A stretch of 64,000 bases of DNA from NCBI GenBank assembly GCA_016932575.1, contig JAFGCO010000011.1, positions 108,321-172,320 of the forward strand. The letters are read 5' to 3'. This stretch comes from a bacterium. GTDB lineage: Bacteria > Zhuqueibacterota > QNDG01 > JAFGCO01. The notes beneath the pieces were generated by a model that searched no databases, was not told the origin of the DNA, and saw nothing but the letters and a program-made list of their open reading frames with translations. This document shows positions 1 to 64,000 of this stretch, in pieces; position 1 is the first letter of the stretch, and each line of letters starts with the position of its first letter. The position numbers were made by a program, and so were the translations under genes.

Positions 1-5
1 CTTCT

Positions 6-764
6 TTACCCAAACCGACCCGTTACATAATCTTCGGTTTTCTTTTGGGAAGGATTGGTGAATATTTTGTCGGTTTCGTCAAACTCGATCAGTTCACCCA
101 GATAGAAAAAAGCCGTAAAGTCAGACACACGGGCGGCCTGCTGCATATTGTGCGTCACAATAACAATCGTATATTCATTTTTCAATTCAAAAATAAGCTC
201 TTCTATTTTCTGAGTGGCGATCGGATCCAGCGCCGAGGCCGGTTCGTCCATTAATATCACTTCGGGCTGAACCGCCAGAGCCCGGGCGATACAGAGACGC
301 TGCTGCTGCCCGCCTGACAGGTCCATCGCGGATGTGTCCAGACGATCTTTCACTTCCTCCCAAAGTGCGGCATTTTTCAGGCTTTCCTCAACACGATGGG
401 CGATTTTACCCCGGTTTCTTTCTCCATTGATGCGCAGACCGTACGCGACATTCTCGAAAATCGATTTCGGAAAAGGATTGCTTTTCTGAAATACCATGCC
501 CACCCGCCTCCGCAGGTCTACCACATCTATATTTTTGTCGTAAATATCCTTCCCATCCAGAGCGACTGTACCTTCAATAATCGTTCCCGGAATGATATCG
601 TTCATCCGGTTGAGCGACCGTAAAAAAGTGGACTTTCCGCATCCGGATGGACCGATCAGGGCTGTGACTTTGTTCTTTTGAATTTCAAGGTTGATATCTG
701 TCAAAGCCTTTAAATGGCCATAATAGAAATCGAATTTTTTTGTATACAGTTTTATCTCTGACAT
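6..764 (-). CDS. pstB: phosphate ABC transporter ATP-binding protein PstB
   Basis: 252-aa ORF; Walker [13 protein letters not shown] signature LSGGQQQR, Walker [12 protein letters not shown]; ATG start; last gene of pst operon. Confidence 0.93.
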
Positions 765-821
765 GCAGTTCCCCGATTTTAATTTCCTTCAGAAGTCTTT
801 TGACTCTCCCTGAATAGAACT

Positions 822-1697
822 CTATATGCGTTTATATTTTTTTCTGAACCGGTACCGTATCCAGATTGCCACGGTATTCATCAGAAGAATCAAAACGATT
901 AAAATAAATGCGGTTCCATAGGCCAGCGGCCGTACCTTGACAATCTCATGATGCTGCGTGGACATGATAAACAGATGATAGGGAAGCGCCATAAACTGTT
1001 TAAAAAGCGCATCCGGAAATTTCGGCAGGATGGGCCAGAAAAACGCAACTCCCGTAAACAGAATGGGGGCTGTTTCGCCCGCGGCGCGCGCCAATCCTAA
1101 AATGGTTCCGGTCAGCATGCCCGGCACGGCATAAGGAAGCACATTGGACCGGATGGTCTGCCACTTGGTCGCGCCTAATGCCAGTGCGCCTTCCCGGTAA
1201 GACATGGGAACGGTTTTTAAAGCCTCTTCACTGGCCGTGATGGTCCAGGGCAGGGTCAGCAGACCCAGAGTCAGCCCGGAAGACAAAACCGACAATCCGA
1301 AATTCAGCATCAATACAAAGAGTGAAAAACCGAACAATCCATAAACGATGGAAGGAACCCCGGATAAATTACGAATGGCCAGGCGGATGAGCCGGACAAT
1401 CCGGCCCTGGTGAGCGTATTCATTCAGATAAATAGCAGCAAACATCCCGATCGGCACGGAAAATATCACCGTGACCAGACTCACCCAGAATGTGCCGACA
1501 ATGGCCGGCCAGATGCCCCCTTCTGTCATGCCTTTGCGGGGCTTATCCGTAACAAACTCCCAATTAACCGAACTGATCCCTTTGGAGACAATATCATAAA
1601 TGATAAAAAACAGGATAAATATCACGACCAGGGTCGCCAGCCGGAGAACCGAGAATCCCAGTTTCTCATTCATTTTTTTCCAGTTTATTTTCATCAT
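822..1697 (-). CDS. pstA: phosphate ABC transporter permease PstA
   Basis: 291-aa polytopic membrane protein of the PstA/PstC permease type; start overlaps pstC stop by 4 nt. Confidence 0.88.
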   Translation of the reverse strand: MMKINWKKMNEKLGFSVLRLATLVVIFILFFIIYDIVSKGISSVNWEFVTDKPRKGMTEGGIWPAIVGTFWVSLVTVIFSVPIGMFAAIYLNEYAHQGRIVRLIRLAIRNLSGVPSIVYGLFGFSLFVLMLNFGLSVLSSGLTLGLLTLPWTITASEEALKTVPMSYREGALALGATKWQTIRSNVLPYAVPGMLTGTILGLARAAGETAPILFTGVAFFWPILPKFPDALFKQFMALPYHLFIMSTQHHEIVKVRPLAYGTAFILIVLILLMNTVAIWIRYRFRKKYKRI

Positions 1698-2614
1698 CGG
1701 TTCACCTTCTGGTATTTTTCCAAAACAAGATCCGAAATCAGATTGACAAAAAAGGTCATCAGAAACAGAATAAATCCGATAACAAACAGCGAGCGATAAT
1801 GAATACCGCCCTGGACGGTTTCTCCTAATTCGATCGCGATGGTTGCGGTCATGGTGCGGATGGAATCGAGAAAAGAATGCGGCATGGCCGGTGCGTTTCC
1901 GGTTGCCATGAGGACTGTCATGGTTTCACCAATCGCACGTCCCATACCCAGCATCACGGCGGCGATAATTCCGGACATGGCCGACGGGATGGTCACCCGG
2001 ATCAGGGTCTGCCATTTGTTGGCGCCCAGTGCCAGTGAAGCATTTTTGTATTCCTGAGGAATAGAAAGAATGGCATCTTCCGAAATACTGATAATGGTGG
2101 GAAGCGCCATGACGGCCAGCAGAATGGATCCATTGATGGCATTAAGCCCGTTTGAGGTTCCAAAAAGTCTGGAAAGAAGCGGACCTACCACAATAATTCC
2201 CAGGAATCCCACGACAACCGACGGGATGCCGGCTAAAACCTCGATCACCGGTTTAATGACTTCACGCACCCTGGGAGGGGCGACATCCGCAATATAGGCA
2301 GCTGTGGCAATACCGATGGGCACAGCGATCAGCAGCGCGCCGAATGTCACCATGAGGGTGCTGATCAGAATGGAAAGGATTCCGTACGATTCCTGGACGA
2401 ATGAAGTGGGATTCCATTTTGTGCTGAAGAAAAATGATTTCAATCCTAATGCTTTAAACGCAGGGAAACCCTCGATAAAAAGCAGGGAAAAAATCCCCAT
2501 CAATATCAGCACAGCCAGCATTCCATGCACAAGAAAAAATTTCTCGATCACCTGTTCCTTGAGCCGCCGCCACCAGACCGGTGTTTGATGTAATTTATTT
2601 TTTTTCAGTTCCAT
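1694..2614 (-). CDS. pstC: phosphate ABC transporter permease PstC
   Basis: 306-aa polytopic permease paralogous to PstA, positioned between pstS and pstA. Confidence 0.88.
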   Translation of the reverse strand: MELKKNKLHQTPVWWRRLKEQVIEKFFLVHGMLAVLILMGIFSLLFIEGFPAFKALGLKSFFFSTKWNPTSFVQESYGILSILISTLMVTFGALLIAVPIGIATAAYIADVAPPRVREVIKPVIEVLAGIPSVVVGFLGIIVVGPLLSRLFGTSNGLNAINGSILLAVMALPTIISISEDAILSIPQEYKNASLALGANKWQTLIRVTIPSAMSGIIAAVMLGMGRAIGETMTVLMATGNAPAMPHSFLDSIRTMTATIAIELGETVQGGIHYRSLFVIGFILFLMTFFVNLISDLVLEKYQKVNR

Positions 2615-2710
2615 CTCTCTTTTATCGATGATTAAAACCGGCTGCCGTAAAACCGTTTTTTCAGGCAGTTTGATACGCCATTAACAAGATTGTCAATCAA
2701 GTCGCAAATG

Positions 2711-2745
2711 AACCTCCGGGCGGTTTTTAAAACCTCCCGGAGGTT
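2711..2745. repeat. GC-rich palindromic hairpin element (AACCTCCGGG ... CCCGGAGGTT) in pstS-pstC intergenic region
   Basis: 10-bp arms 2711-2720 and 2736-2745 are exact reverse complements; related to the doublet at 58397-58461. Confidence 0.5.
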
Positions 2746-2822
2746 TAAAACATCATTTTTAAATGTATATGACACGAGCTTCAACGATAATGACACGTCA
2801 CTCAGTCAAATTTTATCTCTTA

Positions 2823-3707
2823 TTAAAATCCGGCCTTTTTATTCTGTTCAAGATACTCGCCGGCCACCGGATAAAAGGACATTTCTTCGACAATTTTCTG
2901 TCCTTCACCCAGCTCAAATGCAATAAAATCCTTGACCTCGCCGGTTGGTTTGCCGTTCACATACTGATACAAAGCGCGGGTAATCGGATATTTACCGGAT
3001 TTTACATTCTCTGCGTTCAAAGGATCCACAGGCTCCGAATCCAGATCCCGGGCGACTTTCAATACCTTTAATCCTTCACGAACATTGCCTGCATCATCAT
3101 AAACATAGCCCACACCCACATAACCAATACCCGCTTTATCCGCAAGCACGCCTTCGACAATCTGGGCGTTTCCGTTCATGCGTTTCATCCGGGCCGAATA
3201 GTCTTTTTTGCCTAACACATGCTCCTGAAAAAAGACGAATGTCCCTGAATTGGCCTGCCGGCCGTAAAGCGAAACCGGCATATCCGGTCCGCCTACTTGA
3301 TTCCAGTTCAGTATTTCACCCCGGAAGATTTTACCGATCTGATTCACCGTTAAATGGCCGATTGGATTGTCACCGTGAACAATCACGGACAGCCCGTCGA
3401 TACCGACCACAATCTCATAAGGCATAACACCATTCTCTTTGGCCGCGGTCTTTTCTTTATCTTTCATGGGACGTGATGCATTGGCGATCTGTATGCGGTC
3501 GGCGATTAAAGCGGCGATACCCACACCCGAACCGCCACCTGTTGTGGCAATCATGGTTTCAGGATTTTGTTCCATATACACTTCGGACAGACGCTGCACC
3601 AGATTGATCAGTGTGTCAGAGCCTTTGATCTGAATGAAGCCCTGAGCGAATCCCTGAGCTGCAAGCAAGCTCAGCATGATCACTGTGAGTAAACATTTTC
3701 GAATCAT
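2823..3707 (-). CDS. pstS: phosphate-binding protein PstS
   Basis: 294-aa ORF with signal peptide and PstS-like sequence (TTGGGSGVG); SD AAGGAG upstream of ATG. Confidence 0.88.
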   Translation of the reverse strand: MIRKCLLTVIMLSLLAAQGFAQGFIQIKGSDTLINLVQRLSEVYMEQNPETMIATTGGGSGVGIAALIADRIQIANASRPMKDKEKTAAKENGVMPYEIVVGIDGLSVIVHGDNPIGHLTVNQIGKIFRGEILNWNQVGGPDMPVSLYGRQANSGTFVFFQEHVLGKKDYSARMKRMNGNAQIVEGVLADKAGIGYVGVGYVYDDAGNVREGLKVLKVARDLDSEPVDPLNAENVKSGKYPITRALYQYVNGKPTGEVKDFIAFELGEGQKIVEEMSFYPVAGEYLEQNKKAGF

Positions 3708-3768
3708 CTGAATCTCCTTGTTTGTTTAATGGATACTTGTAAAATTCTAATAACCATCAATCATTCGA

Positions 3769-4908
3769 TTACTCGATCAAGATTTTTCCTGTATCATACT
3801 TGTAATAGAGGGTCAGCCGGATCGTCATATCTGAATCTTTACCCTCTTTTGTATAGGACCTGATCATCACATTAGGCATGACATGCAGGTTTCCTGCAGG
3901 AATAAAATCCAGGCCCGCAATGATCAGAGACGTTTCATTATCCTTTCCGTTCGTAACCGTGAGAACATCTTTATCAAATTCTGTTGCAACATGATCACTG
4001 GTATTCGCATCGAACCAGTCATACCGGGCGAACAGTATTAATTTGGGAATCGGAGTCATCCAGGATCCGAATGCGGAAAATCCGGATTTCACGACATCTG
4101 CCTTTGTTCCTGAAATCACACTGTCGACAACCGAAGGATTATTCAAACCGGATTTCAGCCGGGTTTGCTGGAAGATCTCCAGTCCAATGCTGTAACTCAT
4201 GCCTGATAAACCCGCCAGCCCTTTCATGGTATAATAGCCTTTACTGACAAAAAGATCCTTGACCAGATAGTTGTCGGAATTTGGATCCTGCTTTTCATAA
4301 TCGGCATACCCTTCCAGGATCAGTCCTTCGGCCGGTGTCAGCCAGAATGCATAGCCGACTTTTTTGAACCGGTCTTTTTCTGCGGAACCATAACCCGGGC
4401 CGTTCATCACAGTCAGCCAGTGATGCACACTTTCAGAAAGGTCCCCTTTCATTGCGATCCCCATATCGGCGGAAGAACTGATTTTATTCAGGTCCATAAT
4501 GGTCTTTTCGACGGACCGGTATCCCCACAGGTTTTCCGCATTTTTAAATGCGTTCGTCTCCGCAATACCGAGATAGAGTTTATGATTGGGAATCAGATTG
4601 GACCATTCAAGGTAGGCATGTTTGACAAACGGATTGATTTTCGCTTTTTCACCGAAATCACCATGACTCGACTCCAGCCGGAACCGGGTTTTGATATCTT
4701 TTGTCAGATTGTTCTCAAATGTAAAATAGACCCGCCGTATCGAAAATGCATTGAGATCTTTCTGAGCGACATCATGATTCTGGGCGTTGTAATAATAATC
4801 ACCGTAAAAAACGCCCTTGATTTTTGAAACAGTCTCAGCCTGTGTCCACCCGGAAAAAATCAAACAGACCATACATGCGAAATACCAATGTCTTAAAAAA
4901 TTTTTCAT
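3769..4908 (-). CDS. outer-membrane porin, possibly phosphate-selective (OprO/OprP-like)
   Basis: 379-aa ORF with signal peptide and aromatic-rich beta-strand pattern; first gene of the pst operon; SD AAGGAG. Confidence 0.5.
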   Translation of the reverse strand: MKNFLRHWYFACMVCLIFSGWTQAETVSKIKGVFYGDYYYNAQNHDVAQKDLNAFSIRRVYFTFENNLTKDIKTRFRLESSHGDFGEKAKINPFVKHAYLEWSNLIPNHKLYLGIAETNAFKNAENLWGYRSVEKTIMDLNKISSSADMGIAMKGDLSESVHHWLTVMNGPGYGSAEKDRFKKVGYAFWLTPAEGLILEGYADYEKQDPNSDNYLVKDLFVSKGYYTMKGLAGLSGMSYSIGLEIFQQTRLKSGLNNPSVVDSVISGTKADVVKSGFSAFGSWMTPIPKLILFARYDWFDANTSDHVATEFDKDVLTVTNGKDNETSLIIAGLDFIPAGNLHVMPNVMIRSYTKEGKDSDMTIRLTLYYKYDTGKILIE

Positions 4909-5136
4909 ACTTTACTCCTTCCTTACAGTGTTAATAACAATGTTCGATCAAATGCCACCATTCAGGATAAAGATGAATGCATCACTTTTTTTCATCCTGA
5001 ACAATTTCAAACTAAAATCCATTCGTTAATATATCATTTGCGTTTTGTTAGAATTATGTTAGGATGATAAAACCATTTGCATTTCTTGCTGAGTTCCACT
5101 ATTTTCTTGAAAATATTTTTAATACAGGACAATAAA

Positions 5137-5814
5137 ATGACATCACGATTACAGCATGAATTAAATCAGCTTAAAAAGAGTGTTCTTACTCTGGGTGCTG
5201 CTGTCGAAGACGGACTGCACCGGGCTGTGAAAGCATTGCAGGAAAGAGACGAAAAAATCGCACAGAAAATAATCGAATCGGATCATGAAATCGACAATAT
5301 GGAAGTGGATCTTGAAGAGGAATGTCTGAAACTGCTCGCCCTGCATCAGCCCGTGGCCACGGATCTTCGGTTTATTGTGGCAGTGCTGAAGATCAACAAC
5401 GATCTGGAACGGATCGGCGACCTTTCCGTCAATATTGCTGAAAGGGCCAAATTTCTAGCGTTTCAGCCTCCCGTCAACCTGCCTCTGGATTTTCGAAGCA
5501 TGGCCGACGCGGTTCAGAAAATGCTGAAGAAAAGTCTGGATGCCCTGGTGAATATGGATGAACAACTGGCCGGTGAAGTGATCGATACGGATGATCGGGT
5601 TGACAACATGAACCGGGACATGTATCAGCAAATTCAGGAGGCCATTATTAAAAATCCCGGTCAGATTGAAAGTCTCATCCATCTGCTCAGCACATCCAGA
5701 CACCTGGAGCGCATCGCCGACCAGACGACCAATATAGCAGAGGATGTGATTTACATGATCAAAGGCGAAATTGTCCGGCATAAGACAGAGGAGTATCAGC
5801 ATAAAAAGAAATAG
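5137..5814 (+). CDS. phoU: phosphate signalling regulator PhoU
   Basis: Two PhoU repeats (DxxxDxxE-type helices, ERIGD/ERIAD motifs); start moved to ATG at 5137 (M21 of the track ORF). Confidence 0.88.
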   Translation: MTSRLQHELNQLKKSVLTLGAAVEDGLHRAVKALQERDEKIAQKIIESDHEIDNMEVDLEEECLKLLALHQPVATDLRFIVAVLKINNDLERIGDLSVNIAERAKFLAFQPPVNLPLDFRSMADAVQKMLKKSLDALVNMDEQLAGEVIDTDDRVDNMNRDMYQQIQEAIIKNPGQIESLIHLLSTSRHLERIADQTTNIAEDVIYMIKGEIVRHKTEEYQHKKK

Positions 5815-5848
5815 AGCTGTATTGAAGCCCAAAAGTAGTAAACACTTG

Positions 5849-6330
5849 TTTCTTGATTCTTATTTCCTGATTCTTGTCTCTTTGTCTTGTTTCTTTTTCT
5901 CCGCCTCTCCGACACTCCCGCGCTCCGTTTCTGTCTCTCGACCGCAGACCGCAGACCGGAGACCGCAAAGAATTAGTAGATGGGTAAATGTGTATATGGG
6001 TAGATGCGTCCACCACTTCTCCCCACCAAATACACAAATAGGATGAATTTCCACGGCGGCAGGAATGAAGGGAACTCATTTACTCATTTTTTAAATTTCT
6101 TGATTCTTATTTCCTGATTCTTGTCTCTTTGTCTTGTTTCTTCTTCTCCGCCTCTCCGACACTCCCATGCTCCGTTTCTGTCTCTCGACCAACGACTAAT
6201 GGACTCTCTGACTCTACGACCCTGCTTGCTGCCGCTTTTGATTCTTGATTCCTGTTTCTTGATTCTTGTTTTTTCTCCGCCTCTCCGACACTCCCATGCT
6301 CCGTTTCTGTCTCTCGACCAACGACCAAAT
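5849..6330. repeat. three tandem copies of a CT-rich ~80-95 bp repeat unit
   Basis: Near-identical cores CTCCGCCTCTCCGACACTCCC(GC/AT)GCTCCGTTTCTGTCTCTCGACC at about 5895-5942, 6142-6189 and 6272-6319, each preceded by CTTGATTCTTATTTCCTGATTCTTGTCT-type leader. Confidence 0.75.
5940..5967. repeat. heptanucleotide microsatellite (GACCGCA)x4, one unit GACCGGA
   Basis: Direct reading of 5940-5967 at the 3' end of repeat copy A. Confidence 0.7.
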
Positions 6331-7020
6331 GAAAAAAAGCTGTCGTATCGACCGAAGCGGAGAGACTCGGGATCTTAAGAGACTTTGGATGTGCACCATC
6401 ACCGGCTTGATAAATACAATACTCTTTGCAGACCACAGATCCCTCTACTGTGATACTGTTTAAAAACCCCGGGTGCCGAGCGAAGCGAGTCCCCGGGTGT
6501 TTTAAAATACATTATTTTTAATGAAATTAGTGACTATACAATAGCTATGGAATCCAAAGAACACCGTGGATCTATTCGTTTTCACACAGTCACTTCGCTC
6601 AGACCCAAACCAGACGAAAGCGACAGGATGACCGAACCGGAAACGAGGGTTGTCATCCTGAAGGAGTGAAGCGACTGAAGGATCTGTTACTGCCTAAGGC
6701 CCATAAAGACAATAATCCTTGCTTCAACTGCACAATGCTTCTGATAAAACAACCATTTGTCCTGATGTTACTGAAGCCTCTTTAAAACCCGTCGCATCGC
6801 AGGTTCAGATTCTTCGCTCCTTTCAGTCGCTATGAATGACAAAGAGCGTGGTTTTATTATGTCATCCCTACACCAAACTGGCATACCCTGAGTTTATCAA
6901 AGGATAAGTCTCCGAGGAGAATTCCAGCTTCACTCGATTCTTTAATTTCTGATCATAATTTCTCCACGGCTTCCTTATTCTTTTAGTTTAATCTTCACGT
7001 ATATCCCCTATTTCCCCCTT

Positions 7021-7125
7021 GTTTCTTGATTCTTATTTCTTGTCTTGTCTTTTGACTCAACGACCAACGACTCCATAACTCTATGACTCTACGACTCAAT
7101 GACCCAACAACTCAAAGACTCCTCA
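7021..7125. repeat. degenerate copy of the same repeat family with octamer-periodic GACTCNAN tract
   Basis: Shares the leader TTTCTTGATTCTTATTTC and the tail CGACCAACGACTCC...GACTCTACGAC with copy B (6098-6228) but lacks the core. Confidence 0.5.
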
Positions 7126-7180
7126 GAACTATTTCCCATATTTCCTTATATCCCCTATTTCTCCATTCCTTTACTTTCAC

Positions 7181-7220
7181 AAAAAAAGCCCCTTAAGACA
7201 ATCCTTAAGGGGCTTTTTTA
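7181..7220 (-). terminator. intrinsic terminator (bidirectional hairpin) downstream of 7236..8669
   Basis: AGCCCCTTAAG-loop-CTTAAGGGGCT stem flanked by A-run and T-run. Confidence 0.65.
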
Positions 7221-7235
7221 TTCGATATGATTTTA

Positions 7236-8669
7236 TTATAAATTAAACGGATACCTGAACGCGAGCCTCGGCTGCACCCGTTCCTGTGAAATATACTTCA
7301 TGTGTTTGTCGCTCCACACAAAATTCCAGATATAATCCATATAAATCAGCAGATAGGGCTTAACCTTATATCCCACGCCAACGCGTGCCACGGACCGGTT
7401 ATCCAGAGTGCGCACATCTTCGAAGTCGTCAATGCCGATTTTATCATAAGTGGCTTCTGCCTGGATAAACGGAATATTGTCTGAGAGTCCGGCACCGAAA
7501 TGCAAAGCCCCGCTGTTATCCTGATCGTCAATCCGCTGATAGGATCCCATAACCTTCACAAACTTGAAAAAATCAAGATAAAGTGCCCCGTACCAGCCAT
7601 GGCGTTTTTCAGTAATCATGGGCAGCAGCATTTTCTGTGTGATGGGAATATCCAGATCCCGGATAAAATCATATTCTTCCGGTAAAATCCCGCCATTGGC
7701 TTCATAAAAATCCACCAATTGAGCAATCGATGTCTGCCTAAGAACTTCATACATCGGCCCGTAATAATTCGCAATAAAATGCTTGCCGAGGAACCGGCGT
7801 TCAAAATTCACACTCAGGTTAAGGTTGTTCCAGAGCGCATTGAGATCGGCGCGAATACCAATGGTCTGGCCGCTTCCCGTTTTATCACTGCTGATGCCAT
7901 CATCCATCTGAGGAACCGAAACGACAATTTCGTTGAGGGAATTAATCATGTCTTTCTGGCTTTGAGGATCAACAATCGCAGCGTGATCTGCATAGAGCAG
8001 TAAATTCAGCAGATCTGTTTTTACAAGCGGCAGATCAACATCGACGCCCCAGACTCCTATACTTTCATCCTCGCCAAACGCATCTTTTAAATCCACATCC
8101 GTCACATAACTGGCACCGAATCCCAGATTACGAAGCACAGGGATGGATTTGGAATACATCGGACGTACATAGACACGACCGCCGATCACCTGCAAACGGC
8201 CCAGGTTGTTGGTCATGCTTTCAAATCCGGCCATACCAAAATCAACATCGAAAGAAAGCCCGAGCTTTCGTTTATCATAATTGATTTGATTGTTGTAAAA
8301 ATTCAGAATAAAGCCATGTCCGATTCGGGCGGCATCGAGGGCACCGATCCTTGCATAAACCTTGTCCCCCTTAAGCCCCCATCGTAAATAACGGATCATT
8401 CGGGCATAATCATAATCTTCATCCCAATCCTCAGAACGGATCTTTCCGGTATCTGTATTGATCAGCAGATCCAGATTTAATCCGATCCCCAGTTTGCCAA
8501 TACTGATATCAGGCTGGAAAGAAATATTGTAATACGGCTGCTCATCAATCCATGTCATCCCGACGCCGCCGTCCAATTCACTGCCGCCGGTTGCCATATA
8601 ACCGGACCATTGACCATAAACCAGACTTATAAAACACATCAGGCACAGCACAGCAAGGATTCTTTTCAT
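7236..8669 (-). CDS. hypothetical secreted / outer-membrane protein
   Basis: 477-aa ORF, N-terminal signal peptide, SD AGGAGG, own terminator; no family recognised. Confidence 0.6.
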   Translation of the reverse strand: MKRILAVLCLMCFISLVYGQWSGYMATGGSELDGGVGMTWIDEQPYYNISFQPDISIGKLGIGLNLDLLINTDTGKIRSEDWDEDYDYARMIRYLRWGLKGDKVYARIGALDAARIGHGFILNFYNNQINYDKRKLGLSFDVDFGMAGFESMTNNLGRLQVIGGRVYVRPMYSKSIPVLRNLGFGASYVTDVDLKDAFGEDESIGVWGVDVDLPLVKTDLLNLLLYADHAAIVDPQSQKDMINSLNEIVVSVPQMDDGISSDKTGSGQTIGIRADLNALWNNLNLSVNFERRFLGKHFIANYYGPMYEVLRQTSIAQLVDFYEANGGILPEEYDFIRDLDIPITQKMLLPMITEKRHGWYGALYLDFFKFVKVMGSYQRIDDQDNSGALHFGAGLSDNIPFIQAEATYDKIGIDDFEDVRTLDNRSVARVGVGYKVKPYLLIYMDYIWNFVWSDKHMKYISQERVQPRLAFRYPFNL

Positions 8670-8851
8670 TTTCCGGCCCTCCTATGTTTGATTGAGTTTC
8701 GATTTATTTTTTTCAGTTTACTAAATAAATGTGGTATTGTCAAGTTAAAAGGATATTTTAACGGACAGGTGTATTTATAATGAAAAAAATCCTTCGCTTG
8801 GTCTTGTTTCACGGACAAAGCGGATGATTTATCGCTCTATATTCAAATAAT

Positions 8852-9820
8852 TTATTCAATGAATGATCCGGCAAAATCCATTAACTGATGAATCACCTCC
8901 TGAGGATCATCCACGGTCATCAGGTGAGAGCGCATCCTGGAAACGCCGGGCATTCCTTTCAAATACCAGCCGATATGTTTCCTCATTTCTCTTAGCCCCC
9001 GGGAGGCACCCAGTTTTTCAAGAGCCAAATGATAGTGCTGAATACAAACCCGCACGCGGTCTTCGAAAGAAAGATCCGGCAATAGTTCGCCGGTCCTGAG
9101 AAAATGATCTATTTTCGAGCATATCCAGGGTCGCCCCATGACTGCCCTGCCGACCATAACCGCGTCACATCCGGTGGTATCCAGCATGCGTTTTGCATCC
9201 CGGGGAGAACTGACGTCACCATTCCCAATCACGGGGATACTTACCGTGGCTTTCACCTGCCTGATAAGATGCCAGTCCGCCGATCCTGAGAATCCCTGCA
9301 TCCGGGTTCGGGGATGCACCGTGATCATACACGCTCCCTCTCCCTCAATAATTCGCGCTGCTTCAGGAGCAACGACAGAGGATTCATCCCAACCGCTGCG
9401 GATTTTACAGGAAACAGGCGTATCAACCGCGTTCACCACGGAACGGACAATGGTTTTCATAAGCTTCAAATCTTTTAAAACCGCCGCTCCGGAACCGCCA
9501 TTGACGACCTTTTTTGAAGGACATCCAAAATTAAGATCGATCAGCTCGGGAGACAAAGGCGCCACTATCTTTACAGCTTCTGACATCGCATCGGGCCGGC
9601 ATCCGAAAACCTGAATACCTATCGGCCTTTCTTTTTCGGAAAAAACAAGAAGCGTTTTTGTTTTTGCGCTGTTGCGGACCAGTCCTTCCGCACTGACCAG
9701 CTCACTGAACATCAGGGAAACACCGAATCCTTTGACCATACATCGAAAAGATTGATCCGTGATTCCCGCCATAGGCGCCAGGACCGATCGCCCCGTTATC
9801 TTTTCTGTGATTGGTTTCAA
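8852..9820 (-). CDS. dusB: tRNA-dihydrouridine synthase (DusB-like)
   Basis: 322 aa; LAPMAGITD N-terminal motif and FGCP active-site region typical of Dus family; TTG start in track, true start uncertain. Confidence 0.8.
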   Translation of the reverse strand: MKPITEKITGRSVLAPMAGITDQSFRCMVKGFGVSLMFSELVSAEGLVRNSAKTKTLLVFSEKERPIGIQVFGCRPDAMSEAVKIVAPLSPELIDLNFGCPSKKVVNGGSGAAVLKDLKLMKTIVRSVVNAVDTPVSCKIRSGWDESSVVAPEAARIIEGEGACMITVHPRTRMQGFSGSADWHLIRQVKATVSIPVIGNGDVSSPRDAKRMLDTTGCDAVMVGRAVMGRPWICSKIDHFLRTGELLPDLSFEDRVRVCIQHYHLALEKLGASRGLREMRKHIGWYLKGMPGVSRMRSHLMTVDDPQEVIHQLMDFAGSFIE

Positions 9821-9866
9821 AACGAAATAAGTTACAGGACGAAAACGGGTTATGCAAGAATTTTAT

Positions 9867-9895
9867 TTGCATTTTAAAGAAATATTTTGTATAAT
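9867..9895 (+). promoter_or_regulatory. sigma70-type promoter for rpmB (TTGCAT-17 bp-TATAAT)
   Basis: Consensus-like -35/-10 hexamers with 17-bp spacer about 55 bp upstream of rpmB ATG. Confidence 0.5.
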
Positions 9896-9952
9896 TTATG
9901 ACACTTTTAGGGAATGAACCGAATAAATACCATATTACTTTGAGGAAGACCC

Positions 9953-10138
9953 ATGTCAAGAAAATGTGAAATTTGCGGTAAGGGGCCCGTTACAGGCAAT
10001 AATGTCAGCCATGCACATAATTTAACCAAACGCCGCTGGCTGCCGAATTTAAAAAAGGTGCGAACAAAAATAAATGGAAGAACCAGGCGAATCACAGTCT
10101 GTACCTCCTGTATTCGTTCAGGGGCCATTAATAAATAG
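9953..10138 (+). CDS. rpmB: 50S ribosomal protein L28
   Basis: 61-aa ORF with the L28 signature (CxxCGK...[16 protein letters not shown]); SD GAGGAAG. Confidence 0.92.
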
Positions 10139-10154
10139 ACCATTCATATAGAAC

Positions 10155-10185
10155 AGGCACTCTTCGAGTGCCTTTATTCATTTTT
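10155..10185 (+). terminator. intrinsic terminator after rpmB
   Basis: AGGCACTC-TTC-GAGTGCCT hairpin followed by T-rich tract. Confidence 0.6.
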
Positions 10186-10334
10186 CCTTCCATCAAAACT
10201 TCGCATTAACAATACGCTCAATATTCCGTACCCGGTTAAATTTTTAAATTCTTGCTTGCGTTTCATATGATTGCATTGTAAATTTTGTTAAAGTTAAAAT
10301 CGAATCGAATGATATTAGCCAAGGGAGGTGTTAC

Positions 10335-11810
10335 ATGCATCATTTAAAACAATGTTTTTATCATGGATTCTTTGGGTTTGCCGTTTTAATATTTATCACT
10401 ATCATATTCATAACTGCATCCCTGAACGCGCAAAATCCCAAAACCCTGCTTTTTCAAGACGTGGATACGGCTAAAAAAGAGGCTGAAGCTGCTGAAGCGC
10501 CTCTCTATTCTCCCGGACAATACGAAACAGCTGAAAAAAATTATATGGAAGCTGAAGAAGGATTCAAAAAAGGGAAAAATCTGGAAGACCTGAAAAAAAG
10601 AATTGAAATGTCGCGCATTTATTATCTTAAAGCCATTGAAACCACCAATCAGTTTAAAAATAACTTTGTGAATTGTGTGAATGCACGCTCGGATGCATTG
10701 GCCGTAGATGCACCCGCCTTTCGCCCGGAGAAATGGGGAGACGCGGAAAAAGCACTTGAAAAAGCCGCCAGGACACTCGAGGACGGCAACCTGAAAAGCG
10801 CAAAAGACAGAGCCACCAAAGCGGAAGAACTTTACAGGAAAGTGGAGCTTGAGGCCATCAAAGCCAATTATCTGGATAAAACCCGTGTGCTGATTAAAGA
10901 AGGAAAAAACAGCGATGTAAAAAAGAAAGCGCCGAATACATTGATGACTGCCGAAGAGCTTGCTGACAAGGCCGAAAAACAACTGGTAGAGAATCGGTAT
11001 GATACGGATGAAGCACGGCAGCTCGCTCAGGAAGCCCGGTATTTGGCGGAGCTTGCCAAAACCATTACATTTACCATCAAGCAATGGGAAGATGATGACA
11101 AATCCATGGAAACGATTATTCTGGAGAGTCAGGAACCCATTCAAAAAATATCCGACGCTTTGGATTTGAATGCACGTTTTCATAACGGCATTGATGAACC
11201 CACGGATGCCGTTCTGCGTAAAATCAGACGTATGCAGCAATCCATTGCCACACTGGAACAGGATGTTTCCGACCGTGACGAACAGATTAAGGCACTGTCC
11301 GCTCATGTGGAAAAACTTGAATCACAACTGGGTGATCTGAAAATAAAAGAAGAATCTCTGTCCCAGCTTATGGAACAGCAGCGGCTCTGGCGGGAAAAAT
11401 ATAAACAGGTGGAACAGATGTTCACCCTTCAGGAAGCCCAGGTGCTTCGATCCAAAGACGACGTGATTATCAGACTCTACGGTCTTTCGTTTGATGTGGG
11501 AAAGTCCACAATTCAGCCGGAATATTTCAGTCTGCTGAAAAAGGTTGTGGAAGCATTTCAACTTTACTCCAAAGCTACAATTACGGTTGAGGGGCACACA
11601 GACTCACGGGGCGGCGATGAAGCCAATCAAAAGCTCTCAACCAAACGGGCGGATGCGGTACGTGAATATCTTTTAGCGACCGGCAACATCGAACCGGGTC
11701 TTGTCAGGGCCGACGGTTATGGCGAAAACAAACCGATTGCCAGCAACGACACCCGTGACGGCCGCCGTAAAAACCGCCGGATCGATGTGGTCATCCATCC
11801 GCAAAAATAA
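10335..11810 (+). CDS. OmpA-family protein with long coiled-coil region
   Basis: 491 aa; N-terminal hydrophobic segment, extended charged helical region, C-terminal OmpA/MotB peptidoglycan-binding domain (TVEGHTDSRG...NRRIDVVI). Confidence 0.8.
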   Translation: MHHLKQCFYHGFFGFAVLIFITIIFITASLNAQNPKTLLFQDVDTAKKEAEAAEAPLYSPGQYETAEKNYMEAEEGFKKGKNLEDLKKRIEMSRIYYLKAIETTNQFKNNFVNCVNARSDALAVDAPAFRPEKWGDAEKALEKAARTLEDGNLKSAKDRATKAEELYRKVELEAIKANYLDKTRVLIKEGKNSDVKKKAPNTLMTAEELADKAEKQLVENRYDTDEARQLAQEARYLAELAKTITFTIKQWEDDDKSMETIILESQEPIQKISDALDLNARFHNGIDEPTDAVLRKIRRMQQSIATLEQDVSDRDEQIKALSAHVEKLESQLGDLKIKEESLSQLMEQQRLWREKYKQVEQMFTLQEAQVLRSKDDVIIRLYGLSFDVGKSTIQPEYFSLLKKVVEAFQLYSKATITVEGHTDSRGGDEANQKLSTKRADAVREYLLATGNIEPGLVRADGYGENKPIASNDTRDGRRKNRRIDVVIHPQK

Positions 11811-11832
11811 AGAAGCATACTCTGCATATCAT

Positions 11833-11866
11833 AAAAAAGGCTGTCCATAAGGACAGCCTTTTTTAT
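11833..11866. terminator. bidirectional intrinsic terminator between convergent genes
   Basis: A5-AGGCTGTCC-ATAA-GGACAGCCT-T6. Confidence 0.7.
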
Positions 11867-11919
11867 ATTTTCCGTTTCGGCTTCAGCTTACTATAAAAAT
11901 GAGCCCCTTGAATAACGCC

Positions 11920-13107
11920 TTACTTTTTTGCCATCAAGTCAAGATTCTTTTGAATAAGTGCTGTTCGCTGCTCAACGCAGGCACGGGATCGCATCGGATC
12001 CGGCGGGGTATTTATGCAATAATCGACCAGCTTATCGATGGCAGATGTTGCCACATGCATCCTTGTGTCCGATGAGGCGTAATAAATCAGGATTTCCCCG
12101 TTTTCTCTGGCGACCCATCCGTTGGAAAACAGCACATTGGATACATCACCCACACGTTCTTCTCCCTTGGGCGCCATAAAATATCCACCCGGCTCATAAA
12201 TGAGCCTGGCGGGATCATTTAAATCTGTCATAAACAGATACAGCACATAGCGCAGTCCGGCTGCGCAGTTGCGAACACCATGCGCCATATGCAGCCAACC
12301 CCGCTCTGTTTTAATGGGAGGTGGTCCCTGACCATTTTTGGACTCTTTAATTGTATGATATGCCCGTGCATTGATAATGCTTGAGGATTTTACTTCGGGA
12401 TTGTTAATATCATCGCAAAGGCCGAATCCAACGCCACCACCGCCTCCGGCTTCGATAAAAGAATCCTGAGGCCGCGTGTAAAACGCATATTTGCCGTTGA
12501 CAAACTCTGGATGCAGCACCACATTGCGCTGCTGTGCAGCGGCTGTTTTTAAATCCGGCAACCGCTCCCAGTTTTTAAAATCTTTAGTCCGGACAATGCC
12601 AGCCTGCGCAACGGCACTGGATAAATCGTGAGTAGGAGCATCGGGATCTTTCCGTTCCGTACAGAAAACCCCATAAATCCAGCCGTCTTCATGAAATGTC
12701 AATCTCATATCATACACATTCACATCCGGATTATCGGTTTCAGGCAGCAGTATCGGAAAATCCCAGAACCGGAATCCGTCAATGCCACTATCGCTCTCTG
12801 CAACTGCGAAAAATGATTTCCGATCGTATCCTTCGACTCTTGCAATAAGAATAATCTTACCCTGCCATTCAAGCGCGCCTGCATTAAACACCGCATTGAC
12901 GCCCATTCTTTGCATCAGATGGGGATTGGTTTTCATATCCAGATCATACCGCCAGAAAACAGGCGCATGTTTATCTGTTAAAACGGGATACTGATAACGG
13001 CTGAAAATGCCGTTATCTTCACTTACTTTCACATTTTTCCGCAGGATAAATTGTTCGTGGTCAGAAAGAAGTTGCCGAACTTTCTCATTAAACTGATCTT
13101 GGTTCAT
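11920..13107 (-). CDS. glycoside hydrolase family 130 protein (beta-mannoside phosphorylase-like)
   Basis: 395-aa ORF whose length and conserved blocks ([48 protein letters not shown]) resemble GH130 phosphorylases. Confidence 0.65.
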
Positions 13108-13305
13108 ATGACTTTCCCTGTGCTTGATTCGAGCTTCATGTTTGAGAGAAGATCTTGTTAAAAGTTACGTTTAATAAAAAATGCAATTCAGTGCGGCACT
13201 TTGATTTTGTGCCATGTTGTCATCCGTAAAAAATCATAACCACAGGGACTCTCCGGTCCGCCCGCCCGTCCTTGTGGCAGGTTATGTTCGCATATAAATC
13301 ATTAA

Positions 13306-15153
13306 TTATGTTTCAAGATGATCGTACCAGGTTTTTTTCAATATAAAACACGTAATTACAATAATGGCGATGGTGATTGCTAGAGCGCCGAATTTCTGTA
13401 TGACAATAAAAATAGGCAAGGCAACCAATGCGGTCTGCGCAATAATACCAATGATAATATTAAACATATCCCGCTTGAAATTCATATTCTTCTGGAATGC
13501 CGGATCTTCAGCAATCACCTTTTCATAGATCGGCTTCCAGAATCCCCACGGGCGAACCGACTTATAAAACTTTTTCAGGGTTCCTTCATCCGTGGGGGGG
13601 GTCATGATTGTACCCAAAATACAGCCTATAGCAGATATAACCAGAATAACGGGGAAGAAATAGAGTAAAATGATATCCTTAGGAATATCCGGAAACATCG
13701 GGGGCAGTATTTTAGGAAATATTAAAGCAGGAATAATTCCGGTGAGCATACCCCAGAAGTAGCCGTGCCCGTTAAACCGCCACCAGTACCATTTCAAGAC
13801 ATTGGCTGCGATGTATCCGCCCCATAATCCCGAAACAAGCCAAATCAGCACGCTGTTGATATTTTTTGCAAATACACCAAAAACAATACTGACTGCGACC
13901 ACGATTAAACCAATCGTGTAATTTGCCACTTTCACCTGTTTATCCGTAGCTTCCGGTTTGATATATTTTAAATAGATATCATTAATGACATAAGCCTGGG
14001 CGGCATTAAGTGTACCTGCAAATGTCGAATTAAACGCTGCCAAAAGACCGGCCAGGATCAGGCCCAATATGCCCAACGGGGCGAACTGATTGATAGATGA
14101 AGGCAAAATCTGTTCAAAATCAATTTTTCCTGCCACAATCAAATCCAGCTTATCGTAGAACAAAAGAGCCAGAACACCGAATCCGGCAATCATAAAATAT
14201 CGAATCGGATTTAAAATCACCGAAACAAATCCGCTCATTTTAGCAGCCTCTTTCGGATTCTTCGTGGCCAGGATCTTTTGCATATCATAATTCGGAGCGG
14301 GTCCTGCGGCACTGACAAGCACGCCTTTGAATATTAACATCCCGATAAACAGAGAGAACAATGAATATCCGTCTGTAGCAATTTTTGTATTCACTTCATT
14401 AATCACACCGGTCCAGTCAAGATTTAAATTCCATCCAAAAAACGGTGTTTCCCAGCCATTCGGAACCATAAGATGATTTGAAGCAAGGGCATGCATTGCG
14501 ATTATGCCAATAACCAGAGAAGAAACAGTCATGATCAGATATTGAACCAGGTCGGCCCAGACAATACTGATCATACCGCCGATAATTGTATAGAAAACCG
14601 CAAATGCCGTAAAAACCAAACCGTATAAATGCGGAACATATTCTGGTGCCACATGAAATGGAACATATTGAGAAACAATTTCCCAGGGAATAAAGATTTC
14701 AATAAATTTCCCCAGCCCGACAAATCCGTAAGCCAGAAAACCGAGGCAGCTGATAAGCGCAAATACAACCACGATATTATGTGAAAGCTGGGCGTCTCTT
14801 TTTTCTCCAAAACGGGTACTGATCCACTCTGCACCTGTAGTGACATTGGACCGCCTCAGCCAGGCGGAAAGATAAACCATCAGAAAAATCTGGTTAAAAA
14901 TCGGCCATAACCAGGGAATCCAAATACTCTTGAGTCCGTAAACAAACATCAATGTTACAAGCCACATGGTTCCGGAAATATCAAACATTCCCGAAGCATT
15001 GGACAGCCCTAATAAATACCATGGCAATTCATTACCACCCAATAGATAAGAACTTTTACTCTTCTGGGCTCTCTTTCTCAGGATGAGCCCGATGATCACT
15101 GTTGATAAGAGATAAATACCGATGATCAGAATATCGATCAAACGCAGGTTCAT
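13306..15153 (-). CDS. sodium:solute symporter family transporter
   Basis: 615 aa, 13-14 predicted TM helices, SSF-type sequence; SD AAGGAG. Confidence 0.85.
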   Translation of the reverse strand: MNLRLIDILIIGIYLLSTVIIGLILRKRAQKSKSSYLLGGNELPWYLLGLSNASGMFDISGTMWLVTLMFVYGLKSIWIPWLWPIFNQIFLMVYLSAWLRRSNVTTGAEWISTRFGEKRDAQLSHNIVVVFALISCLGFLAYGFVGLGKFIEIFIPWEIVSQYVPFHVAPEYVPHLYGLVFTAFAVFYTIIGGMISIVWADLVQYLIMTVSSLVIGIIAMHALASNHLMVPNGWETPFFGWNLNLDWTGVINEVNTKIATDGYSLFSLFIGMLIFKGVLVSAAGPAPNYDMQKILATKNPKEAAKMSGFVSVILNPIRYFMIAGFGVLALLFYDKLDLIVAGKIDFEQILPSSINQFAPLGILGLILAGLLAAFNSTFAGTLNAAQAYVINDIYLKYIKPEATDKQVKVANYTIGLIVVAVSIVFGVFAKNINSVLIWLVSGLWGGYIAANVLKWYWWRFNGHGYFWGMLTGIIPALIFPKILPPMFPDIPKDIILLYFFPVILVISAIGCILGTIMTPPTDEGTLKKFYKSVRPWGFWKPIYEKVIAEDPAFQKNMNFKRDMFNIIIGIIAQTALVALPIFIVIQKFGALAITIAIIVITCFILKKTWYDHLET

Positions 15154-15351
15154 GTATTGTCTCCTTGATGTATAATGAAAATATAAAAACAGGTCCTGAA
15201 TTCACTGGAATTATCAGGATGAATTCAGCGATTAATATAGTAAATCACCCTTATAAATGCAAGCGCAATCGTTTGCGAAAACCGATTTTTGCCTGAAAAG
15301 TGAATTTTTTCAATTGAAATGACTCATTTTGTTTTTGTGCTTATTCTTTAA

Positions 15352-15400
15352 GCTCCGTTTCAGTCAACCAGCCAACGACCCCATGACTCTACGATCCTCA
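15352..15400. repeat. dispersed partial copy of the 5849-6330 repeat family
   Basis: GCTCCGTTTC...CCAACGACC...GACTCTACGA matches copy B core-tail. Confidence 0.5.
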
Positions 15401-15420
15401 TTTTTCCTGGATCCTGATTC

Positions 15421-16665
15421 TCACTCCTTCCCGCAGCATTGTTTAAATTTTTTTCCGCTGCCACAGGGACACGGCTCGTTGCGTCTTATTCTCAATCCGG
15501 AAGCAATCTGCTCTTTGATCTTCTGCTTTTTCTGTTGAATCTGCCAGATCTCGGCCATTTTTCGAAAGACCGGATCCGCATGCTTAAAAAACATTTGGTA
15601 ACTCTGACATAAATAATTTAATCCGGGTGTATTGTTATGGAAAACACGGTTTTTCGGACAGCCGCCCTGACAATGAACTAACCATGGGCATTTTTGACAC
15701 ACATCCGGTAAATTGCTTTTTACCGACCCGAATTTATTTTGTAACGGGGAATTCAGACAATCTGAAAGGCTGTCCTGTATAATATTTCCCAGCCGCCACT
15801 TTGGATGGACAAAAAAATCGCAGGCATAAATATCTCCGTTATGTTCAATGACTGTATAAATGCCGCATTCAGGCAGCAATGTGCATTCCGGCGGACTCAG
15901 GTGAACATAAGTGAAAAACAAGGATTCAAACCACCGGATATAGGTTGATGGTTTTCCATCAATAAAATCATCATGCCATCGATTAAATAATCGGATCAGA
16001 AATCGACCGTATAATTCCGGGGACACAGTAAAAAAAGCCGGCTCGCCCTTACGATTTGGATGGAATTCAACACAGGGAATAAATTGCATGAATTTGAGGC
16101 CGTTTTCCTTATGAAACGTATAAATCTCATCGGGATACCGCACAGAATGATCATTCACCACAATCAGCGCATTGACATCGACATCCGCTTCGAGCAAAAT
16201 ATCCCTGGCCCGGATAACCCGGGACCAGGTCGGCTGTCCGTTACTGAAACGCCGGTAATGATCATGAACGAATTCCGGTCCGTCCAGAGAAAGTCCCACC
16301 AGAATTCCGGTATCACGGAAAAATCGTGCCCAATCCGAATCGATGAGGATACCGTTGGTCTGCAAGCCATTGCCGCAGTGCTGTCCGGACCGCTGGAATT
16401 TCTGCTGAAATTCAACCGCTTTCTTAAAAAAGGAAATACCCATCAGTGTCGGCTCACCGCCCTGCCATCCAAAAGAAATGTTATTTTCTCCCTGGTCCAT
16501 AACTTGACGCACCAGCATGCGCAAAAGCTCGATTGTCATGCGATGTGTTTTTGATTCAGGAAATAAAGCGGATTTTTGCAGATAAAAGCAGTAAGTGCAT
16601 TCCAGATTGCAATCCGGTCCGGCCGGTTTCACAAGAACAGATTGAATGCCTTTTTTCTTTATCAT
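15421..16665 (-). CDS. radical SAM/SPASM protein, anaerobic sulfatase-maturating enzyme-like, with C-terminal SEC-C motif
   Basis: CNLECTYC (CX3CX2C) cluster, QGGEPTL, Cys-rich SPASM region, C-terminal PCPCGSGKKFKQCCG. Confidence 0.8.
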   Translation of the reverse strand: MIKKKGIQSVLVKPAGPDCNLECTYCFYLQKSALFPESKTHRMTIELLRMLVRQVMDQGENNISFGWQGGEPTLMGISFFKKAVEFQQKFQRSGQHCGNGLQTNGILIDSDWARFFRDTGILVGLSLDGPEFVHDHYRRFSNGQPTWSRVIRARDILLEADVDVNALIVVNDHSVRYPDEIYTFHKENGLKFMQFIPCVEFHPNRKGEPAFFTVSPELYGRFLIRLFNRWHDDFIDGKPSTYIRWFESLFFTYVHLSPPECTLLPECGIYTVIEHNGDIYACDFFVHPKWRLGNIIQDSLSDCLNSPLQNKFGSVKSNLPDVCQKCPWLVHCQGGCPKNRVFHNNTPGLNYLCQSYQMFFKHADPVFRKMAEIWQIQQKKQKIKEQIASGLRIRRNEPCPCGSGKKFKQCCGKE

Positions 16666-16776
16666 CTGTCTATTGCAAAGTAACCTGATCCGTCACCCTG
16701 CAATCCATATCATTTCAGGCCTTTACAGGTATTATTAAACAAAACAAGTGATTATGATTTTAAAATTATCTCACAA

Positions 16777-18807
16777 TTACGACTCATTATCCGCTGCGGA
16801 AGGCCTTGCTTCTGTTGTCCGAATCATCCGGCCCAAAACCACAGTATACTGATGACGCGGATTTATCGTCCGCATCCGCTGATATATCAGAACGGCCTGC
16901 TTATTTTGCTTTTGATTCAGGTATGCCCTCCCCAGATTAAATAAAACCTGAATATCACCGGGAGCCAGGGTATGCGCTCTTTCCAGTATGGGAATCGCTT
17001 CTTCGACATGTCCCTGCATATACTGAATCTGACCGATCCATTTTGTATTAAACGGGGTTTCCCGTAATTGAACGGACTGTTCCAAAATAGAAAATGCCTT
17101 TTTCCAGTCCTGACTTTTCAGACACATTTCCGCAGCTTTTTCATAGAATTCCATTTCTTGAGGAACGATGGTCATTAATGCATTATATTCCCGGAATGCT
17201 TTTTGATACTGTTTTCTGGCCATGTAATATTGCCCCAGTTGCAAATGCGCTTTTTCAAGATTCAGATCCGGATCCGTCATAATTTTAACAGACAGGCTCT
17301 CAGGCAATGTCTTGGGAGTGTAATTGGTCAGGGCATGATTGGGCTGAGATTCCGGCTGAAACGGCCAGCCGCCTTTTAGATAAGCGATACTCAAATCCGC
17401 GTTTGCAGAATCCAGAGCCGTAATGCCCCATGTTTTTTTATATAATTCCATGGAAAAAACACGGGCACTGTCCCATTGGGCCGAAACGTAACTATGGGAA
17501 CGCATGCTCTCGAAAAACGCATCGGCCATTAAAAAATAGCCGTCTATATTGGGATGAAGATGATCCGTCATCAGAGAATTACCGATCATTCCGTGATCCG
17601 AGACAGTCTCAAATGTTCGTTTCACAGGCACAACAACCGCCCTGTATTGCTCTGCGAGATTATGGATAATATGATTCATTATCTCTGGCGCACGAAATCT
17701 CAGCGCATCAAGATCCTTGGCCTGGGTGTAGAGATGATAGGCTTTATCGAAATCTCCTGCGCTTTCGCAGCGCCGTGCCTGATTGAAAACATCTCCGGCC
17801 GGCGGATAATTTTCGGTGGCTTCCGAGACAAACGGCATTTGATCATGAATGTTGCTGACCAGTTCCCCAATCATTACCGGTACACCCGCTTTTTGACACT
17901 TGCTGAATATCAGTTCAAGATTGCCCCTGAACTGGATCAGCCCCTGATTATACAAATTACTTTCAAACGGAATGGACTTTCTGCCGACGATACGGGCCAT
18001 GAGGGTAGCTGTGGGATCCGTTTCACTTGCACCGTGCACTGCATGACTGAACGACTGACGAAAACAACCGGCAACATTCCGTATCAACAGGAAAATACGG
18101 AATTTCCTGAGCTTCATTGTGAATCGTACGACACCAGGATGTCTTCCCAGAGATTCCATGGATCCGACGCCCATGGCGCCGTAATATTCATTATGCCCGG
18201 CATAAATCAAAATCAGGTCAGGATCCTGGCGAATAATTTCATCCGTAAAATCCATCAGTGTATAACTGTTGATCGCAGACATGGCCACATTCACCACTTC
18301 GATAACCCGATCGGGAAATGCATCGGAAAGCCGCTTTTGCAGAATCCGGGAAAACATCAAATTATTGCCATAGGGATATCCAGCAGTAGTGGATCCTCCC
18401 ATCACAAAAATACGGTAACCGTTCTCAGGTTTTTTCTTTAAAAACAGATCGCGTCCGGGAGTCGGTACGGTTTCCTGCATGAAAAAATAGCGTCGGGCCA
18501 CCTCATGATTGATCTGAAAGTAACCGGACATATCACCCTTCATGGGCAAAAACAAACGCAAATCACCGCCATATTGAAACAATCGTAAAGCCAGCTCAAG
18601 CAAAAGAATCATAAAAACGGGAAGGCTTAACGCAATCATGGAAAAAATTCGCAGCTTCCTGGGACTCATTTTTAATGTTATGGATTCCAGATAATCGGCA
18701 ATATCCTGTGTATCCGCCTTGATTGCCCGTGCCAGTTGTTCCGGCGATTGCCGGCGTGCATGTGTTTTGATAAAATGCTTCTGTTTCTCAGTCAGTGCTT
18801 TTTTCAT
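16777..18807 (-). CDS. membrane-anchored SGNH/GDSL-type hydrolase with C-terminal TPR repeats
   Basis: 676 aa; one TM helix; GGSTT and AGHNEY blocks; C-terminal TPR-like helices. Confidence 0.55.
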   Translation of the reverse strand: MKKALTEKQKHFIKTHARRQSPEQLARAIKADTQDIADYLESITLKMSPRKLRIFSMIALSLPVFMILLLELALRLFQYGGDLRLFLPMKGDMSGYFQINHEVARRYFFMQETVPTPGRDLFLKKKPENGYRIFVMGGSTTAGYPYGNNLMFSRILQKRLSDAFPDRVIEVVNVAMSAINSYTLMDFTDEIIRQDPDLILIYAGHNEYYGAMGVGSMESLGRHPGVVRFTMKLRKFRIFLLIRNVAGCFRQSFSHAVHGASETDPTATLMARIVGRKSIPFESNLYNQGLIQFRGNLELIFSKCQKAGVPVMIGELVSNIHDQMPFVSEATENYPPAGDVFNQARRCESAGDFDKAYHLYTQAKDLDALRFRAPEIMNHIIHNLAEQYRAVVVPVKRTFETVSDHGMIGNSLMTDHLHPNIDGYFLMADAFFESMRSHSYVSAQWDSARVFSMELYKKTWGITALDSANADLSIAYLKGGWPFQPESQPNHALTNYTPKTLPESLSVKIMTDPDLNLEKAHLQLGQYYMARKQYQKAFREYNALMTIVPQEMEFYEKAAEMCLKSQDWKKAFSILEQSVQLRETPFNTKWIGQIQYMQGHVEEAIPILERAHTLAPGDIQVLFNLGRAYLNQKQNKQAVLIYQRMRTINPRHQYTVVLGRMIRTTEARPSAADNES

Positions 18808-18998
18808 CCATTAAACTCCGGTGCAATGATATTCCCAACAAATTTACATTTATTTCAAATAATAACTGGAGCAGACGAATGCTGCTGTATCAAAAAATTA
18901 AACATATCTGTCAGGAAGTGCAATCCTTAAATGGATCGCATTCCTGTTACGGTTAAATATTAAACATATTCATTCGAATGATTCAACCAAGGTCCATA

Positions 18999-19037
18999 CA
19001 AAAAAGCCTGTGGTCATAAAACCACAGGCTTTTTTTA
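18999..19037 (-). terminator. intrinsic terminator (bidirectional) downstream of 19062..20669
   Basis: AGCCTGTGGT-CATAAA-ACCACAGGCT followed by T7. Confidence 0.7.
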
Positions 19038-19061
19038 AAAACTTAAATATAATTCTGCAAC

Positions 19062-20669
19062 TTATTTCATCAGCATCATCTTGTTGGTGATAACTTCCGT
19101 TGCTGTTTCCAGCGTGTAGAAGTAAACACCACTGCTGAAGTTAGAACCGTCAAATGTGACGGTGTTCAAACCGGCCTGACGTACATCATTCACCAGTGTG
19201 GCAACTTCGTTGCCCAGAACATCGTACACGGTCAGTTTCACAGCACTCTTCTGAAGCAGGTTGAACTGAATCGTGGTAGACGGGTTGAAAGGATTGGGGA
19301 AGTTCTGAGCCAGAGCGAATTCATCCGGCTGTGCAATATCTTCGACCGCATCGCCACCGACGAGCATGGCTGTTCCCATGCGGGAGGCATCGGCCCAGGT
19401 CATATTGTCACTGCCCCACCAGCGCAGCATGTCTTCGCGTTTGTCCGTTCCGTCACGGTCGTTGATCTGAATTTCGAAGCCAATTTCTGTATCCGCTTCC
19501 AGATCCATCGGCAGATCGGCTGCAGGAATCGTCAATTCACAGGTATAGCCTTCGAGGTCTTCTGCCAGCTCGCCCCAGGCAAAGACACTGTTGGGAGAGT
19601 TGTAATCGTTGACCGGATTGTCCCAGACCCAGCGCATCTGAAGGTCATTGGCATCATAAGAGGTGGCTTTTTCATTGCCGCCGTCGAAACAGAGCTCGAT
19701 ACTGTCGTTCTCATAGCTGTTGGCGCCGCTTGTGTCGAGAACGTCATCAATGATTTCAAACCACAGATAGAGGGCGTCGGCATCCCAGGCGGCCCTGAAT
19801 TCCATCTGAAGGTCTTCCCATTCTTCGATCTCGGTAAAGCTGCCGTCCACCTGATCGGCATTGGTATACACATAGGTGCCTGCTTCGATGACGGGAACAT
19901 CCTGCCACGCAGCATCCAGCTCGCCGTCGACTTCCAGGGCTGCAGGAGCCGGTCCGATATTCAGGACATCGTCAGCTTCATAACCGATCAGCTCGGCAGT
20001 TCCGAACAAAGAAGGATCCTGCCATGCCATGTTGTCTGTACCCCACCAGCGGTACATGTGTTCGCGGCTTTCATTGTCACGGTCATTAATCTGAATCTCG
20101 AAACCGAAAACTTCACCCTCTTCGGCCACAATGCCCAGGGGGTCCAGAGGAAATGCGACTTCGAGGATCCAGCCAAAAGCATCACCGTCAATGGCTTCCC
20201 ATTCGGCTGTGGCGGCTTCGGTGCCTTCTGGACAACTGTCATACAGTGAGGCGTCCGAACCATCCTGAAGCTCGATACGTGTCTGAACGTCATCGGCTCC
20301 GTAGGTGGTTTCTTTATCGTTTCCGGCATCAAAATAAATCTCGGCGCTGTCATTCTCGTAAGAGTTGGCTGAACTTGAGCTGAGTTCATCATCCACAACT
20401 TTGATGAAAATATAAAGATTGGTGTCATCCCACAAAACACGGGATTCAACGAACAGATCAAGATAGCCATCGACTTCTATAGATTCGCCATCGAGCTTTA
20501 CGCAGCGTTCGGTCGAAGCTGCCCAGTAAACAACATCCATGTCACCATCGATAACCGGTGCAGTGGCGGCTTTGTGAACCTGCCATACATCATCTTTAAC
20601 ATAGGCCATCGAGGCTGCAACAAAAATAATCATTGACAAACAAATCAGTGCGGATAACACTCTTTTCAT
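19062..20669 (-). CDS. secreted protein with two CBM9-like carbohydrate-binding domains and T9SS C-terminal sorting domain
   Basis: 535 aa; signal peptide; duplicated module (..WDDTNLYIFIKVVDD.., ..WDADALYLWFEIIDD..); C-terminal NFPNPFNPSTTIQF...GVYFYTLE. Confidence 0.75.
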   Translation of the reverse strand: MKRVLSALICLSMIIFVAASMAYVKDDVWQVHKAATAPVIDGDMDVVYWAASTERCVKLDGESIEVDGYLDLFVESRVLWDDTNLYIFIKVVDDELSSSSANSYENDSAEIYFDAGNDKETTYGADDVQTRIELQDGSDASLYDSCPEGTEAATAEWEAIDGDAFGWILEVAFPLDPLGIVAEEGEVFGFEIQINDRDNESREHMYRWWGTDNMAWQDPSLFGTAELIGYEADDVLNIGPAPAALEVDGELDAAWQDVPVIEAGTYVYTNADQVDGSFTEIEEWEDLQMEFRAAWDADALYLWFEIIDDVLDTSGANSYENDSIELCFDGGNEKATSYDANDLQMRWVWDNPVNDYNSPNSVFAWGELAEDLEGYTCELTIPAADLPMDLEADTEIGFEIQINDRDGTDKREDMLRWWGSDNMTWADASRMGTAMLVGGDAVEDIAQPDEFALAQNFPNPFNPSTTIQFNLLQKSAVKLTVYDVLGNEVATLVNDVRQAGLNTVTFDGSNFSSGVYFYTLETATEVITNKMMLMK

Positions 20670-21338
20670 GGCTTACTCCTTTAGTTGAATAACAAAATTA
20701 AAATCACCCTCCATCATCTGATTGGAAGCATGAAAGACAATTCCCTTCCTTCTCATCCGAAAAGAAAGGGGTCAACCGGGTAGTTTCAAACATGTCAGCA
20801 TCCTCATGGACAGTCACCTCCTTTCAATAAGAATCACACGTGAATAATAGGGGATTTTCTGTAACATAAAAAACATCTCCCGCTCAGAAATTCTTCATTA
20901 TTTCACATGAAAAATCAACCGATGAGTTAATCTGCCCTTCCCACTGAATATTAATATTTCAACTTGATAACAATGCGATGATTCAAATTATCTGTTTTTT
21001 TATGCAATCGTTTGAAATAAACGGCCTTCCGTAAATATACGCCCCATGATTTCATCGGTGCGCGCGCTATTGCGCTCCCTTATATAAAAATACAGGTTGC
21101 TTTTTATAACGTATATTTTTTTGGAGCCGTTCATAGATATTAATAACAGATCAATCAGAAAATAACTTGTCTATTATAGTATTTTTTAAGACTTTTGTCA
21201 AGTAAATTTTTTTTCAGCAATAAAAATAATAGGCTCTGCAATATTCAGTTACATTTTACTATAATAAAAAAATTTAAGAAAAACAAGACGATTTTTATGC
21301 TTCTGTGAGGTAAAAAACAGGATAAAATGAACATATAA

Positions 21339-21761
21339 TCACTCAGAAGAAACCATCTCCTGGATGGCTCTTTTTAAAACATCAATATTAAAAGGTTTGG
21401 CAAAATATGGCAATTTCATTCGTTTAAAAAAGGCGAGGGCATGGCGGTTCACCGCATCTCCCGTGATAAAAATTGTTTTGCGTGCCAATGCTGCATTTTG
21501 ATGAATAATTTTATTATAGAACAATTCTCCTGTCATCCCCGGCAATCGAAAATCAGATACAATGACATCATACTTCTGATTTTTCATCTTACTCAGGGCA
21601 GTTTGACAATCGCGCACCCAATCCACTTTATATCCCAGCTCATCGACAACACGCTGAATCAAATATCCCATGACTTCTTCATCGTCCACCGCCAGAACTT
21701 TGAAAGCGGAAGAATTATTTTTTCTCTTGATTCTTGACGGTTTTTTCTGTTCTGAAGTCAT
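21339..21761 (-). CDS. response regulator (stand-alone receiver domain)
   Basis: 140 aa CheY-like REC (VLAVDDE...DVIVSDFRLPGMTG). Confidence 0.85.
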   Translation of the reverse strand: MTSEQKKPSRIKRKNNSSAFKVLAVDDEEVMGYLIQRVVDELGYKVDWVRDCQTALSKMKNQKYDVIVSDFRLPGMTGELFYNKIIHQNAALARKTIFITGDAVNRHALAFFKRMKLPYFAKPFNIDVLKRAIQEMVSSE

Positions 21762-21803
21762 TATCTCAAATTACCGATATCTTGAAGACAAACCTTTCGA
21801 TCA

Positions 21804-22553
21804 TCATGCACTTTGCTTTAAATGATTATGAATATACTTTTCCATCCAACCACGATCTTTAAAAAATGTATTTCGATTCAACATAATGACCCCCGTGTCC
21901 TTCACTGTATGTTGTAAATTCGCTCCCTGGCTTTCTACCAGCAATATCACGGGTTTGCCGGGGGCTCGTGAATCAATATCGTTTAAAATTTTCCATTGTG
22001 ATTGATCCAGATAAAGCTCGTCGATTAAAAAACAGTCAATCGTACCAGCATCAAGATATTGTAAAAAAGCGTCGCGGGAACCGAAGCCCACAATCTCCAA
22101 ACCGGTGCCCTTTAAATGCGAACGAATTTTTTCAAGTGTCTTCTCATCACTAAAAAGTAAAATTTTAAATGAGACCTTTTTGGTTCCGGGATTCCATGTG
22201 TTTTCCACTTCTTTCACCTTATCCACCAGTTGATGTACAGAAAAAGGTTTGGTAATCTTTGGATAAATGACACCATCCCTTTCCTCAACCTGCTGACTCT
22301 CAAATCCATAAGCAGACATTAAAATTACCGGAATTTGAGGGTGAAGTTTTTTAATTTCTGAAGCGAGAGTATATCCGTCCATCGGGCTCATACGTATGTC
22401 CGAAACCACAACGTCCACAGACTTCTTTCCTAAAAGTTCCAATGCTTCAGGACCCGTCTGCGCTTCTTCAACACCGTAATCCAGCCGTCTTAATCCCATG
22501 GACAGTGTTTTTAAAACATTTTTCTCGTCATCTACAAGTAATATACAGGACAT
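21804..22553 (-). CDS. response regulator with receiver domain plus degenerate second receiver-like domain
   Basis: 249 aa; N-terminal REC (LLVDDE...VVVSDIRMSPMDG); C-terminal half REC-like without obvious phospho-Asp. Confidence 0.75.
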   Translation of the reverse strand: MSCILLVDDEKNVLKTLSMGLRRLDYGVEEAQTGPEALELLGKKSVDVVVSDIRMSPMDGYTLASEIKKLHPQIPVILMSAYGFESQQVEERDGVIYPKITKPFSVHQLVDKVKEVENTWNPGTKKVSFKILLFSDEKTLEKIRSHLKGTGLEIVGFGSRDAFLQYLDAGTIDCFLIDELYLDQSQWKILNDIDSRAPGKPVILLVESQGANLQHTVKDTGVIMLNRNTFFKDRGWMEKYIHNHLKQSA

Positions 22554-22773
22554 ATCCCACTCCTGTTGCCTACATCATTTAAACTTAAAACAAATATTAT
22601 GCCATTTATGTAATGAAAATTAAAAAATGGATTTTATTAAATAAAATATGGATTTCAAACAACATTCCGAATATACATAGACGGGCAGGGCAAATCAGAA
22701 TTTCCATAATGGAATGTTTCTCTTCACAGATTGAAAATAATCACTGCTGTTAAAACGGCATCAATTCCTGCAA

Positions 22774-24162
22774 TCAACCGGCAATCGATTCTTCCTTGCG
22801 CTTTGGTTCAATACCATACAGTTTCAATTTTCGCCAAAGGGTGGTGGTGGAAATACCCAGAATTTCAGACGCCTTCTTTTGATTCCAGACACATTTATCC
22901 AAAGTCATCAGTATATGTTTTTTCTCTAAAACTTCCAGAGTTTGTCCGCCGCCAACCAGCATTTCAGGTTCTTCGATGATCGGCTGCTGTTCATTGCTTA
23001 AAATACTGCTGGGCAGATCTTCGGGTAAAATCACATTTTTAGAAGCTAAAATTAAAGCCCGCTCAATAACATTTTCCAGCTCGCGCACATTGCCTGGCCA
23101 ATCGTATTGCATTAAGCACTTCATGGCCTCTGGAGAAATTGACGGATTGCTCTTCTTGGTACGTTCCTGATATGTTTTTAAAAAATGATCGGCCAATAAA
23201 GGAATATCATCCCTTCGGTCCCGTAATGGAGGAAGATCAATAGGAATCACATTCAAACGATAATAAAGATCTTCACGAAATCTGCCTTCCTCTATGAGTT
23301 TCTTAAGATCCTGATTGGTCGCAGCGATCAACCGGACATCAACATACAACGGCTCATTTTCACCAACCCGTCGAATTTCACCATCCTGAAGAAAACGAAG
23401 CAATTTTACTTGTGTTGAAAGGGCCGTCTCTCCAATTTCATCTAAAAACAGTGTGCCGCCATTGGCTTCCTGAAACAGGCCGCGCTTATCTTTGATGGCG
23501 CCTGTAAAAGCACCCCGGACATGACCGAATAATTCACTTTCCTGAAGATTCTCCGGCAATGCTCCGCAATTAATTGTGATAAACGCCCGGTTCTTTCGCC
23601 GGCTATTCAAATGGGTAGCCTTGGCAATCAGCTCTTTTCCTGTGCCGCTGTCTCCAGAAATAAGTACCGTGCTATCGGTTTTCGCAACTTTCGAAACCAG
23701 TGCAAGTACCTCCATCATACGATTTGAATTGCCAATAATATTCTCAAACCGATATTTTTCCCGAAGCTCATCCTGAAGTTGTTCTACTTCATTGATCAAT
23801 TCCCGGCGCTCGATTGCTTTCTTGACCAAAATTAAAAACTCATCTTTGTCAAATGGCTTCTGAATATAATCATATGCACCCAGCTTCATAGCCTCAACAC
23901 CGCTCTCGACAGTACTGAATGCCGTCATGACCATGACTTCAGTTGTATCGTAAGCACTTTTGACTTTGCGTAAAACTTCCATCCCATCGATCGGTTCCAT
24001 TTTTAAATCGGTAATAACCAGATCAAAAAACTTATTTTTCAGTATTTCCAGAGCCTTTTCACCATTCATTGCTTCTTCTACCTGATACCCAACTCGCTTC
24101 AGCATAAGAGACAGGGTTGTACGCACTGATTTTTCATCATCAACGAGTAATATATCTGTCAT
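22774..24162 (-). CDS. sigma-54-dependent transcriptional regulator (NtrC family)
   Basis: REC + AAA+ (GDSGTGKE Walker A, GAFTGA sigma54-contact motif) + C-terminal HTH. Confidence 0.9.
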   Translation of the reverse strand: MTDILLVDDEKSVRTTLSLMLKRVGYQVEEAMNGEKALEILKNKFFDLVITDLKMEPIDGMEVLRKVKSAYDTTEVMVMTAFSTVESGVEAMKLGAYDYIQKPFDKDEFLILVKKAIERRELINEVEQLQDELREKYRFENIIGNSNRMMEVLALVSKVAKTDSTVLISGDSGTGKELIAKATHLNSRRKNRAFITINCGALPENLQESELFGHVRGAFTGAIKDKRGLFQEANGGTLFLDEIGETALSTQVKLLRFLQDGEIRRVGENEPLYVDVRLIAATNQDLKKLIEEGRFREDLYYRLNVIPIDLPPLRDRRDDIPLLADHFLKTYQERTKKSNPSISPEAMKCLMQYDWPGNVRELENVIERALILASKNVILPEDLPSSILSNEQQPIIEEPEMLVGGGQTLEVLEKKHILMTLDKCVWNQKKASEILGISTTTLWRKLKLYGIEPKRKEESIAG

Positions 24163-24197
24163 AAAAATTAGCCCCTTATTTTTTAAGGTTCAATTAT

Positions 24198-26261
24198 TTA
24201 CGATGACTTCTTTTCAAAAATCGGCAAAATCACCGAAAAACTGGTCCCCTTCCCTGATTCACTTTCAACTTGAATATCTCCCCCATGCTGGTCAATAATA
24301 CGGCGGCAAATGGCCAATCCCATACCCGTCCCCTTTTCTTTGGTCGAATAAAACGGCTGAAATATTTTTTTCAGATGATCGGAATGAATACCAATACCCG
24401 TATCGGAAACAACAATCTGAATCTGGTCGCTCGAATCGACATCTGTCCGTTTATTAGAGGATACCTGCAAAGTACCGCCGCTCTCCATGGCATCCAGACT
24501 GTTCAGGACCAGATTGGTAAACACTTGTTGAATCTGATATCTGTCCAGCCACAGTTTTGGCAAATCATCATTCAGATTCTCTACCCATTTAACTTTTTTA
24601 TTATTGTTCACCTCTTTATATCTTTTGACAACATCCCTGATTACCTGATTAATTTCGACTTCCTCAAATGAGGGTGGCCGGGGACGAGCAAATTGCAAAA
24701 AATCCTCAATAATGGCAGCCATTTGATCGGTTTCTTCCTTGACCACACACAATAACTGTTGTCCCTCATCCGAAAGCTGTGATTCATCCTGCAACAATCC
24801 CACAGATGTTTTAAGTGCGACCAGAGGATTTCGAATCTCATGCGCAATTCCAGCAGAAAGTTCACCGATTGCAGCCAGCTCTTCACTACGGTAAAGTCTA
24901 CGCTCCAACTCCCTCTGATTGGTCATATCAATTAATGAAACCAGCGTCTGTTGTGTGCCGGGAATTGCAGTACTGCTCATATGAATCTGCAGGGTATGCC
25001 CGTCACGATTCACAAACTCTGTCTCAAAATGGCCTGTTTTCGCCGAATTCGAAAATTTCACTTTTCTGTTTTCTGATTTCAAAAAAAGATCCAGAGTCCG
25101 TTTGCCAATCAAATCCTTGCGCTTATAGCCACAGAGCTTTTCAAATGCACAATTAACCAGCTGAAAACACTGCCTCTGATCAATAATGGCCAGACTGGGG
25201 CCTGCAGATTCAAACAGATTCCGATATCGAACTTCCGACTGCTTCGTCTCTTCATACAGACGGGAATTTTCAATGGCAATAGTCGTTTGTTCAGCGATAC
25301 TCACCAATGCTTTAATCGTTCCTTCATCAATGGATTGATCATGACAGAAAAACGCGGCCATCACTCCCAAAGCCTGTTTTCCACTGATAATCGGAACAAA
25401 AGCGACACTTTGGACCTTCAGACTGTTCAGCCATTTTTTATAAGGTTCATCCGATACATCTTCGGTAAAATGAAATATAAGGGGTTCCTGTAAAATCAAT
25501 GTCCGGCCAACTGGATTCTTGGATCTGGCTGTCATTGAATATTTAAGACCGAGAGACTTTGTCTTTAAACCAATACCAAAACCGGCACGTCCCTCAATCA
25601 ATTTGGCTTCGTCATTCACCATACCGATCCAGGCGCCGTCAAAACCCAGTGATTGGACCACTACCTTCGCCAAATTTTCCAGTACCGTATTTAAATGGTC
25701 GATTTTCTGTGTAACCGTAATCGCCCGGCTGACAGCAATAAATCGTTGGGCACGGAGCGCTGCCTCTTCATAAATTAAGCTGTTATAAATGGCCTGGCCT
25801 AAAATTTCACCCGTCTCTAACAATAACTGCTGTTCTTCAGTCTTGAATGTTCGTGCCACTCGTGTGTATAATCCCAGTACGCCTACCAGTTTACGTTTCT
25901 GTACAAGGGGAATACCGGCATAAGATACTAAATTTTCTTTTTTAATAATTTTAAAAGGAATTCCGCATTTTGAATCTAATGCATCGATAAAAAGAGGCGT
26001 ATTATTTTTGGCAATCTGTCCCGCCAATCCCTCTCCCATTTGAATAACACCGACACCAACCATGTCAGGCGATAGGCCCCTATGGGCTTTTATGGTCAGC
26101 AAATGGGCATCCGGCTCATAAATCAATATTTCTGCAGCCGGAATATTAAATATCGGGAGCAAATCATCTAAAGCGCTATGTAAAATCTCATCCAGTTGCA
26201 GACTTTGCTGCACTGACACTGCAATATTGTTTAGATTTTTATAATAATCGTCGATTTGCAT
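24198..26261 (-). CDS. GAF-domain sensor histidine kinase
   Basis: 687 aa; GAF/PAS-like N-terminal modules, H-box AGIAHEIRNPL, HATPase G-boxes DTGIGI / GTGMGLAI. Confidence 0.9.
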   Translation of the reverse strand: MQIDDYYKNLNNIAVSVQQSLQLDEILHSALDDLLPIFNIPAAEILIYEPDAHLLTIKAHRGLSPDMVGVGVIQMGEGLAGQIAKNNTPLFIDALDSKCGIPFKIIKKENLVSYAGIPLVQKRKLVGVLGLYTRVARTFKTEEQQLLLETGEILGQAIYNSLIYEEAALRAQRFIAVSRAITVTQKIDHLNTVLENLAKVVVQSLGFDGAWIGMVNDEAKLIEGRAGFGIGLKTKSLGLKYSMTARSKNPVGRTLILQEPLIFHFTEDVSDEPYKKWLNSLKVQSVAFVPIISGKQALGVMAAFFCHDQSIDEGTIKALVSIAEQTTIAIENSRLYEETKQSEVRYRNLFESAGPSLAIIDQRQCFQLVNCAFEKLCGYKRKDLIGKRTLDLFLKSENRKVKFSNSAKTGHFETEFVNRDGHTLQIHMSSTAIPGTQQTLVSLIDMTNQRELERRLYRSEELAAIGELSAGIAHEIRNPLVALKTSVGLLQDESQLSDEGQQLLCVVKEETDQMAAIIEDFLQFARPRPPSFEEVEINQVIRDVVKRYKEVNNNKKVKWVENLNDDLPKLWLDRYQIQQVFTNLVLNSLDAMESGGTLQVSSNKRTDVDSSDQIQIVVSDTGIGIHSDHLKKIFQPFYSTKEKGTGMGLAICRRIIDQHGGDIQVESESGKGTSFSVILPIFEKKSS

Positions 26262-26278
26262 ATATAATTTGATTTTTC

Positions 26279-26854
26279 TTAGGATATATATTTCGGTAAA
26301 AATAATCCGCCGGAGAGTGCTCCTATCACCCAGACACCGAATACCATCGCAAATCCGACCACGATTAAAAACAGAATTTTGTTTTTCAGGGATAGAAAAT
26401 GAACCTCTACCCCATGATAGAAAATGTACAGACCGAAAAGTGAAATAATTGGCACAAGAACGCCCAGAAGTGGATTGACATAAAGCACTCCCACCATGAG
26501 CAGCGGTAAAAAACTGAAAAATGATAATTGCATGCCTATTGTCTCATCGATTTCTGTCTCAAAAAGAATGGCCAGTATATGAATGAATTTACCGATGCCT
26601 GCCATCAAGGCCAGCAGAAGTATATACCATACAAACGCCTTGAGAAGTGCTGCTCCGAACTGCCAATATCCCCAGCACAGGAATCGTGCAATGGCCGACG
26701 GCAGAGCCCAGACAGCCATTTCTCTGATCACTTTCCATTCATCTTCCGGAGTCTGGAGCTGAGACCATGTCTGTGATGGATTTTTATAAAAAGCAATTAA
26801 TTTCAGACACACATCGCGATACTGACTGATCGTCTGATATATAAACGAAGCCAT
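26279..26854 (-). CDS. small polytopic membrane protein (Yip1-like?)
   Basis: ORF with 4-5 TM helices; start moved to first ATG (M9) at 26854. Confidence 0.5.
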   Translation of the reverse strand: MASFIYQTISQYRDVCLKLIAFYKNPSQTWSQLQTPEDEWKVIREMAVWALPSAIARFLCWGYWQFGAALLKAFVWYILLLALMAGIGKFIHILAILFETEIDETIGMQLSFFSFLPLLMVGVLYVNPLLGVLVPIISLFGLYIFYHGVEVHFLSLKNKILFLIVVGFAMVFGVWVIGALSGGLFLPKYIS

Positions 26855-26917
26855 ACTTTGTTTCCACCCTATTGCCAAAAATTAAATTTATTCGGATTAA
26901 CTTTATGAAATAACACC

Positions 26918-27448
26918 CTAGTTCTCACGCCGGATAATGTGATAACCTAAGGGTGTCTTGATAACACTGCTGATCTCACCCGATTTAAGTTTCAGAGCCG
27001 CCTGCTCAAAGGCCGGCAGTAAATCTCCCCGTTTAAACGAGCCCAGATAACCGCCTTTTGTTGCGCTGGCTTTGTCTGTAGAATATTTTTTGGCCAATTC
27101 ATCAAAACTGGCACCGCTTTTCAATTGCTTTAATATATCCCTTGCTTCCGATTCAGTTTTTAATAAAATATGACTCGCTGACAAAGCAAAACCCTCTACA
27201 AGTGTCGGATCATCCGTTAAAGAGGATTCCCAAACCCACCCTGTAATCTGAACTTTCACCCAATTAGGACGTTTCTCTAATACTTCTACTTGTGTGCCGC
27301 TATTCAATATACCGATTTTTTGACCACTGGGAGAATCGCGTAAATTTTCATTTTTTACTTTAACATACTGAACACCCCCCTGACCGAACAGCAGCGCTTG
27401 AAACAGAATAAATATGCAGAAAAAAATCGGATGCCGATGAATTCGCAT
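26918..27448 (-). CDS. secreted SH3b-domain / PpiC-type peptidyl-prolyl isomerase
   Basis: Signal peptide, SH3b-like segment, parvulin-type C-terminus; start at ATG 27448 preceded by GAGGAG. Confidence 0.7.
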   Translation of the reverse strand: MRIHRHPIFFCIFILFQALLFGQGGVQYVKVKNENLRDSPSGQKIGILNSGTQVEVLEKRPNWVKVQITGWVWESSLTDDPTLVEGFALSASHILLKTESEARDILKQLKSGASFDELAKKYSTDKASATKGGYLGSFKRGDLLPAFEQAALKLKSGEISSVIKTPLGYHIIRREN

Positions 27449-27845
27449 AATCTCCTCACTCACTTTGTTTATCCTTTCATATTAACAAAACAATATATCT
27501 TCCAAAACAACGACAATAATCATTTTGAATTCAGACTCTGTATCTATGTTCATTTCATTTTGAAAATAATCATTTCTTGTTAAAAATTCAAGATATTTAT
27601 AATGAAATTTTATTTGATCAGCGTTAAAATCAATTTGATAAAGATTGATAATACATAACTGCTTCGTTATTCCATAGTCGTCAATAAATACAGGGTATAT
27701 CATTTTTACGAACAAATATTCAATATTTTTAAAGAATTGAACGATAAAACCGACCATTTCTTGACAATAATATGTTTAAATCGTATATTCTAAAAAATAC
27801 AGAATTAAAGTGAGTCACGAGCCAAATCCTCAGGGGATCACTTCA

Positions 27846-29456
27846 ATGAAACGAATACGCAGGCACCATATTTTCATTCTATTCTTCATCAGTCTGTTAT
27901 GGATCACAGGAGCCACGTCTTATCTGTATGAATCAGGACGGTCGCTGTATGCAAAAATTGAACTCTTCAGCACAATATTCAGAACCATTCAGGAACAATA
28001 TGTTGATGAAACTGATTCCCAGGATTTAATAGAAAACGCCATTGAAGGCATGGTATCAAGCCTGGATCCTCATACCATGTACTTTACCAAAGAAAAATTT
28101 CAGGAATGGAATCAGGATTTTGAGGGATATTCAGGGATTGGAATTTATTTTGATGTGATTCGTGGCAAAATAACCATTCTGTCTGTGATTTCCGGAGGAC
28201 CTTCGGACAAAGTGGGACTTCATACAAGTGATAAAATTATTGGAATCAACGGAAAATCTGCAATCGGTATCAAACGGGATGAAGTCCCTCTTAAATTAAA
28301 GGGCCCACGAGGATCACAGGTTGAAATACTGGTGGAACGCAAAGGATGGAAAAATCCCAAATCATTTACAATCATCCGGGATGAAGTGCACATTGAAAGT
28401 GTCCCGTATTCATTTATGATTCAACCTCAAACCGGGTATATCAATATCGCCCGTTTTTCCGCTACCACGGAAAAAGAATTTCAAGACGCACTCGAAAAAC
28501 TGGATGCTCAGGGAATGCAGAGACTGGTTTTGGATCTGCGGCAAAACGGCGGAGGCTATCTCGAAAGTGCGGTTAAGGTGGTGGACCGCTTTTTACCAGG
28601 AGGACATCGAATTGTATATACAAAGGGGCGGGTGAAAAATACATTCCGGGAGTACTTTTCCACTTCACGCACATCACATGCCCATTTACCCTTAGTCGTA
28701 CTGATCGACAGAGCCTCTGCTTCTGCTTCTGAAATTGTCGCCGGTGCGCTTCAGGACTGGGACCGCGCTCTGATTATCGGTGAGACCAGTTTTGGCAAAG
28801 GATTGGTTCAGGGACAATTTCCAATGCGGGACGGATCAGCGCTGCTGATGACTACCGCGCGTTATTACACCCCCTCGGGCCGTATGATCCAGCGTCCCTA
28901 TGATCAGAAAACACACCATGAATATTTTACTGAAATTTTTAACGATGACCGGCGAGACCAGCTCGAAGAAGACACATCCCGGCCAATGAAATATACATTG
29001 ATCCTGAACAGGAAGGTTCTTGGCGGGGGAGGTATTATGCCGGATATTGAATTTTCTGTTGAAAATGATACCCTCAGTGATGTTATTCGGCGGCTGGTTT
29101 ATTCTCCTGAACGGTTTTTCTTTACCTATGTAGATCTCAATATGAGGAGCAACCTGAAAACCAAAATAGAATTTAATGACTTCCTGAAAAGCTATCATGT
29201 CAATGGTAACAATCTTCAAAAATTTCTTGAATACATCAGGAAACAGGGATTTAAAATCAGCAACCGTGAATTTGTAAAAAATAAAAAGGACATCGAATTC
29301 TTTTTAAAATTATCAATGGCATCGGTTATCTGGGGGGACGAAGCCCGCTATAAACTGCAGATGACCCGTGACAGGCAGCTTATGGAAGCGCTGACCCATT
29401 TATCATCTTCGGAAAAAATATTAAAACGAGCCTATGCCGTCGGCCAAAAAAGTTAA
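27846..29456 (+). CDS. S41 family C-terminal processing peptidase
   Basis: PDZ domain plus catalytic block LVVLIDRASASASEIVAGALQDW...GETSFGKG; start moved to ATG at 27846 giving a signal peptide. Confidence 0.85.
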   Translation: MKRIRRHHIFILFFISLLWITGATSYLYESGRSLYAKIELFSTIFRTIQEQYVDETDSQDLIENAIEGMVSSLDPHTMYFTKEKFQEWNQDFEGYSGIGIYFDVIRGKITILSVISGGPSDKVGLHTSDKIIGINGKSAIGIKRDEVPLKLKGPRGSQVEILVERKGWKNPKSFTIIRDEVHIESVPYSFMIQPQTGYINIARFSATTEKEFQDALEKLDAQGMQRLVLDLRQNGGGYLESAVKVVDRFLPGGHRIVYTKGRVKNTFREYFSTSRTSHAHLPLVVLIDRASASASEIVAGALQDWDRALIIGETSFGKGLVQGQFPMRDGSALLMTTARYYTPSGRMIQRPYDQKTHHEYFTEIFNDDRRDQLEEDTSRPMKYTLILNRKVLGGGGIMPDIEFSVENDTLSDVIRRLVYSPERFFFTYVDLNMRSNLKTKIEFNDFLKSYHVNGNNLQKFLEYIRKQGFKISNREFVKNKKDIEFFLKLSMASVIWGDEARYKLQMTRDRQLMEALTHLSSSEKILKRAYAVGQKS

Positions 29457-29507
29457 AAACGAAAGGATGGATCAAGCGCGCGAGAAAATATAGTCGGAGA
29501 GTAAAGA

Positions 29508-31181
29508 TTAATATATAATTCTTAAATCATCATCGTATATCGCTGTTTTTGAAGTATCTGCATTTTTAATTATCTGTGCTACGGCCTGAAGTAAATCCGT
29601 TAAGGTATACGGCTTCTGAAGAAAGGGTATACTTTTTTCTTTTATCACAGACCATTGAGATTTTGAATCTGTATAACCACTTGTAAGCAGCACTCTCAGG
29701 TCTTTTCGTTGTTTTTGCATTTGTTCAATCAGTTGCACACCACTCAGATCAGGCAGTACAACATCGCAAAGGATAAGATCGATTTTATCCTTGATTTTAT
29801 TAAACTGCTTTAAGGCTTCACCTGCATCTTTTGCCACGTCAACCTTATAACCATTCCGTTCCAAAGCCCGAGTTGTAAACTCGCGAACGCACCTTTCATC
29901 TTCAATCAGTAAAACATGTTCTGAATTGCCCTTTAAATTTTTTATCTTTACTGTATCCTTATGCGTCTCAGGAATCTCTATTTTTTTACCCGGGAGATAG
30001 ATTCGGAAAACACATCCTTTTTTTGATTCACTGTAAACATTTATCCATCCCTTGTGGTCCTTTACAATCCCATAAACCACGGACAGTCCCAGGCCCGTTC
30101 CTTTATTGGGTCCCTTGGTGCTAAAGAATGGCTCGAATATACGATCCATATGTTTTTTATCAATGCCCGGTCCCGTATCCGTAACACTCAGGCGTACAAA
30201 ATGTCCCGGATAGGCTTCGGGAATCATTTCACAATCGATTTCCTTCAGATGGACCATATCCGTCTGAATCGTAATCTGACCACCATCCGGCATCACATCC
30301 CGCGCATTGACAGTCAGGTTTAAAATCACCTGTTCCAGAGTACCGGGATCGCCGTATACTGCCCATAATTTTGAATCCAGCGCAGTCACAATACTGATAT
30401 CCTCACCAATCAACCGATGCAGCATTTTAAGCAATCCAACGATCAGTTTATTTAAATCCAAATATGAAAAACGAGTCAAATGTTTTCTGCTGAAAAGCAA
30501 CAGTTGCCTTGTCAGGTCAGCGGCTCCTGTTGTCGCGATATTGATCTCTTCCAATTCTTCATAAACAGGATGCGATTTTCCAATTGCCTGCAGGGCCAGA
30601 TCGAGAGAACCACGAATAGCCGTCAACAGATTATTGAAATCATGGGCAATGCCCCCTGCCAAAGTGCCAATCGCTTCCATTTTTTGCATATGGAGCAACT
30701 GCTCCTGCATCTTTTCATTTTCTATTTCAGCTCGTTTTCGTTCTGTCACATCTTGAGAAGTGATAATTGCCCCGTTTGGAAATGGTGCAATATTGATACA
30801 AAGATAGCGATCTTTATATTTTTGTTCAGCAAACTGTTTGGTCTCCCCGCTTTCAATACAGTGCATTAATTCTTTGTACATATCAATCTCATGTTTTGCC
30901 GCATAATCTTTGTACATCACTTCGCCAATAAATGGCAAACGTTCGCCCGATTTTCGTTTTGCAAGATTATACCCGGTAACATGTCCCTCACGATCCACAA
31001 CCACTGTTTCAATAGGATTGTAATGGAATAAAGCATAATTGAACGATTCGCTCTCCTGCAGTGCCCCTTCGAGACGCGCCCGTTCTTTCTCGGCACGCTC
31101 TAGACGTTCAATCCTTTGTTGAAGGCGTTTATTTTCTTCAAGAAGTTCCTGCTTGGAATTACTTTTTTCGTGTTTTGACAT
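29508..31181 (-). CDS. hybrid sensor histidine kinase / response regulator
   Basis: Coiled coil + PAS, H-box GGIAHDFNNLL, HATPase (GTGLGLSVVYGIV), C-terminal REC. Confidence 0.9.
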   Translation of the reverse strand: MSKHEKSNSKQELLEENKRLQQRIERLERAEKERARLEGALQESESFNYALFHYNPIETVVVDREGHVTGYNLAKRKSGERLPFIGEVMYKDYAAKHEIDMYKELMHCIESGETKQFAEQKYKDRYLCINIAPFPNGAIITSQDVTERKRAEIENEKMQEQLLHMQKMEAIGTLAGGIAHDFNNLLTAIRGSLDLALQAIGKSHPVYEELEEINIATTGAADLTRQLLLFSRKHLTRFSYLDLNKLIVGLLKMLHRLIGEDISIVTALDSKLWAVYGDPGTLEQVILNLTVNARDVMPDGGQITIQTDMVHLKEIDCEMIPEAYPGHFVRLSVTDTGPGIDKKHMDRIFEPFFSTKGPNKGTGLGLSVVYGIVKDHKGWINVYSESKKGCVFRIYLPGKKIEIPETHKDTVKIKNLKGNSEHVLLIEDERCVREFTTRALERNGYKVDVAKDAGEALKQFNKIKDKIDLILCDVVLPDLSGVQLIEQMQKQRKDLRVLLTSGYTDSKSQWSVIKEKSIPFLQKPYTLTDLLQAVAQIIKNADTSKTAIYDDDLRIIY

Positions 31182-31265
31182 TTAATACGGTTCCTGTTGC
31201 ACTCAATAAACACAAAACGAATTTCATTTTACGGATAATTCTTTTAAAAAACAAACTGAATTATG

Positions 31266-32162
31266 TTAATTTTTTGTCATATTTCTCAAACGCAGGGATC
31301 CGATCAACACACCTCCAATGATCAGACATAACCCGATCACAGATGAGATTAAAATATGTTCCTTAAGTATCAATTTTAAAAATATAAGAGATAAAAAAGG
31401 ACTCAAATAGACCACATGGCTGATGGAACCGGCAGACGGAGCCAGTTCCAATGCCCGCATCCACAAAACGAATGTAAGTCCCATTTCACCTAAGCCTATC
31501 CATATTGCACAAATCATACCAGAATATGAAGGCAAATAAATATTATTCCGGAAAAATAAATACAGAAAAAGATAGCAAAATCCGAAAATAAAATTCATCC
31601 TCATCTTCTGAAGCGCCGGTCGGTCTTCATGCATATTGCCAATCCAGTACACTGCCCAAATTACTGAACTGCCCACAGCGAGCAGCATACCGGTCGTATG
31701 AGAAAAATGAAAACCAAAATGCCCCCTTGTAGAAATCACCAGGACGCCGAATAATCCGCATCCCAATGCAACAATATGTCGCATATGCAGCCGTTGTTTG
31801 AAAATAATCGACGAAAAAATTGATAATGTAATGGGCCATGTATAATTTAAGGGCTGGGCTTCACTCGCTGGTAATAGATCATATGCCTTGAATAACACCA
31901 GGTAATATAAAAATGGATTTAATAATCCCAGAAGGGCTGAACGGTATATTGCCTGTCGGGAAAGGACCTTCAAATGCTCCTTTTCTCTGCAAAAAATTGC
32001 TGCTGCCAGAAGAAAAAGAACTGACCAGAACGTGGACCATCCCAAAAGGGCTGAACTGTCATGATGGAAATACTGCAATCCCAATTTAAATGCCGTGGCA
32101 ACTGTTGACCATAACAATGTAGCCAACATCGCATAGAAATAGGATTTATACAGGTGAGTCAT
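31266..32162 (-). CDS. DMT superfamily (EamA-like) transporter
   Basis: 298 aa, 10 TM helices in two EamA-like halves. Confidence 0.8.
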   Translation of the reverse strand: MTHLYKSYFYAMLATLLWSTVATAFKLGLQYFHHDSSALLGWSTFWSVLFLLAAAIFCREKEHLKVLSRQAIYRSALLGLLNPFLYYLVLFKAYDLLPASEAQPLNYTWPITLSIFSSIIFKQRLHMRHIVALGCGLFGVLVISTRGHFGFHFSHTTGMLLAVGSSVIWAVYWIGNMHEDRPALQKMRMNFIFGFCYLFLYLFFRNNIYLPSYSGMICAIWIGLGEMGLTFVLWMRALELAPSAGSISHVVYLSPFLSLIFLKLILKEHILISSVIGLCLIIGGVLIGSLRLRNMTKN

Positions 32163-32204
32163 AAATATTCAGGAGACATGAATATGTGAAAAGGGATATT
32201 CCTT

Positions 32205-32588
32205 TTACTCTGCACGAAGCCGATGATCACGTGTTGACAGTCCGGTTCCGATCAAATCCTGAAGTTGTACCAGATCAATCGGTTTGGCCAGATAGGTATA
32301 CCCGTCTTCTTCAATGGTTTTAACAATACTTTCTGCGGAAGGATAACCGGTGATAATAATAATTACGGCGTTTGGATCGATTTCCTTGGCAGCATGAAGG
32401 AAACTCAATCCATCCATCTCCGGCATATTCACATCGACAATCGAAAGATCGATTGGACTTTCCCGGAAAATTCTTAAGGCCTCTTTTCCATTGGATGCCC
32501 TGACACTTTCATGTCCCATCATATGAATAACTTTGTGAAGATAATGACAAATCCCTTCTTCATCATCAGCAATGAGTATCTGTGCCAA
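32205..32588 (-). CDS. response regulator (stand-alone receiver domain)
   Basis: 127 aa REC (ILIADDEEG...DLSIVDVNMPEMDG). Confidence 0.85.
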   Translation of the reverse strand: MAQILIADDEEGICHYLHKVIHMMGHESVRASNGKEALRIFRESPIDLSIVDVNMPEMDGLSFLHAAKEIDPNAVIIIITGYPSAESIVKTIEEDGYTYLAKPIDLVQLQDLIGTGLSTRDHRLRAE

Positions 32589-32708
32589 AACTGCCTCCTC
32601 AAATCACTTATCAGACAACGTTCTGAAAGAAAACGGGCAATCTGAAATGACTCTCTTGTTAAAAAAGTACTGCCTCAATCTGTCTGCTAAAGAGAAAACA
32701 AACACGCC

Positions 32709-34580
32709 TCATTCAAACTTCGCCGGATGAATAAAATTTCCATACGCCGCCTGAGCCGCCTCCAGCCTCTCAACTTCCGCGTTGAGTGTATCAAAAATGA
32801 TTTCCGGTGCATTTGGAACTTCGTTATATATATCTAAAATACGGTGAATCTTGGATAAAAACGGCATCACGCGCAAACTGAATTGCTGAATATAGTCTCC
32901 TTCGCTGAAGGATTTGCTAAGGATATCCCCGAATAACTTTTTAAGATCCGGATATTTTGGAATAAAACCGACAGGGGTCATAATCGCGTCGACATCTCCG
33001 TGAACTCTGAGATCCATCCATTTCAACCAGACTGATTTATCGTTCCGCTCGTTTAACCAGTTGCCTGAATCATCTCTTAAAAAATAATTCACACCAAAAA
33101 TCTTTGGTACGACGTCGGCTTTGCGGCCAAAATCCAAATTGCTCTGAATGTAGTCACTTAATGGAACGGATACGAAATCCAGATTGGACATGGGATTAAA
33201 TTTCGGTACGCCCTCCCTGCCTAAAGTCGCCGCCGTTGTTTCCGATTCAAGTGACGCTCCGATGGTAATAATGCCATGTTCCCAGTCAAATGCTTCGCGG
33301 AGAGGCATCCATGCGTACGAATCCCGTCCGCCGTAAATAATCCCGCCCACTTCGACTCCCGTGGGATCTTCGATTCTGGAATCATAATTTTCCAGACAAT
33401 CAAGAGACAGGGTAAAACGGGCATTTTTATGTGAAGGGGGAATGATATTTCCTGAATTATCCTTTTTATCAGGTGTCCACTCTCCAGAATAATTAACTCC
33501 CTTTTCAGGCATTGAAACATCTTTATCGATCCAGTAAACCTCGCCATCTTCGGTTGTCAGCACATTGGAAAAAATAATTTCATTGGGCGTATGAAGGGTT
33601 TTGTAAATAATCGGATCATCTTTTGAATTAATGCCCATAATGATGCCGAACATCCCCTTTTCCACGTTCACAGCGCGCACTTTGCCATCGATAACCTTTA
33701 AATAGGCGATATCATCACCAACAATTTTTTCACCGGGCATCATTGAAGTGGATGTTTTACCGCAAAGTGAGGGAAATGCGCCAGTAAAATAGGTTTTCCG
33801 GTTACCGGGCCCATGTACACCCATCACGAACATATGCTCACACAGCCAGTCTTCATCTGTGGCCCGTTTAATAGCCAACCGCATGGCCAGCTTTTTTAAT
33901 CCGAGTGTATTCCCGCCGTATTGCGTATTGGCGCTGTATACAATTTTATCTTCCGGATCAATATAAATACGCCGTTTGAACACATGCTTACTCACAACAT
34001 TCTCCAGTTCACCCTGACTGTGCACAATCCTGAAAAATTGCTCGGACGGATCCGCATGACGAAAGGCTTCATAGCCCTGACGATAAAGCAGATCAAGGCT
34101 GTGAGCCACATAAGCCGAATCCGTCAACTGGCAGGTCAGAATCGAGAAAGGAGAATCCACGGGACCCAGGCAAAAAAACCGGACATACATATGATGCCCC
34201 TTCATGATGCCCTTCATGATCGATTTAATTTCCTTTTCGCCTTCATCCTTATCCATACTGTTAATATTTTTACTGAATGTTTGTCCCCTGGGCAATAACA
34301 ATTTTGTGTTTTCCTTGTCACGTGCCTGATCATAAAATCCATCAAAATGAACTGTATGTCCTTTAATGTTTAATTCAGATTCTTCACCTGTTTGAATGGC
34401 CTGCTCACGAATATAATTCAGATCATCTGCAGAATCTGTAATGACAGCAACCCGACCCGGCTGACATAATTCGACATATTGCGCCACAAAATCATGAAGT
34501 ACCGGGCTTTGAATCTCCATCAATTTATTATAATTGATATCATCTAAATGTTCTTTCAAAATATGTAAAGCTTGCTTCAT
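32709..34580 (-). CDS. pckG: phosphoenolpyruvate carboxykinase (GTP)
   Basis: 623 aa; kinase-1a motif FPSLCGKTS, VGDDIAYLK, length typical of GTP-PEPCK; ATG at 34580 preceded by AAGGAG. Confidence 0.85.
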   Translation of the reverse strand: MKQALHILKEHLDDINYNKLMEIQSPVLHDFVAQYVELCQPGRVAVITDSADDLNYIREQAIQTGEESELNIKGHTVHFDGFYDQARDKENTKLLLPRGQTFSKNINSMDKDEGEKEIKSIMKGIMKGHHMYVRFFCLGPVDSPFSILTCQLTDSAYVAHSLDLLYRQGYEAFRHADPSEQFFRIVHSQGELENVVSKHVFKRRIYIDPEDKIVYSANTQYGGNTLGLKKLAMRLAIKRATDEDWLCEHMFVMGVHGPGNRKTYFTGAFPSLCGKTSTSMMPGEKIVGDDIAYLKVIDGKVRAVNVEKGMFGIIMGINSKDDPIIYKTLHTPNEIIFSNVLTTEDGEVYWIDKDVSMPEKGVNYSGEWTPDKKDNSGNIIPPSHKNARFTLSLDCLENYDSRIEDPTGVEVGGIIYGGRDSYAWMPLREAFDWEHGIITIGASLESETTAATLGREGVPKFNPMSNLDFVSVPLSDYIQSNLDFGRKADVVPKIFGVNYFLRDDSGNWLNERNDKSVWLKWMDLRVHGDVDAIMTPVGFIPKYPDLKKLFGDILSKSFSEGDYIQQFSLRVMPFLSKIHRILDIYNEVPNAPEIIFDTLNAEVERLEAAQAAYGNFIHPAKFE

Positions 34581-34708
34581 CAATCATCTCCTTGTCTGTA
34601 AAATATTAAATAATACTTATTTTTTATAAAAAAATTCCATAAGACAGAATAATTTAATAGTTGAAATATGCCCTGTCAAGGAATATATTCGCCTTTATTA
34701 TTTATAGC

Positions 34709-34873
34709 CTAATATGATTCCGCTTCATCAATCAGCATCACAGGAATATCATCGCGAACAGGATATTTCAAACGGCACGAATGACAAATAAGCAGATCAT
34801 CCTTTGATTTGTACTCCAGATCCCCCTTGCATTTGGGACAAACCAGAATATCCAGCAATTCTTGATTCAGCAT
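34709..34873 (-). CDS. Trm112-family small zinc-ribbon protein (YcaR-like)
   Basis: 54-aa ORF below the track cut-off: [54 protein letters not shown]; SD AAGGAG 7 nt upstream. Confidence 0.55.
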
Positions 34874-34970
34874 TGAACACTCCTTTTAACAAACGGTAAT
34901 CATAGAATAAATCTGATATCTGCCAGAATGAAACCTGCCTTCCGACAACGGTTCTTTTCTTGTAATATAG

Positions 34971-35438
34971 TCAATCCTGTTTATTCAAAATAAATTCCGG
35001 ATCGGAAAAAATTGACGTATCATGTGGATTTGACTTTCCAATAATAAAATCAGCCAGACGGCGATCAACACGGACGGGCCTCCCCTGATGATTAACAAAA
35101 CAATGAAGCGAATATCCATTGGCGCGCAGAACATCATCAGACTCACCATATACTTCATAAACCAAATGCAATTTAAGCCGGTTGGCATGACTGACAGATG
35201 TATGTACGGTAATCAGCTCATCATATAGAACAGGTTTATAATAACGGCAATGAATCTCGATAACAGGCAATGAGATGCCCTGTGCTTCCAGCTGATTGTA
35301 TGGCAGTCCCCTCTCGCGAAGCATGTCTGTCCGGGCAGCTTCAAACCATTCGATATATCTGGAATGATATGCCACGCCCATCCGGTCAATCTCAGCATAA
35401 CGCACACGTGTCTGGTATCGATAAATGATCGGATTCAC
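34971..35438 (-). CDS. acyl-CoA thioesterase (hotdog fold, YbgC-like)
   Basis: RVRYAEIDRMGVAYHSRY motif; track ORF extends to 35483 (GTG) overlapping accA; GTG at 35438 with AAGGA upstream leaves a 4-nt gap to accA stop. Confidence 0.65.
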   Translation of the reverse strand: MNPIIYRYQTRVRYAEIDRMGVAYHSRYIEWFEAARTDMLRERGLPYNQLEAQGISLPVIEIHCRYYKPVLYDELITVHTSVSHANRLKLHLVYEVYGESDDVLRANGYSLHCFVNHQGRPVRVDRRLADFIIGKSNPHDTSIFSDPEFILNKQD

Positions 35439-35442
35439 AATA

Positions 35443-36405
35443 CTATTCCTTATAGAATCCAATTTTACCGTATTTTTCAACACGCTGATTGACCAGCTGC
35501 TGTGGCGTTAATTTGCTGAGCTGATTGAGATGCAGCCGGATGCGTTCTTTGACAATTTGAGCTGCTTTATCATAGTTACGGTGTGCACCTCCCATCGGTT
35601 CCGGAACCACTTCGTCAATAACACCGAGCTCCAGTAAATCAGAAGCTGTTACCTTCAACATCTCAGCAGCATGAGGAATCATTTCAGATGGATTTTGTTT
35701 CCATAGAATGGCTGCACAGCCTTCAGGAGAAATGACAGAGTACCAGCCGTTTTCCATCATCAGAATCCGGTCTCCCATGCCAATGCCCAACGCCCCTCCT
35801 GAGGCACCTTCTCCGATAATCACTGCAACAATGGGCACTTTTAAATGAGCCATTTCAAACAAATTTTTTGCAATAGCTTCACCCTGGCCCCTTTCTTCTG
35901 CACCCAAACCGGGATAGGCACCCATTGTATCAATCAGTGATATCACGGGTTTATTAAATTTTTCCGCCAATTTCATTAAACGTAAAGCACGGCGGTATCC
36001 TTCCGGATTCATCATTCCAAAATTGCGATGCAGCTTTTCTTTTGTGGTTCTGCCCTTTTGCTGACCGATAACCATCACAGGCTTTCCATCCAGTTTAGCC
36101 AGTCCGCCGACCATGGCCGGATCATCAGCAAAATGCCGGTCTCCGTGCAATTCCACATAATCAGTAAACATCCGCTCGATATAATCCAAGGCATAAGGTC
36201 GATCGGGATGGCGGGAAAGCAAAACACGCTGCCATCGGGTTAATTTTGCATACGTGTCGACCATCAATTTATTTAACTTTTGCTCAAGACGATGAATTTC
36301 TTCGTCCATATTGATATTTTCCGAGACCGAATAAGCTTTCATCTCGGCAATTTTCTTTTCAAGCTCAACAATTGGTTTTTCAAATTCCAGTGTGTAACCT
36401 GACAT
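35443..36405 (-). CDS. accA: acetyl-CoA carboxylase carboxyltransferase subunit alpha
   Basis: AccA-type sequence throughout; start moved to ATG at 36405 (M8), the track start is TTG. Confidence 0.9.
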   Translation of the reverse strand: MSGYTLEFEKPIVELEKKIAEMKAYSVSENINMDEEIHRLEQKLNKLMVDTYAKLTRWQRVLLSRHPDRPYALDYIERMFTDYVELHGDRHFADDPAMVGGLAKLDGKPVMVIGQQKGRTTKEKLHRNFGMMNPEGYRRALRLMKLAEKFNKPVISLIDTMGAYPGLGAEERGQGEAIAKNLFEMAHLKVPIVAVIIGEGASGGALGIGMGDRILMMENGWYSVISPEGCAAILWKQNPSEMIPHAAEMLKVTASDLLELGVIDEVVPEPMGGAHRNYDKAAQIVKERIRLHLNQLSKLTPQQLVNQRVEKYGKIGFYKE

Positions 36406-36562
36406 ACCGTCTCCCGCATTAACCAAACCAATATAATATAAGGAATTGAATCATAAGATCAAAGAAAAAGAGACTGATGAGCCCTGCATATAAAAGGAAC
36501 GTATTTATGGATGTCATATGAGGATTAAAGCAGTAACGATAAAATTGATATCTCTTCGATGG

Positions 36563-38497
36563 TTATGCTCGAAAAAACGCTTTAAGAAGGATTTCTATAT
36601 CCAGAAAAATCGAATAATTTTTCATATAATAATGTCTGTATTTCATTTTCTCTTCATCGGTCAGCTGCTTGGAACGGTGAATCTGGACCATACCGGTTAA
36701 TCCGGGTTTGAAGCCCATAGGGGCCATATCTGGTTCGAACGGGATCATTTCTGTACCAACGACGCTCATCTGCCCAAAAAGAATCGGAATTATCAAGAAG
36801 AGAATTTGCACCAGACCATGCATTTTCTTCTCCCGCCTCCAAACCTGAATAATCAACAATTTCTGTCCCATACCATTTGATATATACTCTTTCTGAAACC
36901 GTAATCCCGGTGCGACAAGAATCCATAAACCGGTGATCAAGGAAAAAGGTGCAAGAACAATCACCCACACCAGATCGAATAATCTTTTAAACAACAGGTT
37001 CCATCCCTGAAAAATGGGATAATCCAGATCCATCAATGCGATATCATCAAAAGTATCCACATTTGAATGCCCGATCAGTACATCCATTTGACGCGGAACC
37101 ATCTTAAAATCCAGATGTAAATCCTTTCCCCGGCTCATGAGTTTTAAAATACGGTTATAGCTGACTGATTCTGCAGGAAAAATCACTTCATGAATACGAT
37201 GGGCCACAGCCACACGCTCGATATCTTCAAGGCTCCCCAGAAGCGGTACAGATTTCACTTTCACATCTTTTTCAGTCGCTTCATCAAGAGAAACAACGCC
37301 GACTACCTCATAGCCGGTATCAGGATGTCGTCGCAGGTTTTTAAGAATACGTTGACTTGCACTGCCTGTGCCCACAACAATAACCCTGCGATTGACCATG
37401 GACCGGCCCAGTCTGCTGAACAGAACAAACCGGCTTTTTTGGGTGGCAATACGGATCATAAAGCGCCATCCGCTTAAAAAAACAGCATCCAGGAATGCTG
37501 CGATCAACAGCACTGCCCGGCTGAACTGATATTCCGGAAGAAAAAAAGTTACCGACGTATTCAAGACAAACCCGAAGAAAACAGCACCGATGGCATTGCT
37601 GACACTCACCAGGCTCCGGCGGTAAAGTCCCATGCCCCAAAAACAACCCAGCCAGATCGTGGAATAGATCACATTGACCCAACCATATCTTGGCCAATAA
37701 GCGGGATTTTTCAACCAGACAAGAATCGCGATGAAAAGTCCGATTTGAAGAAAAAGCAGATCAATAACCGGTACGAATATCCGTTGAAAAAGGTGTGATA
37801 AAAAACCAATCCCTCCGCGAAGCCAAATACCGATCATTAAAAACCATTGCGGTAAAAACGCCCATCCTGATTGAAAGTGTTTACGTACAAAAAGCTGCAT
37901 GGCTCCGTAAAAAATACGCAGATTATCAAAGGGTGCTTCATTTGCGCTGCGCCCTTTGTAATGGATGATCTGAGTGGTTGGCAGATAGATAATTCTCCAT
38001 CCTGTTTTGCGTATCCGGTAGCACCAATCCAGATCTTCACCATACAAAAAAAATTGTTCATCTAATAATCCGGCTTCATCCACTGCTTTTTTACGAACAA
38101 ACATGAATGAACCGGAGATGGCTTCCACTTCGGTTGTATCATCAGGATCAAGATAGGTTAAATTATACCGGCCGAATAACCGGCTTTTCGGAAAAAGCCT
38201 GTTCAAACCTATCGCTTTCGTGAATCCGACCCATGGCGTCGGATAACTACGCCGGCAGGCCAGCTGCAGGCTGCCGTCAGGATTGAGAATCTTACATCCC
38301 GTCATACCGACTTCAGTATGGGCCTCCATATAATTCAGACACACCCGGAATGTGTCCTCACGTACCAGAGTATCAGGATTAATCAGACAAATATATTTTC
38401 CTGTTGCTGTTTTTAAAGCCTGATTATTGGCTTTTGCAAATCCTAGATTTTCTGAATTGGTAATGAGTTGAACCGTACGAAACCGCTTCCGGACCAT
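36563..38497 (-). CDS. bifunctional GT2 glycosyltransferase / polyprenyl glycosylphosphotransferase (bacterial sugar transferase) fusion
   Basis: N-terminal GT2 (YGEDLDWCYR), central TM region, C-terminal sugar-transferase domain (PGLTGMVQIHRSKQLTDEEKMKYRHYYMKNYSIFLDIEILLK); see start-codon anomaly in findings. Confidence 0.7.
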   Translation of the reverse strand: MVRKRFRTVQLITNSENLGFAKANNQALKTATGKYICLINPDTLVREDTFRVCLNYMEAHTEVGMTGCKILNPDGSLQLACRRSYPTPWVGFTKAIGLNRLFPKSRLFGRYNLTYLDPDDTTEVEAISGSFMFVRKKAVDEAGLLDEQFFLYGEDLDWCYRIRKTGWRIIYLPTTQIIHYKGRSANEAPFDNLRIFYGAMQLFVRKHFQSGWAFLPQWFLMIGIWLRGGIGFLSHLFQRIFVPVIDLLFLQIGLFIAILVWLKNPAYWPRYGWVNVIYSTIWLGCFWGMGLYRRSLVSVSNAIGAVFFGFVLNTSVTFFLPEYQFSRAVLLIAAFLDAVFLSGWRFMIRIATQKSRFVLFSRLGRSMVNRRVIVVGTGSASQRILKNLRRHPDTGYEVVGVVSLDEATEKDVKVKSVPLLGSLEDIERVAVAHRIHEVIFPAESVSYNRILKLMSRGKDLHLDFKMVPRQMDVLIGHSNVDTFDDIALMDLDYPIFQGWNLLFKRLFDLVWVIVLAPFSLITGLWILVAPGLRFQKEYISNGMGQKLLIIQVWRREKKMHGLVQILFLIIPILFGQMSVVGTEMIPFEPDMAPMGFKPGLTGMVQIHRSKQLTDEEKMKYRHYYMKNYSIFLDIEILLKAFFRA

Positions 38498-38650
38498 TGC
38501 CTGACTGCCATCCGTAGATGCATTGTCTACAACAATAATTTCGGAAGGGATACCTTTTAGTGCCTTGACAATTGATTGAATCGCCTGCTCAAGATAGGAT
38601 TTAACATTGTAATTGACAATAATAACGGATATGTCATTGGAACGCGCGAT

Positions 38651-39376
38651 TTATAACCTCCCCAGGATACTGAGAAAACGCAGTTTCCATACCATCCAGG
38701 CCGCTTCACTCACTATGCCTGAATGCATCTTTGAACTCCCTATATTGCGGTCTACAAAAATAATAGGAATTTCTTTCAGTCGGAATCCGTGCTTCCAGGC
38801 TTTAAAGCTCATTTCAATTTGAAAGGCATAACCGTCAGAATGAATATCATTCAAATTAATATTTTCCAGCACACGCCGATGATAACATTTGAATCCACCG
38901 GTCGCATCCCGAACCGGCATGCCCGTGACAATCCGGGAATAAAGATTGGCAAACCAGGAAAGAAGCAGACGCGACATGGGCCAGTTCACCACATTGACAC
39001 CCTTGATGTAACGGGATCCCAATATAAAATCGTACTGATTAATAATTTTCAAGAAATTAGGAATTTCATTCGGATCATGAGAAAGATCGGCATCCATCTG
39101 AAATATTATCTGATAATCATGTTCCAGAGCATATCGAAATCCTTCTACATAGGCGGTTCCAAGCCCCAATTTACAGGATCGTTTGAGTAAATGCGTTCTC
39201 GACGTCTTTTTGCACCAGCGTTCGACGATTTCGGCTGTCCCATCCGGAGAATTATCATCGACGACCAAAATTTCTATCGCCGGTTCCTGCTGTAAAACCA
39301 GGGGAATCACCTTCTGGATATTCTGTACCTCGTTATAAGTCGGAATAATAACAAGGATGGAATCACTTTTTTGCAC
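38651..39376 (-). CDS. GT2 polyprenol-phosphate glycosyltransferase (Dpm1/GtrB/ArnC-like)
   Basis: 241 aa; ILVIIPTYNE...VVDDNSPDGT...QMDADLSHDP. Confidence 0.8.
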   Translation of the reverse strand: MQKSDSILVIIPTYNEVQNIQKVIPLVLQQEPAIEILVVDDNSPDGTAEIVERWCKKTSRTHLLKRSCKLGLGTAYVEGFRYALEHDYQIIFQMDADLSHDPNEIPNFLKIINQYDFILGSRYIKGVNVVNWPMSRLLLSWFANLYSRIVTGMPVRDATGGFKCYHRRVLENINLNDIHSDGYAFQIEMSFKAWKHGFRLKEIPIIFVDRNIGSSKMHSGIVSEAAWMVWKLRFLSILGRL

Positions 39377-39396
39377 GGGTCTGCCGTTTTATTATT

Positions 39397-39870
39397 TTAT
39401 GGTTTTTGGGGGATTTTACTGCCGGAGTTCCTGAAATCCAACAATTTCTGCTTCAATTCATCGTCTTGAAGCGCCAGAATCTGAACGGCTAAAATTGCCG
39501 CGTTTTTTGCACCGGCCTTGCCAATGGCTACAGTTGCCACAGGAATACCCGGAGGCATCTGAACAATGGAACAAAGCGCATCCAATCCGCTCAGAGGTGA
39601 AGCATCCAGAGGCACACCAATGACCGGAAGCACAGTCTGAGCGGCTACAACTCCGGGAAGATGTGCTGCCATGCCCGCACCGGCAATAATAACACCATAG
39701 CCCTTGTTTTCTGCCGAGGTGGCAAATGCTGTTACTTTATCCGGATCCCGATGGGCAGACATCACATAAACTTCATAGGGAATACCAAAAAAATCTAAAG
39801 CATCGGCGCAAGCCTGCATGACCTCTTCATCAGAGGTGCTGCCCATTAATATTGCTGCCTTTTTTACCAT
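39397..39870 (-). CDS. purE: 5-(carboxyamino)imidazole ribonucleotide mutase PurE
   Basis: 157 aa; PurE sequence (ILMGSTSD, SAHRDP, AGMAAHLPGVVAA); SD AAGGA. Confidence 0.9.
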   Translation of the reverse strand: MVKKAAILMGSTSDEEVMQACADALDFFGIPYEVYVMSAHRDPDKVTAFATSAENKGYGVIIAGAGMAAHLPGVVAAQTVLPVIGVPLDASPLSGLDALCSIVQMPPGIPVATVAIGKAGAKNAAILAVQILALQDDELKQKLLDFRNSGSKIPQKP

Positions 39871-40296
39871 GAATTTATTCCTTATCTGACACGGATATTT
39901 GGATTCATATACTTAATCGATTTTATCTGACGAAAATGAAAGATAAAAATAATCATCCCACTCTTTTTGATTTTTCAATCTTAAATACAACAGATCAATC
40001 GGTATTATCGGAAATTCACCCCTCATCCTCTCTTCCAAATAATCTTTCCTGAAACATGGCTCATCGAATAAACTGGCGGGAAAACAGACTGACCCGCCTG
40101 AAAATTACCATGCCGAAGACAGATAAACGGGAACCTGATGAATATCATCAGCACTAAAAACCTGCCAAAGTTCAGTATTTCATCAAGAATCGTGATAAAA
40201 AAATACAAAATATTTGGACTGCATGCAATAATAAATATGAGACTCTGGTCCACAACATATACACAACCGCAGTGTATAATACTCACATGTATTCGT

Positions 40297-41325
40297 TTAT
40301 TCCGAATCAAACTGGGTGCGAAATGTCTCTGCAATAACCTCCATTCGCCGCAGATAAGGCAGCTTTTCTTTACCCGGGGCGAATAATGCGATATCAATCA
40401 TATAAATCCGTTCTGTTACTGCATCGTAAAATGTATAATTCTTAAAAGGTCCGCCTGCTGCCTCATCCACATGCTCCCATAATCCGGCAGTGATTAATGC
40501 AGGCCGACCCCTGAAAGAACCTTCATGCGAAAAAAGATACCGGTCAGCAACCTGTTCTGAAAAATCCTTATAATAGGTTCGGCCAATTCGATTTCGCTCT
40601 TGAACAACCCATGCCTGATTGAGCAAAGAGATGTCACCGTTGTCTATCCATCGAATAAAAATCCATCGGTCCGGTAAAACCCGCCGCATCCATATAAAGT
40701 TATCGGCAGGAAAAGCTTCTGCTATAAAATAATCTTTCTGTATTCGCAGAGTCCAGCCGTAATTATCCATTAAATCTGTCTCAAGTTTCCTGTTTTCTCT
40801 GCCCTCTAACACCTCATCCGTAAGATAGCGCTCCATTTCTTTATGCATCAAATCATACAGCATAATCGAATGGTTTACAATCTTATCATGCAACGCGGTA
40901 ATATCGTTGCTTACCAGAATCATCATTACTTGATTTCTGGCCCATTCATTTTTCTTGAGGAAAACAAAGTTCTCTCCCTGTTCGATACTTTTCCGCAATG
41001 AAGGATCAACGGTTACATTTCGAATCATATCACCAATGCGGCCTTCTGAACGCAATGTGGATGCCACGATTAAAAAATGCGCACGGCTGTAATAATCAAT
41101 CAGGGAATCAGGCACGTGACGACATTTGAACCGATATTCCTTCTGAGGTGTTCGTACTACCTTTTCAAAAGTCGATCGCAGGGCGCCCTGAATGCCTTCC
41201 CAATCTTCATCTTCTGCCATAACGGAAATGACGCCCTCCTGCCACAGACTCCTGGGTTTTGGACTGCAATGATGAAATATGAGGAGACAAAGCACAAACA
41301 GGATCGATCGTATTAAAGTTCGCAT
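40297..41325 (-). CDS. hypothetical secreted protein
   Basis: 342-aa ORF with N-terminal signal peptide inside the glycosylation operon; family not confidently assigned. Confidence 0.6.
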   Translation of the reverse strand: MRTLIRSILFVLCLLIFHHCSPKPRSLWQEGVISVMAEDEDWEGIQGALRSTFEKVVRTPQKEYRFKCRHVPDSLIDYYSRAHFLIVASTLRSEGRIGDMIRNVTVDPSLRKSIEQGENFVFLKKNEWARNQVMMILVSNDITALHDKIVNHSIMLYDLMHKEMERYLTDEVLEGRENRKLETDLMDNYGWTLRIQKDYFIAEAFPADNFIWMRRVLPDRWIFIRWIDNGDISLLNQAWVVQERNRIGRTYYKDFSEQVADRYLFSHEGSFRGRPALITAGLWEHVDEAAGGPFKNYTFYDAVTERIYMIDIALFAPGKEKLPYLRRMEVIAETFRTQFDSE

Positions 41326-41382
41326 TCAATCATCCCCCTTTCTGATTCTGCATAACATAAAATTAACAATAGAAAATAATAT

Positions 41383-42339
41383 TTAATCGGTTTTTCTATC
41401 CCCACCCTTACGTGAAATAAACAAAATCCCGCCCGGCAGACTGGAAGCCACTGCCACAATAAACGCCAGGAATTCCATGGTGAAAGCATCCATGGCTGCC
41501 ATACCTGCCGTACCAAATAGTAAAACACCGGATTGTTCGCGAATGCCGATGCCCCCCAGACTGACCGGCAGGCTGGCCAATATAGCTATGACCGGAACAA
41601 ACAGAAAAAAATAGACAGGCGATACTGTACAGCCCAGGGATTTTCCTAATAAAAAATGCATCATAATCCGGGCGGATTGAACACACAGAGAGATCAATAA
41701 AACCTCAATAAATAAATGACGCCGCCGTCCAAAGTAATAAATATTGTTGTAAACATCTTTTGCTTTTAAATGCAAAGATTCGGGAATCATTTTTTTTATA
41801 AGCCAGAAAAAAAGTCTGGCAAACCTTCGAATAAAAAAGAAACATAGAATAAAAATCCAGGCACCAAGTAAACCAAGATAAAGGGTTCGAAATATCGGAT
41901 CGAGTTTTTTCTGAAGCAGTAAATAAGGCGATGCAAACAGCGCCATGCTCGATAAAACCAAAAGGCCCATTACACGATCCATAAAAACAGTGGAAACCGA
42001 AGCCGCTCCGTTTCGGGACAACCGGCGTACATCTAACATTCGGTAAAAGTCTCCTCCCACACCCCCGATTAAAAAATTATTAAAAAACAAGCCGGTAAAA
42101 TACATTGAAAGTGTTTTCCGAAAAGGCAAATTCACCGATTCGGCTCTCAACATATGCCACCATTGAAGACTGCCAAGAACATGGCTCAGCATAAACAGGA
42201 TCAGCGCTGCAAAAAACCAGAAAGGCTGTACCTGTTTCAGCGTATGTAAAACCCTCTCAATACCAATTCGGTTCAACAGAAAAATGATTAACGCACCGCT
42301 GATCACAATTTTGGCAATTTGAATAAATATTCTTCTCAT
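41383..42339 (-). CDS. flippase-like membrane protein (lysylphosphatidylglycerol-synthase TM-domain / UPF0104 type)
   Basis: 318 aa, about 8 TM helices, positively charged loops. Confidence 0.6.
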   Translation of the reverse strand: MRRIFIQIAKIVISGALIIFLLNRIGIERVLHTLKQVQPFWFFAALILFMLSHVLGSLQWWHMLRAESVNLPFRKTLSMYFTGLFFNNFLIGGVGGDFYRMLDVRRLSRNGAASVSTVFMDRVMGLLVLSSMALFASPYLLLQKKLDPIFRTLYLGLLGAWIFILCFFFIRRFARLFFWLIKKMIPESLHLKAKDVYNNIYYFGRRRHLFIEVLLISLCVQSARIMMHFLLGKSLGCTVSPVYFFLFVPVIAILASLPVSLGGIGIREQSGVLLFGTAGMAAMDAFTMEFLAFIVAVASSLPGGILFISRKGGDRKTD

Positions 42340-42370
42340 AAATTATAATGAAAAATAATGAATGGACGTT

Positions 42371-43426
42371 TCAAAAACCAGGCAAATCCCGATATCTCTT
42401 TTTCCTCATCACGAAAAATAAAAACGCTACACTGCCATGATACATCCGTCTCATGACGCGTGTGTCTTTCAATTTTCGAATACGTTTTACATCACTTCTG
42501 CCCCGGATCACGGTTTTCCATTGCCGAATAACACCGAATAAACCTATCGGTACAGCAAGAACCCGTTTGTATTGTCCAGAGACCCCCCCAAAAATCATAG
42601 TGCCTAATTCAAGTATCAGCCTCATGGGAAAAAGCCAAAGCAATGTTAATAATGAATAATTTCTCAATATCATCAGCAGATTATTACGATGATTCAGCAC
42701 CATTTTCATTAAATGCTCCTGACCCAGCGTGCCTCCGGTTTGATGGTATACCACTGACTGCGGTGCTGTGCATACCCGATATCCCGCCAGATGGAAACGC
42801 CAGCACAAATCGATCTCCTCCATATGTGCAAAAAACGATTCTTCAAAAACACCCACAGCATTTAAAACCTCACGTCTTAAAATCATGGCCGCTCCGGTCG
42901 CCCAAAAAATATCCCGTGTTTCATCATATTGGCCTGTGTCTTTTTCCATTATATGAAAAAGACGGCCTCTCGCGAAAGGATATCCGAAAATGTCCATTTC
43001 GCCACCGGCCGCACCGCAATAATCGAATTTTTGCCGATTGTCAATCGATCTGACCTTGGGTTGAACCGCGGCAACATCCGGATTTTCTTTCATAAGCTCA
43101 ACAAGGGAACCGAGCCAGCTTTCTGTCACTTCCGCATCATTGTTTAAAAGAGCAATCAAATCCGATGCGGAGTGTGATATACCATAATTGCATCCCCCGG
43201 CATACCCCCGATTCACTCTGCTTTTTAAAATTTGAACCTTTGGAAATTCCCGCTCGACCATACTTAGGCTGTTATCTGTGGAACCGTTATCCACAATCAG
43301 AACAGAATAATGAGGATATCGGGTTTTTTTCAGGGAAAGCAGACAACGGCGAAGGATGGCTTCGCCGTTGTAATGAGGAATAATGATGATAACGTTGTAT
43401 TCGTCGGAATCCAATGCATAAACCAC
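42371..43426 (-). CDS. GT2 family glycosyltransferase
   Basis: 351 aa; IIIPHYNGE...VDNGSTD...NNDAEV...EEIDLCWR. Confidence 0.85.
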   Translation of the reverse strand: MVYALDSDEYNVIIIIPHYNGEAILRRCLLSLKKTRYPHYSVLIVDNGSTDNSLSMVEREFPKVQILKSRVNRGYAGGCNYGISHSASDLIALLNNDAEVTESWLGSLVELMKENPDVAAVQPKVRSIDNRQKFDYCGAAGGEMDIFGYPFARGRLFHIMEKDTGQYDETRDIFWATGAAMILRREVLNAVGVFEESFFAHMEEIDLCWRFHLAGYRVCTAPQSVVYHQTGGTLGQEHLMKMVLNHRNNLLMILRNYSLLTLLWLFPMRLILELGTMIFGGVSGQYKRVLAVPIGLFGVIRQWKTVIRGRSDVKRIRKLKDTRVMRRMYHGSVAFLFFVMRKKRYRDLPGF

Positions 43427-43434
43427 AATTTCTC

Positions 43435-46197
43435 TTAGGGAAGCATATCGGCTGTCGATCCGGTCGTGGTGTCATTTCCCATGAGCCTCATTAAAGATTC
43501 CAGCTCTTTTTTCGCATTGGGATCACCCGGATTCTGTTGCAGCCATTCTTCCAGAAACGCAACAGCGCGCTCATATTGACCGGATTGTCTATATAGGTAA
43601 AACAATTCTGACTGTGTACGCATATCATTGGGATCATCCTCTATCAATTCATTGAGAACCTCTTCAGCATAGTCGTACATTCGAAACACATAAGCCGCAT
43701 AGCTGGCTGTTTCCCGGGTTTCCTGTTTTGATTTGATACGGCCAGGAATTACATTTTTAATTCTTTCTTCGATATCGACATCCATACCCAGATCGCGTGC
43801 CACCTTATTCAGCAACATTGCTGTCAACTCACTGGGATAATAAATTTTTTCTGGAGGCATGAGCTCATCCATGGTCTGATATACCTCGACTGCCAGGTCT
43901 CTCTCACCTTCACTCTGATAGGTCTGCGCCAATCGAATAAACGCGGATCGATAATTACCCAGCAATTTTAAAATATTGGTATTTAAATGGACCGAAGGAT
44001 CATTCAGCCCTCGATACTGATATTTTTCCAAAATGTTTCTGTGCAACACATCCGGATTGACATTGTCATTCACTTCGTACGGCATCACCCGAAAAGCCAG
44101 CCCGTCCATACGTAAATAAGAATCCAGATTGATCATATTATTATTGGCCACTGTAACAGCAAAATACACAGGTCGCTGCCACATGTTGTCATACAAAATT
44201 CTAAGAATCATTAAATCCTGCACCCGAAGCACCATCGGATTATTCTCAGGATACGTGGGCTCCAGCCTGAACGTGATTTTGTCAGGAATGCCTTCGAGTA
44301 TTTTCTTGCGTTCGTTCAGTTCCATGGTTTTGGATGCATCCCGCTGATTTTGATCCGTTCCCAAAAGCGCATCGGCTTCACGCTCCCGGATTTGCGGCGG
44401 TACCGGAATGGAAATATCCTGGGATTCCCACTGACGGTAATTGATCTCATCAATTTCCCTGTTTTTCAAGCGTATGGGTACTTTAGGTTCTTCATCACGC
44501 AATTGATAAATATACCAGGGCGTATTCAGCAGGGACAAATTTACAACCCGGACATCTTTCCGAATACCCTCCACTTCCTGCAGGTACCAAAGCGGGAACG
44601 TGTCATTGTCACCGTTTGTAAAAATTATGGCATTGGGTTCACAAGTTTGAAGAATGTTATAAGAATAATCATAAGCGACATAATTGCCGGACCGGTTATG
44701 TGATTCATAATTAAATGCGATCAGATTCACCGGAACGATAATGAGAAGAATGATTGTAACAAGCCCAAAAATCGCCTTTTTAAGCGCAATTCTATCCTTG
44801 ACCGCTTCTGAAATCCATTCCAGAATGCCTGCCATGCCGATACCGATCCAGAGTGCAAAAGCAAAGAAGCTGCCGACATACGAATAGTCACGCTCCCGGG
44901 GCTGGGGGTCGGGCTGGTTCAAATAGATAATAATGGCATATCCGGTAATCAGAAAGAACACAAGAACAGCGACTGCCCGTTTCCAGTCCCTGCTGAAATG
45001 GTGTACCGCACCCCAGACACCCACAAAAAAAGGCAAGCCGTACAATCCGCGCACACTGATAATATCGACCAGACGGTCGTGATAATCCATCGCAATGCCT
45101 TTGCCGATAAACTGCCAGCCGAAATAACGAGTATACATCATCTGTATCTGATAATTCCAAAAATCGGCTTTGCGGTATAAAAATGTCAGGAGCATGCTCT
45201 CCTGACCATACTGTTTCCTTCCAAGGTAATCCATCATCGCCTGAAACGTGGATGGATTATTTTCATTGATCGGCGGATTCATACCCGCACGAACATAGAT
45301 CATGAGATACGTTGAATATCCGACAATAACGAGTACGGGTAAAACCCACCAGGCGGCAAAAGCTTTCCGGTCTTTATAGTACATATACATAAGGGTGATA
45401 ACGACCCAAATGCCGCCAAACCATTTCAGAAAATTCCAGGCTTGAGCCTGGTGCTCGAGCATGTTTACACCCATTTTTTCAGGATCGTACTGATAAATCA
45501 GAATGTATAAAGTGATCGGTACAATGCCCTGAATAATAATCAGCATTAACAAATTGCGTACAGATTGATTATGATGAAAATAGGCAATAAGCAGCACAAA
45601 AGGAAATGCCAGAATATTCAGTAAATGGACGCCTGCGGCCAGACCGAAAAGATAGAAAATAAAAAAGATAAGCAACATGCTTCCCGTTTTTTCAGAGCGC
45701 TCGCCCCATAACAGGGCCAGCCAGATGACCAGTGCCGTGAAGAATATGGAAAATCCATAGACCTCAGCTTCAACTGCATTAAACCAGTGGCTGTCCGTAA
45801 ATGCAAAGGCCAGGGCGCCGAACAATGCACTTCCGTACATGATCCAGAGATCCTCCCAGGTCCTGGCTTCGCCCCGCCAGCGGCGGATCAACTGAACGAT
45901 AATTAAAAAAGTCAGGAACACTGTAGCCGCACTGATAAAAACCGTAAACATGTTTACTCTCAGACCAATATCCTCAAAAAAGGGCAGCATGGTCATGATC
46001 CGTCCGATCAGCAGATAAAGAGGCGCACCCGGGGGGTGAATGACACCGAGAATATATGATGACGCGATAAATTCGCCACAATCCCAAAATGAGGTGGTCG
46101 GCGCAACAGTGCTGTAATACACCAAAAAGGAAATGATAAAAACCAGCCCGCCAAAAATATATTGTATGCGACGATTTAAAGATTCAACGAATTGCAT
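43435..46197 (-). CDS. DUF2723-type GT-C fold membrane glycosyltransferase with C-terminal TPR repeats (PMT/ArnT/TMTC-like)
   Basis: 920 aa; N-terminal FWDCGEF...HPPGAPLY, about 11 TM helices, large periplasmic loops, C-terminal TPR-like helices; SD GGAGG. Confidence 0.7.
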   Translation of the reverse strand: MQFVESLNRRIQYIFGGLVFIISFLVYYSTVAPTTSFWDCGEFIASSYILGVIHPPGAPLYLLIGRIMTMLPFFEDIGLRVNMFTVFISAATVFLTFLIIVQLIRRWRGEARTWEDLWIMYGSALFGALAFAFTDSHWFNAVEAEVYGFSIFFTALVIWLALLWGERSEKTGSMLLIFFIFYLFGLAAGVHLLNILAFPFVLLIAYFHHNQSVRNLLMLIIIQGIVPITLYILIYQYDPEKMGVNMLEHQAQAWNFLKWFGGIWVVITLMYMYYKDRKAFAAWWVLPVLVIVGYSTYLMIYVRAGMNPPINENNPSTFQAMMDYLGRKQYGQESMLLTFLYRKADFWNYQIQMMYTRYFGWQFIGKGIAMDYHDRLVDIISVRGLYGLPFFVGVWGAVHHFSRDWKRAVAVLVFFLITGYAIIIYLNQPDPQPRERDYSYVGSFFAFALWIGIGMAGILEWISEAVKDRIALKKAIFGLVTIILLIIVPVNLIAFNYESHNRSGNYVAYDYSYNILQTCEPNAIIFTNGDNDTFPLWYLQEVEGIRKDVRVVNLSLLNTPWYIYQLRDEEPKVPIRLKNREIDEINYRQWESQDISIPVPPQIREREADALLGTDQNQRDASKTMELNERKKILEGIPDKITFRLEPTYPENNPMVLRVQDLMILRILYDNMWQRPVYFAVTVANNNMINLDSYLRMDGLAFRVMPYEVNDNVNPDVLHRNILEKYQYRGLNDPSVHLNTNILKLLGNYRSAFIRLAQTYQSEGERDLAVEVYQTMDELMPPEKIYYPSELTAMLLNKVARDLGMDVDIEERIKNVIPGRIKSKQETRETASYAAYVFRMYDYAEEVLNELIEDDPNDMRTQSELFYLYRQSGQYERAVAFLEEWLQQNPGDPNAKKELESLMRLMGNDTTTGSTADMLP

Positions 46198-46618
46198 GCA
46201 ATGCCTCCATTAATGCTTTTTGAACCTATTGCAACGAAAAATGTTAAAAATATATACAGCCGTTTTTAAAATAATAAACTGATCCATGATTCAGACGGGA
46301 TTCAGGCTTTTTCAATCCCTTGCTTTGAACTGCCTTGTTTTTTCGAGAACTCATCCAGGTTTTGATAAACAAGATGAAAGCTGTTTAAGATACGGCAAAA
46401 TTTCATTGAAATCAAGAAATAACATGATTTCATAAAAGACAAAATAAGGACGAAAGAAAACAAAAAAAAGTTTTTATAAGTTGTTTTTCAAAGGAACTTC
46501 AATTGGTTCTGTGCATAAAATTATAAGCGGTAAAAATTCAGGTCTTGTCTTTCACATTAAGCAAGGAGCTTTATCATCCTTCAGCCTGCAATAAAAACAA
46601 ATTCCATGGTGAGTAAAA

Positions 46619-49600
46619 ATGAAGAAAAAAAATCATTTCATTTCAAGACGATCCTTTTTCAACAAAAGCGCCGCCGGAACACTGGGTTTCATCCTGTCTC
46701 CCTCATCATTCAATCGATTGTTCAGTGCTTCTCTTTCTGACGGAGATAAATCATCTGTGGTAGTGGTGACAGATGAAAATGTGGTGGGTTCAAATCAGGA
46801 AGGAATCGATTCCGCAGTGGTTCAATCCATGATAGACGCCGCGATTCGGATTCTTACAGGAATCAATGATCTCGGAAATGCCTGGAAAACCCTTTTTCCC
46901 GGAATCACATCAAAAAGCATCATCAGTATTAAGGTCAATTGTATCAACAGACGTATGGCAAGCCATAAAAAAGTTGCCTATGCGATTGCGCATGGACTGA
47001 CTCAAATGCAATTCGATGGAATGTCATTTGCCGAAAACAATATCATCATTTGGGATCGCAAAGAAGGTGAACTGAAAAATGCTGGATACACATTAAATAC
47101 ATCTTCCAAAGGAATTCGTTGCTATGCCAGCAACAGTTCCTGTGCCGGTTATTCAAAAAAAAATTATAACGTCTATGGCAGTCGCCAGGCCCTGAGTCGT
47201 ATACTGACCGATCAGACAGATTTTCTTATTAACCTGTCTATACTGAAAAATCATGGATCAGCCGGTGTCACCCTGAGCATGAAGAACCATTTGGGATCCT
47301 GCGACGATCCGGCGAAATTGCACCCCAATTACTGCAGTCCCTACATTGCAGCATTAAACGATAAAGACGCAATCAAGACGAAACAAATGCTCTGCATATG
47401 CGATGCCCTCTATGGCATCGTTTCTGGCGGCCCCTCCGGATCTCCTCAGGTGGCACCTAAATCCCTGATTGTAAGCCGGGATCCGGTGGCGCACGATACG
47501 ATTGGTTCTCAGATATTAGAGCAATTTGGATGCAGGACAGTACACAAAGCCATTCATATTGCCGCGGCGGCTTCAACCGGTTATTATCTTGGCACCAATG
47601 ATCCTGCTAAAATCGATCTGCTGGAAATTAAAAATCCATCATCACAGATTATTGAAAATCCGCCTTCTGAAAAAAGCCGGGTTGTCAGTGTGTCTGACGA
47701 CAGAGCTGTACAGAAAAAGGAAGACCAGATATCAATTCGGGAAGACATTATCCAGGTGATGGTGGATGAAGGTATCTGCCGCACCATGCAGAAAACAGAT
47801 GTGGGTGAAGCATGGAAGAAGCTGTTTCCCGGGCTCACCCGGGACAGTGTGATCGGAATCAAGGTGAACTGCGAAAATAACCACCTTTCCAGCCATTCTG
47901 AAGTTGCCATGTCTATTGTCAACGGATTAAAACGGATGGAGGTTAACGGCAGCGGCTTTCCTGAAAAAAACATTCTGATTTGGGATCGCAATGAATCGAA
48001 TCTGACATCGGCGGGGTATTCACTGAATCAAGGGGGGAGCGGTGTGCAGATTTATGGTACCGACAGGGAGGGTGTTGGCTATTCAGATCCGCCTTACACG
48101 GTTTGCGGTCAATCTCAGAGATTAAGTGCTATTCTGACGGAAAAAACCGACTACTTAATCAATCTTTCGGTATTAAGCAATCACGAAATTCTGGGTGCGG
48201 CTCTGGGAATGTACAGTCAAACAAGAAGCTGTGAATATCCTGAACTTCTTTATGAAAATGCCGGTAATCCCGGCATTCCCGCTCTGAATAACCTCTCTCC
48301 CATCCGGGACAAACAGGTGATATCTGTTTGCGATGCTGTTTTAGGAATCATCAGTGATGGATCCCAGGGAAAAATACCTGTCACATCCAGACAGCTTCTT
48401 TTCAGCCGGGATCCGGTCGCCAATGACTGGGTCGCTTCTGAAATTCTGAGAAATCATGGATGCAATACTGTGGATAAAGCTGCTTATATCGAAACCGCAT
48501 CGCATATTCCGTATAATCTCGGTACCAATGATCCTGAATGGATAGAACTGGAAAATGTGATCAATCCGTCACTCGGAATCATTGAAGATCCGCCTGAAGC
48601 CAAAAGCACGGTGGTGAAGGTTTATGATGAGCATGCAATTGCAGGTACAGGGAATTCTGAACAATTGAATGCCGCAGTGATTCAGGCCATGGTGGATGCG
48701 GGGATTTGCAGGTTGACAGGGATGACACATGTCGGAGAAGCCTGGAAAAGCATGTTTCCAGAAATCACCCGAAACAGTATCATCGGAATACGGATAAACT
48801 GTGACAACCATCCTTCCAGTCATCCGGAAGTTGTCCGTGCAGTCATCAACGGGATTGTCCAGATGCAAGTCGAAGAAAGTCCGTTTCCGGAAGAGCATAT
48901 CATTGTTTGGGCATCTTCGGAAGCAGACCTTCTTGCTTCAGGTTATACAATCAGAAAGCAGGGAAACGGATATCGATGCTATGCCACAGACAGTTCCGGA
49001 AAAGGATACACAACGTCCACATTGACAGTGATGAATTCAGAGCAGAAATTAAGCAGGATACTAATGGACGAGATCGATTATTGTATTAATTTGCCTGTAC
49101 TGCGGTCTCATGATACGGCGGGTGTGTCTTTGGGATTGATGAACAGTCTGAAAGATTGCCATAATCCGGAAGCACTCTCCGGTAATCATTACGATCCAGG
49201 CATTGCCGAGCTTAATTATCTTTCTGTGATTCGTGAAAAGCAGGTTGTCACGCTTTGCGACGCCATTTACGGCCGGATATCGGCGGCATCAGACAATCTG
49301 GTAATGCCTCGGACACTGACCATCAGCCGGGATCCTGTAGCGCACGACATGGTGGCATCCGAAATATTAAAAACACAGGGATGCGAAACCACAGAAGAAG
49401 CTACATATATCGATACGGCTGCACATTATCCTTACCGGCTCGGAACCAATGATCCGGATTGGATGAGGTTAGTGGAGGTGCAGAATCCCGCCGGAAATAA
49501 CGGAACCGGCACTTCAACAGTTGCGCAAAAAGATTATAACGGGATCAACCATCCAGGCACATTCCAGCTTTATCCAAATTATCCCAATCCTTTTAATGGG

Positions 49601-49834
49601 CAAACACAGCTGATGTATTATTTGCCCGGATCGCAATATGTTGAACTGGATATTCTGGACGTGCAGGGACAGCGGGTCAAACGCCTGATAAATCGCATTC
49701 AGGAGCAGGGCATGCATCGGGTATTATGGAACGGCCGTTCCTCACGGGGAATGGCGCTTCCGACCGGGACCTATATTGCGCGAATCCGGTCGAATGGCAT
49801 CCATCAAACTCGTAAAATGACCCTGATCCAGTAA
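46619..49834 (+). CDS. secreted protein: twin-arginine signal + three tandem DUF362-like domains + T9SS C-terminal sorting domain
   Basis: 1071 aa; SRRSFFNK Tat motif; three ~290-aa paralogous repeats with conserved KVNC, CDA[LVI]xG, SRDPVA[HN]D, LGTNDP; C-terminal YPNYPNPFNGQT...GTYIARIRS. Confidence 0.75.
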   Translation: MKKKNHFISRRSFFNKSAAGTLGFILSPSSFNRLFSASLSDGDKSSVVVVTDENVVGSNQEGIDSAVVQSMIDAAIRILTGINDLGNAWKTLFPGITSKSIISIKVNCINRRMASHKKVAYAIAHGLTQMQFDGMSFAENNIIIWDRKEGELKNAGYTLNTSSKGIRCYASNSSCAGYSKKNYNVYGSRQALSRILTDQTDFLINLSILKNHGSAGVTLSMKNHLGSCDDPAKLHPNYCSPYIAALNDKDAIKTKQMLCICDALYGIVSGGPSGSPQVAPKSLIVSRDPVAHDTIGSQILEQFGCRTVHKAIHIAAAASTGYYLGTNDPAKIDLLEIKNPSSQIIENPPSEKSRVVSVSDDRAVQKKEDQISIREDIIQVMVDEGICRTMQKTDVGEAWKKLFPGLTRDSVIGIKVNCENNHLSSHSEVAMSIVNGLKRMEVNGSGFPEKNILIWDRNESNLTSAGYSLNQGGSGVQIYGTDREGVGYSDPPYTVCGQSQRLSAILTEKTDYLINLSVLSNHEILGAALGMYSQTRSCEYPELLYENAGNPGIPALNNLSPIRDKQVISVCDAVLGIISDGSQGKIPVTSRQLLFSRDPVANDWVASEILRNHGCNTVDKAAYIETASHIPYNLGTNDPEWIELENVINPSLGIIEDPPEAKSTVVKVYDEHAIAGTGNSEQLNAAVIQAMVDAGICRLTGMTHVGEAWKSMFPEITRNSIIGIRINCDNHPSSHPEVVRAVINGIVQMQVEESPFPEEHIIVWASSEADLLASGYTIRKQGNGYRCYATDSSGKGYTTSTLTVMNSEQKLSRILMDEIDYCINLPVLRSHDTAGVSLGLMNSLKDCHNPEALSGNHYDPGIAELNYLSVIREKQVVTLCDAIYGRISAASDNLVMPRTLTISRDPVAHDMVASEILKTQGCETTEEATYIDTAAHYPYRLGTNDPDWMRLVEVQNPAGNNGTGTSTVAQKDYNGINHPGTFQLYPNYPNPFNGQTQLMYYLPGSQYVELDILDVQGQRVKRLINRIQEQGMHRVLWNGRSSRGMALPTGTYIARIRSNGIHQTRKMTLIQ

Positions 49835-50079
49835 AGACAGCAACGGCCGGTAAAACATGTCAGAACTTTCATCTGGAACATGTCAGAAGGAAACAGAGAA
49901 AACAGTAAACAAAAATACAATCAATATCAAAATTTGCCTGAATTCAGAATATCGTTATTTAGTCAATCACCAATGGCTCAGAAAGTGGCTTGTAATATAT
50001 GCCCTAATGAAACGGTTGTAAAACAATTTTAAACAGTAAATATGATTCTGCCTCTCCCGATTTAAGAGGCTTTGGAGGC

Positions 50080-51312
50080 TTACGTCTTCAGCTTAAACAC
50101 GATATTCATATCAATCCCCTGAGTGTTCCGGACCGTCCAAAAATCTCCCCGCAATTGAACATCTATCAGTTCGCGAAACCATTGATACTCAGTTCGGATT
50201 TTGTCTTTTTCAATATCAGGCAGCAATTCGGCGTCTTTATGACGAATCTTAACTGAGAGAGCGGAATCATCGGTGCGTTTTATCAGAATTTGAAACCGAT
50301 CTGAATCCTGATATAATTCGCGCTTTTTATTGGCTAAAAAAAGAATTTCGGAAATCACAAAAGCGAAAGGGACTGCTTGAGAAATCGGAATTAAAATATG
50401 CGGATTATCAATATGGATTTGAATTTCATTTGTCAAATGTGCATGAAAAAAATAATTGGCGATTTCAGTTAAATACTCTGAAAGATTGACCTGGTTGAAA
50501 CGATCAGACTGATGCAATTGCATATGCATCAAAATCAGAGAATAAATCATCACTCGAATTTCAGTATACAGTTTCCTTTGCGTTTCCTGCTCCGCTTGCA
50601 TAATATGTATATCCAGCAGACTGCATAAATGCTGCAGATGGGTTCTCGAGGATTGATGAACCGTACGAATGTAAGAAGACTTCTGGCGTAAAAGTTCTCG
50701 CAGCTCCTCTTCTTCCCATTTTTTTGACTTTATCTTTTTCTGATTGTCTTCACGCTCCAGTTCCATTTCTTTGATCTTGCGTTCCAGATCTTTGATCTGT
50801 GAATCACGGATCGTTTTCAGCATATCCTTGGCTTTTTGCCGGTCTTCAATCAAGGTTTTTACATAAGCACCGAACAAAACAAGCATGCAGATCGCAAAAA
50901 TCCGCATCCAGAAGCCCAGAGGATCCGGTTTAAAAATTTGCTGAAGCAAACTCCCGCGATTATAAATAAACACATCCCGTATTGCTTCCAGAATCCAGTA
51001 AATAAGACCAAACACCAGACTGAGAAGAATAATCGTCCCCTTGCCTAAAAAATCGAGATCTTTGTCCTTGGCTTCTGCTTTTTGCCTCATGGATTGAATA
51101 ATGGCACTGAATGCCATAATAATGCAAATGACCATAATCCGCATCCATAGGGACATGCTTTCCGGTGCAAAAATTCGCTGAACGAGACTGCCTTTTTCAA
51201 AGGCAATGACATCCCGGACCGATTCAAGCACCCAGTAAACCCCGGAAAAGAACAAGCCGATCCAGATAAAATTAACAACATGTTTGGACTTGATATTCAC
51301 TTGAGATGACAT
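50080..51312 (-). CDS. membrane sensor histidine kinase-like protein (HisKA_2-type H-box) with duplicated N-terminal membrane module
   Basis: Two repeats of WxLExxRDV...GSLxQxIFxP...WMRIxxIC; coiled coil; HQSSRTHLQ H-box-like and ATPase-like C-terminus; start moved to ATG 51312 preceded by AAGGAG. Confidence 0.5.
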   Translation of the reverse strand: MSSQVNIKSKHVVNFIWIGLFFSGVYWVLESVRDVIAFEKGSLVQRIFAPESMSLWMRIMVICIIMAFSAIIQSMRQKAEAKDKDLDFLGKGTIILLSLVFGLIYWILEAIRDVFIYNRGSLLQQIFKPDPLGFWMRIFAICMLVLFGAYVKTLIEDRQKAKDMLKTIRDSQIKDLERKIKEMELEREDNQKKIKSKKWEEEELRELLRQKSSYIRTVHQSSRTHLQHLCSLLDIHIMQAEQETQRKLYTEIRVMIYSLILMHMQLHQSDRFNQVNLSEYLTEIANYFFHAHLTNEIQIHIDNPHILIPISQAVPFAFVISEILFLANKKRELYQDSDRFQILIKRTDDSALSVKIRHKDAELLPDIEKDKIRTEYQWFRELIDVQLRGDFWTVRNTQGIDMNIVFKLKT

Positions 51313-51570
51313 TTTTCCACTCCTTAAAGTGAACGGATATTTCACCTCATTCACGGTAAAAATGAATAAAAAAACAGCTCTCTGGATTTAAAAGTACAAC
51401 GGAAGACTGTTGAATTATTGAAATCCTTTCACTGAGCATCTGTATTTTTTAATTTATACAAAATTAATGACATATCTGATACAGGTCATCCTTTTCAACA
51501 TCAGCAATTATCGATTTTTATCTGCAGTCCGGACCGCATGAGATCCCCTACATTTTTTGCTTGTGTTTTT

Positions 51571-53664
51571 TCATCCGACTTCAATCAATCCAAACATCCC
51601 TTTATATCGATTTTGATACGTATGTCGCACCATCGCATGTTCCTGTCTTTCAATACCCGGATCGTCCTGAATCAGTGAAAACGCCTCTTTCCTGGCCTTT
51701 TCCAGAATAGGACCGTCTGTGGCCAGATTTGCAATTTTGAAATTCAGCAGCCCATGCTGCCGTGTACCAAACAGCTCACCGGGGCCGCGAATTTCCAGAT
51801 CCTTTTCCGCGATTTCAAATCCGTCATCGGTTCGAACCATTGTCTCCAACCGCTTTCCGGCATCATCGGAAAGCGGATACTGAGCTAAAAGAATGCAGGT
51901 GGATGCCTCACTCCCCCGGCCCACGCGCCCTCGAAGTTGATGCAACTGAGTCAATCCGAACCGCTCCGCGTGCTCAATCAGCATGACCGTGGCATTGGGA
52001 GCATCGACTCCCACCTCAATCACTGTAGTACTGACCAATACATCAATATCCCCGGCTTGAAAAGCCCGCATTGTCCTGTCTTTTTCATCACTCTTCATTC
52101 GTCCGTGCAACAGTCCCACCCGATAGTCTGAAAAAACCGATTTGGATAATGTATGATATCCTTCGGTGGCAGCCGCCAGATCGACTTTTTCGGATTCTTC
52201 AACCAATGGATAAACAATGTAAGCCTGTCTGCCTTTTTCGAGTTCAGAACGGATATATTCATAAATAGCATCACGCTTTCCTTCGCTTCGCCAGGCCGTT
52301 CGTACCGGTTTTCTTCCGGCAGGCATCTCATCCAGAATGCTGACATCAAGATCGCCATACAGCGTAAGGGCCAGAGTCCGGGGAATCGGCGTGGCAGTCA
52401 TGACCAGCACATCCGGATAAATCCCCTTTTTTCTCAGAAACGCCCGCTGCAGCACGCCAAATCGGTGTTGTTCATCAATCACAACCAGACCCAGTTTATC
52501 AAACTCAACACCTTCCTGTACCAGAGCGTGTGTACCAATGACAATCTGAATTTCTCCGTCATTCAATCCGGACAGGACGTTTTGCCGCTCCTTTGCGGTT
52601 TGCCCTCCCTTCAATAACACCACCCGAACGCCGTACTGTTCAAGCCAGGTATGAATGGTTAAATAATGTTGCTCTGCAAGAATTTCCGTGGGGGCCATCA
52701 GGGCGGTCTGATACCCATTTTCCACAGCGATCAGCATGGCGATACAGGCCACGACGGTCTTTCCGCTGCCGACATCCCCCTGGAGCAGCCGGTTCATGGG
52801 TTTACCGGATTTCATGTCTTGCCGAATTTCTCGGAGTACCCGCTTCTGGGCGGCTGTTAATTCAAATGGCAGTTTGCTCACCAGACTGCGGGTATATTCT
52901 CCCACACGCTGAAATGATATCCCTTTATCTTCGCGGGCCACCATTTTGCGCTGCAGAGCCAGATAAAGCTGCAGATAGAAAAGCTCTTCAAACTTCAACC
53001 GGGTCTGCGCCTGTCTGAGGCGCCGCCAATCAGACGGATAGTGCATATGTTGAAGAGATTCGCATAACGCCATGAATTGGTGCCTCGAAAGAAGGTTGAG
53101 AGGAAGTGTTTCTTCCATAGGCGGCATGCTGCTTAATACCTGGTGAATCACCCTTCGAAATCCCCGGCTGTCAAATCCTCCCTTTTTCAACGCTTCGGTG
53201 GACGGATATAACGGAATGATTCCCCCCGTATGCAGGGGATCAGTTTCATTCTCTCCGGAAATGATATCATATTCAGGATGCACCATCTGGGGTCCCCTGA
53301 AAACTGTCACTTTACCGCTAAAAGCCACTGTATCACCTGCCTTAAAAACTTTGGCTACATATTGCACCGCCTGAAACCAGACACAGCTCAGAAAGCCGCT
53401 GCCGTCCCCCACCAGGACCACCAGCCGCTTCCTTCGGCCGGAAACCATATCCACAGAATAGATCCGGCCTGCGATTGTGGCTGAAACATCCGGTTTGAGC
53501 TGTGCGATTTTAATTAAATTTGAGCGGTCAAGGTAACGCCTCGGAAAATAGAAAAGCAGGTCTTCAACAGTTTCGATACCAATTTTATGAAGCAGGCCGG
53601 CCCGTTTGGGTCCGATGCCTTTGATATATTGAACCGAAGTGTCTGTCAATAACGGGCGGCTCAT
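51571..53664 (-). CDS. recG: ATP-dependent DNA helicase RecG
   Basis: 697 aa; wedge domain, Walker A GDVGSGKT, VIDEQHRFG, helicase C motifs. Confidence 0.9.
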   Translation of the reverse strand: MSRPLLTDTSVQYIKGIGPKRAGLLHKIGIETVEDLLFYFPRRYLDRSNLIKIAQLKPDVSATIAGRIYSVDMVSGRRKRLVVLVGDGSGFLSCVWFQAVQYVAKVFKAGDTVAFSGKVTVFRGPQMVHPEYDIISGENETDPLHTGGIIPLYPSTEALKKGGFDSRGFRRVIHQVLSSMPPMEETLPLNLLSRHQFMALCESLQHMHYPSDWRRLRQAQTRLKFEELFYLQLYLALQRKMVAREDKGISFQRVGEYTRSLVSKLPFELTAAQKRVLREIRQDMKSGKPMNRLLQGDVGSGKTVVACIAMLIAVENGYQTALMAPTEILAEQHYLTIHTWLEQYGVRVVLLKGGQTAKERQNVLSGLNDGEIQIVIGTHALVQEGVEFDKLGLVVIDEQHRFGVLQRAFLRKKGIYPDVLVMTATPIPRTLALTLYGDLDVSILDEMPAGRKPVRTAWRSEGKRDAIYEYIRSELEKGRQAYIVYPLVEESEKVDLAAATEGYHTLSKSVFSDYRVGLLHGRMKSDEKDRTMRAFQAGDIDVLVSTTVIEVGVDAPNATVMLIEHAERFGLTQLHQLRGRVGRGSEASTCILLAQYPLSDDAGKRLETMVRTDDGFEIAEKDLEIRGPGELFGTRQHGLLNFKIANLATDGPILEKARKEAFSLIQDDPGIERQEHAMVRHTYQNRYKGMFGLIEVG

Positions 53665-53676
53665 GCCTCAGATCCT

Positions 53677-55020
53677 CTACCAGTTCAGAAGTACTGTATA
53701 AGTGAGCATTGTCTCTCCGCCCGCCGACACAGGCACATCAAACTCGGCCGTTTCAGCATCCTTCTTTTGGTGCTTTTTTGAGGCCCCGGTGATCTGCCAG
53801 TCCGTGCCAAACCGCTCGACGACAGTGATACTTACAGATTCTTTTTTGTGGTTTTTTATAACAATCTCCACAGATTCCTGGCGGGAACGCTGTGATATTT
53901 TTCTGCTCTCTTTTACGATCCGCTCACCGATGATATCAAAGGCATTGCCGATAAATAACCGGACCGTTTCGTCTTCGGGCGTATGATCGATCCTGTCTTC
54001 GCCGATAAATTCCAATGCCCCGTCAGTATCCGCCTGATACACACGGACCACGCCTTTGGGTAATGGTATGCCAAGGCCGTCAGCTTTGCTGTTTTTAAAC
54101 TCCAAATGAACACGAACCTTTTCACCATAACGACTGCCGTCATAGATATAAACTTTTTCAGTTTTTGTTGCCGTCGGGGGAAATAATGAAATTTGCTTGG
54201 TCTGATTGTCTTTGAGTGTACTTTTTCGCTGCAAGGTGTACAGGTGGTATTCAAAAAATGATTTTTCTTCGAACTGATGATCCTCTCCTTCGGCTGCACC
54301 CAGAATTTGCAATCTCTCATCGGATTTCAATCTTCTTTGCCGAATCACATTCACATCTCCGGCCACCAGCTTTAATTTTGCATTCTCATAGGTTGCCCCG
54401 GAACGATTATCAATCGATACCCATCCGCTTAAATCCAGACGCGAATTCCCTTCATTCAAAAGAGCCACATATTCAGCATGCCAGTTCATTCCCCTTGTTA
54501 AATAGCTGATTTCAGTTTTCTGTTCTTCAGGACCGTGATTGCGGACCTGCCATACCAGTGTGGGACGCGTAATTAATCCCCGCGGCAATCTGGGCAGATC
54601 AAAATGCTGGATCTGATCATGCTTCAGTATTTTAATGCCGCCGCTGTCATCCTGAATGACAATCTCTTGCGAGGCACTGAGAAGCATTCCTTGAAATAAA
54701 TCTCCCTTCTCTGTGACCAGACGAATATCCTGATCGGTGTATTTGGATAAAATTTTAGATCCGCTGACCAGGTCATATTCGTAATTCTGTTCTAAAATTT
54801 GAACTTTATCTGTTGCGGTAAGAGATTTGAAATGCACAGATGTCGGATCGATCTGCGAGGCAACATCCGTAAATGATACTTCTGAAATACCCTTGCTCAA
54901 CTCAAGGGACCGGACATCTTTCACCAATGCCTGATTTTGATTATACACTGTAATGGAAACGTTCTGAGAAAATAAACCGGACATTGACAGGGCCAGGCTA
55001 AAAACAATAATTTGTTTCAT
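53677..55020 (-). CDS. DUF4139-family secreted protein (mucoidy-inhibitor MuiA-like)
   Basis: 447 aa, signal peptide, N-terminal VSITVYNQNQALVKDVR block typical of the DUF4140/DUF4139 family. Confidence 0.6.
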   Translation of the reverse strand: MKQIIVFSLALSMSGLFSQNVSITVYNQNQALVKDVRSLELSKGISEVSFTDVASQIDPTSVHFKSLTATDKVQILEQNYEYDLVSGSKILSKYTDQDIRLVTEKGDLFQGMLLSASQEIVIQDDSGGIKILKHDQIQHFDLPRLPRGLITRPTLVWQVRNHGPEEQKTEISYLTRGMNWHAEYVALLNEGNSRLDLSGWVSIDNRSGATYENAKLKLVAGDVNVIRQRRLKSDERLQILGAAEGEDHQFEEKSFFEYHLYTLQRKSTLKDNQTKQISLFPPTATKTEKVYIYDGSRYGEKVRVHLEFKNSKADGLGIPLPKGVVRVYQADTDGALEFIGEDRIDHTPEDETVRLFIGNAFDIIGERIVKESRKISQRSRQESVEIVIKNHKKESVSITVVERFGTDWQITGASKKHQKKDAETAEFDVPVSAGGETMLTYTVLLNW

Positions 55021-55280
55021 GATTCTGTCCCCCCAAATAATGAATTGAAATCACAAAATAAATAAAATCAACAAAAACAAAATAGAAATCCTTTTTAATA
55101 TTGTCAAGATCGTTCTTGATCATTAAAAAAGACAATTTTTGTTTTTTATTTCTGGAATTTGGAATTTTTTATTTGATTTTTATAATTTGAGGTTTTATCT
55201 GAATTTTGAGAAATATCATTATTTGGGTCAAATATTAAGCTGTCAGTAATAAAACCGATGAGAACTGTTTATTTCTGGTT

Positions 55281-58007
55281 TTATTCATTCAATACGGCCA
55301 GATTCGCTTTCAGCTTCTCCAGCTTTTGCTGTGTGTCTTTCTCTTTCTGCTTCTCTCTTTCAACCACTGACCCAGGCGCGCGTCCGATAAAATTTTTATT
55401 TTTTAATTTTGCCGAGATGCCTTTTAGCAATCCTTCCAGACGCAGGATTTCCTTTTGAATACGGTCTTTTTCTTTATCGATATCAATCAATCCGCCTAAG
55501 GGAATAAATAACTCCAGATTTTTCACCACACTGGCCGCGGCTGATTCGGGACGCTGAAGTCCGGCACCGGTTTCAAGATGATCCACATTTGCCAGCCGAC
55601 GGATATGAAGTGCGTACTGATCGACAGATTTAATAGCCTCTGCATCCCCACGTATAAAAAGGCTGGCTTTTTTATCCTGAGGCACATTCATTTCTCCGCG
55701 GATATTTCGAACTGAAGTAATCACCTGCTGCAAAAGCTCCATTGATATTTCTGCATCATCATCCACAAATCCGGATTCGAAAACAGGATATTGCTGCGTC
55801 ATAATTGTTTTCATTCCTTCGGAATTTTCAGATGAATGCAGTGCCTGCCAGACCTCTTCTGTAATAAATGGAATAAATGGATGAAGCAGGCGCAGAATCC
55901 GCTCCAGAGTATACAATACGACAGACTGTGCTTTCTTTCTGACTTCTGACTGATTCCGGACATATAACCGCGGTTTAATCAATTCCAGATACCAGTCACA
56001 AAATTCTCCCCAGACAAATCCATGAATTGTATGCGCTGCCTCATTGAACCTGAATTGTTCCAAATCCTGATGAACTTGCCTGATGCTTTTTTGAAGCCTG
56101 CTCAGTATCCAGCGATCAGTGATGTCCAGAGAAGTAAAATGCAAGTCATGGTTATGAGGCAGTTTGTCTGTCTCATCCAGATTCATCAGAACAAAACGGG
56201 AAGCATTCCATAATTTATTGCAAAACTTCTGTCCCATCTCAACAAGTGTATGATCAAAATGAACATCTCCGCCGAGAGGCGTCAAATAAACCATGGTCAA
56301 TCGGATCGCGTCCGCGCCATAAGCAGGCACGCCTTTTTTATATGATGGATTTTTTTTTGCAAACTCCTTTACGATTTCGGAGTCAGCCCCCTGAATCAGC
56401 CAGAGCGGATCCGGTGAATTTCCAAGCGATTTAGACATTTTCCGGCCGGATAAATCCCGAATCATCCCATTGAAATATACATCAGTAAACGGCACATCAC
56501 CCATAAATTCCAAAGAGGCCATAATCATACGTGCCACCCAAAAAAAGATAATATCCGGTCCTGTGGCCAGCGTATTGGTGGGGAAAAACTTGCATAGTTC
56601 CGGCTCTTCCTCAGGCCAGCCCAATGTACTGAATGGCCACAACCAGGATGAGAACCAGGTATCCAGCACATCCGGATCTTGTGTTAATTTTGTACTGCCG
56701 CACTCTGAACAAACCGTCGGGATTTTACGGGATACATTAAGATGACCATTGTCACAGGTCCATACCGGAATCCGGTGTCCCCACCAGATCTGACGACTGA
56801 TGCACCAGTCCCTGATATTCTCCATCCAATGAAAATAAGTGTCTTCCCAATGTTTGGGATAAAATTTAATTTTGCCCTCTTTCACAGCATGAACAGCAGG
56901 TTCGGCCAACGGTTTCATTTTCACAAACCACTGGTCGGACAAATAGGGTTCAACAACAGTATCACATCGATAGCAGTGGGGCACCGGTGTCAGACGGGGC
57001 TCTTCTCCCGCTAAAAAATCCGATTTTGCCAGATCATTGAGTACTTGCTTTCTTGCTTCAAACCTGTCCAGTCCCTTGTAGGGACCTGCCTGATCATTCA
57101 TCACACCCGCTTCATCCATGATTTGTATTTGTTCCAGATGGTGACGTTCTCCCACTTCAAAATCATCAAAATCATGAGCGGGCGTGATCTTGACGGCACC
57201 GCTCCCCTTTTCCGGATCCGCATGCTCATCGGCAATAACCGGAATCTCGCGGTTCATCAATGGCAGGATTACGGTTTGTCCAATAAGCTTCTTATACCGT
57301 TCATCTTCCGGATGAACCGCAACGGCTGTATCACCCAGCATGGTTTCAGGACGGGTTGTTGAAACAATGATAACCTCCCCTGAATTCTTCACTGGATATT
57401 TGATATGCCAGAATTTTCCATTGATATCCCTGCTCGGTGCCTCCTCATCTGCCAGGGCCGTATGACATCTCGGGCACCAGTTAATTAATCGCCGTCCTCT
57501 ATAAATATATCCTTTTTCATAAAGACGAATAAATACTTCTTTCACTGCATTACTGAGGCCTGAATCCATCGTAAATCGCTCACGTTCCCAATCACAGGCA
57601 GCCCCCAGTTTTCTGAGCTGCTGAAGGATAATGCCGCCAAATTTTTCTTTCCATTGCCAGACGCGTTCGATTAATTTTTCCCTGCCAAGATCGTAACGGG
57701 TCAATCCTTCCTCACGCAATGCGGCCTCGACTTTATTCTGTGTGGCGATACCTGCATGATCGGTTCCGGGCATCCATAGCGTTTCACAGCCCTCCATTTT
57801 TTTCCATCGAATAAGTAAATCCTGGATTGTATTATTAAGAATATGCCCCATCGTCAGCATGCCTGTGACATTGGGAGGCGGAATCATGATGGTATATTTC
57901 GGTTTCTCTGAATCAGGATCGGCATGAAATAATCGGTTCTTCATCCAATAATCATACCATTTATTTTCAACTTGAGCAGGATGATACACTTTATCCAGCG
58001 TTTTCAT
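55281..58007 (-). CDS. valS: valine--tRNA ligase
   Basis: PPPNVTGMLTMGH (HIGH-type) and KMSKSLGN motifs, C-terminal coiled coil; start moved to ATG 58007 (M26 of the track ORF). Confidence 0.9.
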   Translation of the reverse strand: MKTLDKVYHPAQVENKWYDYWMKNRLFHADPDSEKPKYTIMIPPPNVTGMLTMGHILNNTIQDLLIRWKKMEGCETLWMPGTDHAGIATQNKVEAALREEGLTRYDLGREKLIERVWQWKEKFGGIILQQLRKLGAACDWERERFTMDSGLSNAVKEVFIRLYEKGYIYRGRRLINWCPRCHTALADEEAPSRDINGKFWHIKYPVKNSGEVIIVSTTRPETMLGDTAVAVHPEDERYKKLIGQTVILPLMNREIPVIADEHADPEKGSGAVKITPAHDFDDFEVGERHHLEQIQIMDEAGVMNDQAGPYKGLDRFEARKQVLNDLAKSDFLAGEEPRLTPVPHCYRCDTVVEPYLSDQWFVKMKPLAEPAVHAVKEGKIKFYPKHWEDTYFHWMENIRDWCISRQIWWGHRIPVWTCDNGHLNVSRKIPTVCSECGSTKLTQDPDVLDTWFSSWLWPFSTLGWPEEEPELCKFFPTNTLATGPDIIFFWVARMIMASLEFMGDVPFTDVYFNGMIRDLSGRKMSKSLGNSPDPLWLIQGADSEIVKEFAKKNPSYKKGVPAYGADAIRLTMVYLTPLGGDVHFDHTLVEMGQKFCNKLWNASRFVLMNLDETDKLPHNHDLHFTSLDITDRWILSRLQKSIRQVHQDLEQFRFNEAAHTIHGFVWGEFCDWYLELIKPRLYVRNQSEVRKKAQSVVLYTLERILRLLHPFIPFITEEVWQALHSSENSEGMKTIMTQQYPVFESGFVDDDAEISMELLQQVITSVRNIRGEMNVPQDKKASLFIRGDAEAIKSVDQYALHIRRLANVDHLETGAGLQRPESAAASVVKNLELFIPLGGLIDIDKEKDRIQKEILRLEGLLKGISAKLKNKNFIGRAPGSVVEREKQKEKDTQQKLEKLKANLAVLNE

Positions 58008-58213
58008 GTATTTCTGTCTCCATATCAGGAATATTATTTTGCAAGGGTTGTAAAAGATACGGAAAATGCGGTTTATTGTCAATGACCAATAAAATCAGAT
58101 TCCTAACAAAATGAAATAATTATTTCATTTCGTTAACATTTGTAAAATGATTGTGAATCAGTGGGCGGTTATAAGAATTTATTATTATGGGAGTTATGAT
58201 ATTTTTTAAAAAA

Positions 58214-58230
58214 TTGGCACAATATCTGCA
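58214..58230 (+). promoter_or_regulatory. candidate sigma54-type promoter (TTGGCAC-N5-CTGCA)
   Basis: GG and GC dinucleotides spaced as in the -24/-12 consensus; intergenic; a sigma54 activator is encoded in the window. Confidence 0.25.
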
Positions 58231-58285
58231 TTTTCATCAGTCAGGAAAGCATAACCTCCTTTCCTCAATTTAACCCCTTGTGATC

Positions 58286-58324
58286 GGGTCCGTGTCCCCC
58301 CGCACGGACCCATTTTTTTTAAAA
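58286..58324 (+). terminator. intrinsic terminator-like hairpin (plus-strand orientation)
   Basis: GGGTCCGTG-loop-CACGGACCC followed by ATTTTTTTT. Confidence 0.55.
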
Positions 58325-58396
58325 TCAGAGACCGTTATCCGATCTTAAATTCATTCCATTTTTGAGACTGTTGAAAAATCATTCTAAACATTATTC

Positions 58397-58461
58397 TTAG
58401 CCTCCCGGAGGTTGAATATTTCCAATAGGCAATTTTGCTTATATAACCTCCAGGAGGCTAA
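58397..58461. repeat. REP-like inverted doublet TTAGCCTCCCGGAGGTT / AACCTCCAGGAGGCTAA
   Basis: Two 17-bp near-palindromic units in opposite orientation separated by 31 bp; same motif class as 2711-2745. Confidence 0.5.
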
Positions 58462-58768
58462 ATTTACAACTTTTTCGACAGTCTCGTTATGTTTTATAAG
58501 AAATAATCACCTTCATCGAATTCATCATCATAATGCCACAACTCCAATTTTATCCTGAATAATTCAAAATTTTCTTGCTCTCGTTCTTCGGCTAATTTCT
58601 CAATAATTTTTAAATCTGTTTCTCTTCTCATATTAATGCTTTCTTTACAATATAAGTCTTGGCTAACTGGATTAAAATAAAACGATAGCCTTAAGAAAGA
58701 ACAATTCCACCAAACTTAAATCAATGAGAAATCGTATGCATATATTTTCTGTTGAATTTGTTAATATA

Positions 58769-59077
58769 TCAAATCGCTTCTGAATATACTTTAACTTCGT
58801 CTTCAAGTTTATCACCCAATTTATCTAACTCCACTTCTAAATCGTAATGTGATTGCAGATTAGTCCAAAATTGCGGTGAAATATTGAAGAAGCGACCTAG
58901 TCTTAAAGCCGTATCCGCACTGAAAGATCGTTTACAGTGTACTATCTCATTTATACGTCGAGGGGGAACATTTATATCTTTTGATAATCTGTATTGTGAG
59001 ATCCCCATCGCATCCAGAAATTCTTCCTTTAATATTTCCCCGGGGTGTATGGGTGGTATCTTATTTTCTTTAATCAT
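58769..59077 (-). CDS. higA: HigA-family antitoxin (XRE-type HTH)
   Basis: 102 aa; IHPGEILKEEFLDAMGISQYRLSKDINVPPRRINEIV...SADTALRLGRFFNISPQFWTNLQSHYDL. Confidence 0.8.
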   Translation of the reverse strand: MIKENKIPPIHPGEILKEEFLDAMGISQYRLSKDINVPPRRINEIVHCKRSFSADTALRLGRFFNISPQFWTNLQSHYDLEVELDKLGDKLEDEVKVYSEAI

Positions 59078-59256
59078 TTATAATCTCCTAATGGTAACGA
59101 TTTCAACATTATATGCATTTCCACCCTTCCCCTGTCATTCCGGTAGTGTTTTGAGCCGGAATCCACCTTTACCCTGTTGGATATTTTTATTTATCCAACA
59201 GGGTGAACCTTGAACCTGAAGAATATGCCCTGTGAAATAATGAATCAAACCATTTC
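59078..59256 (-). pseudogene. decayed higB toxin remnant
   Basis: Frame ending directly at higA start encodes ...GKGGNAYNVEIVTIRRL (compare HigB C-terminus GNAYDVEIVDYH) but is closed by an in-frame TGA (59135-59137) 18 codons upstream; upstream sequence is frame-broken. Confidence 0.35.
59171..59204. repeat. perfect 13-bp-stem palindrome ACCCTGTTGGATA-N8-TATCCAACAGGGT
   Basis: Direct reading; lies inside the higB remnant. Confidence 0.6.
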
Positions 59257-59426
59257 CTATTTTGGACAAGAGTGATTTCGTGTAATATTTTTAATTTTAG
59301 TCATCTCATTTTTAGAGGGTGTTTTTGTTTTAATATTTCCTTTATCATACTCCTCTAAAACATATTTCTCTTCTTTATTCAGTTTCATGGCTTTTTTCAA
59401 TTTCTTTAAGAAAATCTCTTGCATTC

Positions 59427-60644
59427 TCAATTAAGTTGTTTTTTAATATTCACGTGAACCGCAATAAATGCAAGCGGATGCAAAATGCCCATTAAGACAA
59501 AAATCGGAACATATCCAAAGTAAGTTACAATATATCCTGGAGCCATTGTTGCTATTAAAAGTCCGCCTAAACCTCCTGCAAATCCGCCCAGCCCAGTGAC
59601 CGACCCTACAGCTTTTGACGGGAAGCAGTCAGCCACGAGGGTGAAAATATTGGCAGACCAGCTGCTATGAGCGCCAAGGGCCAGACCAACCAGTAGAATC
59701 GCCGCCCAGGGATTGCCGGCAATGACAGCAAAAGCGGTTACAGGAAGACAGGCGGCAGAAATCCCCATAATTAATTTTCTGGCTTTTATCACAGGGCAGC
59801 CCCGTTTTACCAGATAACCGGAAAACCATCCCCCGACCCAGCTGAGCAGGATGGCGATAATATAAATGATTGGCACGGCAATGGCGATGGATTTTATATC
59901 AAATCCGCGTTGAGAAGACAGGTAGTTAGGCATCCAGTATAGATAAAACCACCAGACAGGATCTGTCAGAAATTTTCCGATCATAAAACCATAGGTTTCC
60001 CTCTGCTTCAGGAGCAATTTCCAGGGAACCGTTTGTTCTTCATTTTTTTCCGCCTGCCGATCCATTTTTTCTTTTGGTGTCTGATAGACAAATTGCCAGA
60101 TGATAACAAGTAAGAAACCCAGCAATCCAAAAAAGAAGAATGTCCAGCGCCAGCCTGCGACTGTAAAAATAATTGCCATTAAGGGAGGCCCGACGATCGA
60201 AGCCACACTGGGTCCGCTATTGAAAAGAGATGTGGCAAAAGCCCTGTCTTTAACGTTAAACCATTCAGAAACAGATTTGATTGCAGCAGGAAAGTTGCCT
60301 GCCTCAGTAAGACCCAGGAAACCACGCCAGACACTCATGCATAAGGGTGTTCTGCAAATTGCATGCATTGAAGCACTGATGGACCAGGTCAGAATGGAAA
60401 GCAAATATCCCAGTTTGGTGCCCAGCCTGTCAATAATTCGTCCGGCTGCCAGAAATCCCAGCATATACATTAATTGAAAAGCGCTTAAAATATGACTATA
60501 GGCAATGTCATCAATATCCAGGTCATTTTTAATTTCAGGAATTAATACAGACAGGACAATACGGTTAAAATAATTGAAAGTTGTTGCAGAAAACACGAGG
60601 GACAGAATCACCCAGCGGTATTTGTTCAAATATTTTTTTTGCAT
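59427..60644 (-). CDS. MFS transporter (hexuronate/ACS-family-like)
   Basis: 12 TM helices, MFS signature; start moved to ATG 60644 (M16) preceded by AAGGAAGG. Confidence 0.85.
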   Translation of the reverse strand: MQKKYLNKYRWVILSLVFSATTFNYFNRIVLSVLIPEIKNDLDIDDIAYSHILSAFQLMYMLGFLAAGRIIDRLGTKLGYLLSILTWSISASMHAICRTPLCMSVWRGFLGLTEAGNFPAAIKSVSEWFNVKDRAFATSLFNSGPSVASIVGPPLMAIIFTVAGWRWTFFFFGLLGFLLVIIWQFVYQTPKEKMDRQAEKNEEQTVPWKLLLKQRETYGFMIGKFLTDPVWWFYLYWMPNYLSSQRGFDIKSIAIAVPIIYIIAILLSWVGGWFSGYLVKRGCPVIKARKLIMGISAACLPVTAFAVIAGNPWAAILLVGLALGAHSSWSANIFTLVADCFPSKAVGSVTGLGGFAGGLGGLLIATMAPGYIVTYFGYVPIFVLMGILHPLAFIAVHVNIKKQLN

Positions 60645-60823
60645 CCAGCCTTCCTTGGTATGTGTTGGTGGATTCACTCTGAGTTTCAAAACACAGGACG
60701 TGGACCTCGCCCCGGAAATGTAAATCCGGAGCGGGTGAATCTGAACAGCGAGCGAATATAAATTATTTTTACTTTACAGATGAAGATTCCCCGTGGCAAG
60801 CCACGGGGTGCTTCAATTCAGGG

Positions 60824-61714
60824 CTATTCTTCCTTTAGATACTTTTCAATATCTAAGGAATTTAGAAATTTTTCCAGGGTATTCAATTTTTCATCTCTTT
60901 CACTGACAGAAGAGATCCAGGTTGTCAGTTGCTTGCCCGGTTTTGAAATTAATAAAATTTGTTTACCATCATCCTGTTTGTCTATGTAATCAGAGGGATC
61001 ATAAATAATCGCTGCGCCTATATTAATCAATTCTGCAGCAACATCTTCGGGATGCACGCCCCATGTGGCAATTAAACCGTCATGATTCCGAACTTCTGAT
61101 CCATCGTGATAATTGATTCCGGTCACAAACTGAACAGGCTCGTCGGCCAATGCAAAGGCTTCAACTTTTGCTTCTCTTATTCCGGAATAAACAGTCACGC
61201 GCACCAGGATATCCACAGTTCTGTCTTTGTAGGGAACATCTTCTGAAAGCAATTCCATATACGAGGATAACCTTTCTTTCACAACCCGGGCTGTTCTGTT
61301 CGTCACAGGATTTAAAAAGACAACCTTTTCTCCATCCCACAAACGAACACCACCAAGGCCAACAGTTTGACCTGCTTTATAATAATCGGCTCCCCATCCG
61401 TTTTTTTGTTGTTCAACTGTGGGATACCAGCGACCTTTTTTGAGTTCAAGGCCCGGTTTTGTTTTATTGTAAACATCGATAGCTGCTTTTTTATCGAAGT
61501 AGAAACGAAGACCTATCCATTCATTTTCGACAGCCGGGCCGTGATGACCGATGGTTTGAAACAGATCCCCGGATTTCGAACTTACTTCGCTTAAATAAGT
61601 GGTGCTATCTGCTCTCATAAACATACTAATATCAGTTTTATTTTCGGTTTTACTTTCAGATTGGCAACAACAAAGGCTTCCAAAAATCAATGGTATAATC
61701 ATTAATTTTTTCAT
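60824..61714 (-). CDS. hypothetical secreted lipoprotein-like protein
   Basis: Signal peptide with Cys-rich end (LIFGSLCCCQS); start at ATG 61714 (M8) with AAGGAG 7 nt upstream; family not confidently assigned. Confidence 0.6.
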   Translation of the reverse strand: MKKLMIIPLIFGSLCCCQSESKTENKTDISMFMRADSTTYLSEVSSKSGDLFQTIGHHGPAVENEWIGLRFYFDKKAAIDVYNKTKPGLELKKGRWYPTVEQQKNGWGADYYKAGQTVGLGGVRLWDGEKVVFLNPVTNRTARVVKERLSSYMELLSEDVPYKDRTVDILVRVTVYSGIREAKVEAFALADEPVQFVTGINYHDGSEVRNHDGLIATWGVHPEDVAAELINIGAAIIYDPSDYIDKQDDGKQILLISKPGKQLTTWISSVSERDEKLNTLEKFLNSLDIEKYLKEE

Positions 61715-62026
61715 AACTGACACTCCTTTAAACATTAATTGTGCGTTGTTTTGGACTTATGATTTAATAAAATAAGGGACACATTTTTCAAATTCAAATG
61801 TTTTTTTTATGAGAAACAGTTAGTTATTGAGACATTCTTCAACATCACGGAATGGTGACCTTAACAGTAACCTGTTTTTTGGGTTTGCCATCACATCATA
61901 GCGACCTTTATCATTAAATGTGATCGTACTCATAAAAACGCCTCTGTAAACTTTAATCTAAAATATACATAATATCTGTTTCAGCGGTCGCGATCCAAAA
62001 GCGACTGTCCCGAATGTTGTGTTTTT

Positions 62027-62050
62027 GAATTCCGCATCCGTGCGGAATTC
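62027..62050. repeat. 10-bp-stem palindrome GAATTCCGCA-TCCG-TGCGGAATTC
   Basis: Direct reading, intergenic. Confidence 0.5.
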
Positions 62051-62081
62051 GCGGAGCGCTTTAGCGATCCACTGCGAACAT

Positions 62082-62094
62082 GGGTTCTACGATT
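62082..62094. repeat. left 13-bp inverted repeat (GGGTTCTACGATT) flanking TA cassette
   Basis: Exact reverse complement of 62766-62778. Confidence 0.6.
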
Positions 62095-62399
62095 TAATAT
62101 TTGTCTTGATAAATTTCAGCTTTTCGAATTTGACGATGACCTTCAAACACAGTCAAAATATTAATTCTTCCCTCACCGAGGCCATATACTATTCGATATC
62201 CTTTAATCAATAATTCCCGGATATTGCTATCCATGAATTCAGGCACAATGCGGCCCATTTTTGGATTATCTACAATCATCAGCGTTTGATCAACCAAATA
62301 ATCCGTGAACTCAACAGCTTTTACTTCATTATCTTCAGCGATGAAGGCTTCTATTTCGATAAGCCTGTGTAAAGCTTCCTTCGACCAGACAATCTTCAT
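62094..62399 (-). CDS. type II toxin, RelE/ParE family
   Basis: 101 aa; ParE/RelE-like C-terminus (YRIVYGLGEGRINILTVFEGHRQ); overlaps antitoxin stop by 4 nt. Confidence 0.85.
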   Translation of the reverse strand: MKIVWSKEALHRLIEIEAFIAEDNEVKAVEFTDYLVDQTLMIVDNPKMGRIVPEFMDSNIRELLIKGYRIVYGLGEGRINILTVFEGHRQIRKAEIYQDKY

Positions 62400-62689
62400 T
62401 GAGAATTCCTTGCAGTTCTGGCCATTTTGATTTTCTCTTTCACCTGATCAGTTGTATAGTATTCACCTGATTCAATGTCCTGCTGCCCCTGGTTAACCGA
62501 GTTAACAAAGGAATTTTGATATGTCAACTTATCGTATTCATTGGGTGTTAAAACAACGCCGGCCGGTCTGCCATTTTGAGTAATAACAAGATGGCGCCCT
62601 GTTTCATTCAACGATTTAAGAAATTTTGATATACCCGTCTTAAATTCACCCATGGGGATAATATCTTCTGAAATTGTAAGCTTTTTCAT
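62396..62689 (-). CDS. type II antitoxin, Phd/YefM family
   Basis: VITQNGRPAGVVLTPNEYDKL core; start at ATG 62689 (M12) with AGGAG upstream; palindromic operator-like site ATACCTAAATATAGGTAT upstream. Confidence 0.75.
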   Translation of the reverse strand: MKKLTISEDIIPMGEFKTGISKFLKSLNETGRHLVITQNGRPAGVVLTPNEYDKLTYQNSFVNSVNQGQQDIESGEYYTTDQVKEKIKMARTARNSQ

Positions 62690-62765
62690 GTTTTTTACTC
62701 CTATATTTAAGCCTATATTCATACCTAAATATAGGTATTTATTTTGATCAATTCAAGATATTCTT

Positions 62766-62778
62766 AATCGTAGAACCC
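62766..62778. repeat. right 13-bp inverted repeat (AATCGTAGAACCC) flanking TA cassette
   Basis: Exact reverse complement of 62082-62094. Confidence 0.6.
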
Positions 62779-63080
62779 CTAAACATAACTTGCGCAAAAG
62801 CAACCGATCACATATCGAAGCTGATATTTGGACACCACATTCAAAAATGAAATTCAAGTACCGCTTTTGCATCCAGTTTATGTTTTTGTTGAGACTGTCA
62901 AAAAACCTGTATATTTCCCAATTTATTCCACTTGTCAAACAATTCAATCACTCATTAAGCAAATCTTTTCATCACAACCCGGAAATCCTTCATTATATCT
63001 CCGGGGCTACCCATTTTCCTGATATCCTTATGCAAAACCTGCCCCATAATTCACGATCTTCTCAATGTTGTGAATATGAT

Positions 63081-63131
63081 CGTTCCAGGGTTGTACCCTG
63101 GAACGCACTATGTTGGAGGGCTGTGCCCTCC
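63081..63131. repeat. pair of REP-like hairpins immediately 3' of RAYT gene
   Basis: CGTTCCAGGG-TTGTA-CCCTGGAACG and GGAGGGC-TGT-GCCCTCC; second overlaps the RAYT stop codon. Confidence 0.55.
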
Positions 63132-63676
63132 TACTTCAAACAATCCTTGTTGAGGGATATAATGCTTTCATCATCCAGTATCCAGTTTCTGGCACTGCTG
63201 TATTTCCAATGCTCCGGTTTTTCCACAAATCCCTTTCGGACTGGATTATAATGGAGATAATCCATTTTTTCATTGAACCATTTTTCGGATAATAAAGCGA
63301 CAGGATGATAATCATCCTTCCATATCTTGTACTTTTGTTTGGGAAGATTACAGGCAGCTTTTTCAAATACTTCCAGATATTGGATCCGTTTATCATATAC
63401 AAGTAAATCTTTAATTCTTTTTGAAGTGAATTGTCGAAAATCTCTCATGATATCTGATAAATTTGTTTCATCAGAATTTGAAGTAATTAAATGTAAATGT
63501 GTTGGCATGATGATAAATCCCAGAAGATATAACCCCTTGTTTTCCTGACAATATTTCAAACTGTCAATGATGACCTGAAAGTATTTGTCCTCCTGAAATA
63601 TCGGAATCCAGGCAATGATTGTGCAGGTTGAATAATAGAAACCTGTTTCAGCGGTGTATATTCTGTATCGTTTCAT
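63131..63676 (-). CDS. REP-associated tyrosine transposase (RAYT, IS200/IS605-like Y1 HUH enzyme)
   Basis: 181 aa; HUH motif MPTHLHLI, C-terminal YNPVRKGFVEKPEHWKYSS block. Confidence 0.8.
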   Translation of the reverse strand: MKRYRIYTAETGFYYSTCTIIAWIPIFQEDKYFQVIIDSLKYCQENKGLYLLGFIIMPTHLHLITSNSDETNLSDIMRDFRQFTSKRIKDLLVYDKRIQYLEVFEKAACNLPKQKYKIWKDDYHPVALLSEKWFNEKMDYLHYNPVRKGFVEKPEHWKYSSARNWILDDESIISLNKDCLK

Positions 63677-63698
63677 TTAGTCGATTCTGGTCATTCAT

Positions 63699-63715
63699 GG
63701 AAGGCACAGCCTTCC
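63699..63715. repeat. REP-like hairpin GGAAGGC-ACA-GCCTTCC
   Basis: Same family as 63115-63131 in opposite orientation, one base-pair difference. Confidence 0.5.
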
Positions 63716-63718
63716 TTT

Positions 63719-64000
63719 TTATCCGCCCAGAGGTAGGAACCTCTGAGCGATCAGATACTCGTCCTGCCATATCTTGATTTTTGTACCCTGACGCTTGCCG
63801 GCTTTCCGAAATATGTGAAGTAACAATCTTTCATTGTTCTGTTCAAGAAGTTTTACTGTTTCAGTGGATGTATAGCGTTTGAAATCGCGAATGATTCCGG
63901 TTAAATCGTAACCTTCTTTGCATGAAATCATATAATGGATATGGTTCAGCATAACAACGAGTCCAAATAGAAGAAGTCCCTTTTCTTTTCTGCAATAATT
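63719..64000 (-). CDS. second RAYT paralog, C-terminally truncated, 5' end beyond window
   Basis: HUH region MLNHIHYMIS and ...KIKIWQDEY aligns with the intact RAYT but stops about 55 codons early; reading frame continues to the window edge. Confidence 0.65.
   Translation of the reverse strand, partial: NYCRKEKGLLLFGLVVMLNHIHYMISCKEGYDLTGIIRDFKRYTSTETVKLLEQNNERLLLHIFRKAGKRQGTKIKIWQDEYLIAQRFLPLGG

Follow-up and report, generated by a model that had tools for sequence, protein, structure and literature searches.

A mosaic of degenerate heptamer and octamer repeats in the gene-free spacer downstream of phoU in a KSB1-like bacterium

The 1.4-kb gap downstream of phoU is a non-coding mosaic of simple-sequence DNA. 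It joins the known class of intergenic heptamer-repeat assemblages, to which it adds a local segmental triplication, and there is no sign of a new kind of system. Very probably, the tract was built from degenerate 7- and 8-nt arrays, one block of which was locally triplicated, and originated by slippage and recombination. To the complete explanation, in which the repeat mosaic also functions as a trailer of phoU, we give about an even chance. The analysis covered a window of 64 kb (the whole stretch of DNA studied) and 21 related loci fetched around the phoU neighbourhood. The tract is a modest curiosity; similar heptamer-repeat tracts have already been described in other bacteria. Such tracts yield spurious open reading frames, are weak points in metagenome assembly and are hot spots of gene gain and loss, and recognising them therefore improves the annotation of uncultured lineages.

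Results

The gap between phoU and its convergent neighbour

The gap (5815-7235) separates phoU on the plus strand from a convergent gene of 477 aa on the minus strand, which ends at 7236, and it is the longest stretch without genes in the window. An earlier examination of the letters only (the sequence-only reading) had described a gene-free tract of 1.4 kb downstream of phoU, and the boundaries at 5814 and 7236 agree with this. It had also regarded the listed reading frames as translations of repeats and none of them as convincing, which is confirmed by several results. A 109-aa frame (6107-6436) that splits the gap in the list of gene-free regions consists of translated repeats, and the listed frames of the gap are different frames of different repeat copies. 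Each of the six frames contains 19-23 stop codons, ten frames of the gap had no match in Pfam, and six-frame peptides of the non-repeat middle (6320-7020) matched neither any of 5.8 billion proteins at E<=0.01 nor any of the fetched related loci. No tRNA or tmRNA was found, the whole gap as query had no BLAST match in plasmids and phages, and the GC content of the tract is about that of the rest of the window. A promoter scan of the gap revealed no convincing promoter and one weak minus-strand site (6884-6856), and a terminator scan of 5815-7181 found no plus-strand site after phoU. The features are listed in Table 1.

Table 1. Features of the gap and of the adjoining phoU gene, in window positions
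Feature	Position	Strand	Remarks
phoU (context)	5137-5814	+	Pfam PhoU, E 1.3e-49; no intrinsic terminator directly 3' of the stop codon
Heptamer array of unit 1 (TTGTTTC TTGATTC TTATTTC CTGATTC TTGTCTC ...)	5845-5898	+	TRF period 7, 8.3 copies
Core copy 1, octamers CTCCGCCT CTCCGACA CTCCCGCG CTCCGTTT CTGTCTCT	5899-5943	+	2 mismatches to copies 2 and 3
GACCGCA heptamer array, after unit 1 only	5940-5967	+	4 copies (TRF)
Spacer between units 1 and 2, GTAGATGGGTAAATGT x1.9 and ACTCATTT x2	5973-6094	+	Weakly complementary arms (TRF)
Unit 2, heptamer array and core copy 2 (6146-6190)	6096-6190	+	97% identity to unit 1
Octamer array after unit 2, CGACCAAC GACTAATG GACTCTCT GACTCTAC	6186-6232	+	83% identical to 7061-7095
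Unit 3, TTGATTC heptamers, core copy 3 (6275-6319) and short CGACCAA tail	6236-6330	+	88% to unit 2 over 90 nt
Non-repetitive, non-coding middle	6331-7004		No 7-/8-nt periodicity, no protein or Pfam match
Composite "copy 4"	7005-7180	+	Lag 8 z=4.6; orthologous to L002 14194-14298
Two-way intrinsic terminator, perfect 16-bp hairpin	7182-7219		100% complementary, A and T runs beside; 3' end of the 477-aa gene

Architecture of the repeats

A unit of 95 nt is present three times, at 5849-5943, 6096-6190 and 6225-6319, of which the third copy has an identity of 68% overall. Each unit is a composite that runs from degenerate YTGNTTC heptamers through a core into arrays of GACCGCA or CGACNNNN. The cores of 45 nt (the first at 5899-5943) are identical at 43-45 of the 45 positions and thus carry at most two mismatches, while no such set is expected in shuffled sequences. 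The core itself is made of four or five CTCCNNNN octamers, and CTCC (read from the opposite strand, GGAG) occurs in it four times with a period of 8, where 0.00 such runs are expected. In the spacer between the first two units, the inverted pair 5973-5993 / 6074-6094 is 76% complementary. The sequence-only reading was right in counting three units of about 80-95 bp, but these are not arranged head-to-tail: 152 nt separate copies 1 and 2 and about 50 nt of other sequence separate copies 2 and 3, which gives an irregular start-to-start spacing of 247 and 129 nt. The cores it had noticed exist, about 4 nt away from the positions given. Its degenerate fourth copy (7021-7125) shares the heptamer and octamer parts with the units but misses the 45-nt core. 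Over 7018-7121, the heptamer part of this copy 4 is 88% identical to the units over 43 nt and its CGAC/GACTC octamers are 83% identical over 35 nt. The order within copy 4 is a TATTTCCC-type array, TTGATTC heptamers (7018-7057), GACTCNNN octamers (7053-7121) and a TATTTCCC array (7130-7166). With these corrections, the earlier observation of the repeats holds; what it missed is that they are composites of degenerate 7-/8-nt arrays and draw on a repeat vocabulary found across the lineage.

The arrays found by TRF in the gap and in the relatives have periods of 7, 8, 14 and 16, and those of the gap are degenerate with 68-90% matches. Autocorrelation gave z-scores of 3.2 at lag 7 and 3.3-4.9 at lag 8, and 9.3 over 5845-6330. 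The lag-7 signal is that of the heptamer array of unit 1, which has z=2.8 at lag 14, and the lag-8 scores include 3.3 for core copy 1 and 4.4 over 6146-6232. There is no 7-/8-nt signal in the middle part (6331-7004) or in phoU. Seven of the eight period-7/8 arrays of the window are intergenic, and the eighth (3103-3132), inside the pstS gene, is unrelated. In the 64 kb, an assemblage of arrays is seen only in the gap, apart from a weak, AT-rich one at 55021-55280. Written as RNA, the repeat words read (UUGAUUC)n and (CUCCNNNN)4.

The middle part contains a hairpin (6459-6506), an imperfect inverted pair (6661-6679 / 6804-6822) and a motif of the GAGCGAAGCGA type, which occurs three or four times (three seen versus 0.66 expected in the whole window). 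The REP-like motifs of this part, GAGCGAAGCGA and GTCATYCTGA, are absent from the related loci. Its RNA folds with z -2.4 on the plus and -0.6 on the minus strand.

The pyrimidine-rich strand and its transcripts

When the 64 kb are ranked by pyrimidine content in steps of 78 nt, four of the top five segments fall into the gap, with about 80-82% C+T, and the earlier statement that one strand is strongly rich in pyrimidines thus holds. The plus strand has a C/G ratio of 2.4-4.8 in the tract. The difference C minus G rises to 0.33 per 78 nt versus a mean of 0.043 (sd 0.076) for the window, in whose ranking by this measure windows of the gap are 1st, 5th and 12th. CTCC occurs 26.7 times per kb in the arrays versus 3.1 times per kb elsewhere. 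RNAs of the units fold on the pyrimidine strand with -7.7 to -18 kcal/mol, which is no better than shuffles (z -0.25 to +0.63). On the other strand only unit 1 folds, via its private GACCGCA array, and with both strands folded no structure is shared among the units. In the nearest relative (L002), the value is -6 kcal/mol for RNA of 140 nt.

A structured small RNA or a member of an Rfam family was rejected: the covariance-model search that the sequence-only reading had proposed matched no family at the gathering score in the 64 kb, and the units share no structure. In E-value mode, the sub-threshold matches in 5000-8000 lie at 7172-7306 and are all driven by the terminator hairpin. The idea of repeated small RNAs is therefore not upheld, given the missing Rfam match, the folding like shuffles and the lack of convincing promoters in the gap.

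Repeat arrays in related loci

Neither the rest of the window nor any of the 21 related loci contained the core, and it was likewise missing from collections of genomes, metagenomes and viruses, which do not include the source genome beyond this window. The same holds for dispersed copies of the unit outside 5849-6319. Against all loci, a profile of the core retrieved by nhmmer nothing but a weak similarity in L002 (E 0.2). The collections were searched with an exact 21-mer of the core. It matched once in the genome collection, in a Phycisphaerales sequence (L001) within a GC-rich coding sequence and by chance, and had no match in the metagenome and viral collections.

The sub-arrays, in contrast to the core, recur in the closest KSB1-like relatives, always in intergenic regions and with insertions and deletions of whole modules. 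Period-7/8 arrays number 11 in 17.5 kb of the more distant L006, four in L002, two in L004 and six in L017. AAGA and GACC, each with a period of 7, are present in several genomes versus 0-0.25 expected, and the words AAGAnnn/nnnTCTT, GACCGCA and GACTCnnn occur far above shuffles at non-homologous intergenic sites of several species, for example a GACCGCA tandem in a non-homologous spacer of L006 (1935-1959). Copy 4 has been independently confirmed in three contigs of another species. Its composite matches L002 in nhmmer with E 2e-29, and L002 has a second copy (20310-20400). This copy is flanked by pstB and by a second phoU gene, and its pyrimidine strand runs antisense to the two of them. The differences between copy 4 and the orthologous composite of L002 are whole units and modules. 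A block of 84 nt (7075-7158), however, is ungapped and 88-90% identical to L002, compared with 84-86% for flanking coding DNA, and it exceeds most intergenic regions (33-89%). All three strong copies of this block adjoin phoU genes.

The spacer downstream of phoU is indel-prone. L002 lacks about 1.2 kb of it (5833-7004) and carries a gene for an S8 peptidase between phoU and the 477-aa gene, whereas L006 has at the same spot no more than 118 nt, which contain a two-way terminator. Downstream of phoU, an intrinsic terminator is missing from the window and from L002, in both of which arrays come next; it is present in L006, in which they do not. The arrays of L006 are inverted pairs forming hairpins of -33 to -45 kcal/mol, one of which fills the pstS-pstC spacer. 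Between contigs from different samples that are 99.8-100% identical, no change in unit number was found, and the arrays are thus not actively slipping now.

Discussion

Origin and possible function of the tract

Following the preferred explanation, the gap is very probably pieced together from old tandem arrays that have degenerated, namely those of YTGNTTC, CTCCNNNN, GACCGCA, CGAC/GACTCNNN and TATTTCCC, which belong to a repeat vocabulary common to the nearest KSB1-like relatives. One composite block of 95 nt, comprising heptamers and CTCC octamers, was very probably duplicated locally to give three copies; the rest of the gap is non-repetitive filler of about 670 nt, followed by the neighbouring gene's terminator. 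That species differ by entire units and modules gained or lost points to replication slippage and unequal recombination. A dedicated RNA or protein product would not be made from the tract. On the sense strand of phoU it would instead give a long 3' trailer that is unstructured, rich in C and poor in G, similar to a Rho loading (rut) region. This trailer may end or insulate read-through from phoU before the converging gene is reached. The rut-like features are present, namely about 80 nt of C-rich, G-poor and unstructured RNA 3' of a gene without an intrinsic terminator. Nevertheless, we regard a Rho-loading or insulator role of this candidate trailer as doubtful though possible. The Rho reading rests on composition and three genomes, and the second composite of L002, being antisense to pstB and the second phoU, is at odds with a simple 3'-trailer role.

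Several observations suggest more than passive sequence. The ungapped 84-nt block is as conserved as flanking coding DNA and hints at a sequence-specific constraint rather than filler, a comparison that has to be read against the neighbouring pst operon, which is also about 91% identical to L002. In addition, it is hard to explain by slippage alone that the same 7-/8-nt words appear at non-homologous loci of different species. The words AAGAnnn, GACCGCA, GAGTCnnn, GGAGnnnn and GGGRAATA could form a modular system for 3'-end formation and insulation that is read by one or more lineage-specific single-strand-binding proteins, which we consider rather improbable. In such a system the inverted pairs of L006 would act as giant hairpins between co-directional genes, tracts in one orientation would serve to load Rho or Csp-type factors where genes converge, as in the window and L002, and the phosphate regulon would have a conserved cis-element in the 84-nt block that is found three times beside phoU genes.

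Heptamer assemblages have been catalogued for decades in Cyanobacteria, Xanthomonas, Beggiatoaceae and Bacteroidetes with no known function. This lineage offers three clues: the same words are used across species, in the sister species they form long hairpins at the very positions expected for terminators or mRNA-stabilising hairpins, and behind phoU the arrays and ordinary intrinsic terminators apparently replace each other. Taken together, these clues open a role in 3'-end formation to testing.

Alternative explanations

The recurrence of the words and the conservation of the 84-nt block would also fit a sequence-specific platform for loading proteins, in which each word is bound by one protein and the arrays are candidate 3'-UTR or DNA scaffolds. 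The binder would be a single-strand RNA or DNA binding protein (cold-shock OB-fold, S1 or Hfq-like) or a regulator or nucleoid protein of double-stranded DNA. Precedents are CspB, each molecule of which binds one pyrimidine-rich heptamer (reviewed in PMC4679880), and the TTTTGAT heptads of the cholera toxin promoter, which recruit regulators (bioRxiv 10.1101/2021.05.14.444153). The position of all three strong block copies beside phoU genes could be meaningful, but may also result from sampling because all loci were fetched around the phoU neighbourhood. Against it stand the lack of a candidate binding protein, the degeneracy of the units, a CTCC-octamer core that occurs at this locus only, and the missing 11-nt periodicity of the Pho-box kind. 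We therefore think that such a platform, which corresponds to the protein-binding array considered in the sequence-only reading, is unlikely. A Pho box array itself was rejected, since lag 11 has z -1.0 to 2.1 in all sub-regions versus 3-9 at lags 7/8 and the tract lies between two 3' ends and not in a promoter; the tract does not resemble the phoU-porin promoter spacer. A phase-variable contingency repeat was likewise rejected: the units are degenerate, are located at 3' ends, and the arrays do not differ between the near-identical contigs.

The variable content of the spacer could alternatively be explained by the remnant of a mobile or foreign insertion, either a mosaic resembling MITEs or REP/BIME or what an island left behind on excision, which entered between phoU and the 477-aa gene and was amplified locally. 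The peptidase gene of L002 and its absence from L006, the 1.2 kb missing from L002, the short hairpin-forming motifs found only in the middle part here, the two sites of the composite in L002 and the resemblance of the inverted pairs of L006 to REP/BIME hairpins all fit this. However, neither terminal inverted repeats nor target duplications surround the units, a transposase, integrase or RAYT-like gene was not found in the 64 kb, plasmid, phage, viral, genome and metagenome collections gave no match, and the GC content is inconspicuous. An insertion remnant has thus only a small chance of being correct. The MITE-like element that the sequence-only reading had considered, or another non-autonomous transposon, gained no support: no inverted arms surround any unit and the flanks of units 1 and 2 share no duplication. 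No further copies were found in the window, the related loci and the collections, which do not include the rest of the source genome. REP/BIME was rejected for the units, which are not palindromic and whose pyrimidine strand folds like shuffles. The statement that the units are not CRISPR was correct: they are 95 nt long and internally periodic with irregular spacing, and no Cas domains were detected in the scanned window reading frames of >=150 aa.

The density of CTCC, its exact 8-nt spacing in each core and the unstructured RNA, which would leave the motifs accessible, are what would be expected of a regulatory RNA. Here the 3' UTR of phoU would pair via twelve CUCC (anti-Shine-Dalgarno-like) with ribosome-binding sites, or a minus-strand transcript with twelve GGAG/CGGAG motifs would act as a sponge titrating ribosomes or a CsrA-like protein. 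The units are, however, not framed by a promoter or terminator, belong to no Rfam family and have no conserved structure, the core finds no evolutionary support in the relatives apart from the weak L002 similarity, and the 3'-UTR role would require the putative read-through from phoU. A regulatory RNA is accordingly very unlikely. The least probable reading, with a very small chance, takes the tract for an artefact of assembly or for a protein-coding gene that has decayed. The genome is metagenome-assembled, low-complexity repeats can be mis-assembled, and the nearest relative carries the peptidase gene at the same position. Against this, synteny with relatives holds on both flanks, and the other species confirms copy 4; units 1-3 and the middle have no independent confirmation, and a local mis-join is therefore possible in this part. 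A decayed S8 peptidase was rejected because tblastn with the L002 protein was negative in the gap (best E 66) and in the whole window. The sequence-only reading had named alignment to a decayed coding gene as the finding that would speak against it, and no trace of a peptidase, another protein or a Pfam domain was found.

Comparison with described repeat families

Long simple repeats with units of 5-11 nt, as presented from Mrazek et al. 2007 in PMC4679880 and PMC4692102, include the cyanobacterial STRR heptamers and the GGGAATC repeat of Xanthomonas; in the same accounts heptamers are the commonest long simple repeats of prokaryotes and are ascribed to polymerase slippage. As far as these accounts go, the tract shares with LSSR and STRR the tandem units of 7 (here also 8) nt with imperfect copies, the strictly intergenic location and the wide variation in length and sequence between related species; several arrays per genome, as in LSSR, are seen in the relatives. 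It differs from the LSSR portrayed there in that its units (YTGNTTC, CTCCNNNN, GACTCNNN) are pyrimidine-rich and not G-rich and quadruplex-prone, in the KSB1-like lineage, and in that several array types were joined to a composite, which was then triplicated as a 95-nt block.

KSB1 belongs to the FCB group, and hence to the same broad group as the Bacteroidetes that host heptamer assemblages. In Bacteroidetes, long assemblages are found in intergenic regions, are absent from close relatives and are linked to rearranged neighbourhoods (PMC4679880). The gap resembles those of Gramella forsetii, Aequorivita sublithincola and Elizabethkingia anophelis, which are long spacers with mixed heptamer arrays, and also in that the spacers of close relatives are shorter and array-free and the neighbouring gene content differs, suggesting a link to rearrangement (PMC4679880). 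Unlike those assemblages, it has no TAACTGA unit, its arrays are situated at the 3' ends of convergent genes rather than only upstream of start codons, and the sister species L006 has inverted-pair arrays forming long hairpins.

Enterobacterial REP/BIME elements are similarly extragenic, often at 3' ends or between operon genes, and are mosaics of a few short motifs. The array palindromes of L006 fold like them, one in the pstS-pstC spacer, a junction at which E. coli carries a REP hairpin. In contrast, the units of the window are non-palindromic tandem 7-/8-mers and not 35-nt palindromes, and no RAYT transposase was seen. With rut regions the tract has in common at least 80 nt of C-rich, G-poor and unstructured sequence 3' of a gene without an intrinsic terminator. 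Rut sites are, however, defined by function and not by sequence, normally do not have tandem repeats, and the four successive tracts over 1.3 kb exceed what termination needs. The TTTTGAT repeat of Vibrio cholerae ctxAB also consists of T-rich tandem heptamers, and its unit resembles TTGATTC / TTCTTGA (bioRxiv 10.1101/2021.05.14.444153); the ctxAB heptads are perfect and form a protein-binding array in a promoter, whereas the repeats of the window are degenerate and lie between two 3' ends.

The spacer downstream of phoU

The tract between phoU and the gene for a 477-aa protein is real and non-coding. It is a mosaic of degenerate arrays with 7- and 8-nt units that is specific to this lineage, together with a local triplication of a 95-nt unit, in an indel-prone spacer. 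The sequence-only reading had described a long gap after phoU without a convincing ORF and with one pyrimidine-rich strand, and this description holds. With 1421 nt (5815-7235) the gap is the longest gene-free stretch of the window, in which a crude ORF map assigns about 86% to coding sequence. Each of the six frames contains 19-23 stop codons across the gap, and the 85- to 109-aa ORFs across the repeats differ both in the copies they cover and in frame. The gap also accounts for four of the five 78-nt windows with the highest pyrimidine content in the 64 kb. The flanking genes are convergent. Translation of phoU could start at either of two codons (TTG 5077 or ATG 5137), of which ATG 5137 fits the 225 aa annotated in relatives.

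The sequence was taken from a metagenome-assembled genome. The 477-aa product is 100% identical to the NCBI entry "hypothetical protein JW835_02840 [bacterium]", and its named relatives come from candidate division KSB1 (at most 60% identity) and Calditrichaeota (44%). It does not contain any Pfam domain, and its N-terminus resembles a signal peptide. Across metagenome bins of the KSB1 and Calditrichaeota-like kind it has more than 290 homologues, most often encoded downstream of dus. It is probably a conserved outer-membrane protein. Left of phoU, a porin gene and pstS, pstC, pstA, and pstB are encoded on the minus strand, and the remainder of the window has ordinary chromosomal housekeeping content. 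There are no transposase, integrase, reverse transcriptase, or Cas domains among the window ORFs scanned and no Rfam families or tRNAs in the whole 64 kb. A 102-aa ORF (58769-59077, minus strand) lies in what appears as the second-largest gap of the window, and its helix-turn-helix sequence may resemble HigA/VapI-type antitoxins.

Features of the tract, its flanking genes, and the short-period arrays of related loci (window positions unless a related locus is named)
Feature	Position	Strand	Remarks
phoU	5077 or 5137 to 5814	+	Pfam PhoU, E 1.3e-49
477-aa gene	7236-8669	-
Unit 1	5849-5943		core starts 5899
Unit 2	6096-6190		97% identity; core starts 6146
Unit 3	6225-6319		core starts 6275
Hairpin between unit 3 and copy 4	6459-6506		GC-rich, A and T runs on its flanks
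Hairpin and GAGCGAAGCGA-type motifs	6459-6506, 6590-6600, 6652-6684, 6802-6840
Copy 4 (composite)	7005-7180		TATTTCCC-type units, TTGATTC heptamers, nine GACTCNNN octamers
Two-way terminator	7182-7219		perfect 16 bp; closes 477-aa gene
L006 inverted-pair arrays	8334-8490, 9740-9878, 14541-14680, 2000-2178 (L006)		AAGATTA or CAAATCC type; arms 36-51 nt, loops 54-85 nt
Period-7/8 arrays, L006 (74% relative)			11 in 17.5 kb
Period-7/8 arrays, L002			4
Period-7/8 arrays, L004			2
Period-7/8 arrays, L017 (42% relative)			6

Short-period arrays within the tract

The three copies proposed earlier are present but they are interspersed with other sequence and not arranged head-to-tail. In addition, the earlier reading missed that the unit is itself assembled from short-period arrays. 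Degenerate heptamers make up its 5' half (TTGTTTC, TTGATTC, TTATTTC, CTGATTC, TTGTCTC, etc.; lag-7 z 3.2, lag-14 z 2.8), and its 45-nt core is an octamer array, CTCCGCCT CTCCGACA CTCCCATG CTCCGTTT CTGTCTCT. The core differs by at most two bases between copies, and was never matched so closely in shuffled sequence. Downstream of the core, unit 1 has four GACCGCA heptamers, while units 2 and 3 have CGACCAAC / GACTCTCT octamers. The lag-8 z is 3.3 for the core of unit 1 alone, 4.4-4.9 for unit 2 including the following octamer arrays, and 9.3 over 5845-6330. The supposed degenerate fourth copy (7018-7121) shares the flanking arrays with the units but lacks the core.

No periodicity is seen in the roughly 670 nt that separate unit 3 from copy 4. 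This stretch contains three or four GAGCGAAGCGA-type motifs in both orientations (3 matches compared to 0.66 expected in the whole window), which are absent from the related loci. Their translations, SFRMT, DSLRS, and SFDKLRV, may resemble spurious-ORF motifs of many uncultured genomes.

GANTC sites, which derive from GATTC in the heptamers and GACTC in the octamers, reach 18-34 per kb in 5845-6330 and 7005-7180 compared to 4.3 per kb elsewhere in the window; the AAGATTA arrays of L006 do not contain the site. This enrichment might be relevant if a GANTC methyltransferase is present.

Distribution and evolution of the arrays

The core is confined to this locus in our searches of the window, 21 related loci, and genome, metagenome, and viral collections. 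The related loci gave a single weak similarity by nhmmer (L002 20407-20433, E 0.2), and the collections a single genome match inside a Phycisphaerales coding region, which is due to chance. Unlike the core, the sub-arrays recur in the closest relatives and are always intergenic; apart from L017, most distant relatives do not have period-7/8 arrays. Four genomes have AAGA runs at period 7 (against an expectation of 0.25 for all loci), and GACC at period 7 is found in the window and a non-homologous L006 spacer (0.00 expected). Copy 4 has an orthologue (14194-14298) and a paralogue (20310-20400) in L002. All three composites adjoin phoU genes, although this might reflect sampling bias because all loci were sampled around this neighbourhood. 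A second, AT-rich short-period locus of the window (55021-55280) is located between two minus-strand genes, those of a DUF4139 protein and of valyl-tRNA synthetase, where AAATCAC/AAAATAA-type units (55040-55095) oppose GAATTTG/TTATTTG-type units (55140-55215) with about 77-81% complementarity. L017 2811-2954 resembles this locus.

The nearest relative is represented by three contigs from three samples (L002, L003, and L008), and its 477-aa protein is 85% identical. It encodes an 893-aa S8 peptidase exactly between the 477-aa gene and phoU. This gene is a presence/absence polymorphism (L002 11528-14209 versus window 7160-7181), its product is predicted to be secreted and contains Peptidase_S8, Fn3_assoc, and CHB_HEX_C_1 domains, and its stop codon lies directly next to the repeat composite. 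The same spot comprises 118 nt with one two-way terminator in L006, the peptidase gene and composite in L002, and, in the window, the composite and 1.2 kb of filler and three units without counterpart elsewhere. Because the window and L002 composites consist of aligned blocks split by whole-module indels (three extra octamers in the window, a CCCTATA-type block in L002 only), their mode of change is gain and loss of units and modules. Unit numbers do not change between same-species contigs from different samples (99.8-100% identical), and the arrays are old and degenerate and not actively slipping. The last 84 nt of the composite are ungapped and 88-90% identical to L002, compared to 84-86% for flanking coding DNA and 33%-89% for nine other intergenic regions, which may be a sign of constraint. 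We do not lean on this reading, because identity is similarly high, at about 91%, in the adjoining pst operon. In L002 (20539-21434), a second phoU follows pstB, and then a Na/Pi cotransporter gene; in the source genome, the corresponding region falls immediately before the window begins.

Possible role of the arrays

Several identities can be dismissed. A gene remnant was rejected because the L002 peptidase has no tblastn similarity in the gap (best E 66) or elsewhere in the window, six-frame peptides of the non-repeat stretch have no match in the related loci and none at E≤0.01 in a set of 5.8 billion proteins, and Pfam found nothing in ten gap ORFs. The repeated small RNAs suggested earlier do not fit either: the covariance-model search, now run against Rfam, gave sub-threshold matches only, all at the terminator, and each unit folds on the pyrimidine strand no better than shuffled sequence. 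On the opposite strand only unit 1 folds, via its private GACCGCA array. A MITE-like or known mobile element is unlikely as well since inverted arms were not found around the units and the gap has no match in plasmid and phage collections. As the sequence-only reading had already stated, the tract is not a CRISPR.

In L006, the arrays form inverted pairs, with AAGATTA units opposite TAATCTT units, for which folding computations give hairpins of -33 to -45 kcal/mol (z -3.3 to -6.5). These sit between co-directional genes, one with a U run after it and one in the pstS-pstC spacer; the pstS-pstC spacer of the window has ordinary hairpins instead. Window and L002 arrays have a single orientation only, and on the phoU sense strand their RNA contains about 80% pyrimidines, has a C/G of 2.4-4.8, and is predicted to be essentially unstructured. 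An intrinsic phoU terminator is absent in window and L002, whereas the L006 phoU has a two-way terminator instead of downstream arrays. Because of the L006 hairpins, the predicted unstructured and C-rich RNA, and this terminator pattern we infer, from composition and three genomes, that the arrays may occupy sites of transcript 3'-end formation. On the same basis, the tract could be a Rho-loading or insulating trailer of phoU. The L002 composite between pstB and the second phoU fits a trailer poorly, its pyrimidine strand being antisense to both genes. The main rival is a sequence-specific binding platform, consistent with the recurrence of the same words across species and with the conserved 84-nt block. 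A sponge-type RNA is a weaker rival, to which the dense CTCC/GGAG motifs (26.7 compared to 3.1 per kb) would point.

The pstS-pstC spacer of the window (2615-2822, 208 nt) aligns gap-free to L002 at 89% identity and has a predicted fold of -58 kcal/mol (z -3.6), including a strong CCUCCGGGAGG hairpin. Within the pst operon it likely serves as an attenuator or stabilises the mRNA.

Relation to known repeat assemblages

Heptamers have been found by Mrazek, as summarised, to be the commonest long simple repeats in prokaryotes and were attributed to polymerase slippage (PMC4679880, PMC4692102). MacGregor described long intergenic regions in Bacteroidetes that are filled with heptamer-repeat assemblages; close relatives lack these assemblages, which are linked to altered neighbourhoods (PMC4679880). 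The pattern in the window matches this published description (PMC4679880), and the tract is thus a newly added case of a known class of intergenic heptamer-repeat assemblages.

Follow-up and report, generated by a model that had tools for sequence, protein, structure and literature searches.

The gene run at positions 36,563 to 46,197 of the window, i.e. of the whole stretch of 64,000 nucleotides that was analysed, contains at its core what may be a three-component periplasmic glycosylation system for O-mannosylation, built around a bacterial homologue of human TMEM260. As judged from sequence comparison, this reading has a probability of about 0.5, and the three components would be a TMEM260-family GT-C glycosyltransferase, a DPM1-like synthase (GT2b), and a PF03706-family membrane protein as the candidate flippase (Table 1).

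Table 1. Features of the gene run, with coordinates in the window.
Feature	Coordinates	Strand	Length	Details
TMEM260-family (DUF2723, GT117-like) GT-C glycosyltransferase	43435..46197	-	920 aa	
GT2a, GT-A glycosyltransferase	42371..43426	-	351 aa	PF00535, 105 bits
PF03706/UPF0104 (MprF flippase-domain-like, 'PplT') membrane protein	41383..42339	-	318 aa	
DUF4837 periplasmic lipoprotein	40297..41325	-	342 aa	PF16125 3e-35
Intergenic gap	39871..40296	-	426 nt	motif AAATATTTTGTATTTTT at 40199-40215
purE (N5-CAIR mutase)	39397..39870	-		PF00731 1e-61; TIGR01162 above cut-off
GT2b, DPM1/Ppm1-type, soluble	38651..39376	-	241 aa	235 aa in GenBank
GT2 + large-PGT scaffold fusion	36563..38650	-	about 695 aa	annotated ORF 36563-38497, 644 aa

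The initial annotation had described seven same-strand open reading frames, and all of them are confirmed in their coordinates and lie on the minus strand; its domain calls were each upheld by Pfam and NCBIfam searches, and the GenBank names of the proteins (MBN2102978-MBN2102983) are identical to these calls. The common direction alone says little, because the minus strand carries 40 of the 47 window ORFs that reach 150 aa or more. Along the run the intergenic gaps amount to 8, 31, 57, 426, 20, and 0-153 nt, so that the operon with short gaps that had been proposed is found except for the 426 nt between the DUF4837 gene and purE, and because of this gap the run has to be regarded as two blocks and not as one tight operon. 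The motif within the gap is common to relatives, and the gap is a possible promoter candidate for the purE block. A scan for sigma-70 promoters and intrinsic terminators is uninformative here, because it gave about as many hits as expected from shuffled sequence and none within the intergenic gaps, and as an Rfam scan of 30-50 kb of the window matched zero families, no riboswitch was found upstream of purE. The purE gene is a housekeeping passenger and stands outside the glycosylation function.

The GT-C protein matches PF11028 (TMEM260-like/DUF2723) over positions 1-177 of the 179 in the profile, with 193 bits where 24.2 are required. It and its relatives are also assigned to PF28495 (TMEM260_2), and a profile of the protein detects human TMEM260, the structure of which is solved, in two stretches with E=4.4e-26. 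By sequence homology it is a true relative of this human protein O-mannosyltransferase. TMEM260 (CAZy GT117) is the O-mannosyltransferase for IPT domains in the ER (PDB 9rql/9rqm/9rqn); its role in protein O-mannosylation was established only in 2023, and the structure followed in 2026. According to the cryo-EM preprint, Dol-P-Man is bound by D52 and H67, D441 acts as catalytic base, and an extended acceptor peptide binds to the TPR. Bacterial homologues are named in the TMEM260 work merely as 'distant homologs', and a literature search turned up no functional study of a bacterial member of the DUF2723/PF11028/GT117/TMEM260 type. In the alignment, WD39cGE42..H54PPG of the GT-C protein stands opposite GD52SGE55..H67PPG of TMEM260, and FTNGD530NDTFPLWY stands opposite LLRGD441LPGNSLRY, by which D39, E42, H54, and D530 correspond to D52, E55, H67, and D441. 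Each of the 85 full homologues, which come from KSB1, Calditrichota, Marinimicrobia, Chlorobi, Ignavibacteria, Rhodothermales, Latescibacteria, and Bacteroidota, keeps the first three of these residues, of which D39 and H54 were absent from the patterns used for retrieval. D530 is invariant across a 22-sequence alignment; its invariance in 80 loci is circular, since FTNGDND served as a retrieval pattern. Equivalents of TMEM260 R264, Y267, and R355 were sought with a profile of GT-C residues 225-450, which gave no TMEM260 match; an invariant R327-x-x-Y330 and an invariant R357-Y358 are present, but were not aligned to them by this profile.

The topology of the DUF2723 protein agrees with its first description as a GT-C enzyme: the positively charged N-terminus is cytoplasmic, about 13 TM helices precede the C-terminal domain, and the first periplasmic loop bears the invariant acidic residues (WD39xGE42...H54PPG). 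The motif NGD530ND is located in a periplasmic alpha/beta (Rossmann-like) domain, and in the model, strands and helices at residues 524-704 are followed by helical repeats at 740-911, with TPR Pfam matches at the C-terminal, periplasmic residues 841-898. Human TMEM260 has the same order of GT-C core, alpha/beta domain, and TPR, with the latter two on the non-cytoplasmic side. The window protein differs from it by its length of 920 aa, its inner membrane location, about 13 instead of 11 TM helices, a larger periplasmic region, and a donor that would be of the undecaprenyl type, whereas that of TMEM260 is based on dolichyl phosphate. No substrate with an IPT domain turned up for it. A resemblance to TMTC O-mannosyltransferases, which the initial annotation had pointed out, exists in the architecture, as TMTC1-4 (GT105) also have a GT-C domain and then TPR on the luminal or periplasmic side, but not in the family, which is TMEM260 (GT117). 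A TMTC-like assignment is ruled out by this direct homology and by the Pfam matches at E<=0.01, which include neither PMT_2 nor TMTC_DUF1736, and unlike TMTC1-4 the window protein has a short TPR tract and an intervening alpha/beta domain that, by the TMEM260 alignment, carries the catalytic base. The DUF2723 family is highly conserved, as more than 600 stretches were matched in species-level genomes, and is found in Bacteroidota, Chlorobi, Ignavibacteria, Rhodothermales, and sister phyla; Chlorobaculum and Prosthecochloris are among the carriers.

For the donor, GT2b is the candidate synthase. Its best PDB match is the dolichol-P-mannose synthase of P. furiosus (5mlz, E=1.8e-28, residues 6-231), with the MDADL (DAD) motif kept, and ArnC and GtrB are the next PDB matches, which bears out its description as a Dpm1/GtrB/ArnC-like GT2. 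In GenBank it is named polyprenol monophosphomannose synthase. As the NCBIfam matches (AglJ, PpgS, Dol-P-hexose transferase) are all below cut-off, the sugar specificity is not fixed by them, and hydropathy indicates no TM segment. From these comparisons, GT2b is probably a DPM1/DPMS-like polyprenyl-phosphate hexose synthase, with mannose as the probable hexose. Mannose as the sole sugar of the system is doubtful, because rmlD lies directly upstream of GT2b in 9 relatives and rmlC lies beside the GT-C gene in one.

The membrane protein encoded between GT2a and the DUF4837 protein matches PF03706 with 2e-36 and 126 bits, and reaches 57 bits with the 'flippase-like' TIGR00374 at a cut-off of 43. 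Hydropathy indicates about 7-8 TM segments, and a sequence search of the PDB gave no match. The earlier description as a flippase-like UPF0104 protein is thus above curated cut-offs, and in analogy to archaea the protein is a plausible candidate flippase for the lipid-linked donor: in archaea, PF03706 is fused to AglD and adjoins PMT/STT3-like GT-C genes (PMC5898192). The known or proposed substrates of PF03706 proteins are mostly glycerolipids (Lys-PG, GlcN-PG), a flipping of polyprenyl-P-sugars has been put forward as a prediction only, and this for archaea, and in Pseudomonas and Clostridioides PF03706 proteins are paired with glycolipid synthases.

Taken together in one pathway, the three proteins would act as follows. 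At the cytoplasmic face, GT2b would charge polyprenyl phosphate with a hexose, by homology most likely mannose from GDP-mannose, and the PF03706 protein, as its gene position and the family precedent suggest, may carry the polyprenyl-P-sugar to the outer leaflet. There, if the GT-C protein works like TMEM260, D39 and H54 would hold the donor in its membrane core, its periplasmic TPR would hold an extended segment of the acceptor, and D530 in the alpha/beta domain would deprotonate a Ser/Thr hydroxyl, so that periplasmic or secreted proteins would become O-mannosylated. For the GT-C protein, fold and residue conservation were computed here, and its presumed activity, sugar, and acceptor are derived by analogy from TMEM260. 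The bacterial TMEM260 homologues keep the catalytic base and the residues that bind the donor, are conserved throughout the FCB superphylum, and in several phyla lie next to a mannose-P-polyprenol synthase and a putative flippase, which makes them directly testable.

Whether the genes belong together was addressed by a synteny survey of 80 species-level DUF2723 loci. Related genomes have the genes together as well, and neither of the two conditions by which the initial annotation would have been refuted, a lack of GT-C topology or acidic loop residues and a lack of co-occurrence, applied. The linkage of the trio of GT-C, PF03706, and GT2b within 10 kb is limited to 9 of the 80 loci, all in KSB1 and Calditrichota with 40-59% GT-C identity; PF03706 directly follows DUF2723 in 12 loci, and in 56 none of the partner genes is nearby. 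The same order is also conserved for recG and HisKA_2 upstream and for purE, accA, a thioesterase, and PEPCK inside or downstream of the run, and as recG, purE, and accA share it, gene order alone is weak evidence, and part of the synteny is conserved core-genome order. This leads to an alternative that we consider rather unlikely, namely that the genes have two or three separate functions and owe their order to ancestral core-genome synteny. GT2a and the PF03706 protein would then make and flip a membrane glycolipid, comparable to gpgSDF and hexSDF, the rmlD of the relatives, GT2b, and the fusion protein would serve a rhamnose-containing envelope glycan, and the GT-C protein would use a donor made elsewhere. 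Such a separation agrees with the two blocks and the shared motif in the gap between them, with the conserved housekeeping order, with the tight coupling of rmlD to GT2b in 9 loci, with the glycolipid synthases next to PF03706 in Pseudomonas and Clostridioides, and with the many GT-C loci that have no partner gene. However, the adjacency of DUF2723 and PF03706 lasts down to 40% GT-C identity in KSB1 and Calditrichota despite a variable upstream flank, a GT-C enzyme requires a polyprenyl-P-sugar donor and nothing nearby except the DPM1-like synthase is of the kind that makes one, and the neighbourhood of GT2, PF03706, and GT-C recurs independently in archaea.

The neighbourhoods also touch on the acceptor. 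In Chlorobi the GT-C gene lies beside lpxA, and in Melioribacter beside the gene of a GT9 heptosyltransferase, which hints at an LPS-related role. It would fit to these neighbours, though we regard it as improbable, that the acceptor is no protein but lipid A/LPS core, as for ArnT, or a polysaccharide, with the TPR serving to bind a partner. ArnT, AftA, AftB, and AftD are indeed among the structural neighbours of the GT-C protein, the wide conservation of the family is what a core envelope function would show, and rhamnose genes (in relatives) and rhamnosyltransferase-like GT2s occur in the cluster. On the other hand, TMEM260 as the only characterised member of the family is a protein O-mannosyltransferase, the catalytic base D441 and the alpha/beta-TPR architecture are conserved in the GT-C protein, and the adjacency to LPS genes concerns few lineages and comes without statistics.

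A protein O-mannosylation of the proposed kind would resemble the actinobacterial Ppm1/Pmt and the yeast Dpm1/PMT systems in the combination of a polyprenyl-P-mannose synthase with an extracytoplasmic GT-C O-mannosyltransferase, but the GT-C enzymes of these systems belong to GT39 (PMT/PMT_2 with a MIR domain), and the window GT-C has no PMT/PMT_2 Pfam match. These systems are not known to have a PF03706 partner. In the three-component systems GtrA/GtrB/GtrC and ArnC/ArnE-F/ArnT (reviewed in PMC11127046), the flippases are GtrA, SMR, or MATE proteins and not of the PF03706 family, the acceptors are O-antigen or lipid A, and the GT2 proteins have C-terminal TM helices that GT2b lacks. The same three gene families are linked in the archaeal AglD/AglS systems with arCOG00899 (PF03706) and arCOG00563 (PMT/STT3-like GT-C) (Makarova et al. 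2015, PMC5898192), where, unlike in the window, GT2 and PF03706 are often fused, the GT-C is of another family, and the sugar goes to an N-glycan instead of directly to Ser/Thr as proposed here.

The cluster may also be relevant to the core O-glycosylation of Bacteroidota, the enzymes of which are unidentified. According to a review of O-glycosylation in this phylum, the core consists of a hexose (Man) and a deoxyhexose (Rha), and the core machinery, the flippase, and the transferase are undiscovered; the review advises to look for homologues of eukaryotic O-mannosylation. Mannose and rhamnose are also the sugars suggested by the cluster and its relatives, and a literature search on the Bacteroides core glycan and mannosyltransferases found no paper that links DUF2723/TMEM260 to Bacteroidota O-glycosylation. 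The cluster could thus be the core-glycan machinery of a general protein O-glycosylation system of the FCB group, which we think unlikely, with the TMEM260-like enzyme attaching the reducing-end mannose and with the GT2s and the rmlC/rmlD of relatives supplying the deoxyhexose of Hex-dHex. A match between the reviewed core and a cluster that unites a Man-P-polyprenol synthase, rhamnosyltransferase-like GT2s, and (in relatives) rmlC/rmlD would speak for this, as does the spread of the family over Bacteroidota, Chlorobi, Ignavibacteria, Rhodothermales, and sister phyla. The sequon D[ST][ALVIMT] was counted in proteins predicted as secreted by a home-made heuristic signal-peptide classifier (40 proteins in the KSB1-like group), and was enriched in Bacteroidota-type loci (1.50, z 5.3) and in Calditrichota/unclassified loci (1.81, z 4.1), with no enrichment in cytoplasmic proteins of the DUF2723-bearing loci. 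However, the KSB1-like loci, to which the window belongs, had 43 sequons versus 37.5 in shuffled sequences (ratio 1.15, z 0.9, not significant), the ratio in Marinimicrobia was 0.88, and as a periplasmic addition of rhamnose from dTDP-rhamnose is impossible, the order of steps would be unexplained. That bacterial TMEM260 homologues initiate the O-glycosylation of Bacteroidota or the FCB group, and that the eukaryotic pathway descends from the bacterial one or shares its ancestry, is likewise unlikely.

GT2a is of the rhamnosyltransferase/WbbL/MftF-like type, has one weak C-terminal hydrophobic segment by hydropathy, and matches NCBIfam models only below cut-off (rhamnosyltransferase TIGR01556, 1.6e-13), with PDB matches that are limited to its N-terminal GT2 part. 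It adjoins DUF2723 in 17 of the 80 loci, some of them in Marinimicrobia and Latescibacteria, and no other neighbour of the GT-C gene is as widespread. GT2a and the fusion protein are membrane-tethered GT2 enzymes of a rhamnosyltransferase-like kind, and their substrates are probably lipid-linked. The secreted hypothetical protein of the initial annotation turned out to be a DUF4837 protein, which is a lipoprotein as judged from its signal peptide and near-invariant Cys20, and the gene of which comes after PF03706 in 13 loci. Its AlphaFold2 model (pLDDT 92) is two-lobed alpha/beta, with Foldseek matches to Apa, PsbP, Mog1, MTC28, LpqN, and DcrB, and this PsbP/Mog1/DcrB/Apa-like fold, although confidently modelled, assigns no function.

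The last protein had been described as a fusion of a GT2 with a polyprenyl glycosylphosphotransferase, and in its architecture this is correct: a GT2 domain is followed by a TM bundle and by CoA_binding_3 (PF13727) and Bac_transf domains, and the relatives form a family of about 690-aa proteins. The transferase module, however, is catalytically dead, as far as can be read from its sequence. Bac_transf (PF02397) is matched with 47.8 bits at profile positions 94-175 of 179 only, and PglC/WbaP are matched only in the C-terminal half, from a G-D-M-S motif onward. In an alignment with WbaP (8t53), PglC (8g1n), and one canonical PGT as references, the catalytic Asp-Glu dyad of monotopic PGTs (PMC10942596) is replaced in 17 of 17 relatives sampled, with QI in its place in the window protein and elsewhere RR (in distant members), QN, GS, and others, and all 17 share a deletion of about 37 residues and the loss of GPRP, so that an active phosphoglycosyltransferase can be ruled out. 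Like the large monotopic PGTs (WbaP/CpsE; PMC10942596), the C-terminal 450 residues keep the TM bundle and PF13727, as well as the KRxxD re-entrant helix and the C-terminal PGLTG...YY.KNYS..LD motifs, but the KFRSM...DPR segment is absent from the entire sample along with the dyad and GPRP, and the N-terminal GT2 domain is an addition. As the dyad is missing family-wide, the fusion cannot be counted as a step of lipid-sugar synthesis. The complete glycosylation route that had been claimed for the locus is therefore reduced to the GT-C protein, the DPM1-like synthase, and the PF03706 flippase candidate, with two rhamnosyltransferase-like GT2s that have no step in it and with the trio confined to the 9 loci. 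A conserved dead PGT module on a GT2 illustrates clearly how a pseudoenzyme scaffold can occur in the synthesis of envelope glycans.

The annotated 644-aa ORF of the fusion is N-terminally short by 51 residues of the GT2 domain, which are encoded in frame at 38650-38498. The probable start, judged from the sequence context, is an ATC at 38650, which immediately follows the GT2b stop codon TAA and is preceded by a GGGAGG (GGGAGG-N6-ATC). An out-of-frame ATG at 38637 had raised the suspicion of a frameshift or sequencing error, which is rejected because the TAA-ATC junction, with GGGAGG six nt upstream, is also present in relatives that have 80% and 67% identity and were assembled independently.

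The central protein of the cluster, a 920-residue GT-C enzyme (GT-C in the following), proves to be a true homologue of TMEM260 that retains every catalytic residue that can be aligned, a relationship that is new. The GT-C family profile matches the solved human TMEM260 (9rql) with E=4.4e-26, and the stretches 'fWD39cGE42f...H54PPGaP' and 'FTNGD530NDTFPLWY' align with 'GGD52SGE55L...H67PPGYP' and 'LLRGD441LPGNSLRY' of the human enzyme, respectively. In TMEM260, D52 and H67 function in Dol-P-Man binding, the catalytic base, D441, belongs to the luminal Rossmann-like domain, and an extended acceptor peptide is bound at the TPR domain (2026 cryo-EM preprint, 10.64898/2026.03.17.711096); the D52A variant is inactive (2023 paper, PMC10214176). 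The acidic loop residues to be expected of such an enzyme, D39 and E42, are kept together with H54 in each of 85 full-length homologues, which represent at least eight lineages. D530 is invariant in 22 independently retrieved homologues, and its invariance across 80 loci of a genome scan is circular, as FTNGDND was among the retrieval patterns. For R264, Y267 and R355 of TMEM260, no counterparts in GT-C could be aligned. An AlphaFold2 model from 22 homologues (pLDDT 76, pTM 0.72) contains about 13 membrane helices, then a mixed alpha/beta domain (~505-730) and then helical repeats (740-911). Structure comparison scored AftB at 18.8, Pmt4 and STT3B at 18.6, Pmt2 at 18.5, PglB at 18.1, ALG12 at 17.4, ArnT at 15.3 and AglB at 14.8, and the Foldseek result is consistent with this list. 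Hydropathy and charge put the N-terminus on the cytoplasmic side of the membrane and the first loop (residues 33-85) on the outer side. The suggested resemblance to TMTC enzymes is one of architecture only, as Pfam finds no PMT_2 or TMTC domain in GT-C.

The likely donor synthase is GT2b, which had been described as Dpm1/GtrB/ArnC-like and indeed matches best, over nearly the full length, the dolichol-phosphate-mannose synthase of Pyrococcus furiosus (E=1.8e-28), followed with much weaker scores by ArnC and GtrB. It retains the MDADL metal-binding motif and, as in the DPM1/Ppm1 type, has no TM segment. NCBI names it polyprenol monophosphomannose synthase, and since all NCBIfam equivalog matches are under the cut-off, mannose is a presumptive assignment. 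PF03706, the family of the flippase candidate, is also the family of the flippase domain of MprF, and a sequence search with the candidate returned no solved relative. In archaea, the C-terminal domain of AglD belongs to PF03706 as well, and PF03706 genes adjoin genes of AglD-like GT2 enzymes and of PMT/STT3-like GT-C enzymes, a neighbourhood whose three-gene logic is identical to that of GT-C, the PF03706 protein and GT2b (comparative genomics, PMC5898192). PF03706 proteins of bacteria additionally occur alongside glycolipid synthases (GpgF and HexF are examples), and flipping is putative there too. Neither the parts nor the three-component logic are new, the former having been annotated before and the latter being known (PMC11127046; PMC5898192). 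The best-supported reading, to which we give a probability of about 0.5, is a three-component periplasmic system in which GT2b would make polyprenyl-P-mannose, the PF03706 protein would flip it, and the TMEM260-type GT-C would move the sugar onto Ser/Thr of extended periplasmic polypeptides, with the acceptor held by the TPR domain and D530 acting as base; GT2a, the fusion protein and the DUF4837 protein may have roles in it.

All seven ORFs lie on the minus strand exactly where the initial annotation had placed them, and Pfam and NCBIfam bear out its domain call for each; the same protein names are already in GenBank (MBN2102978-MBN2102983), and the closest named relatives belong to candidate division KSB1.

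Features of the gene run and of related loci (window coordinates unless a locus is named)
Feature	Position	Strand	Assignment or remark
GT-C	43435-46197	minus	PF11028 'TMEM260-like' (formerly DUF2723), 193 bits; C-terminal TPR
GT2a	42371-43426	minus	GT2 (Pfam, NCBIfam)
Flippase candidate	41383-42339	minus	PF03706; TIGR00374 'flippase-like' above cut-off
DUF4837 protein	40297-41325	minus	Pfam/NCBIfam
purE	39397-39870	minus	Pfam/NCBIfam
GT2b	38651-39376	minus	short GT2
Fusion as annotated	36563-38497	minus	GT2 + CoA_binding_3 (PF13727) + Bac_transf
Putative pseudo-PGT	36563-37050	minus	fusion C-terminal ~150 residues
AAATATTTTGTATTTTT	40199-40215	minus	inside DUF4837-purE spacer; also in L081 and L083
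AAATATTTTGTATTTTT, 2 mismatches	9880-9896	plus	intergenic, 5' of same-strand gene
AAATATTTTGTATTTTT, 2 mismatches	27582-27598	minus	intergenic, 5' of same-strand gene
Secreted 1071-aa protein	46619-49834	plus	divergent from GT-C gene
recG	50080-53664; L083:1-2127; L023:7575-9671		upstream of GT-C in KSB1 and Marinimicrobia
rmlC	L009:8128-8715		beside GT-C gene, one locus
rmlC-rmlD	L014:15646-17072		Marinimicrobia, ~3 kb downstream
GT-C flank genes	L040:12489-13406; L045:12645-13436; L048:12971-14041		Chlorobi/Melioribacter

The seven genes do not form one continuous run: the intergenic distances are 8, 31, 57, 426, 20 and 0-153 nt, and the 426-nt spacer therefore leaves two tight blocks. Common orientation alone carries little information, given that the minus strand holds 40 of the 47 window ORFs with a length of 150 aa or more. 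The window holds three matches of the AAATATTTTGTATTTTT type where 0.09 are expected, and this sequence is a possible promoter element of the FCB type (TAnnTTTG-like).

Also new is the linkage, across phyla, of GT-C with a synthase of the DPM1 type and with a PF03706 protein. The genome scan gave at least 80 species-level loci with GT-C homologues (KSB1, Calditrichota, Marinimicrobia, Chlorobi, Ignavibacteria, Balneolales/Rhodothermales, Latescibacteria, Bacteroidota, Kapaibacteria, Gemmatimonadota), and partner genes were sought by tblastn and phmmer in the ORFs of 80 loci. GT2a is adjacent to GT-C in 17, PF03706 is nearby in 12 and GT2b lies within 10 kb in 12. The expected conservation of the neighbourhood was thus found in part: GT-C, PF03706 and GT2b are linked in several phyla (9/80 loci), but 56/80 loci have no partner gene. 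The closest KSB1 loci have the full order GT-C, GT2a, PF03706, DUF4837, purE, GT2b, fusion, accA; a KSB1 clade at ~45% identity has GT-C (often as tandem duplicate), PF03706, DUF4837, purE and, further on, rmlD and GT2b; and Calditrichota have GT2a, rmlC, GT-C, PF03706, DUF4837, purE, rmlD, GT2b, accA. Marinimicrobia and Latescibacteria have only GT-C and GT2a, and the 80-locus search found none of the partners in Chlorobi, Ignavibacteria, Rhodothermales and most Bacteroidota loci. Conserved gene order extends far past the glycosylation genes, with recG and HisKA_2 upstream and purE, accA, a thioesterase gene and PEPCK inside or downstream, so part of the synteny is core-genome order. Separate pathways that merely share a conserved gene order are a less likely alternative, which the partnerless loci would suit and against which the persistence of the GT-C-PF03706 pair across KSB1 and Calditrichota can be set.

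HisKA_2 goes along with recG in KSB1. Tandem GT-C paralogues, 43-57% identical to the single-copy GT-C of the window, occur in five loci (L002, L005, L007, L008, L072). The secreted 1071-aa protein has three repeats resembling DUF362, plus a C-terminal sorting domain for type IX secretion; its gene is absent from L083 (80% identity), where HisKA_2 directly precedes GT-C. In the DUF4837 protein, a lipoprotein, Cys20 is near-invariant, and the confident model of the protein (pLDDT 92) matches M. tuberculosis Apa best, then PsbP, Mog1, MTC28, LpqN and DcrB, predicted fold matches that assign no function.

As for the acceptor, a non-protein one such as LPS is unlikely. In its favour, the GT-C gene of Chlorobi lies between a HemN-like gene and lpxA, with a ROK kinase gene also following, and its Melioribacter counterpart precedes a GT9 heptosyltransferase gene, so that a link to LPS synthesis is possible in these lineages; the peptide-binding TPR domain of TMEM260 points to polypeptides.

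The GT2-glycosylphosphotransferase fusion has the proposed domain architecture but not an intact transferase. With the annotated ATG (38497, also the start in GenBank), the GT2 domain loses its N-terminal 51 residues ('ISVIIVNYN...VVDNASTDGS'), which are encoded in frame on the minus strand (38498-38650) directly after the GT2b TAA, and no ATG, GTG or TTG occurs between this TAA and the annotated start region. The more distant orthologues in L001-L003 have an ATG at the junction. In the window, six nt downstream of a Shine-Dalgarno-like GGGAGG, a conserved ATC (38650) is found, and the junction GGGAGG-TTATAA-ATC recurs in relatives that are 80% and 67% identical and were assembled independently (L083, L081, L082), by which a sequencing error was rejected. 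The start is thus most likely this ATC, in the same frame as GT2b, and either true initiation at a non-ATG codon or coupling by termination and reinitiation would account for it. GenBank begins GT2b (235 aa), too, at an ATC, six codons downstream of the GTG of the ORF list (39356-39376), which would be another ATC start in this block.

The Bac_transf match of the fusion covers only profile positions 94-175 of 179, and PglC and WbaP can be aligned only from the G-x-M-S-V-V-G motif onward. In an alignment of WbaP (8t53), PglC (8g1n) and a canonical phosphoglycosyltransferase (PGT) from L057 with 17 family members (42-100% identity), all 17 lack GPRP and a ~37-residue segment (KFRSM...DPR), and all have replaced the Asp-Glu dyad of 'SLDELPQ' (QI in the window, RR in the most distant), with a hydrophobic stretch at its former position. 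Monotopic PGTs have this dyad as their conserved catalytic element (PMC10942596). Unlike the PGT module, the GT2 domain is highly conserved. A further new point is that the 'PGT' of this cluster is a conserved pseudoenzyme; its sequence is most in keeping with a scaffold for the GT2 that serves in membrane anchoring or dimerisation.

GT2a and the fusion GT2 both have sub-threshold NCBIfam matches to rhamnosyltransferase-type models. In other KSB1, Calditrichota and unclassified lineages, the orthologous clusters contain dTDP-rhamnose synthesis genes, with rmlD immediately 5' of the GT2b orthologue in nine loci (L004, L007, L008, L009, L010, L012, L016, L017, L018); no rml gene is present within the 64-kb window. 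The conserved core of Bacteroidota O-glycosylation consists of a hexose (mannose) and a deoxyhexose (rhamnose), its core machinery, flippase and transferase are undiscovered, and homologues of eukaryotic O-mannosylation are advised as targets of the search (2025 review, PMC12871550). The GT-C family fits this description in sugar logic and taxonomic spread, and the literature searched contained no link between bacterial TMEM260 proteins and this core. That the cluster is the core machinery of FCB general O-glycosylation is nevertheless improbable at present, and its significance would rise sharply if this were true. In a crude test, the proteins of all the loci were sorted heuristically into secreted and cytoplasmic ones, and the sequon D[ST][ALVIMT] was counted in both sets. 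In secreted proteins, observed over shuffled was 1.50 (z 5.3) for Bacteroidota-type loci, 1.15 (z 0.9) for KSB1-like loci including the window, a sample of only 40 proteins, and 0.88 (z -0.6) for Marinimicrobia; cytoplasmic proteins gave 0.75-0.92, and control motifs in secreted proteins 0.82-1.19 (observed over composition-based expectation). On this test, the link finds no support for the window organism, the sequon of which could differ from D[ST][ALVIMT]. Outside Bacteroidota, the pooled Calditrichota/unclassified FCB loci (L009, L010, L011, L013, L016, L017, L018) have a 1.8-fold excess in secreted proteins (1.81, z 4.1), and the cytoplasmic proteins of the same genomes are free of over-representation.

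Follow-up and report, generated by a model that had tools for sequence, protein, structure and literature searches.

A conserved ATC codon at an upstream stop as the probable start of a bacterial GT2/sugar-transferase-like gene

Where does a gene begin when its conserved N-terminus is encoded in frame with no canonical start codon ahead of it? The question is raised by a GT2/sugar-transferase-like gene in a 64-kb stretch of a Zhuqueibacterota contig (the window), where all features of the locus lie on the minus strand (Table 1). The public annotation starts this gene at the ATG at 38497, 45 codons into the GT2 domain. After the TAA stop of the preceding Dpm1-like gene the frame reads ATC GCG CGT TCC AAT GAC ATA TCC GTT ATT ATT GTC AAT TAC AAT, and its translation between the stop and the ATG at 38497-38495 is IARSNDISVIIVNYNVKSYLEQAIQSIVKALKGIPSEIIVVDNASTDGSQA. 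None of these 51 codons is ATG, GTG or TTG. A run of this length without a canonical start is, by chance alone, not very improbable; the stretch is taken as real because of its homology and its conservation in relatives. The initial annotation had described the in-frame GT2 N-terminus, the start-less frame reaching back to the TAA of the Dpm1-like gene, the frame shared with that gene and a GGGAGG exactly 6 nt before the ATC, all of which we find in the window. It had also left four explanations side by side: non-canonical initiation, readthrough of the stop giving a fusion, a longer gene recently split by a nonsense mutation, and a sequencing error. Comparative evidence now strongly favours initiation at the ATC, and the other three are rejected.

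Table 1. Features of the junction and of the two genes that meet there, in window positions
Feature	Position	Strand	Remark
Proposed full CDS, GT2 / CoA_binding_3 / sugar-transferase-like	36563..38650	-	695 codons from the ATC, plus stop
Public call MBN2102978.1, 644 aa	36563-38497	-	Covers only part of the proposed CDS
Upstream gene, Dpm1-like GT2 (polyprenol monophosphomannose synthase, MBN2102979.1)	38651..39376	-	
TAA stop of the Dpm1-like gene	38651..38653	-	Directly abuts the ATC
ATC, proposed initiation codon (AUC, would be decoded as fMet)	38648..38650	-	Invariant in 9/9 lineages
Shine-Dalgarno motif GGGAGG	38657..38662	-	6 nt before the ATC, inside the final Gly-Arg codons of the upstream gene
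Five unconstrained codons (A-R-S-N-D), proposed N-terminal tail	38633..38647	-	15 nt, fixed in 9/9 lineages
45 conserved codons (ISVIIVNYN...VVDNASTDGSQA)	38498..38632	-	First strand-helix-strand of the GT-A nucleotide-binding domain
First canonical ATG, start of the public call	38495..38497	-	Internal methionine
Out-of-frame ATG, +1 frame, 26-codon ORF	38635..38637	-	Window and L001 only

Counted from the ATC, the protein matches PF00535 from profile position 1 at residue 8, with residues 8-120 covering profile positions 1-115 at 87.3 bits (gathering cut-off 23.3 bits), and solved GT2 structures (PDB chains) align from residue 7 of the extended protein. The GT-A fold therefore begins upstream of the first canonical start. 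Assignment to the bacterial sugar transferases (PF02397, PglC-like phosphoglycosyl transferases) would require a match to the entire catalytic domain, the part with the catalytic Asp-Glu dyad included; the match here is confined to profile positions 94-175 of 179, the alignment to PglC covers residues 105-180 only, and the N-terminal half of the PF02397 domain is not recognisably conserved.

The junction was compared across nine independently assembled lineages, seven of which are full-length and share 61-86% protein identity among themselves. A scan of genome contigs returned only distant orthologues (at most 53% identity), the clade itself being absent from the 80 loci listed, and a DNA pattern for N-Y-N-V-K-S-Y-L-E-Q-A found only three loci in metagenomes, two of them lineages already in the set. 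All nine lineages have one layout in common, consisting of a strong Shine-Dalgarno (SD) motif, the ATC, five varying codons and the conserved I-S-V-I-I-V-N-Y-N. The SD is GGGAGG, once AGGAGG (L098), and lies 6, 7 or 9 nt before the ATC, within the functional distance of about 5-9 nt; the ATC in every lineage stands exactly five codons before I-S/T-V/I-I-I-V-N-Y-N. Spacers between stop and ATC measure 0, 1 or 3 nt: TAA abuts the ATC in seven lineages, L096 has TAA followed by C, and L098 has TAG followed by ACC. The single inserted nucleotide of L096 puts the two genes out of frame, with the downstream ORF intact at 695 codons and both ATC and SD kept, and in L098 the genes are still in frame and the ATC is kept as well. 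Counted from the ATC, the ORF is 693-700 codons long in the seven full-length lineages. Directly 5′ of the ATC there are thus indels of 1 nt (L096) and 3 nt (L098) and 3′ of it there are none, which is the pattern expected if the ATC is the first codon. The upstream Gly-Arg has become Arg-Arg in L098 while GGAGG is kept; since the amino acids change and the motif stays, selection acts on the RNA motif rather than on the protein. Eight of the nine lineages lack any canonical start between the in-frame stop and the conserved domain. The exception, L096, has an in-frame GTG seven codons upstream of the ATC and 5′ of the SD, which could serve as a start in that lineage.

This start-less layout recurs in nine independent assemblies, drawn from NCBI, ENA, JGI and Logan, which leaves practically no chance that a mistake in sequencing or assembly, or the recent loss of one nucleotide, hides a true start at the ATG at 38637-38635 or a canonical start since lost. 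One added base would turn ATG-AC-ATA-TCC into M-x-I-S-V-I-I-V-N-Y-N, and L001 carries the same out-of-frame ATG, but this ATG is absent from seven of the nine lineages. Two related candidates were rejected: rescue by a frameshift or indel through the ATG at 38637, which occurs only in the window and L001, and a programmed frameshift, as both genes share one frame in the window and the ATG in the other frame is not kept among the lineages. Splitting of a longer gene by a recent nonsense mutation is contradicted by the orthologues, all of which, including about 75 distant ones, are two separate genes. With one layout shared by nine lineages, the gene is not a pseudogene either.

ATC, SD and the distance between them are conserved, and the codons ahead of the annotated ATG are under purifying selection, against a background of synonymous sites near saturation (pS 0.54-0.95). 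Among 244 conserved columns for amino acids with at least three codons, only seven codons are invariant in the seven full-length lineages, and three of these are the GGG, AGG and ATC of the junction. The ATC is the only invariant codon among the 35 invariant-isoleucine columns of both genes (six lineages) and among the 32 columns of threefold-degenerate amino acids (seven lineages), and GGG and AGG are the rarest glycine and arginine codons in these genes, yet invariant. The five codons after the ATC change freely, with pN about equal to pS; such neutral evolution suggests that translation of codons 2-6 draws no support from a selection signal.

This freedom of codons 2-6 is also what an initiation event further downstream would predict. 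Translation might start at the near-cognate isoleucine codon 7 (ATA, 38632-38630), in which case a post-termination ribosome would scan across the 15 nt after the ATC and leave them untranslated; codon 7 is always AUH (ATA, ATT or ATC in relatives), and canonical orthologues start only two to three residues before that position. We consider this unlikely, as every orthologue has an isoleucine or leucine of the first beta strand at codon 7, whose identity is thus explained by protein constraint, and the codon varies among ATA, ATT and ATC whereas the upstream ATC is invariant. A start there would place the SD 24 nt away and would leave unexplained both the invariance of the ATC and the 15-nt spacer length kept in nine lineages despite free sequence change.

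Over the 45 codons before the annotated ATG (38498..38632), pN is only 0.04-0.16 against a pS of 0.54-0.95, and dN/dS is at most 0.12 in all pairs where it could be computed, values that point to strong purifying selection. They make it extremely improbable that the ATG at 38497 is the true start and that the 51 upstream codons are decaying, leaving a truncated protein that is possibly inactive as a GT2. The public annotation (MBN2102978.1) does place the start there, and gene callers agree with it in the P0004-P0008 lineages, but the annotated methionine is a leucine (CTC) in L008, and the ATG is therefore not a conserved start. There is no SD ahead of it, and its product would be missing positions 1 to 44 of the Pfam GT2 profile and would lack the counterparts of residues 7-50 in solved GT2 structures. 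Every public gene call for the clade is 11-54 residues short, with five wrong starts giving proteins of 644, 689, 667, 642 and 656 aa. These starts, including those of all public calls for this genome, cut away the opening strand-helix-strand of the GT-A domain along with its nucleotide-binding Asp region, and such short gene calls would mislead structure prediction and functional inference.

The shared reading frame of the two genes also brings up a programmed readthrough of the TAA, which would yield a three-domain fusion of the Dpm1-like GT2, the second GT2 and the sugar-transferase-like part. The ORFs are in the same frame with the stop touching the ATC in seven of nine lineages, and L098 is in frame too, but we regard this reading as highly unlikely. 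In L096 the genes are out of frame by 1 nt and the downstream ORF is intact; because the ATC persists in both L096 and L098, readthrough is rejected as a conserved mechanism. It would leave the conserved SD unexplained, and the stop is UAA in eight of nine lineages, UAA being the least leaky stop in bacteria. Alignment of the orthologues, proposed in the initial annotation as a way to tell fused from separate genes, gave separate genes of about 240 and 690 aa; neither the best 120 homologues nor the 80 genome loci listed include a fused one, all being about 690 aa. Outgroups have the two genes in the same frame simply through an ancestral stop-NNN-ATG spacing, from which the shared frame in the clade is inherited; it is no sign of fusion.

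On the comparative evidence, SD-driven initiation at the AUC at 38650-38648 is the likely explanation, probably coupled to upstream termination. The initiator tRNA would read this AUC, and the protein would start fMet-Ala-Arg-Ser-Asn-Asp-Ile-Ser-Val-Ile-Ile-Val-Asn-Tyr-Asn, with (M)ARSNDISVIIVNYNVK as the predicted N-terminal peptide. The near-perfect SD, in the last codons of the Dpm1-like gene, would set the ribosome 6 nt upstream of the ATC. This genome uses such motifs: in the window, GGAGG or AGGAG stands ahead of 9 of the 40 first canonical starts, against 1.1% of all ATG triplets. Because the upstream stop touches the ATC (in relatives the gap is at most 3 nt), ribosomes ending the upstream gene would probably restart there by termination-reinitiation coupling, and the stop-start distance of 0-3 nt in this co-directional pair falls within the range of about -8 to +10 nt described for such coupling (PMC10666635; PMC12548453). 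AUC is a poor start in Escherichia coli, where its output is 1-2% of that of AUG and the N-terminal residue is methionine by mass spectrometry (10.1101/063800). A codon this weak would hold the output of a large membrane enzyme low relative to its Dpm1-like partner; we infer this low-expression effect, as well as the decoding of the ATC as a start and the coupling of the two genes, from the conserved layout.

A stronger version, that the AUC works only when ribosomes fresh from termination at the adjoining UAA, held in place by the SD, reinitiate on it, is possible but rather doubtful. If it were true, IF3 proofreading, which blocks AUC in de novo initiation, would be largely bypassed, and the GT2/sugar-transferase-like protein would be strictly slaved to translation of the Dpm1-like gene at a fixed low ratio. 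Obligate reinitiation on a non-canonical codon would then have a natural example that has been stable in evolution.

Genome-wide relaxation of start-codon use is not supported in the 64 kb: just two other ORFs (822-1925 and 24198-26543) have long leaders without a start, and these leaders have junk-like translations; GGAGG-ATC ahead of a long ORF recurs once, at 45843, where the codon is an internal isoleucine. No Rfam family matched anywhere in the window, and RNAalifold gave only -9.2 kcal/mol and no covarying pair at the junction, hence no conserved RNA structure by which coupling would be enforced. An internal promoter or leaderless transcript from the TATAAA over the stop was rejected, as a sigma-70 scan found no site and the sequence is TGTAAA in two lineages.

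Initiation at this ATC is most likely a clean new example of a known rarity and would call for no new mechanism. Natural AUC starts are very rare and few have been verified, and the one proposed here is held by purifying selection, along with a maximised SD and a stop-adjacent position, in lineages with saturated synonymous sites. It would offer a good natural setting in which to test how weak start codons persist and are compensated for, and whether reinitiating ribosomes accept non-canonical codons. In prfB-type recoding an SD-like element lies just upstream of an in-frame stop. The strong SD a few nucleotides before the stop resembles this only superficially: the window requires no change of frame and lacks the slippery context, and the distance from stop to ATC differs between lineages.

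Natural AUC starts make up 0.004-0.024% of annotated starts (PMC5499595). The closest parallel in codon is Deinococcus dnaA, whose ATC start was demonstrated by TMPP N-terminal proteomics (Baudet et al. 2010, PMC2830850). There, as is proposed here, a natural ATC start is kept among related species, earlier annotated N-termini were heterogeneous and wrong, and re-annotation restores a conserved N-terminus. That case differs in gene and phylum, a stop-adjacent position or coupling is not reported for it, and its proof is proteomic, whereas the evidence here is comparative. In Enterococcus faecalis ebpA, an annotated ATG likewise lies downstream of a rare AUH start, about 120 bp from the real start with its proper ribosome-binding site, and the rare codon, which reduces expression, is conserved in that species (Montealegre et al. 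2015, PMC4447247). The ebpA codon is ATT rather than ATC and was verified by mutagenesis and reporter fusions; its conservation is within one species, whereas the ATC spans lineages at 61-86% protein identity. AUH starts in infC (IF3; AUU, AUC or AUA) and E. coli pcnB (AUU) are selected to limit or regulate translation (PMC5499595; 10.1101/063800), and the present locus shares with them a near-cognate AUH codon, here a putative start, maintained by selection. The infC codon acts as sensor in an autoregulatory loop of IF3, and nothing suggests such a loop for the glycosyltransferase. As in translationally coupled pairs described previously (Huber et al. 2019, PMC6728339; PMC10666635; PMC12548453), the two genes are co-directional with the SD in the upstream 3′ end, and the +3 spacing of the outgroups equals that of galT/galK and rplK/rplA. 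Those pairs start with ATG, GTG or TTG, mostly in -4 or -1 overlaps, whereas here the putative start is an ATC at 0 to +3 nt.

The upstream ORF ends in CTG GGG AGG TTA TAA, and the same frame continues without a spacer as ATC GCG CGT TCC AAT GAC ATA TCC GTT ATT ATT GTC AAT TAC AAT, with no ATG, GTG or TTG among the 51 codons between this TAA and the first canonical start of the large gene. The initial annotation described an in-frame GT2 N-terminus without a canonical start, and this account is accurate: the codons read so, and both Pfam and structure alignments begin upstream of the ATG. Translated from the ATC, the extended protein has 695 aa; position 1 of the Pfam GT2 profile (PF00535, 87 bits) falls on residue 8, and alignments to solved GT2 structures start at residue 7 (3bcv residue 7, for instance). 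With its 644 aa, the public call MBN2102978.1 thus misses the first ~45 residues of the GT-A fold. After GT2, Pfam finds CoA_binding_3 and, of Bac_transf, the C-terminal half. The PGT domain aligns only to profile positions 94-175 and PglC residues 105-180, with no recognisable conservation of its N-terminal half and with ‘GTEM’ where ‘GPRP’ is usual. The catalytic Asp-Glu dyad of PglC sits in the N-terminal half of the domain, and the domain may be catalytically degenerate throughout the large-protein family.

Features of the junction and other loci in the window
Feature	Position	Strand	Remark
Upstream ORF, Dpm1-like GT2	39376..38651	minus	NCBI name polyprenol monophosphomannose synthase, MBN2102979.1
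GGGAGG (SD motif)	38662-38657	minus	6 nt before ATC
ATC, proposed start codon	38650-38648	minus	adjoins TAA of upstream gene
ATG, first canonical start of large gene	38497-38495	minus	
PF02397 (PGT) domain	36566-36985	minus	C-terminal ~140 aa
Wider conserved gene order	35443-41325		
Stop-to-stop ORF	24198-26543	minus	94 codons before first canonical start
Stop-to-stop ORF	822-1925	minus	76 codons before first canonical start

Homologue searches with both proteins, followed by contig retrieval, yielded nine distinct lineages with the same junction layout in independent assemblies: the window (NCBI MAG), L001-3 and L093 (ENA, Logan and JGI), L007 and L095 (ENA and JGI), L099 (Logan), L004-6 (ENA and JGI), L009-10 (ENA), L008 (JGI), L096 (NCBI GCA_016930535.1, contig JAFGGN010000042.1) and L098 (JGI). 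This recurrence rejects the sequencing error that had been considered at first, and it rules out a pseudogene. Large-gene proteins are 61-86% identical among the seven full-length lineages, and synteny is kept (DUF4837, purE, Dpm1-like GT2, large gene, accA). A wider order (LPG_synthase_TM, DUF4837, purE, Dpm1-like GT2, GT2/PGT-like, accA, 4HBT thioesterase, Trm112p-like, PEPCK) is common to L001-L012, L096 and the window, from the ATC clade out to ~55%-identity orthologues.

The ATC is unchanged in all nine lineages, lies 6, 7 or 9 nt downstream of a GGGAGG or AGGAGG in every one, and precedes a run of exactly five variable codons that leads without exception into I-[ST]-[VI]-I-I-V-N-Y-N. Six further lineages share the architecture of the window, with TTA, CTA, CTC or TTG as the Leu codon before the stop and five kinds of tail at codons 2-6 (AHPYD, TRPLK, KHQPD, VPPIH/VPPVN and ASRPD). 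In L098 (AGG AGG TTG, TAG, ACC, ATC) the upstream protein ends in Arg-Arg-Leu instead of the Gly-Arg-Leu found elsewhere while GGAGG is retained; here selection is on the nucleotide motif and not on the amino acids. Stop-codon readthrough into a fusion protein, also proposed initially, is contradicted by L096 (GGG AGG TTA, TAA, C, ATC), where a 1-nt insertion puts the two genes out of frame yet leaves the downstream ORF whole at 695 codons; moreover, the conserved stop is UAA, and no fused homologue was found among those searched. The insertion in L096 (3698-3720) opens the frame to a GTG 5′ of the SD, with a 20-nt overlap with the upstream gene, and the public call (702 aa) begins at this GTG, a triplet that arises incidentally where the upstream gene encodes Ser-Val. 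A role for the +1-frame ATG at 38637, through a frameshift or an indel, was dismissed, since only two of the nine lineages have this ATG.

Synonymous sites are near saturation between lineages (pS 0.54-0.95). In codon alignments of both genes from the seven full-length lineages, 244 columns hold an invariant amino acid that has three or more synonymous codons. The codon itself is unchanged in only 7 of them, three being the GGG, AGG and ATC of the junction. Within the six-lineage set, the junction ATC is the only invariant codon among 35 invariant isoleucine columns, and the SD codons are among the invariant ones at 2 of 41 Gly and 1 of 27 Arg columns; GGG and AGG are the least used Gly and Arg codons in both genes. 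Codons 7-51 have pN of 0.04-0.16 and dN/dS of at most 0.12 wherever computable, indicating that they are translated. This purifying selection upstream of ATG 38497, together with its replacement by Leu in L008, argues against the truncated protein as the real product. At codons 2-6 pN is about equal to pS, which fits a tail free of constraint as well as a spacer. Codon 7 (ATA, ATT or ATC) is an unlikely initiation site, since the SD is 24 nt away, protein constraint accounts for the identity of this codon, and the invariant ATC and fixed 15-nt spacer would be left unexplained.

Non-canonical initiation, among the options first listed, is best supported, specifically at AUC, by the invariant ATC and its strong SD in nine lineages, and comparative sequence evidence makes the ATC the probable start codon of the large gene. 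The initiator tRNA would decode AUC, directed by the SD. This organism uses SD-led initiation: an SD-like 4-mer lies at -16 to -4 of the first canonical start in at least 15 of 40 long ORFs in the window, and GGAGG or AGGAG in 9 of 40, against backgrounds over all ATG triplets of 6.8% and 1.1%. TAA is the commonest stop (24 of 40 ORFs). The window contains no second gene with a missing canonical start, and in the one other GGAGG-ATC that heads a long ORF, the ATC is an internal Ile codon. Leaders of the two stop-to-stop ORFs resemble non-coding sequence and appear to be ordinary intergenic regions. We looked for a structured RNA or internal promoter at the junction and found no support; Rfam gave no family at gathering score across the 64-kb window, and no tRNA, rRNA or riboswitch was detected. 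Termination-reinitiation coupling operates only at very short stop-start distances (PMC10666635; PMC12548453). With 0-3 nt between the upstream stop and the ATC, and the SD in the final codons of the upstream gene, coupling of the two genes is plausible, and we give it even chances.

Distant orthologues (≤57% identity) come from KSB1, Calditrichota, Ignavibacteriota and Bacteroidota MAGs, and in nearly all of them a regular ATG stands 1-3 codons ahead of [DE]-[IL]-S-V-I-I-V-N-Y-N. In the nearest outgroups the junction is G-R-L-stop-NNN-ATG, with the two genes in frame, and their SDs (GGGAGA or GGAAGA, for example) are weaker. Those nearest outgroups that have a canonical start (L011:2995-3003, L013, L015, L094) show either stop-NNN-ATG (a +3-nt spacing that keeps the frame) or stop, seven codons and ATG, so the shared frame of the two genes is older than the ATC clade. 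A likely course of events would be loss of the ATG, a move of initiation to the stop-adjacent ATC, and strengthening of the SD. An independent orthologue in one Bacteroidota MAG (SMAG_U15477, DATJGD010000015.1; L039:2550-2625) also lacks a canonical start. Where Met is usual it has CTG (CTG GAT CTC TCT GTT, or M-D-L-S-V if initiated there), and GAGG lies 5 nt before it; the CTG, seen in this genome alone, could represent another near-cognate start within the family, or else an error of assembly. Near the N-terminus of several distant orthologues (L048, L050, L057, L060), TTG is apparently the sole canonical start. The choice of start codon is unusually varied in this family.

Gene callers gave orthologues of the large gene five differing truncated N-termini (MNYNVKS, MALNGISSEV, MIRKRFP, VVDNAS and MVRKRF). 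MBN2102979.1 (235 aa, MLVIIPTYN...), the NCBI protein of the upstream gene, must start at ATC 39358-39356, even though there is a GTG six codons before it (39376); in every relative, GTG or TTG stands 5-7 codons ahead of I-L-V-I-I-P. NCBI annotation thus took an ATC start at a site where it is probably incorrect and overlooked one where it is probably correct. The conserved feature is real and accompanied by a systematic annotation error.

Published work establishes that initiation at AUC can occur: in Escherichia coli, AUC yields 1-2% of AUG output, with N-terminal Met by mass spectrometry (10.1101/063800). Non-canonical AUH (AUA/AUU/AUC) starts are already known as a class, which the large gene probably joins; what is unusual is the cleanness of the comparative evidence, with nine lineages that all keep the ATC unchanged, next to the stop and behind a maximised SD. 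The case resembles infC, with its AUU or AUC start (PMC5499595), Enterococcus faecalis ebpA, whose real start is ATT with the annotated ATG downstream (PMC4447247), and Deinococcus dnaA, where an ATC start was confirmed by proteomics (PMC2830850).

Follow-up and report, generated by a model that had tools for sequence, protein, structure and literature searches.

We report that a 1071-residue protein predicted from an uncultured bacterium combines an N-terminus that appears to be of the twin-arginine (Tat) type with three tandem DUF362 modules and a C-terminal domain (CTD) like that of type IX secretion system (T9SS) cargo, and that the combination of Tat signal, DUF362 and CTD, initially put forward as novel, recurs in uncultured phyla of the FCB type. 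Our best explanation, to which as a whole we give an even chance, is that the product is a cell-surface or secreted enzyme-like protein which probably leaves the cell through two export steps not previously paired, and that module 1 is its functional unit.

The gene and its surroundings

The gene was found in a 64-kb stretch of DNA, here referred to as the window, to which all nucleotide positions refer (Table 1). It is a complete open reading frame (ORF) of 1071 codons plus a stop, starting with ATG; an in-frame stop is located three codons 5' of the ATG and there is no other long ORF on the plus strand around it. The flanking genes, 43435..46197 upstream and 50080..51354 downstream, are both on the minus strand, and given these opposite-strand neighbours the gene is apparently monocistronic. 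In the NCBI database the protein is listed as MBN2102985.1, 'DUF362 domain-containing protein [bacterium]'. An identical gene was recovered in an independent assembly from run SRR13394437 and the tandem repeats are therefore not an assembly artefact. The Rfam scan of the window gave no matches. The host is an uncultured sediment bacterium with candidate division KSB1 as its nearest named relatives.

Table 1. Features of the triple-DUF362 gene and its product, and a second CTD protein encoded in the window
Feature	Position (nt)	Strand	Residues	Basis
Triple-DUF362 gene	46619..49834	+	1-1071	ORF call and translation
Possible Shine-Dalgarno sequence, GGTGAG, 5 nt 5' of the ATG	46608..46613	+		read from the sequence, inferred only
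Predicted Tat-type signal peptide	46619..46750	+	1-44	sequence, family conservation, h-region hydrophobicity
DUF362 module 1, canonical, LarA-like	46751..47674	+	45-352	PF04015, alignment, invariant set
DUF362 module 2, degenerate	47675..48604	+	353-662	alignment, model
DUF362 module 3, degenerate	48605..49522	+	663-968	alignment, model
Gly/Thr/Asn-rich flexible linker	49523..49576	+	969-986	sequence; model pLDDT <50 over residues 962-979
Type-A T9SS CTD, starting with NYPNPFN	49577..49831	+	987-1071	TIGR04183, model, profile
Second CTD protein: two CBM9_1 domains and a type-A T9SS CTD, classical Sec signal MKRVLSALICLSMIIFVAASMA	19062..20669	-		domain matches

Predicted export signals at the two ends of the protein

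The N-terminus is laid out as a long basic n-region, a twin-arginine motif (S9-R-R-S-F-F-N-K16, residues 9-16, nt 46643-46666), a weakly hydrophobic h-region, SAAGTLGFILSP, and a c-region with the basic residue Arg33, which stands ahead of the likely cleavage site (possibly SAS/L at approximately residues 36-38). The motif, recognised as SRRSFFNK already in the initial annotation, occupies the place between the n- and h-regions where Tat substrates carry S/T-R-R-x-F-L-K, and its central residues are conserved. Specifically, R10, R11 and F13 are each at least 90% conserved among homologues having a Tat signal, DUF362 and a CTD (n = 31), and RRxF[LI] is present in 125 of the approximately 150 nearest representatives, with most of the exceptions being truncated or starting inside the DUF362 domain.

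At the other end, the last 85 residues match TIGR04183 with 29.9 bits (cutoff 23), in keeping with the T9SS sorting tail proposed initially, and FlgD_ig with 29.2 bits (cutoff 27). In the full-length AF2 model residues 983-1069 form a seven-stranded all-beta domain (pLDDT 91-96), and a profile of the family CTDs matches the CTDs of PorU (6za2, E=3.8e-5), a Flavobacterium johnsoniae cargo protein (8glj_D, E=0.015) and PorZ (E=0.11). The protein thus shares with T9SS type-A cargo, e.g. the gingipains and F. johnsoniae ChiA-type proteins, a beta-sandwich of approximately 85 residues that forms the very end of the chain, exceeds the cutoff of TIGR04183 and is homologous to these CTDs, as well as a flexible linker ahead of it. 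The second gene listed in Table 1, which also served as the internal Sec control for the h-region comparison below, shows that the organism uses the predicted CTD on several putative cargo proteins and thereby lends indirect support to a T9SS being encoded in this genome.

Two readings would make the protein more conventional, one for each end. If the N-terminus were an ordinary Sec signal with a chance Arg-Arg, the protein would be standard Sec-then-T9SS cargo; this would fit with the lack of matches of PF10518 (TAT_signal) at E≤10 and of TIGR01409 at E≤1 to residues 1-46, and with a motif that is off consensus, F standing in for L and one more residue, N, being inserted ahead of the K. Paralogues in two related loci (L028 and L014) do pass the thresholds of both models, and almost every homologue has RR-x-F in the corresponding place. 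Moreover, the maximum 12-residue Kyte-Doolittle mean of the h-region is 1.15 compared to 2.94 for the internal Sec control, and at the related loci the median is 1.37 for DUF362-CTD proteins and 2.77 for other CTD proteins, i.e. 1.15-1.37 against 2.8-2.9 for Sec-type CTD proteins in the window and the related loci. Among the CTD proteins of 56 loci the Arg pair is present in all 39 scored DUF362-CTD proteins and missing in all 16 of the others. Finally, although neither tatA nor tatC is present within the window, divergently oriented tatA and tatC genes (TIGR00945, 199 bits; TIGR01411, 72 bits) directly adjoin the DUF362-CTD gene in at least nine related loci, including WOR-3 genomes. We consider a Sec signal improbable on these grounds, and a Tat-type N-terminus is supported by the motif, its conservation and the predicted h-region. 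The CTD, in turn, might be a generic FlgD-like Ig domain involved in adhesion, oligomerisation or wall attachment, in which case the protein would be periplasmic or use another exit route. The family CTD profile is indeed stronger on FlgD Ig-like domains (E=1.7e-10) than on validated T9SS CTDs, Por_Secre_tail (PF18962) stays at 23.2 bits, under its gathering score of 27, none of the T9SS machinery (SprA/Sov, PorV, PorU, PorK-N) was found among the scanned ORFs of the window, and the hosts are not Bacteroidota. This reading, which we regard as unlikely, has against it the above-cutoff TIGR04183 match and the full-length matches to the CTDs of PorU, PorZ and the F. johnsoniae cargo protein; the domain is also always placed at the extreme C-terminus, like a sorting signal, it ends many unrelated secreted multidomain proteins (including P0005-P0015), and one cluster of the same architecture includes a protein from a Bacteroidetes metagenome-assembled genome (MAG).

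One canonical and two degenerate DUF362 modules

PF04015 (DUF362; gathering score 24) matches three stretches of the protein body with 114.9 bits (E=6.4e-33), and the three tandem paralogous repeats of the initial annotation are thus borne out, with the correction that each comprises approximately 308 rather than 290 residues. They were analysed by an explicit module alignment and HMMs, since a blastp of the protein against itself gave the diagonal only; pairwise identities are 43-46% and each module matches the profile of the others at approximately 1e-172. The motifs noted at the outset were recovered in the modules: KVNC (residues 105 and 415, with RINC at 725 in module 3), CDA (261/571/880), SRDPVA (286/596/903), GCxT (304/614/921) and LGTNDP (324/634/941).

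The modules are not equivalent. The invariant residues of the family are Lys, Asn, Asp and His, and module 1 has the full set (K105, N107, D146, N205, K210, H212, K222, N223, G226, H235, D262, D288 and D293 in protein numbering). The family-invariant K166, K178, N179/G182 and H191 (module numbering, used from here on) are kept in module 1 only. In module 2 the changes are K166 to S, K178 to Y, N179 to S, G182 to R, H191 to Y and C195 to G, and in module 3 they are K61 to R, D102 to A, K166 to R, K178 to M, G182 to K and H191 to S. Modules 2 and 3 are nevertheless 60% and 56% identical to the matching modules of the homologue P0003, and module 2 is confidently folded in the predicted model. We suggest that they arose through an ancient duplication. 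They have lost the K178-type Lys and the neighbouring invariant His and, being nevertheless conserved and folded, are most likely non-catalytic scaffold or binding modules.

Module 1 has, as judged from its predicted model (pLDDT 96.5), the Lar_N-type alpha/beta fold of the LarA superfamily (lactate racemase N-domain; 2-hydroxyacid racemases/epimerases dependent on the nickel-pincer nucleotide, NPN), together with an invariant polar pocket. Sequence identity between the module and LarA proteins (Pfam Lar_N/DUF2088, clan CL0471; PDB 5HUQ, 7S91, 9EIA, 4NAR and 9Q3J) is just 10-17%. A cross-match that surfaced in the LarA homologue search points in the same direction, the DUF362 model of Pfam giving 26 bits (E=1e-5) for genuine LarA proteins; that search gave close relatives only (77-99% identity), which did not deepen the LarA profile. 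In LarA, His174 is catalytic and Lys184 binds the cofactor (PMC11770544). A local and weak hhalign alignment (probability approximately 0.3, 27-50 columns) places H168 on LarA H174 and K178 on K184, both being more than 90% conserved in the DUF362 family. Other correspondences are tentative: H191 lies 13 residues past the Lys, compared to 16 for the Ni-ligand His200 in LarA, and D102 and K61/N63 are at the strand ends corresponding to the second catalytic residue His108 and the phosphate-binding Arg75 of LarA, with an equivalent of H108 being absent or unclear.

The module also differs from LarA in that it has no LarA_C domain and no match to the Lar_N HMM (neither PF09861 nor PF21113 at E≤1, compared to 250 and 234 bits for genuine LarA), and known LarA enzymes are all cytoplasmic, whereas proteins of the present family bear a Tat signal and, in many cases, a secretion tail as well. 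No larB, larC or larE gene was seen in the window; the single gene with an AIRC domain, 39397..39870, was rejected as larB and is purE (TIGR01162, 193.6 bits; LarB, 28 bits against a cutoff of 175). PDB sequence and profile searches gave no DUF362 relative, only FlgD and Tat-signal look-alikes, and a literature search for functional studies of DUF362/PF04015 found none.

The initial annotation had seen in the recurring motifs, among them Cys-containing ones, a hint of a metal or cofactor site. In a reading built on this, the three modules would be equivalent Cys-based metal or Fe-S units with the Tat route needed for the metal centre. All three modules of the protein share C64, C184, C217 and C261, and Pfam, as cited in PMC5742341, records DUF362 from certain iron-sulfur proteins; that link, however, stems from fused ferredoxin domains and not from DUF362 proper. 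Across 148 homologous domains of the subfamily these residues are conserved to 61%, 16%, 47% and 22%, respectively, with e.g. N at position 217 in the homologue P0004 and I at 184 in module 2 of P0003, and there is no association between the four best-conserved Cys columns (64, 124, 195 and 217; Fisher p>0.17). A Cys-cluster site was ruled out on this poor conservation and lack of co-occurrence and, with modules that are unlike one another at the truly invariant residues, we find the Cys-based reading as a whole very improbable. Alternatively, the entire protein might serve at the surface as a scaffold or substrate binder without enzymatic activity, having recruited the LarA-like fold for ligand binding only. 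Two of the three modules already lack the putative catalytic/cofactor residues and are yet conserved, and in Firmicutes DUF362 is fused to CBM9 and dockerin domains in cellulosome-type proteins (PMC5742341). We nonetheless think this unlikely, as module 1 retains all the invariant polar residues of a family with thousands of proteins, and both the Tat targeting and the polyferredoxin partner of the relatives (see below) point to a cofactor-dependent redox role.

Relatives, proposed export route and implications

Relatives that combine a Tat signal, DUF362 and a CTD usually have one module, a form that is common in metagenomes, and versions with two, three and four modules exist as well; their hosts are mostly FCB-type candidate phyla other than Bacteroidota. 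At approximately 20 loci the DUF362-CTD gene is part of an operon with genes for a DUF6599 protein, a second Tat-DUF362 protein, a NapH- plus NapG-like polyferredoxin (the NapH-like part being of the Fer4_5 type) and a beta-propeller protein. This operon surrounds single-module relatives only; no conserved neighbourhood was found for the multi-module genes, and 46619..49834 is without the operon partners of its relatives.

In line with a remark in the initial annotation, the pairing of a Tat signal with a T9SS tail is at odds with published statements. Reviews describe all T9SS cargo as Sec-dependent (PMC10202324, PMC9251779), and in T9GPred a Sec signal is obligatory and candidates with a Tat signal are discarded. 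Where characterised type-A cargo bears a Sec signal, the product of 46619..49834 has a long n-region followed by a twin-arginine motif and an h-region of low hydrophobicity. Its host is placed close to candidate division KSB1 and outside Bacteroidota. Literature searches for Tat-dependent T9SS cargo came up empty, as did those for T9SS in the WOR-3 and KSB1 groups. To our knowledge, T9SS has been shown experimentally in Bacteroidota only.

According to our best explanation the protein would fold in the cytoplasm, where it very likely also takes up its cofactor, and the twin-arginine signal would, as suggested by its sequence and conservation in the family, direct it to the Tat translocase. In the periplasm the beta-sandwich of the CTD would then be recognised by T9SS, which by homology of the CTD may move the folded protein across the outer membrane for anchoring or release. 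The chemistry is most likely a hydride or electron transfer (as in an oxidoreductase or epimerase) acting on an extracellular substrate, as suggested by the operon of the single-module relatives with its NapH/NapG-like membrane polyferredoxin.

The scheme can be compared with known systems. Tat-exported periplasmic redox enzymes work with membrane ferredoxins of the NapH/NosR family, e.g. NapA with NapGH, NosZ with NosR and reductive dehalogenases with RdhC. The present family resembles these in having a twin-arginine signal on the presumed cofactor-bearing catalytic subunit and, in the operon of the relatives, a polyferredoxin with Fer4_5 NapH-like and NapG-like parts. It differs in that the DUF362 fold is unrelated to molybdopterin, copper and corrinoid enzymes, in the added outer-membrane secretion tail, and in the lack of a polyferredoxin neighbour at 46619..49834 itself. 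Tat-dependent T2SS substrates, such as the Pseudomonas aeruginosa phospholipases, follow the same logic in that they are exported folded via Tat and then secreted, still folded, by a separate outer-membrane system; here T9SS would take the place of T2SS, with a discrete domain at the C-terminus serving for targeting.

Across many FCB-type phyla, at least one Bacteroidetes MAG included, dozens of protein clusters pair the twin-arginine signal with the CTD. This argues that T9SS, like T2SS, is able to accept proteins that were folded, and probably loaded with a cofactor, before their export by Tat. If so, cargo predictions for FCB-type phyla would be systematically incomplete. More tentatively, and in our view possible rather than probable, these proteins may represent widespread extracytoplasmic LarA-like enzymes, possibly with a cofactor of the nickel-pincer type or another cytoplasmically assembled one, that use the Tat-then-T9SS route and are wired at the surface to the quinone pool via the NapGH-like polyferredoxin, with 46619..49834 as a fused form having one catalytic and two pseudo-enzyme modules. 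Were this true, T9SS would accept Tat-exported holo-proteins and LarA-type hydride-transfer chemistry would work outside the cell. With one intact module next to degenerate copies that have stayed conserved, the protein offers a clean example from nature of pseudo-enzyme modules. Finally, for DUF362, with its thousands of members, our data provide a first structural and contextual handle, i.e. a predicted LarA-like fold, an invariant Lys/His/Asp pocket, a predicted obligatory Tat targeting in the subfamily and a conserved operon with a NapH/NapG-like polyferredoxin, and with it the testable hypothesis that uncultured anaerobes possess a redox or epimerase enzyme acting outside the cell.

The three-module DUF362 protein and its genomic setting

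The window is unremarkable chromosomal DNA carrying pst/phoU, valS, recG, pckG, accA, purE and two-component systems. ValRS relatives with more than about 65% identity carry only the label 'bacterium' and the first named ones belong to candidate division KSB1 (63-64%), a kinship which indicates that the host is an uncultured FCB-type bacterium outside Bacteroidota. Both genes flanking the window gene lie on the minus strand, the upstream one encoding a TMEM260-like glycosyltransferase with TPR repeats and the downstream one a HisKA_2 kinase. The protein is deposited as MBN2102985.1 ('DUF362 domain-containing protein [bacterium]'), and since an independent assembly of run SRR13394437 holds an identical gene it is not an assembly artefact. 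The three paralogous DUF362 repeats, their sequence motifs and the T9SS C-terminal domain (CTD) described in the initial annotation were all recovered: Pfam detects DUF362 three times (E=6.4e-33), the modules (each ≈308 aa) show 43-46% pairwise identity, every listed motif is present, and the NCBIfam model for the T9SS type-A sorting domain, TIGR04183, gives 29.9 bits vs a cutoff of 23. In Pfam, Por_Secre_tail falls slightly under and FlgD_ig slightly over threshold.

With respect to other genes in the window, the shorter valS form (908 aa, NCBI) agrees with all homologues. The glycosyltransferase fusion sits in a gene cluster for glycosylation of the envelope (GT2, LPG_synthase_TM, DUF4837 and TMEM260-like O-mannosyltransferase genes), and no obvious precursor peptide gene adjoins the radical SAM + SPASM gene.

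Coordinates of the features discussed (window positions, residues of the window protein, or positions in related loci L003, L021 and L028)
Feature	Position	Strand	Description
Window gene	46619..49834	+	sole long plus-strand ORF there, 1071 aa
DUF362 module 1	aa 45-352		
DUF362 module 2	aa 353-662		
DUF362 module 3	aa 663-968		
2xCBM9_1 protein	19062..20669	-	535 aa; T9SS type-A CTD (TIGR04183, 43.4 bits), classical Sec signal
Radical SAM + SPASM protein	15421..16665	-	terminal SEC-C metal-binding motif
Glycosyltransferase fusion	36563..38497	-	643 aa; apparent fusion of family-2 glycosyltransferase, CoA_binding_3 and C-terminal part of Bac_transf sugar transferase
valS	55281..58082	-	mechanical ORF begins at TTG, 24 codons upstream of NCBI start
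Single-module protein P0004 (L003)	10001..11911		two unannotated ≈90-aa repeats between DUF362 module and CTD
tatA-tatC pair (L021)	4641..5591	-	
Gene cluster of single-module relatives (L028)	5890..12931		

Signals at the two ends of the protein

The twin-arginine motif of the window protein reads SRRSFFNK, and R10, R11 and F13 are conserved to at least 90% among 31 proteins of the same architecture. The Kyte-Doolittle mean of its h-region, SAAGTLGFILSP, is 1.15 vs 2.94 for a Sec control from the window, the signal MKRVLSALICLSMIIFVAASMA of the 2xCBM9 CTD protein. In the fetched loci, RR with a weak h-region (median 1.37) was present in 39/39 scored DUF362+CTD proteins vs 0/16 other CTD proteins (median 2.77). 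The generic Tat HMMs PF10518 and TIGR01409 gave no score on the window protein's own N-terminus; paralogous DUF362 proteins pass both. Moreover, a tatA-tatC pair divergently adjoins the DUF362-CTD gene in at least nine loci, mainly WOR-3, being immediately upstream in L018, L021, L023, L025, L030, L034, L037, L039 and L054 (WOR-3-type MAGs), with 199 bits for TatC on TIGR00945 and 72 bits for TatA on TIGR01411; in the mechanical ORF call a longer shadow ORF on the opposite strand masks tatA. In L046 two TatA/B-like ORFs take the place of this pair, lying 1.7-3 kb upstream. Taken over a Sec signal, the Tat assignment is thus well supported, short of proof, by the comparative evidence.

For the CTD, the best match of the family profile is to FlgD Ig-like domains (E=1.7e-10), and it also matches, over the full length, validated T9SS CTDs, namely those of PorU (6za2; E=3.8e-5), of the F. 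johnsoniae cargo in 8glj_D (E=0.015) and of PorZ (E=0.11). In the full-length AF2 model (mean pLDDT 88.5; pTM 0.49, a low value that leaves undefined how the modules are placed relative to one another) the last 85 residues form a seven-strand beta domain (pLDDT 91-96) after a disordered linker. The same tail terminates many unrelated multidomain secreted proteins, which is the behaviour expected from a sorting signal.

LarA kinship and inequality of the modules

Module 1 is modelled with high confidence (pLDDT 96.5, pTM 0.94), and a Pfam clan assignment agrees with a module resembling lactate racemase, LarA (PMC11770544). We report as a new observation that genuine LarA (P0170-P0172, nickel-dependent lactate racemases of Loigolactobacillus) matches the Pfam DUF362 HMM over LarA residues 82-245 with ≈26 bits (E=1e-5; gathering score 24), which means that these two Pfam families overlap in sequence. 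Among 148 domains, K61, N63, D102, N161, K166, H168, K178, N179, G182, H191, D218, D244 and D249 (module numbering) are at least 90% conserved. A statistically weak hhalign alignment, with the LarA sequence checked against 5HUQ, places 'LINLSILKNH168GSAGVTLSMK178' over 'LISEGFIESH174FFAGFSGGRK184', where H174 is catalytic and K184 binds the nickel-pincer nucleotide, NPN (PMC11770544); by this alignment H168 may represent the catalytic His and K178 the NPN-binding Lys. In one paralogue class of the LCP-89 type loci, Ala replaces the otherwise invariant H168.

The initial annotation took the conserved Cys blocks to suggest a metal or cofactor site, which the family data do not bear out. Of the four Cys invariant inside the window protein, C64 is conserved in 61%, C184 in 16%, C217 in 47% and C261 in 22% of the family, the best-conserved Cys columns (64, 124, 195 and 217) vary independently (Fisher p>0.17), and one or another is already missing in close relatives. 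Since these Cys are poorly conserved and independently lost, a shared Cys-ligated metal site appears unlikely.

Nor are the three modules equal, as had been implied. K178 is Lys in essentially all of ≈75 aligned domains from the loci, except in the downstream modules of multi-module proteins, where it is changed to Met/Tyr, H191 to Ser/Tyr/Glu and K166 to Arg/Ser/Asn/Ala, and C195 is lost. In a neighbour-joining tree all first modules group with the single-module proteins and all downstream modules form one separate clade. Comparing the window protein with the three-module homologue P0003, identity is 65% for the first, 60% for the second and 56% for the third modules, and the full-length AF2 model predicts a confident fold for the degenerate modules. 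Because of this positional orthology, residue loss and confident folding, the architecture is one canonical module followed by conserved pseudo-enzyme modules, older than the split of these lineages.

Distribution, gene context and proposed export route

Searching 1.8 billion representative proteins with a profile from 11 modules gave 2538 matches, 401 with E <1e-30. Among the best ≈150, 125 carry, at the corresponding place near the N-terminus, a twin-arginine motif of the RRxF[LI] type, those lacking it being mostly truncated or beginning within the DUF362 domain, and 38 share the ≈85-aa CTD at their end. The pairing of Tat signal and CTD in DUF362 proteins is real and evolutionarily conserved. 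The commonest form has a single module (≈440-460 aa); multi-module forms are rare (four modules in P0002, three in P0003 and the window protein, two in the L005 protein). The 52 loci found by scanning species-representative genomes all derive from MAGs, of WOR-3, Zixibacteria, Latescibacterota, LCP-89, Sumerlaeota, Stahlbacteria, Cloacimonadota, Eisenbacteria, Gemmatimonadota, Ignavibacteriaceae, Poribacteria and Planctomycetes. A protein of 'Bacteroidetes bacterium 4572_114' falls in one 90%-identity cluster with the window-gene architecture. The repeats in P0004 read 'GSVxLxQTTVTQGExVKVNWSxWPGKVNIALYKxGTFW...'.

Around the window gene and the other multi-module genes, no conserved neighbours were found. 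Single-module relatives share a recurring cluster in ≈20 loci (including L006, L020, L024, L026-L028, L036, L043 and L045-L047), comprising the DUF362-CTD gene, DUF6599 (≈180 aa, at times fused to a Laminin_G domain and CTD), a second Tat-signal DUF362 (≈306 aa) without CTD, a polyferredoxin (≈500 aa) with NapH-like (Fer4_5) and NapG-like parts, and a beta-propeller protein (≈900 aa) with weak Reg_prop/PorZ_N-like matches. Tat-exported periplasmic redox enzymes are typically served by NapH/NosR-type membrane ferredoxins. In the LCP-89 type loci L010, L011, L014 and L022 the clusters are expanded, containing three or four distinct DUF362 paralogues and a Laminin_G_3 + DUF6599 + CTD fusion (≈610-650 aa).

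We found no paper on DUF362 function or on Tat-dependent T9SS cargo. T9SS cargo is described as entirely Sec-dependent (PMC9251779), and 'no Tat signal' is a T9GPred criterion drawn from 102 experimentally verified cargo proteins. Tat as a first step is mechanistically plausible since the T9SS transports folded proteins (PMC9251779), and such a route would parallel the Tat-dependent substrates of the T2SS. Most likely, the LarA-like module would fold and load its cofactor in the cytoplasm, Tat would export the folded protein, and the T9SS would deliver it to the surface. As DUF362 occurs in fusions with CBM9 and dockerin in Firmicutes metagenomes (PMC5742341), a functional link between the 2xCBM9_1-CTD protein and the DUF362 protein is conceivable. 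Together, the polyferredoxin partner and the CBM9 connections give a hint of a redox role outside the cell for the DUF362 protein, possibly carbohydrate-related.
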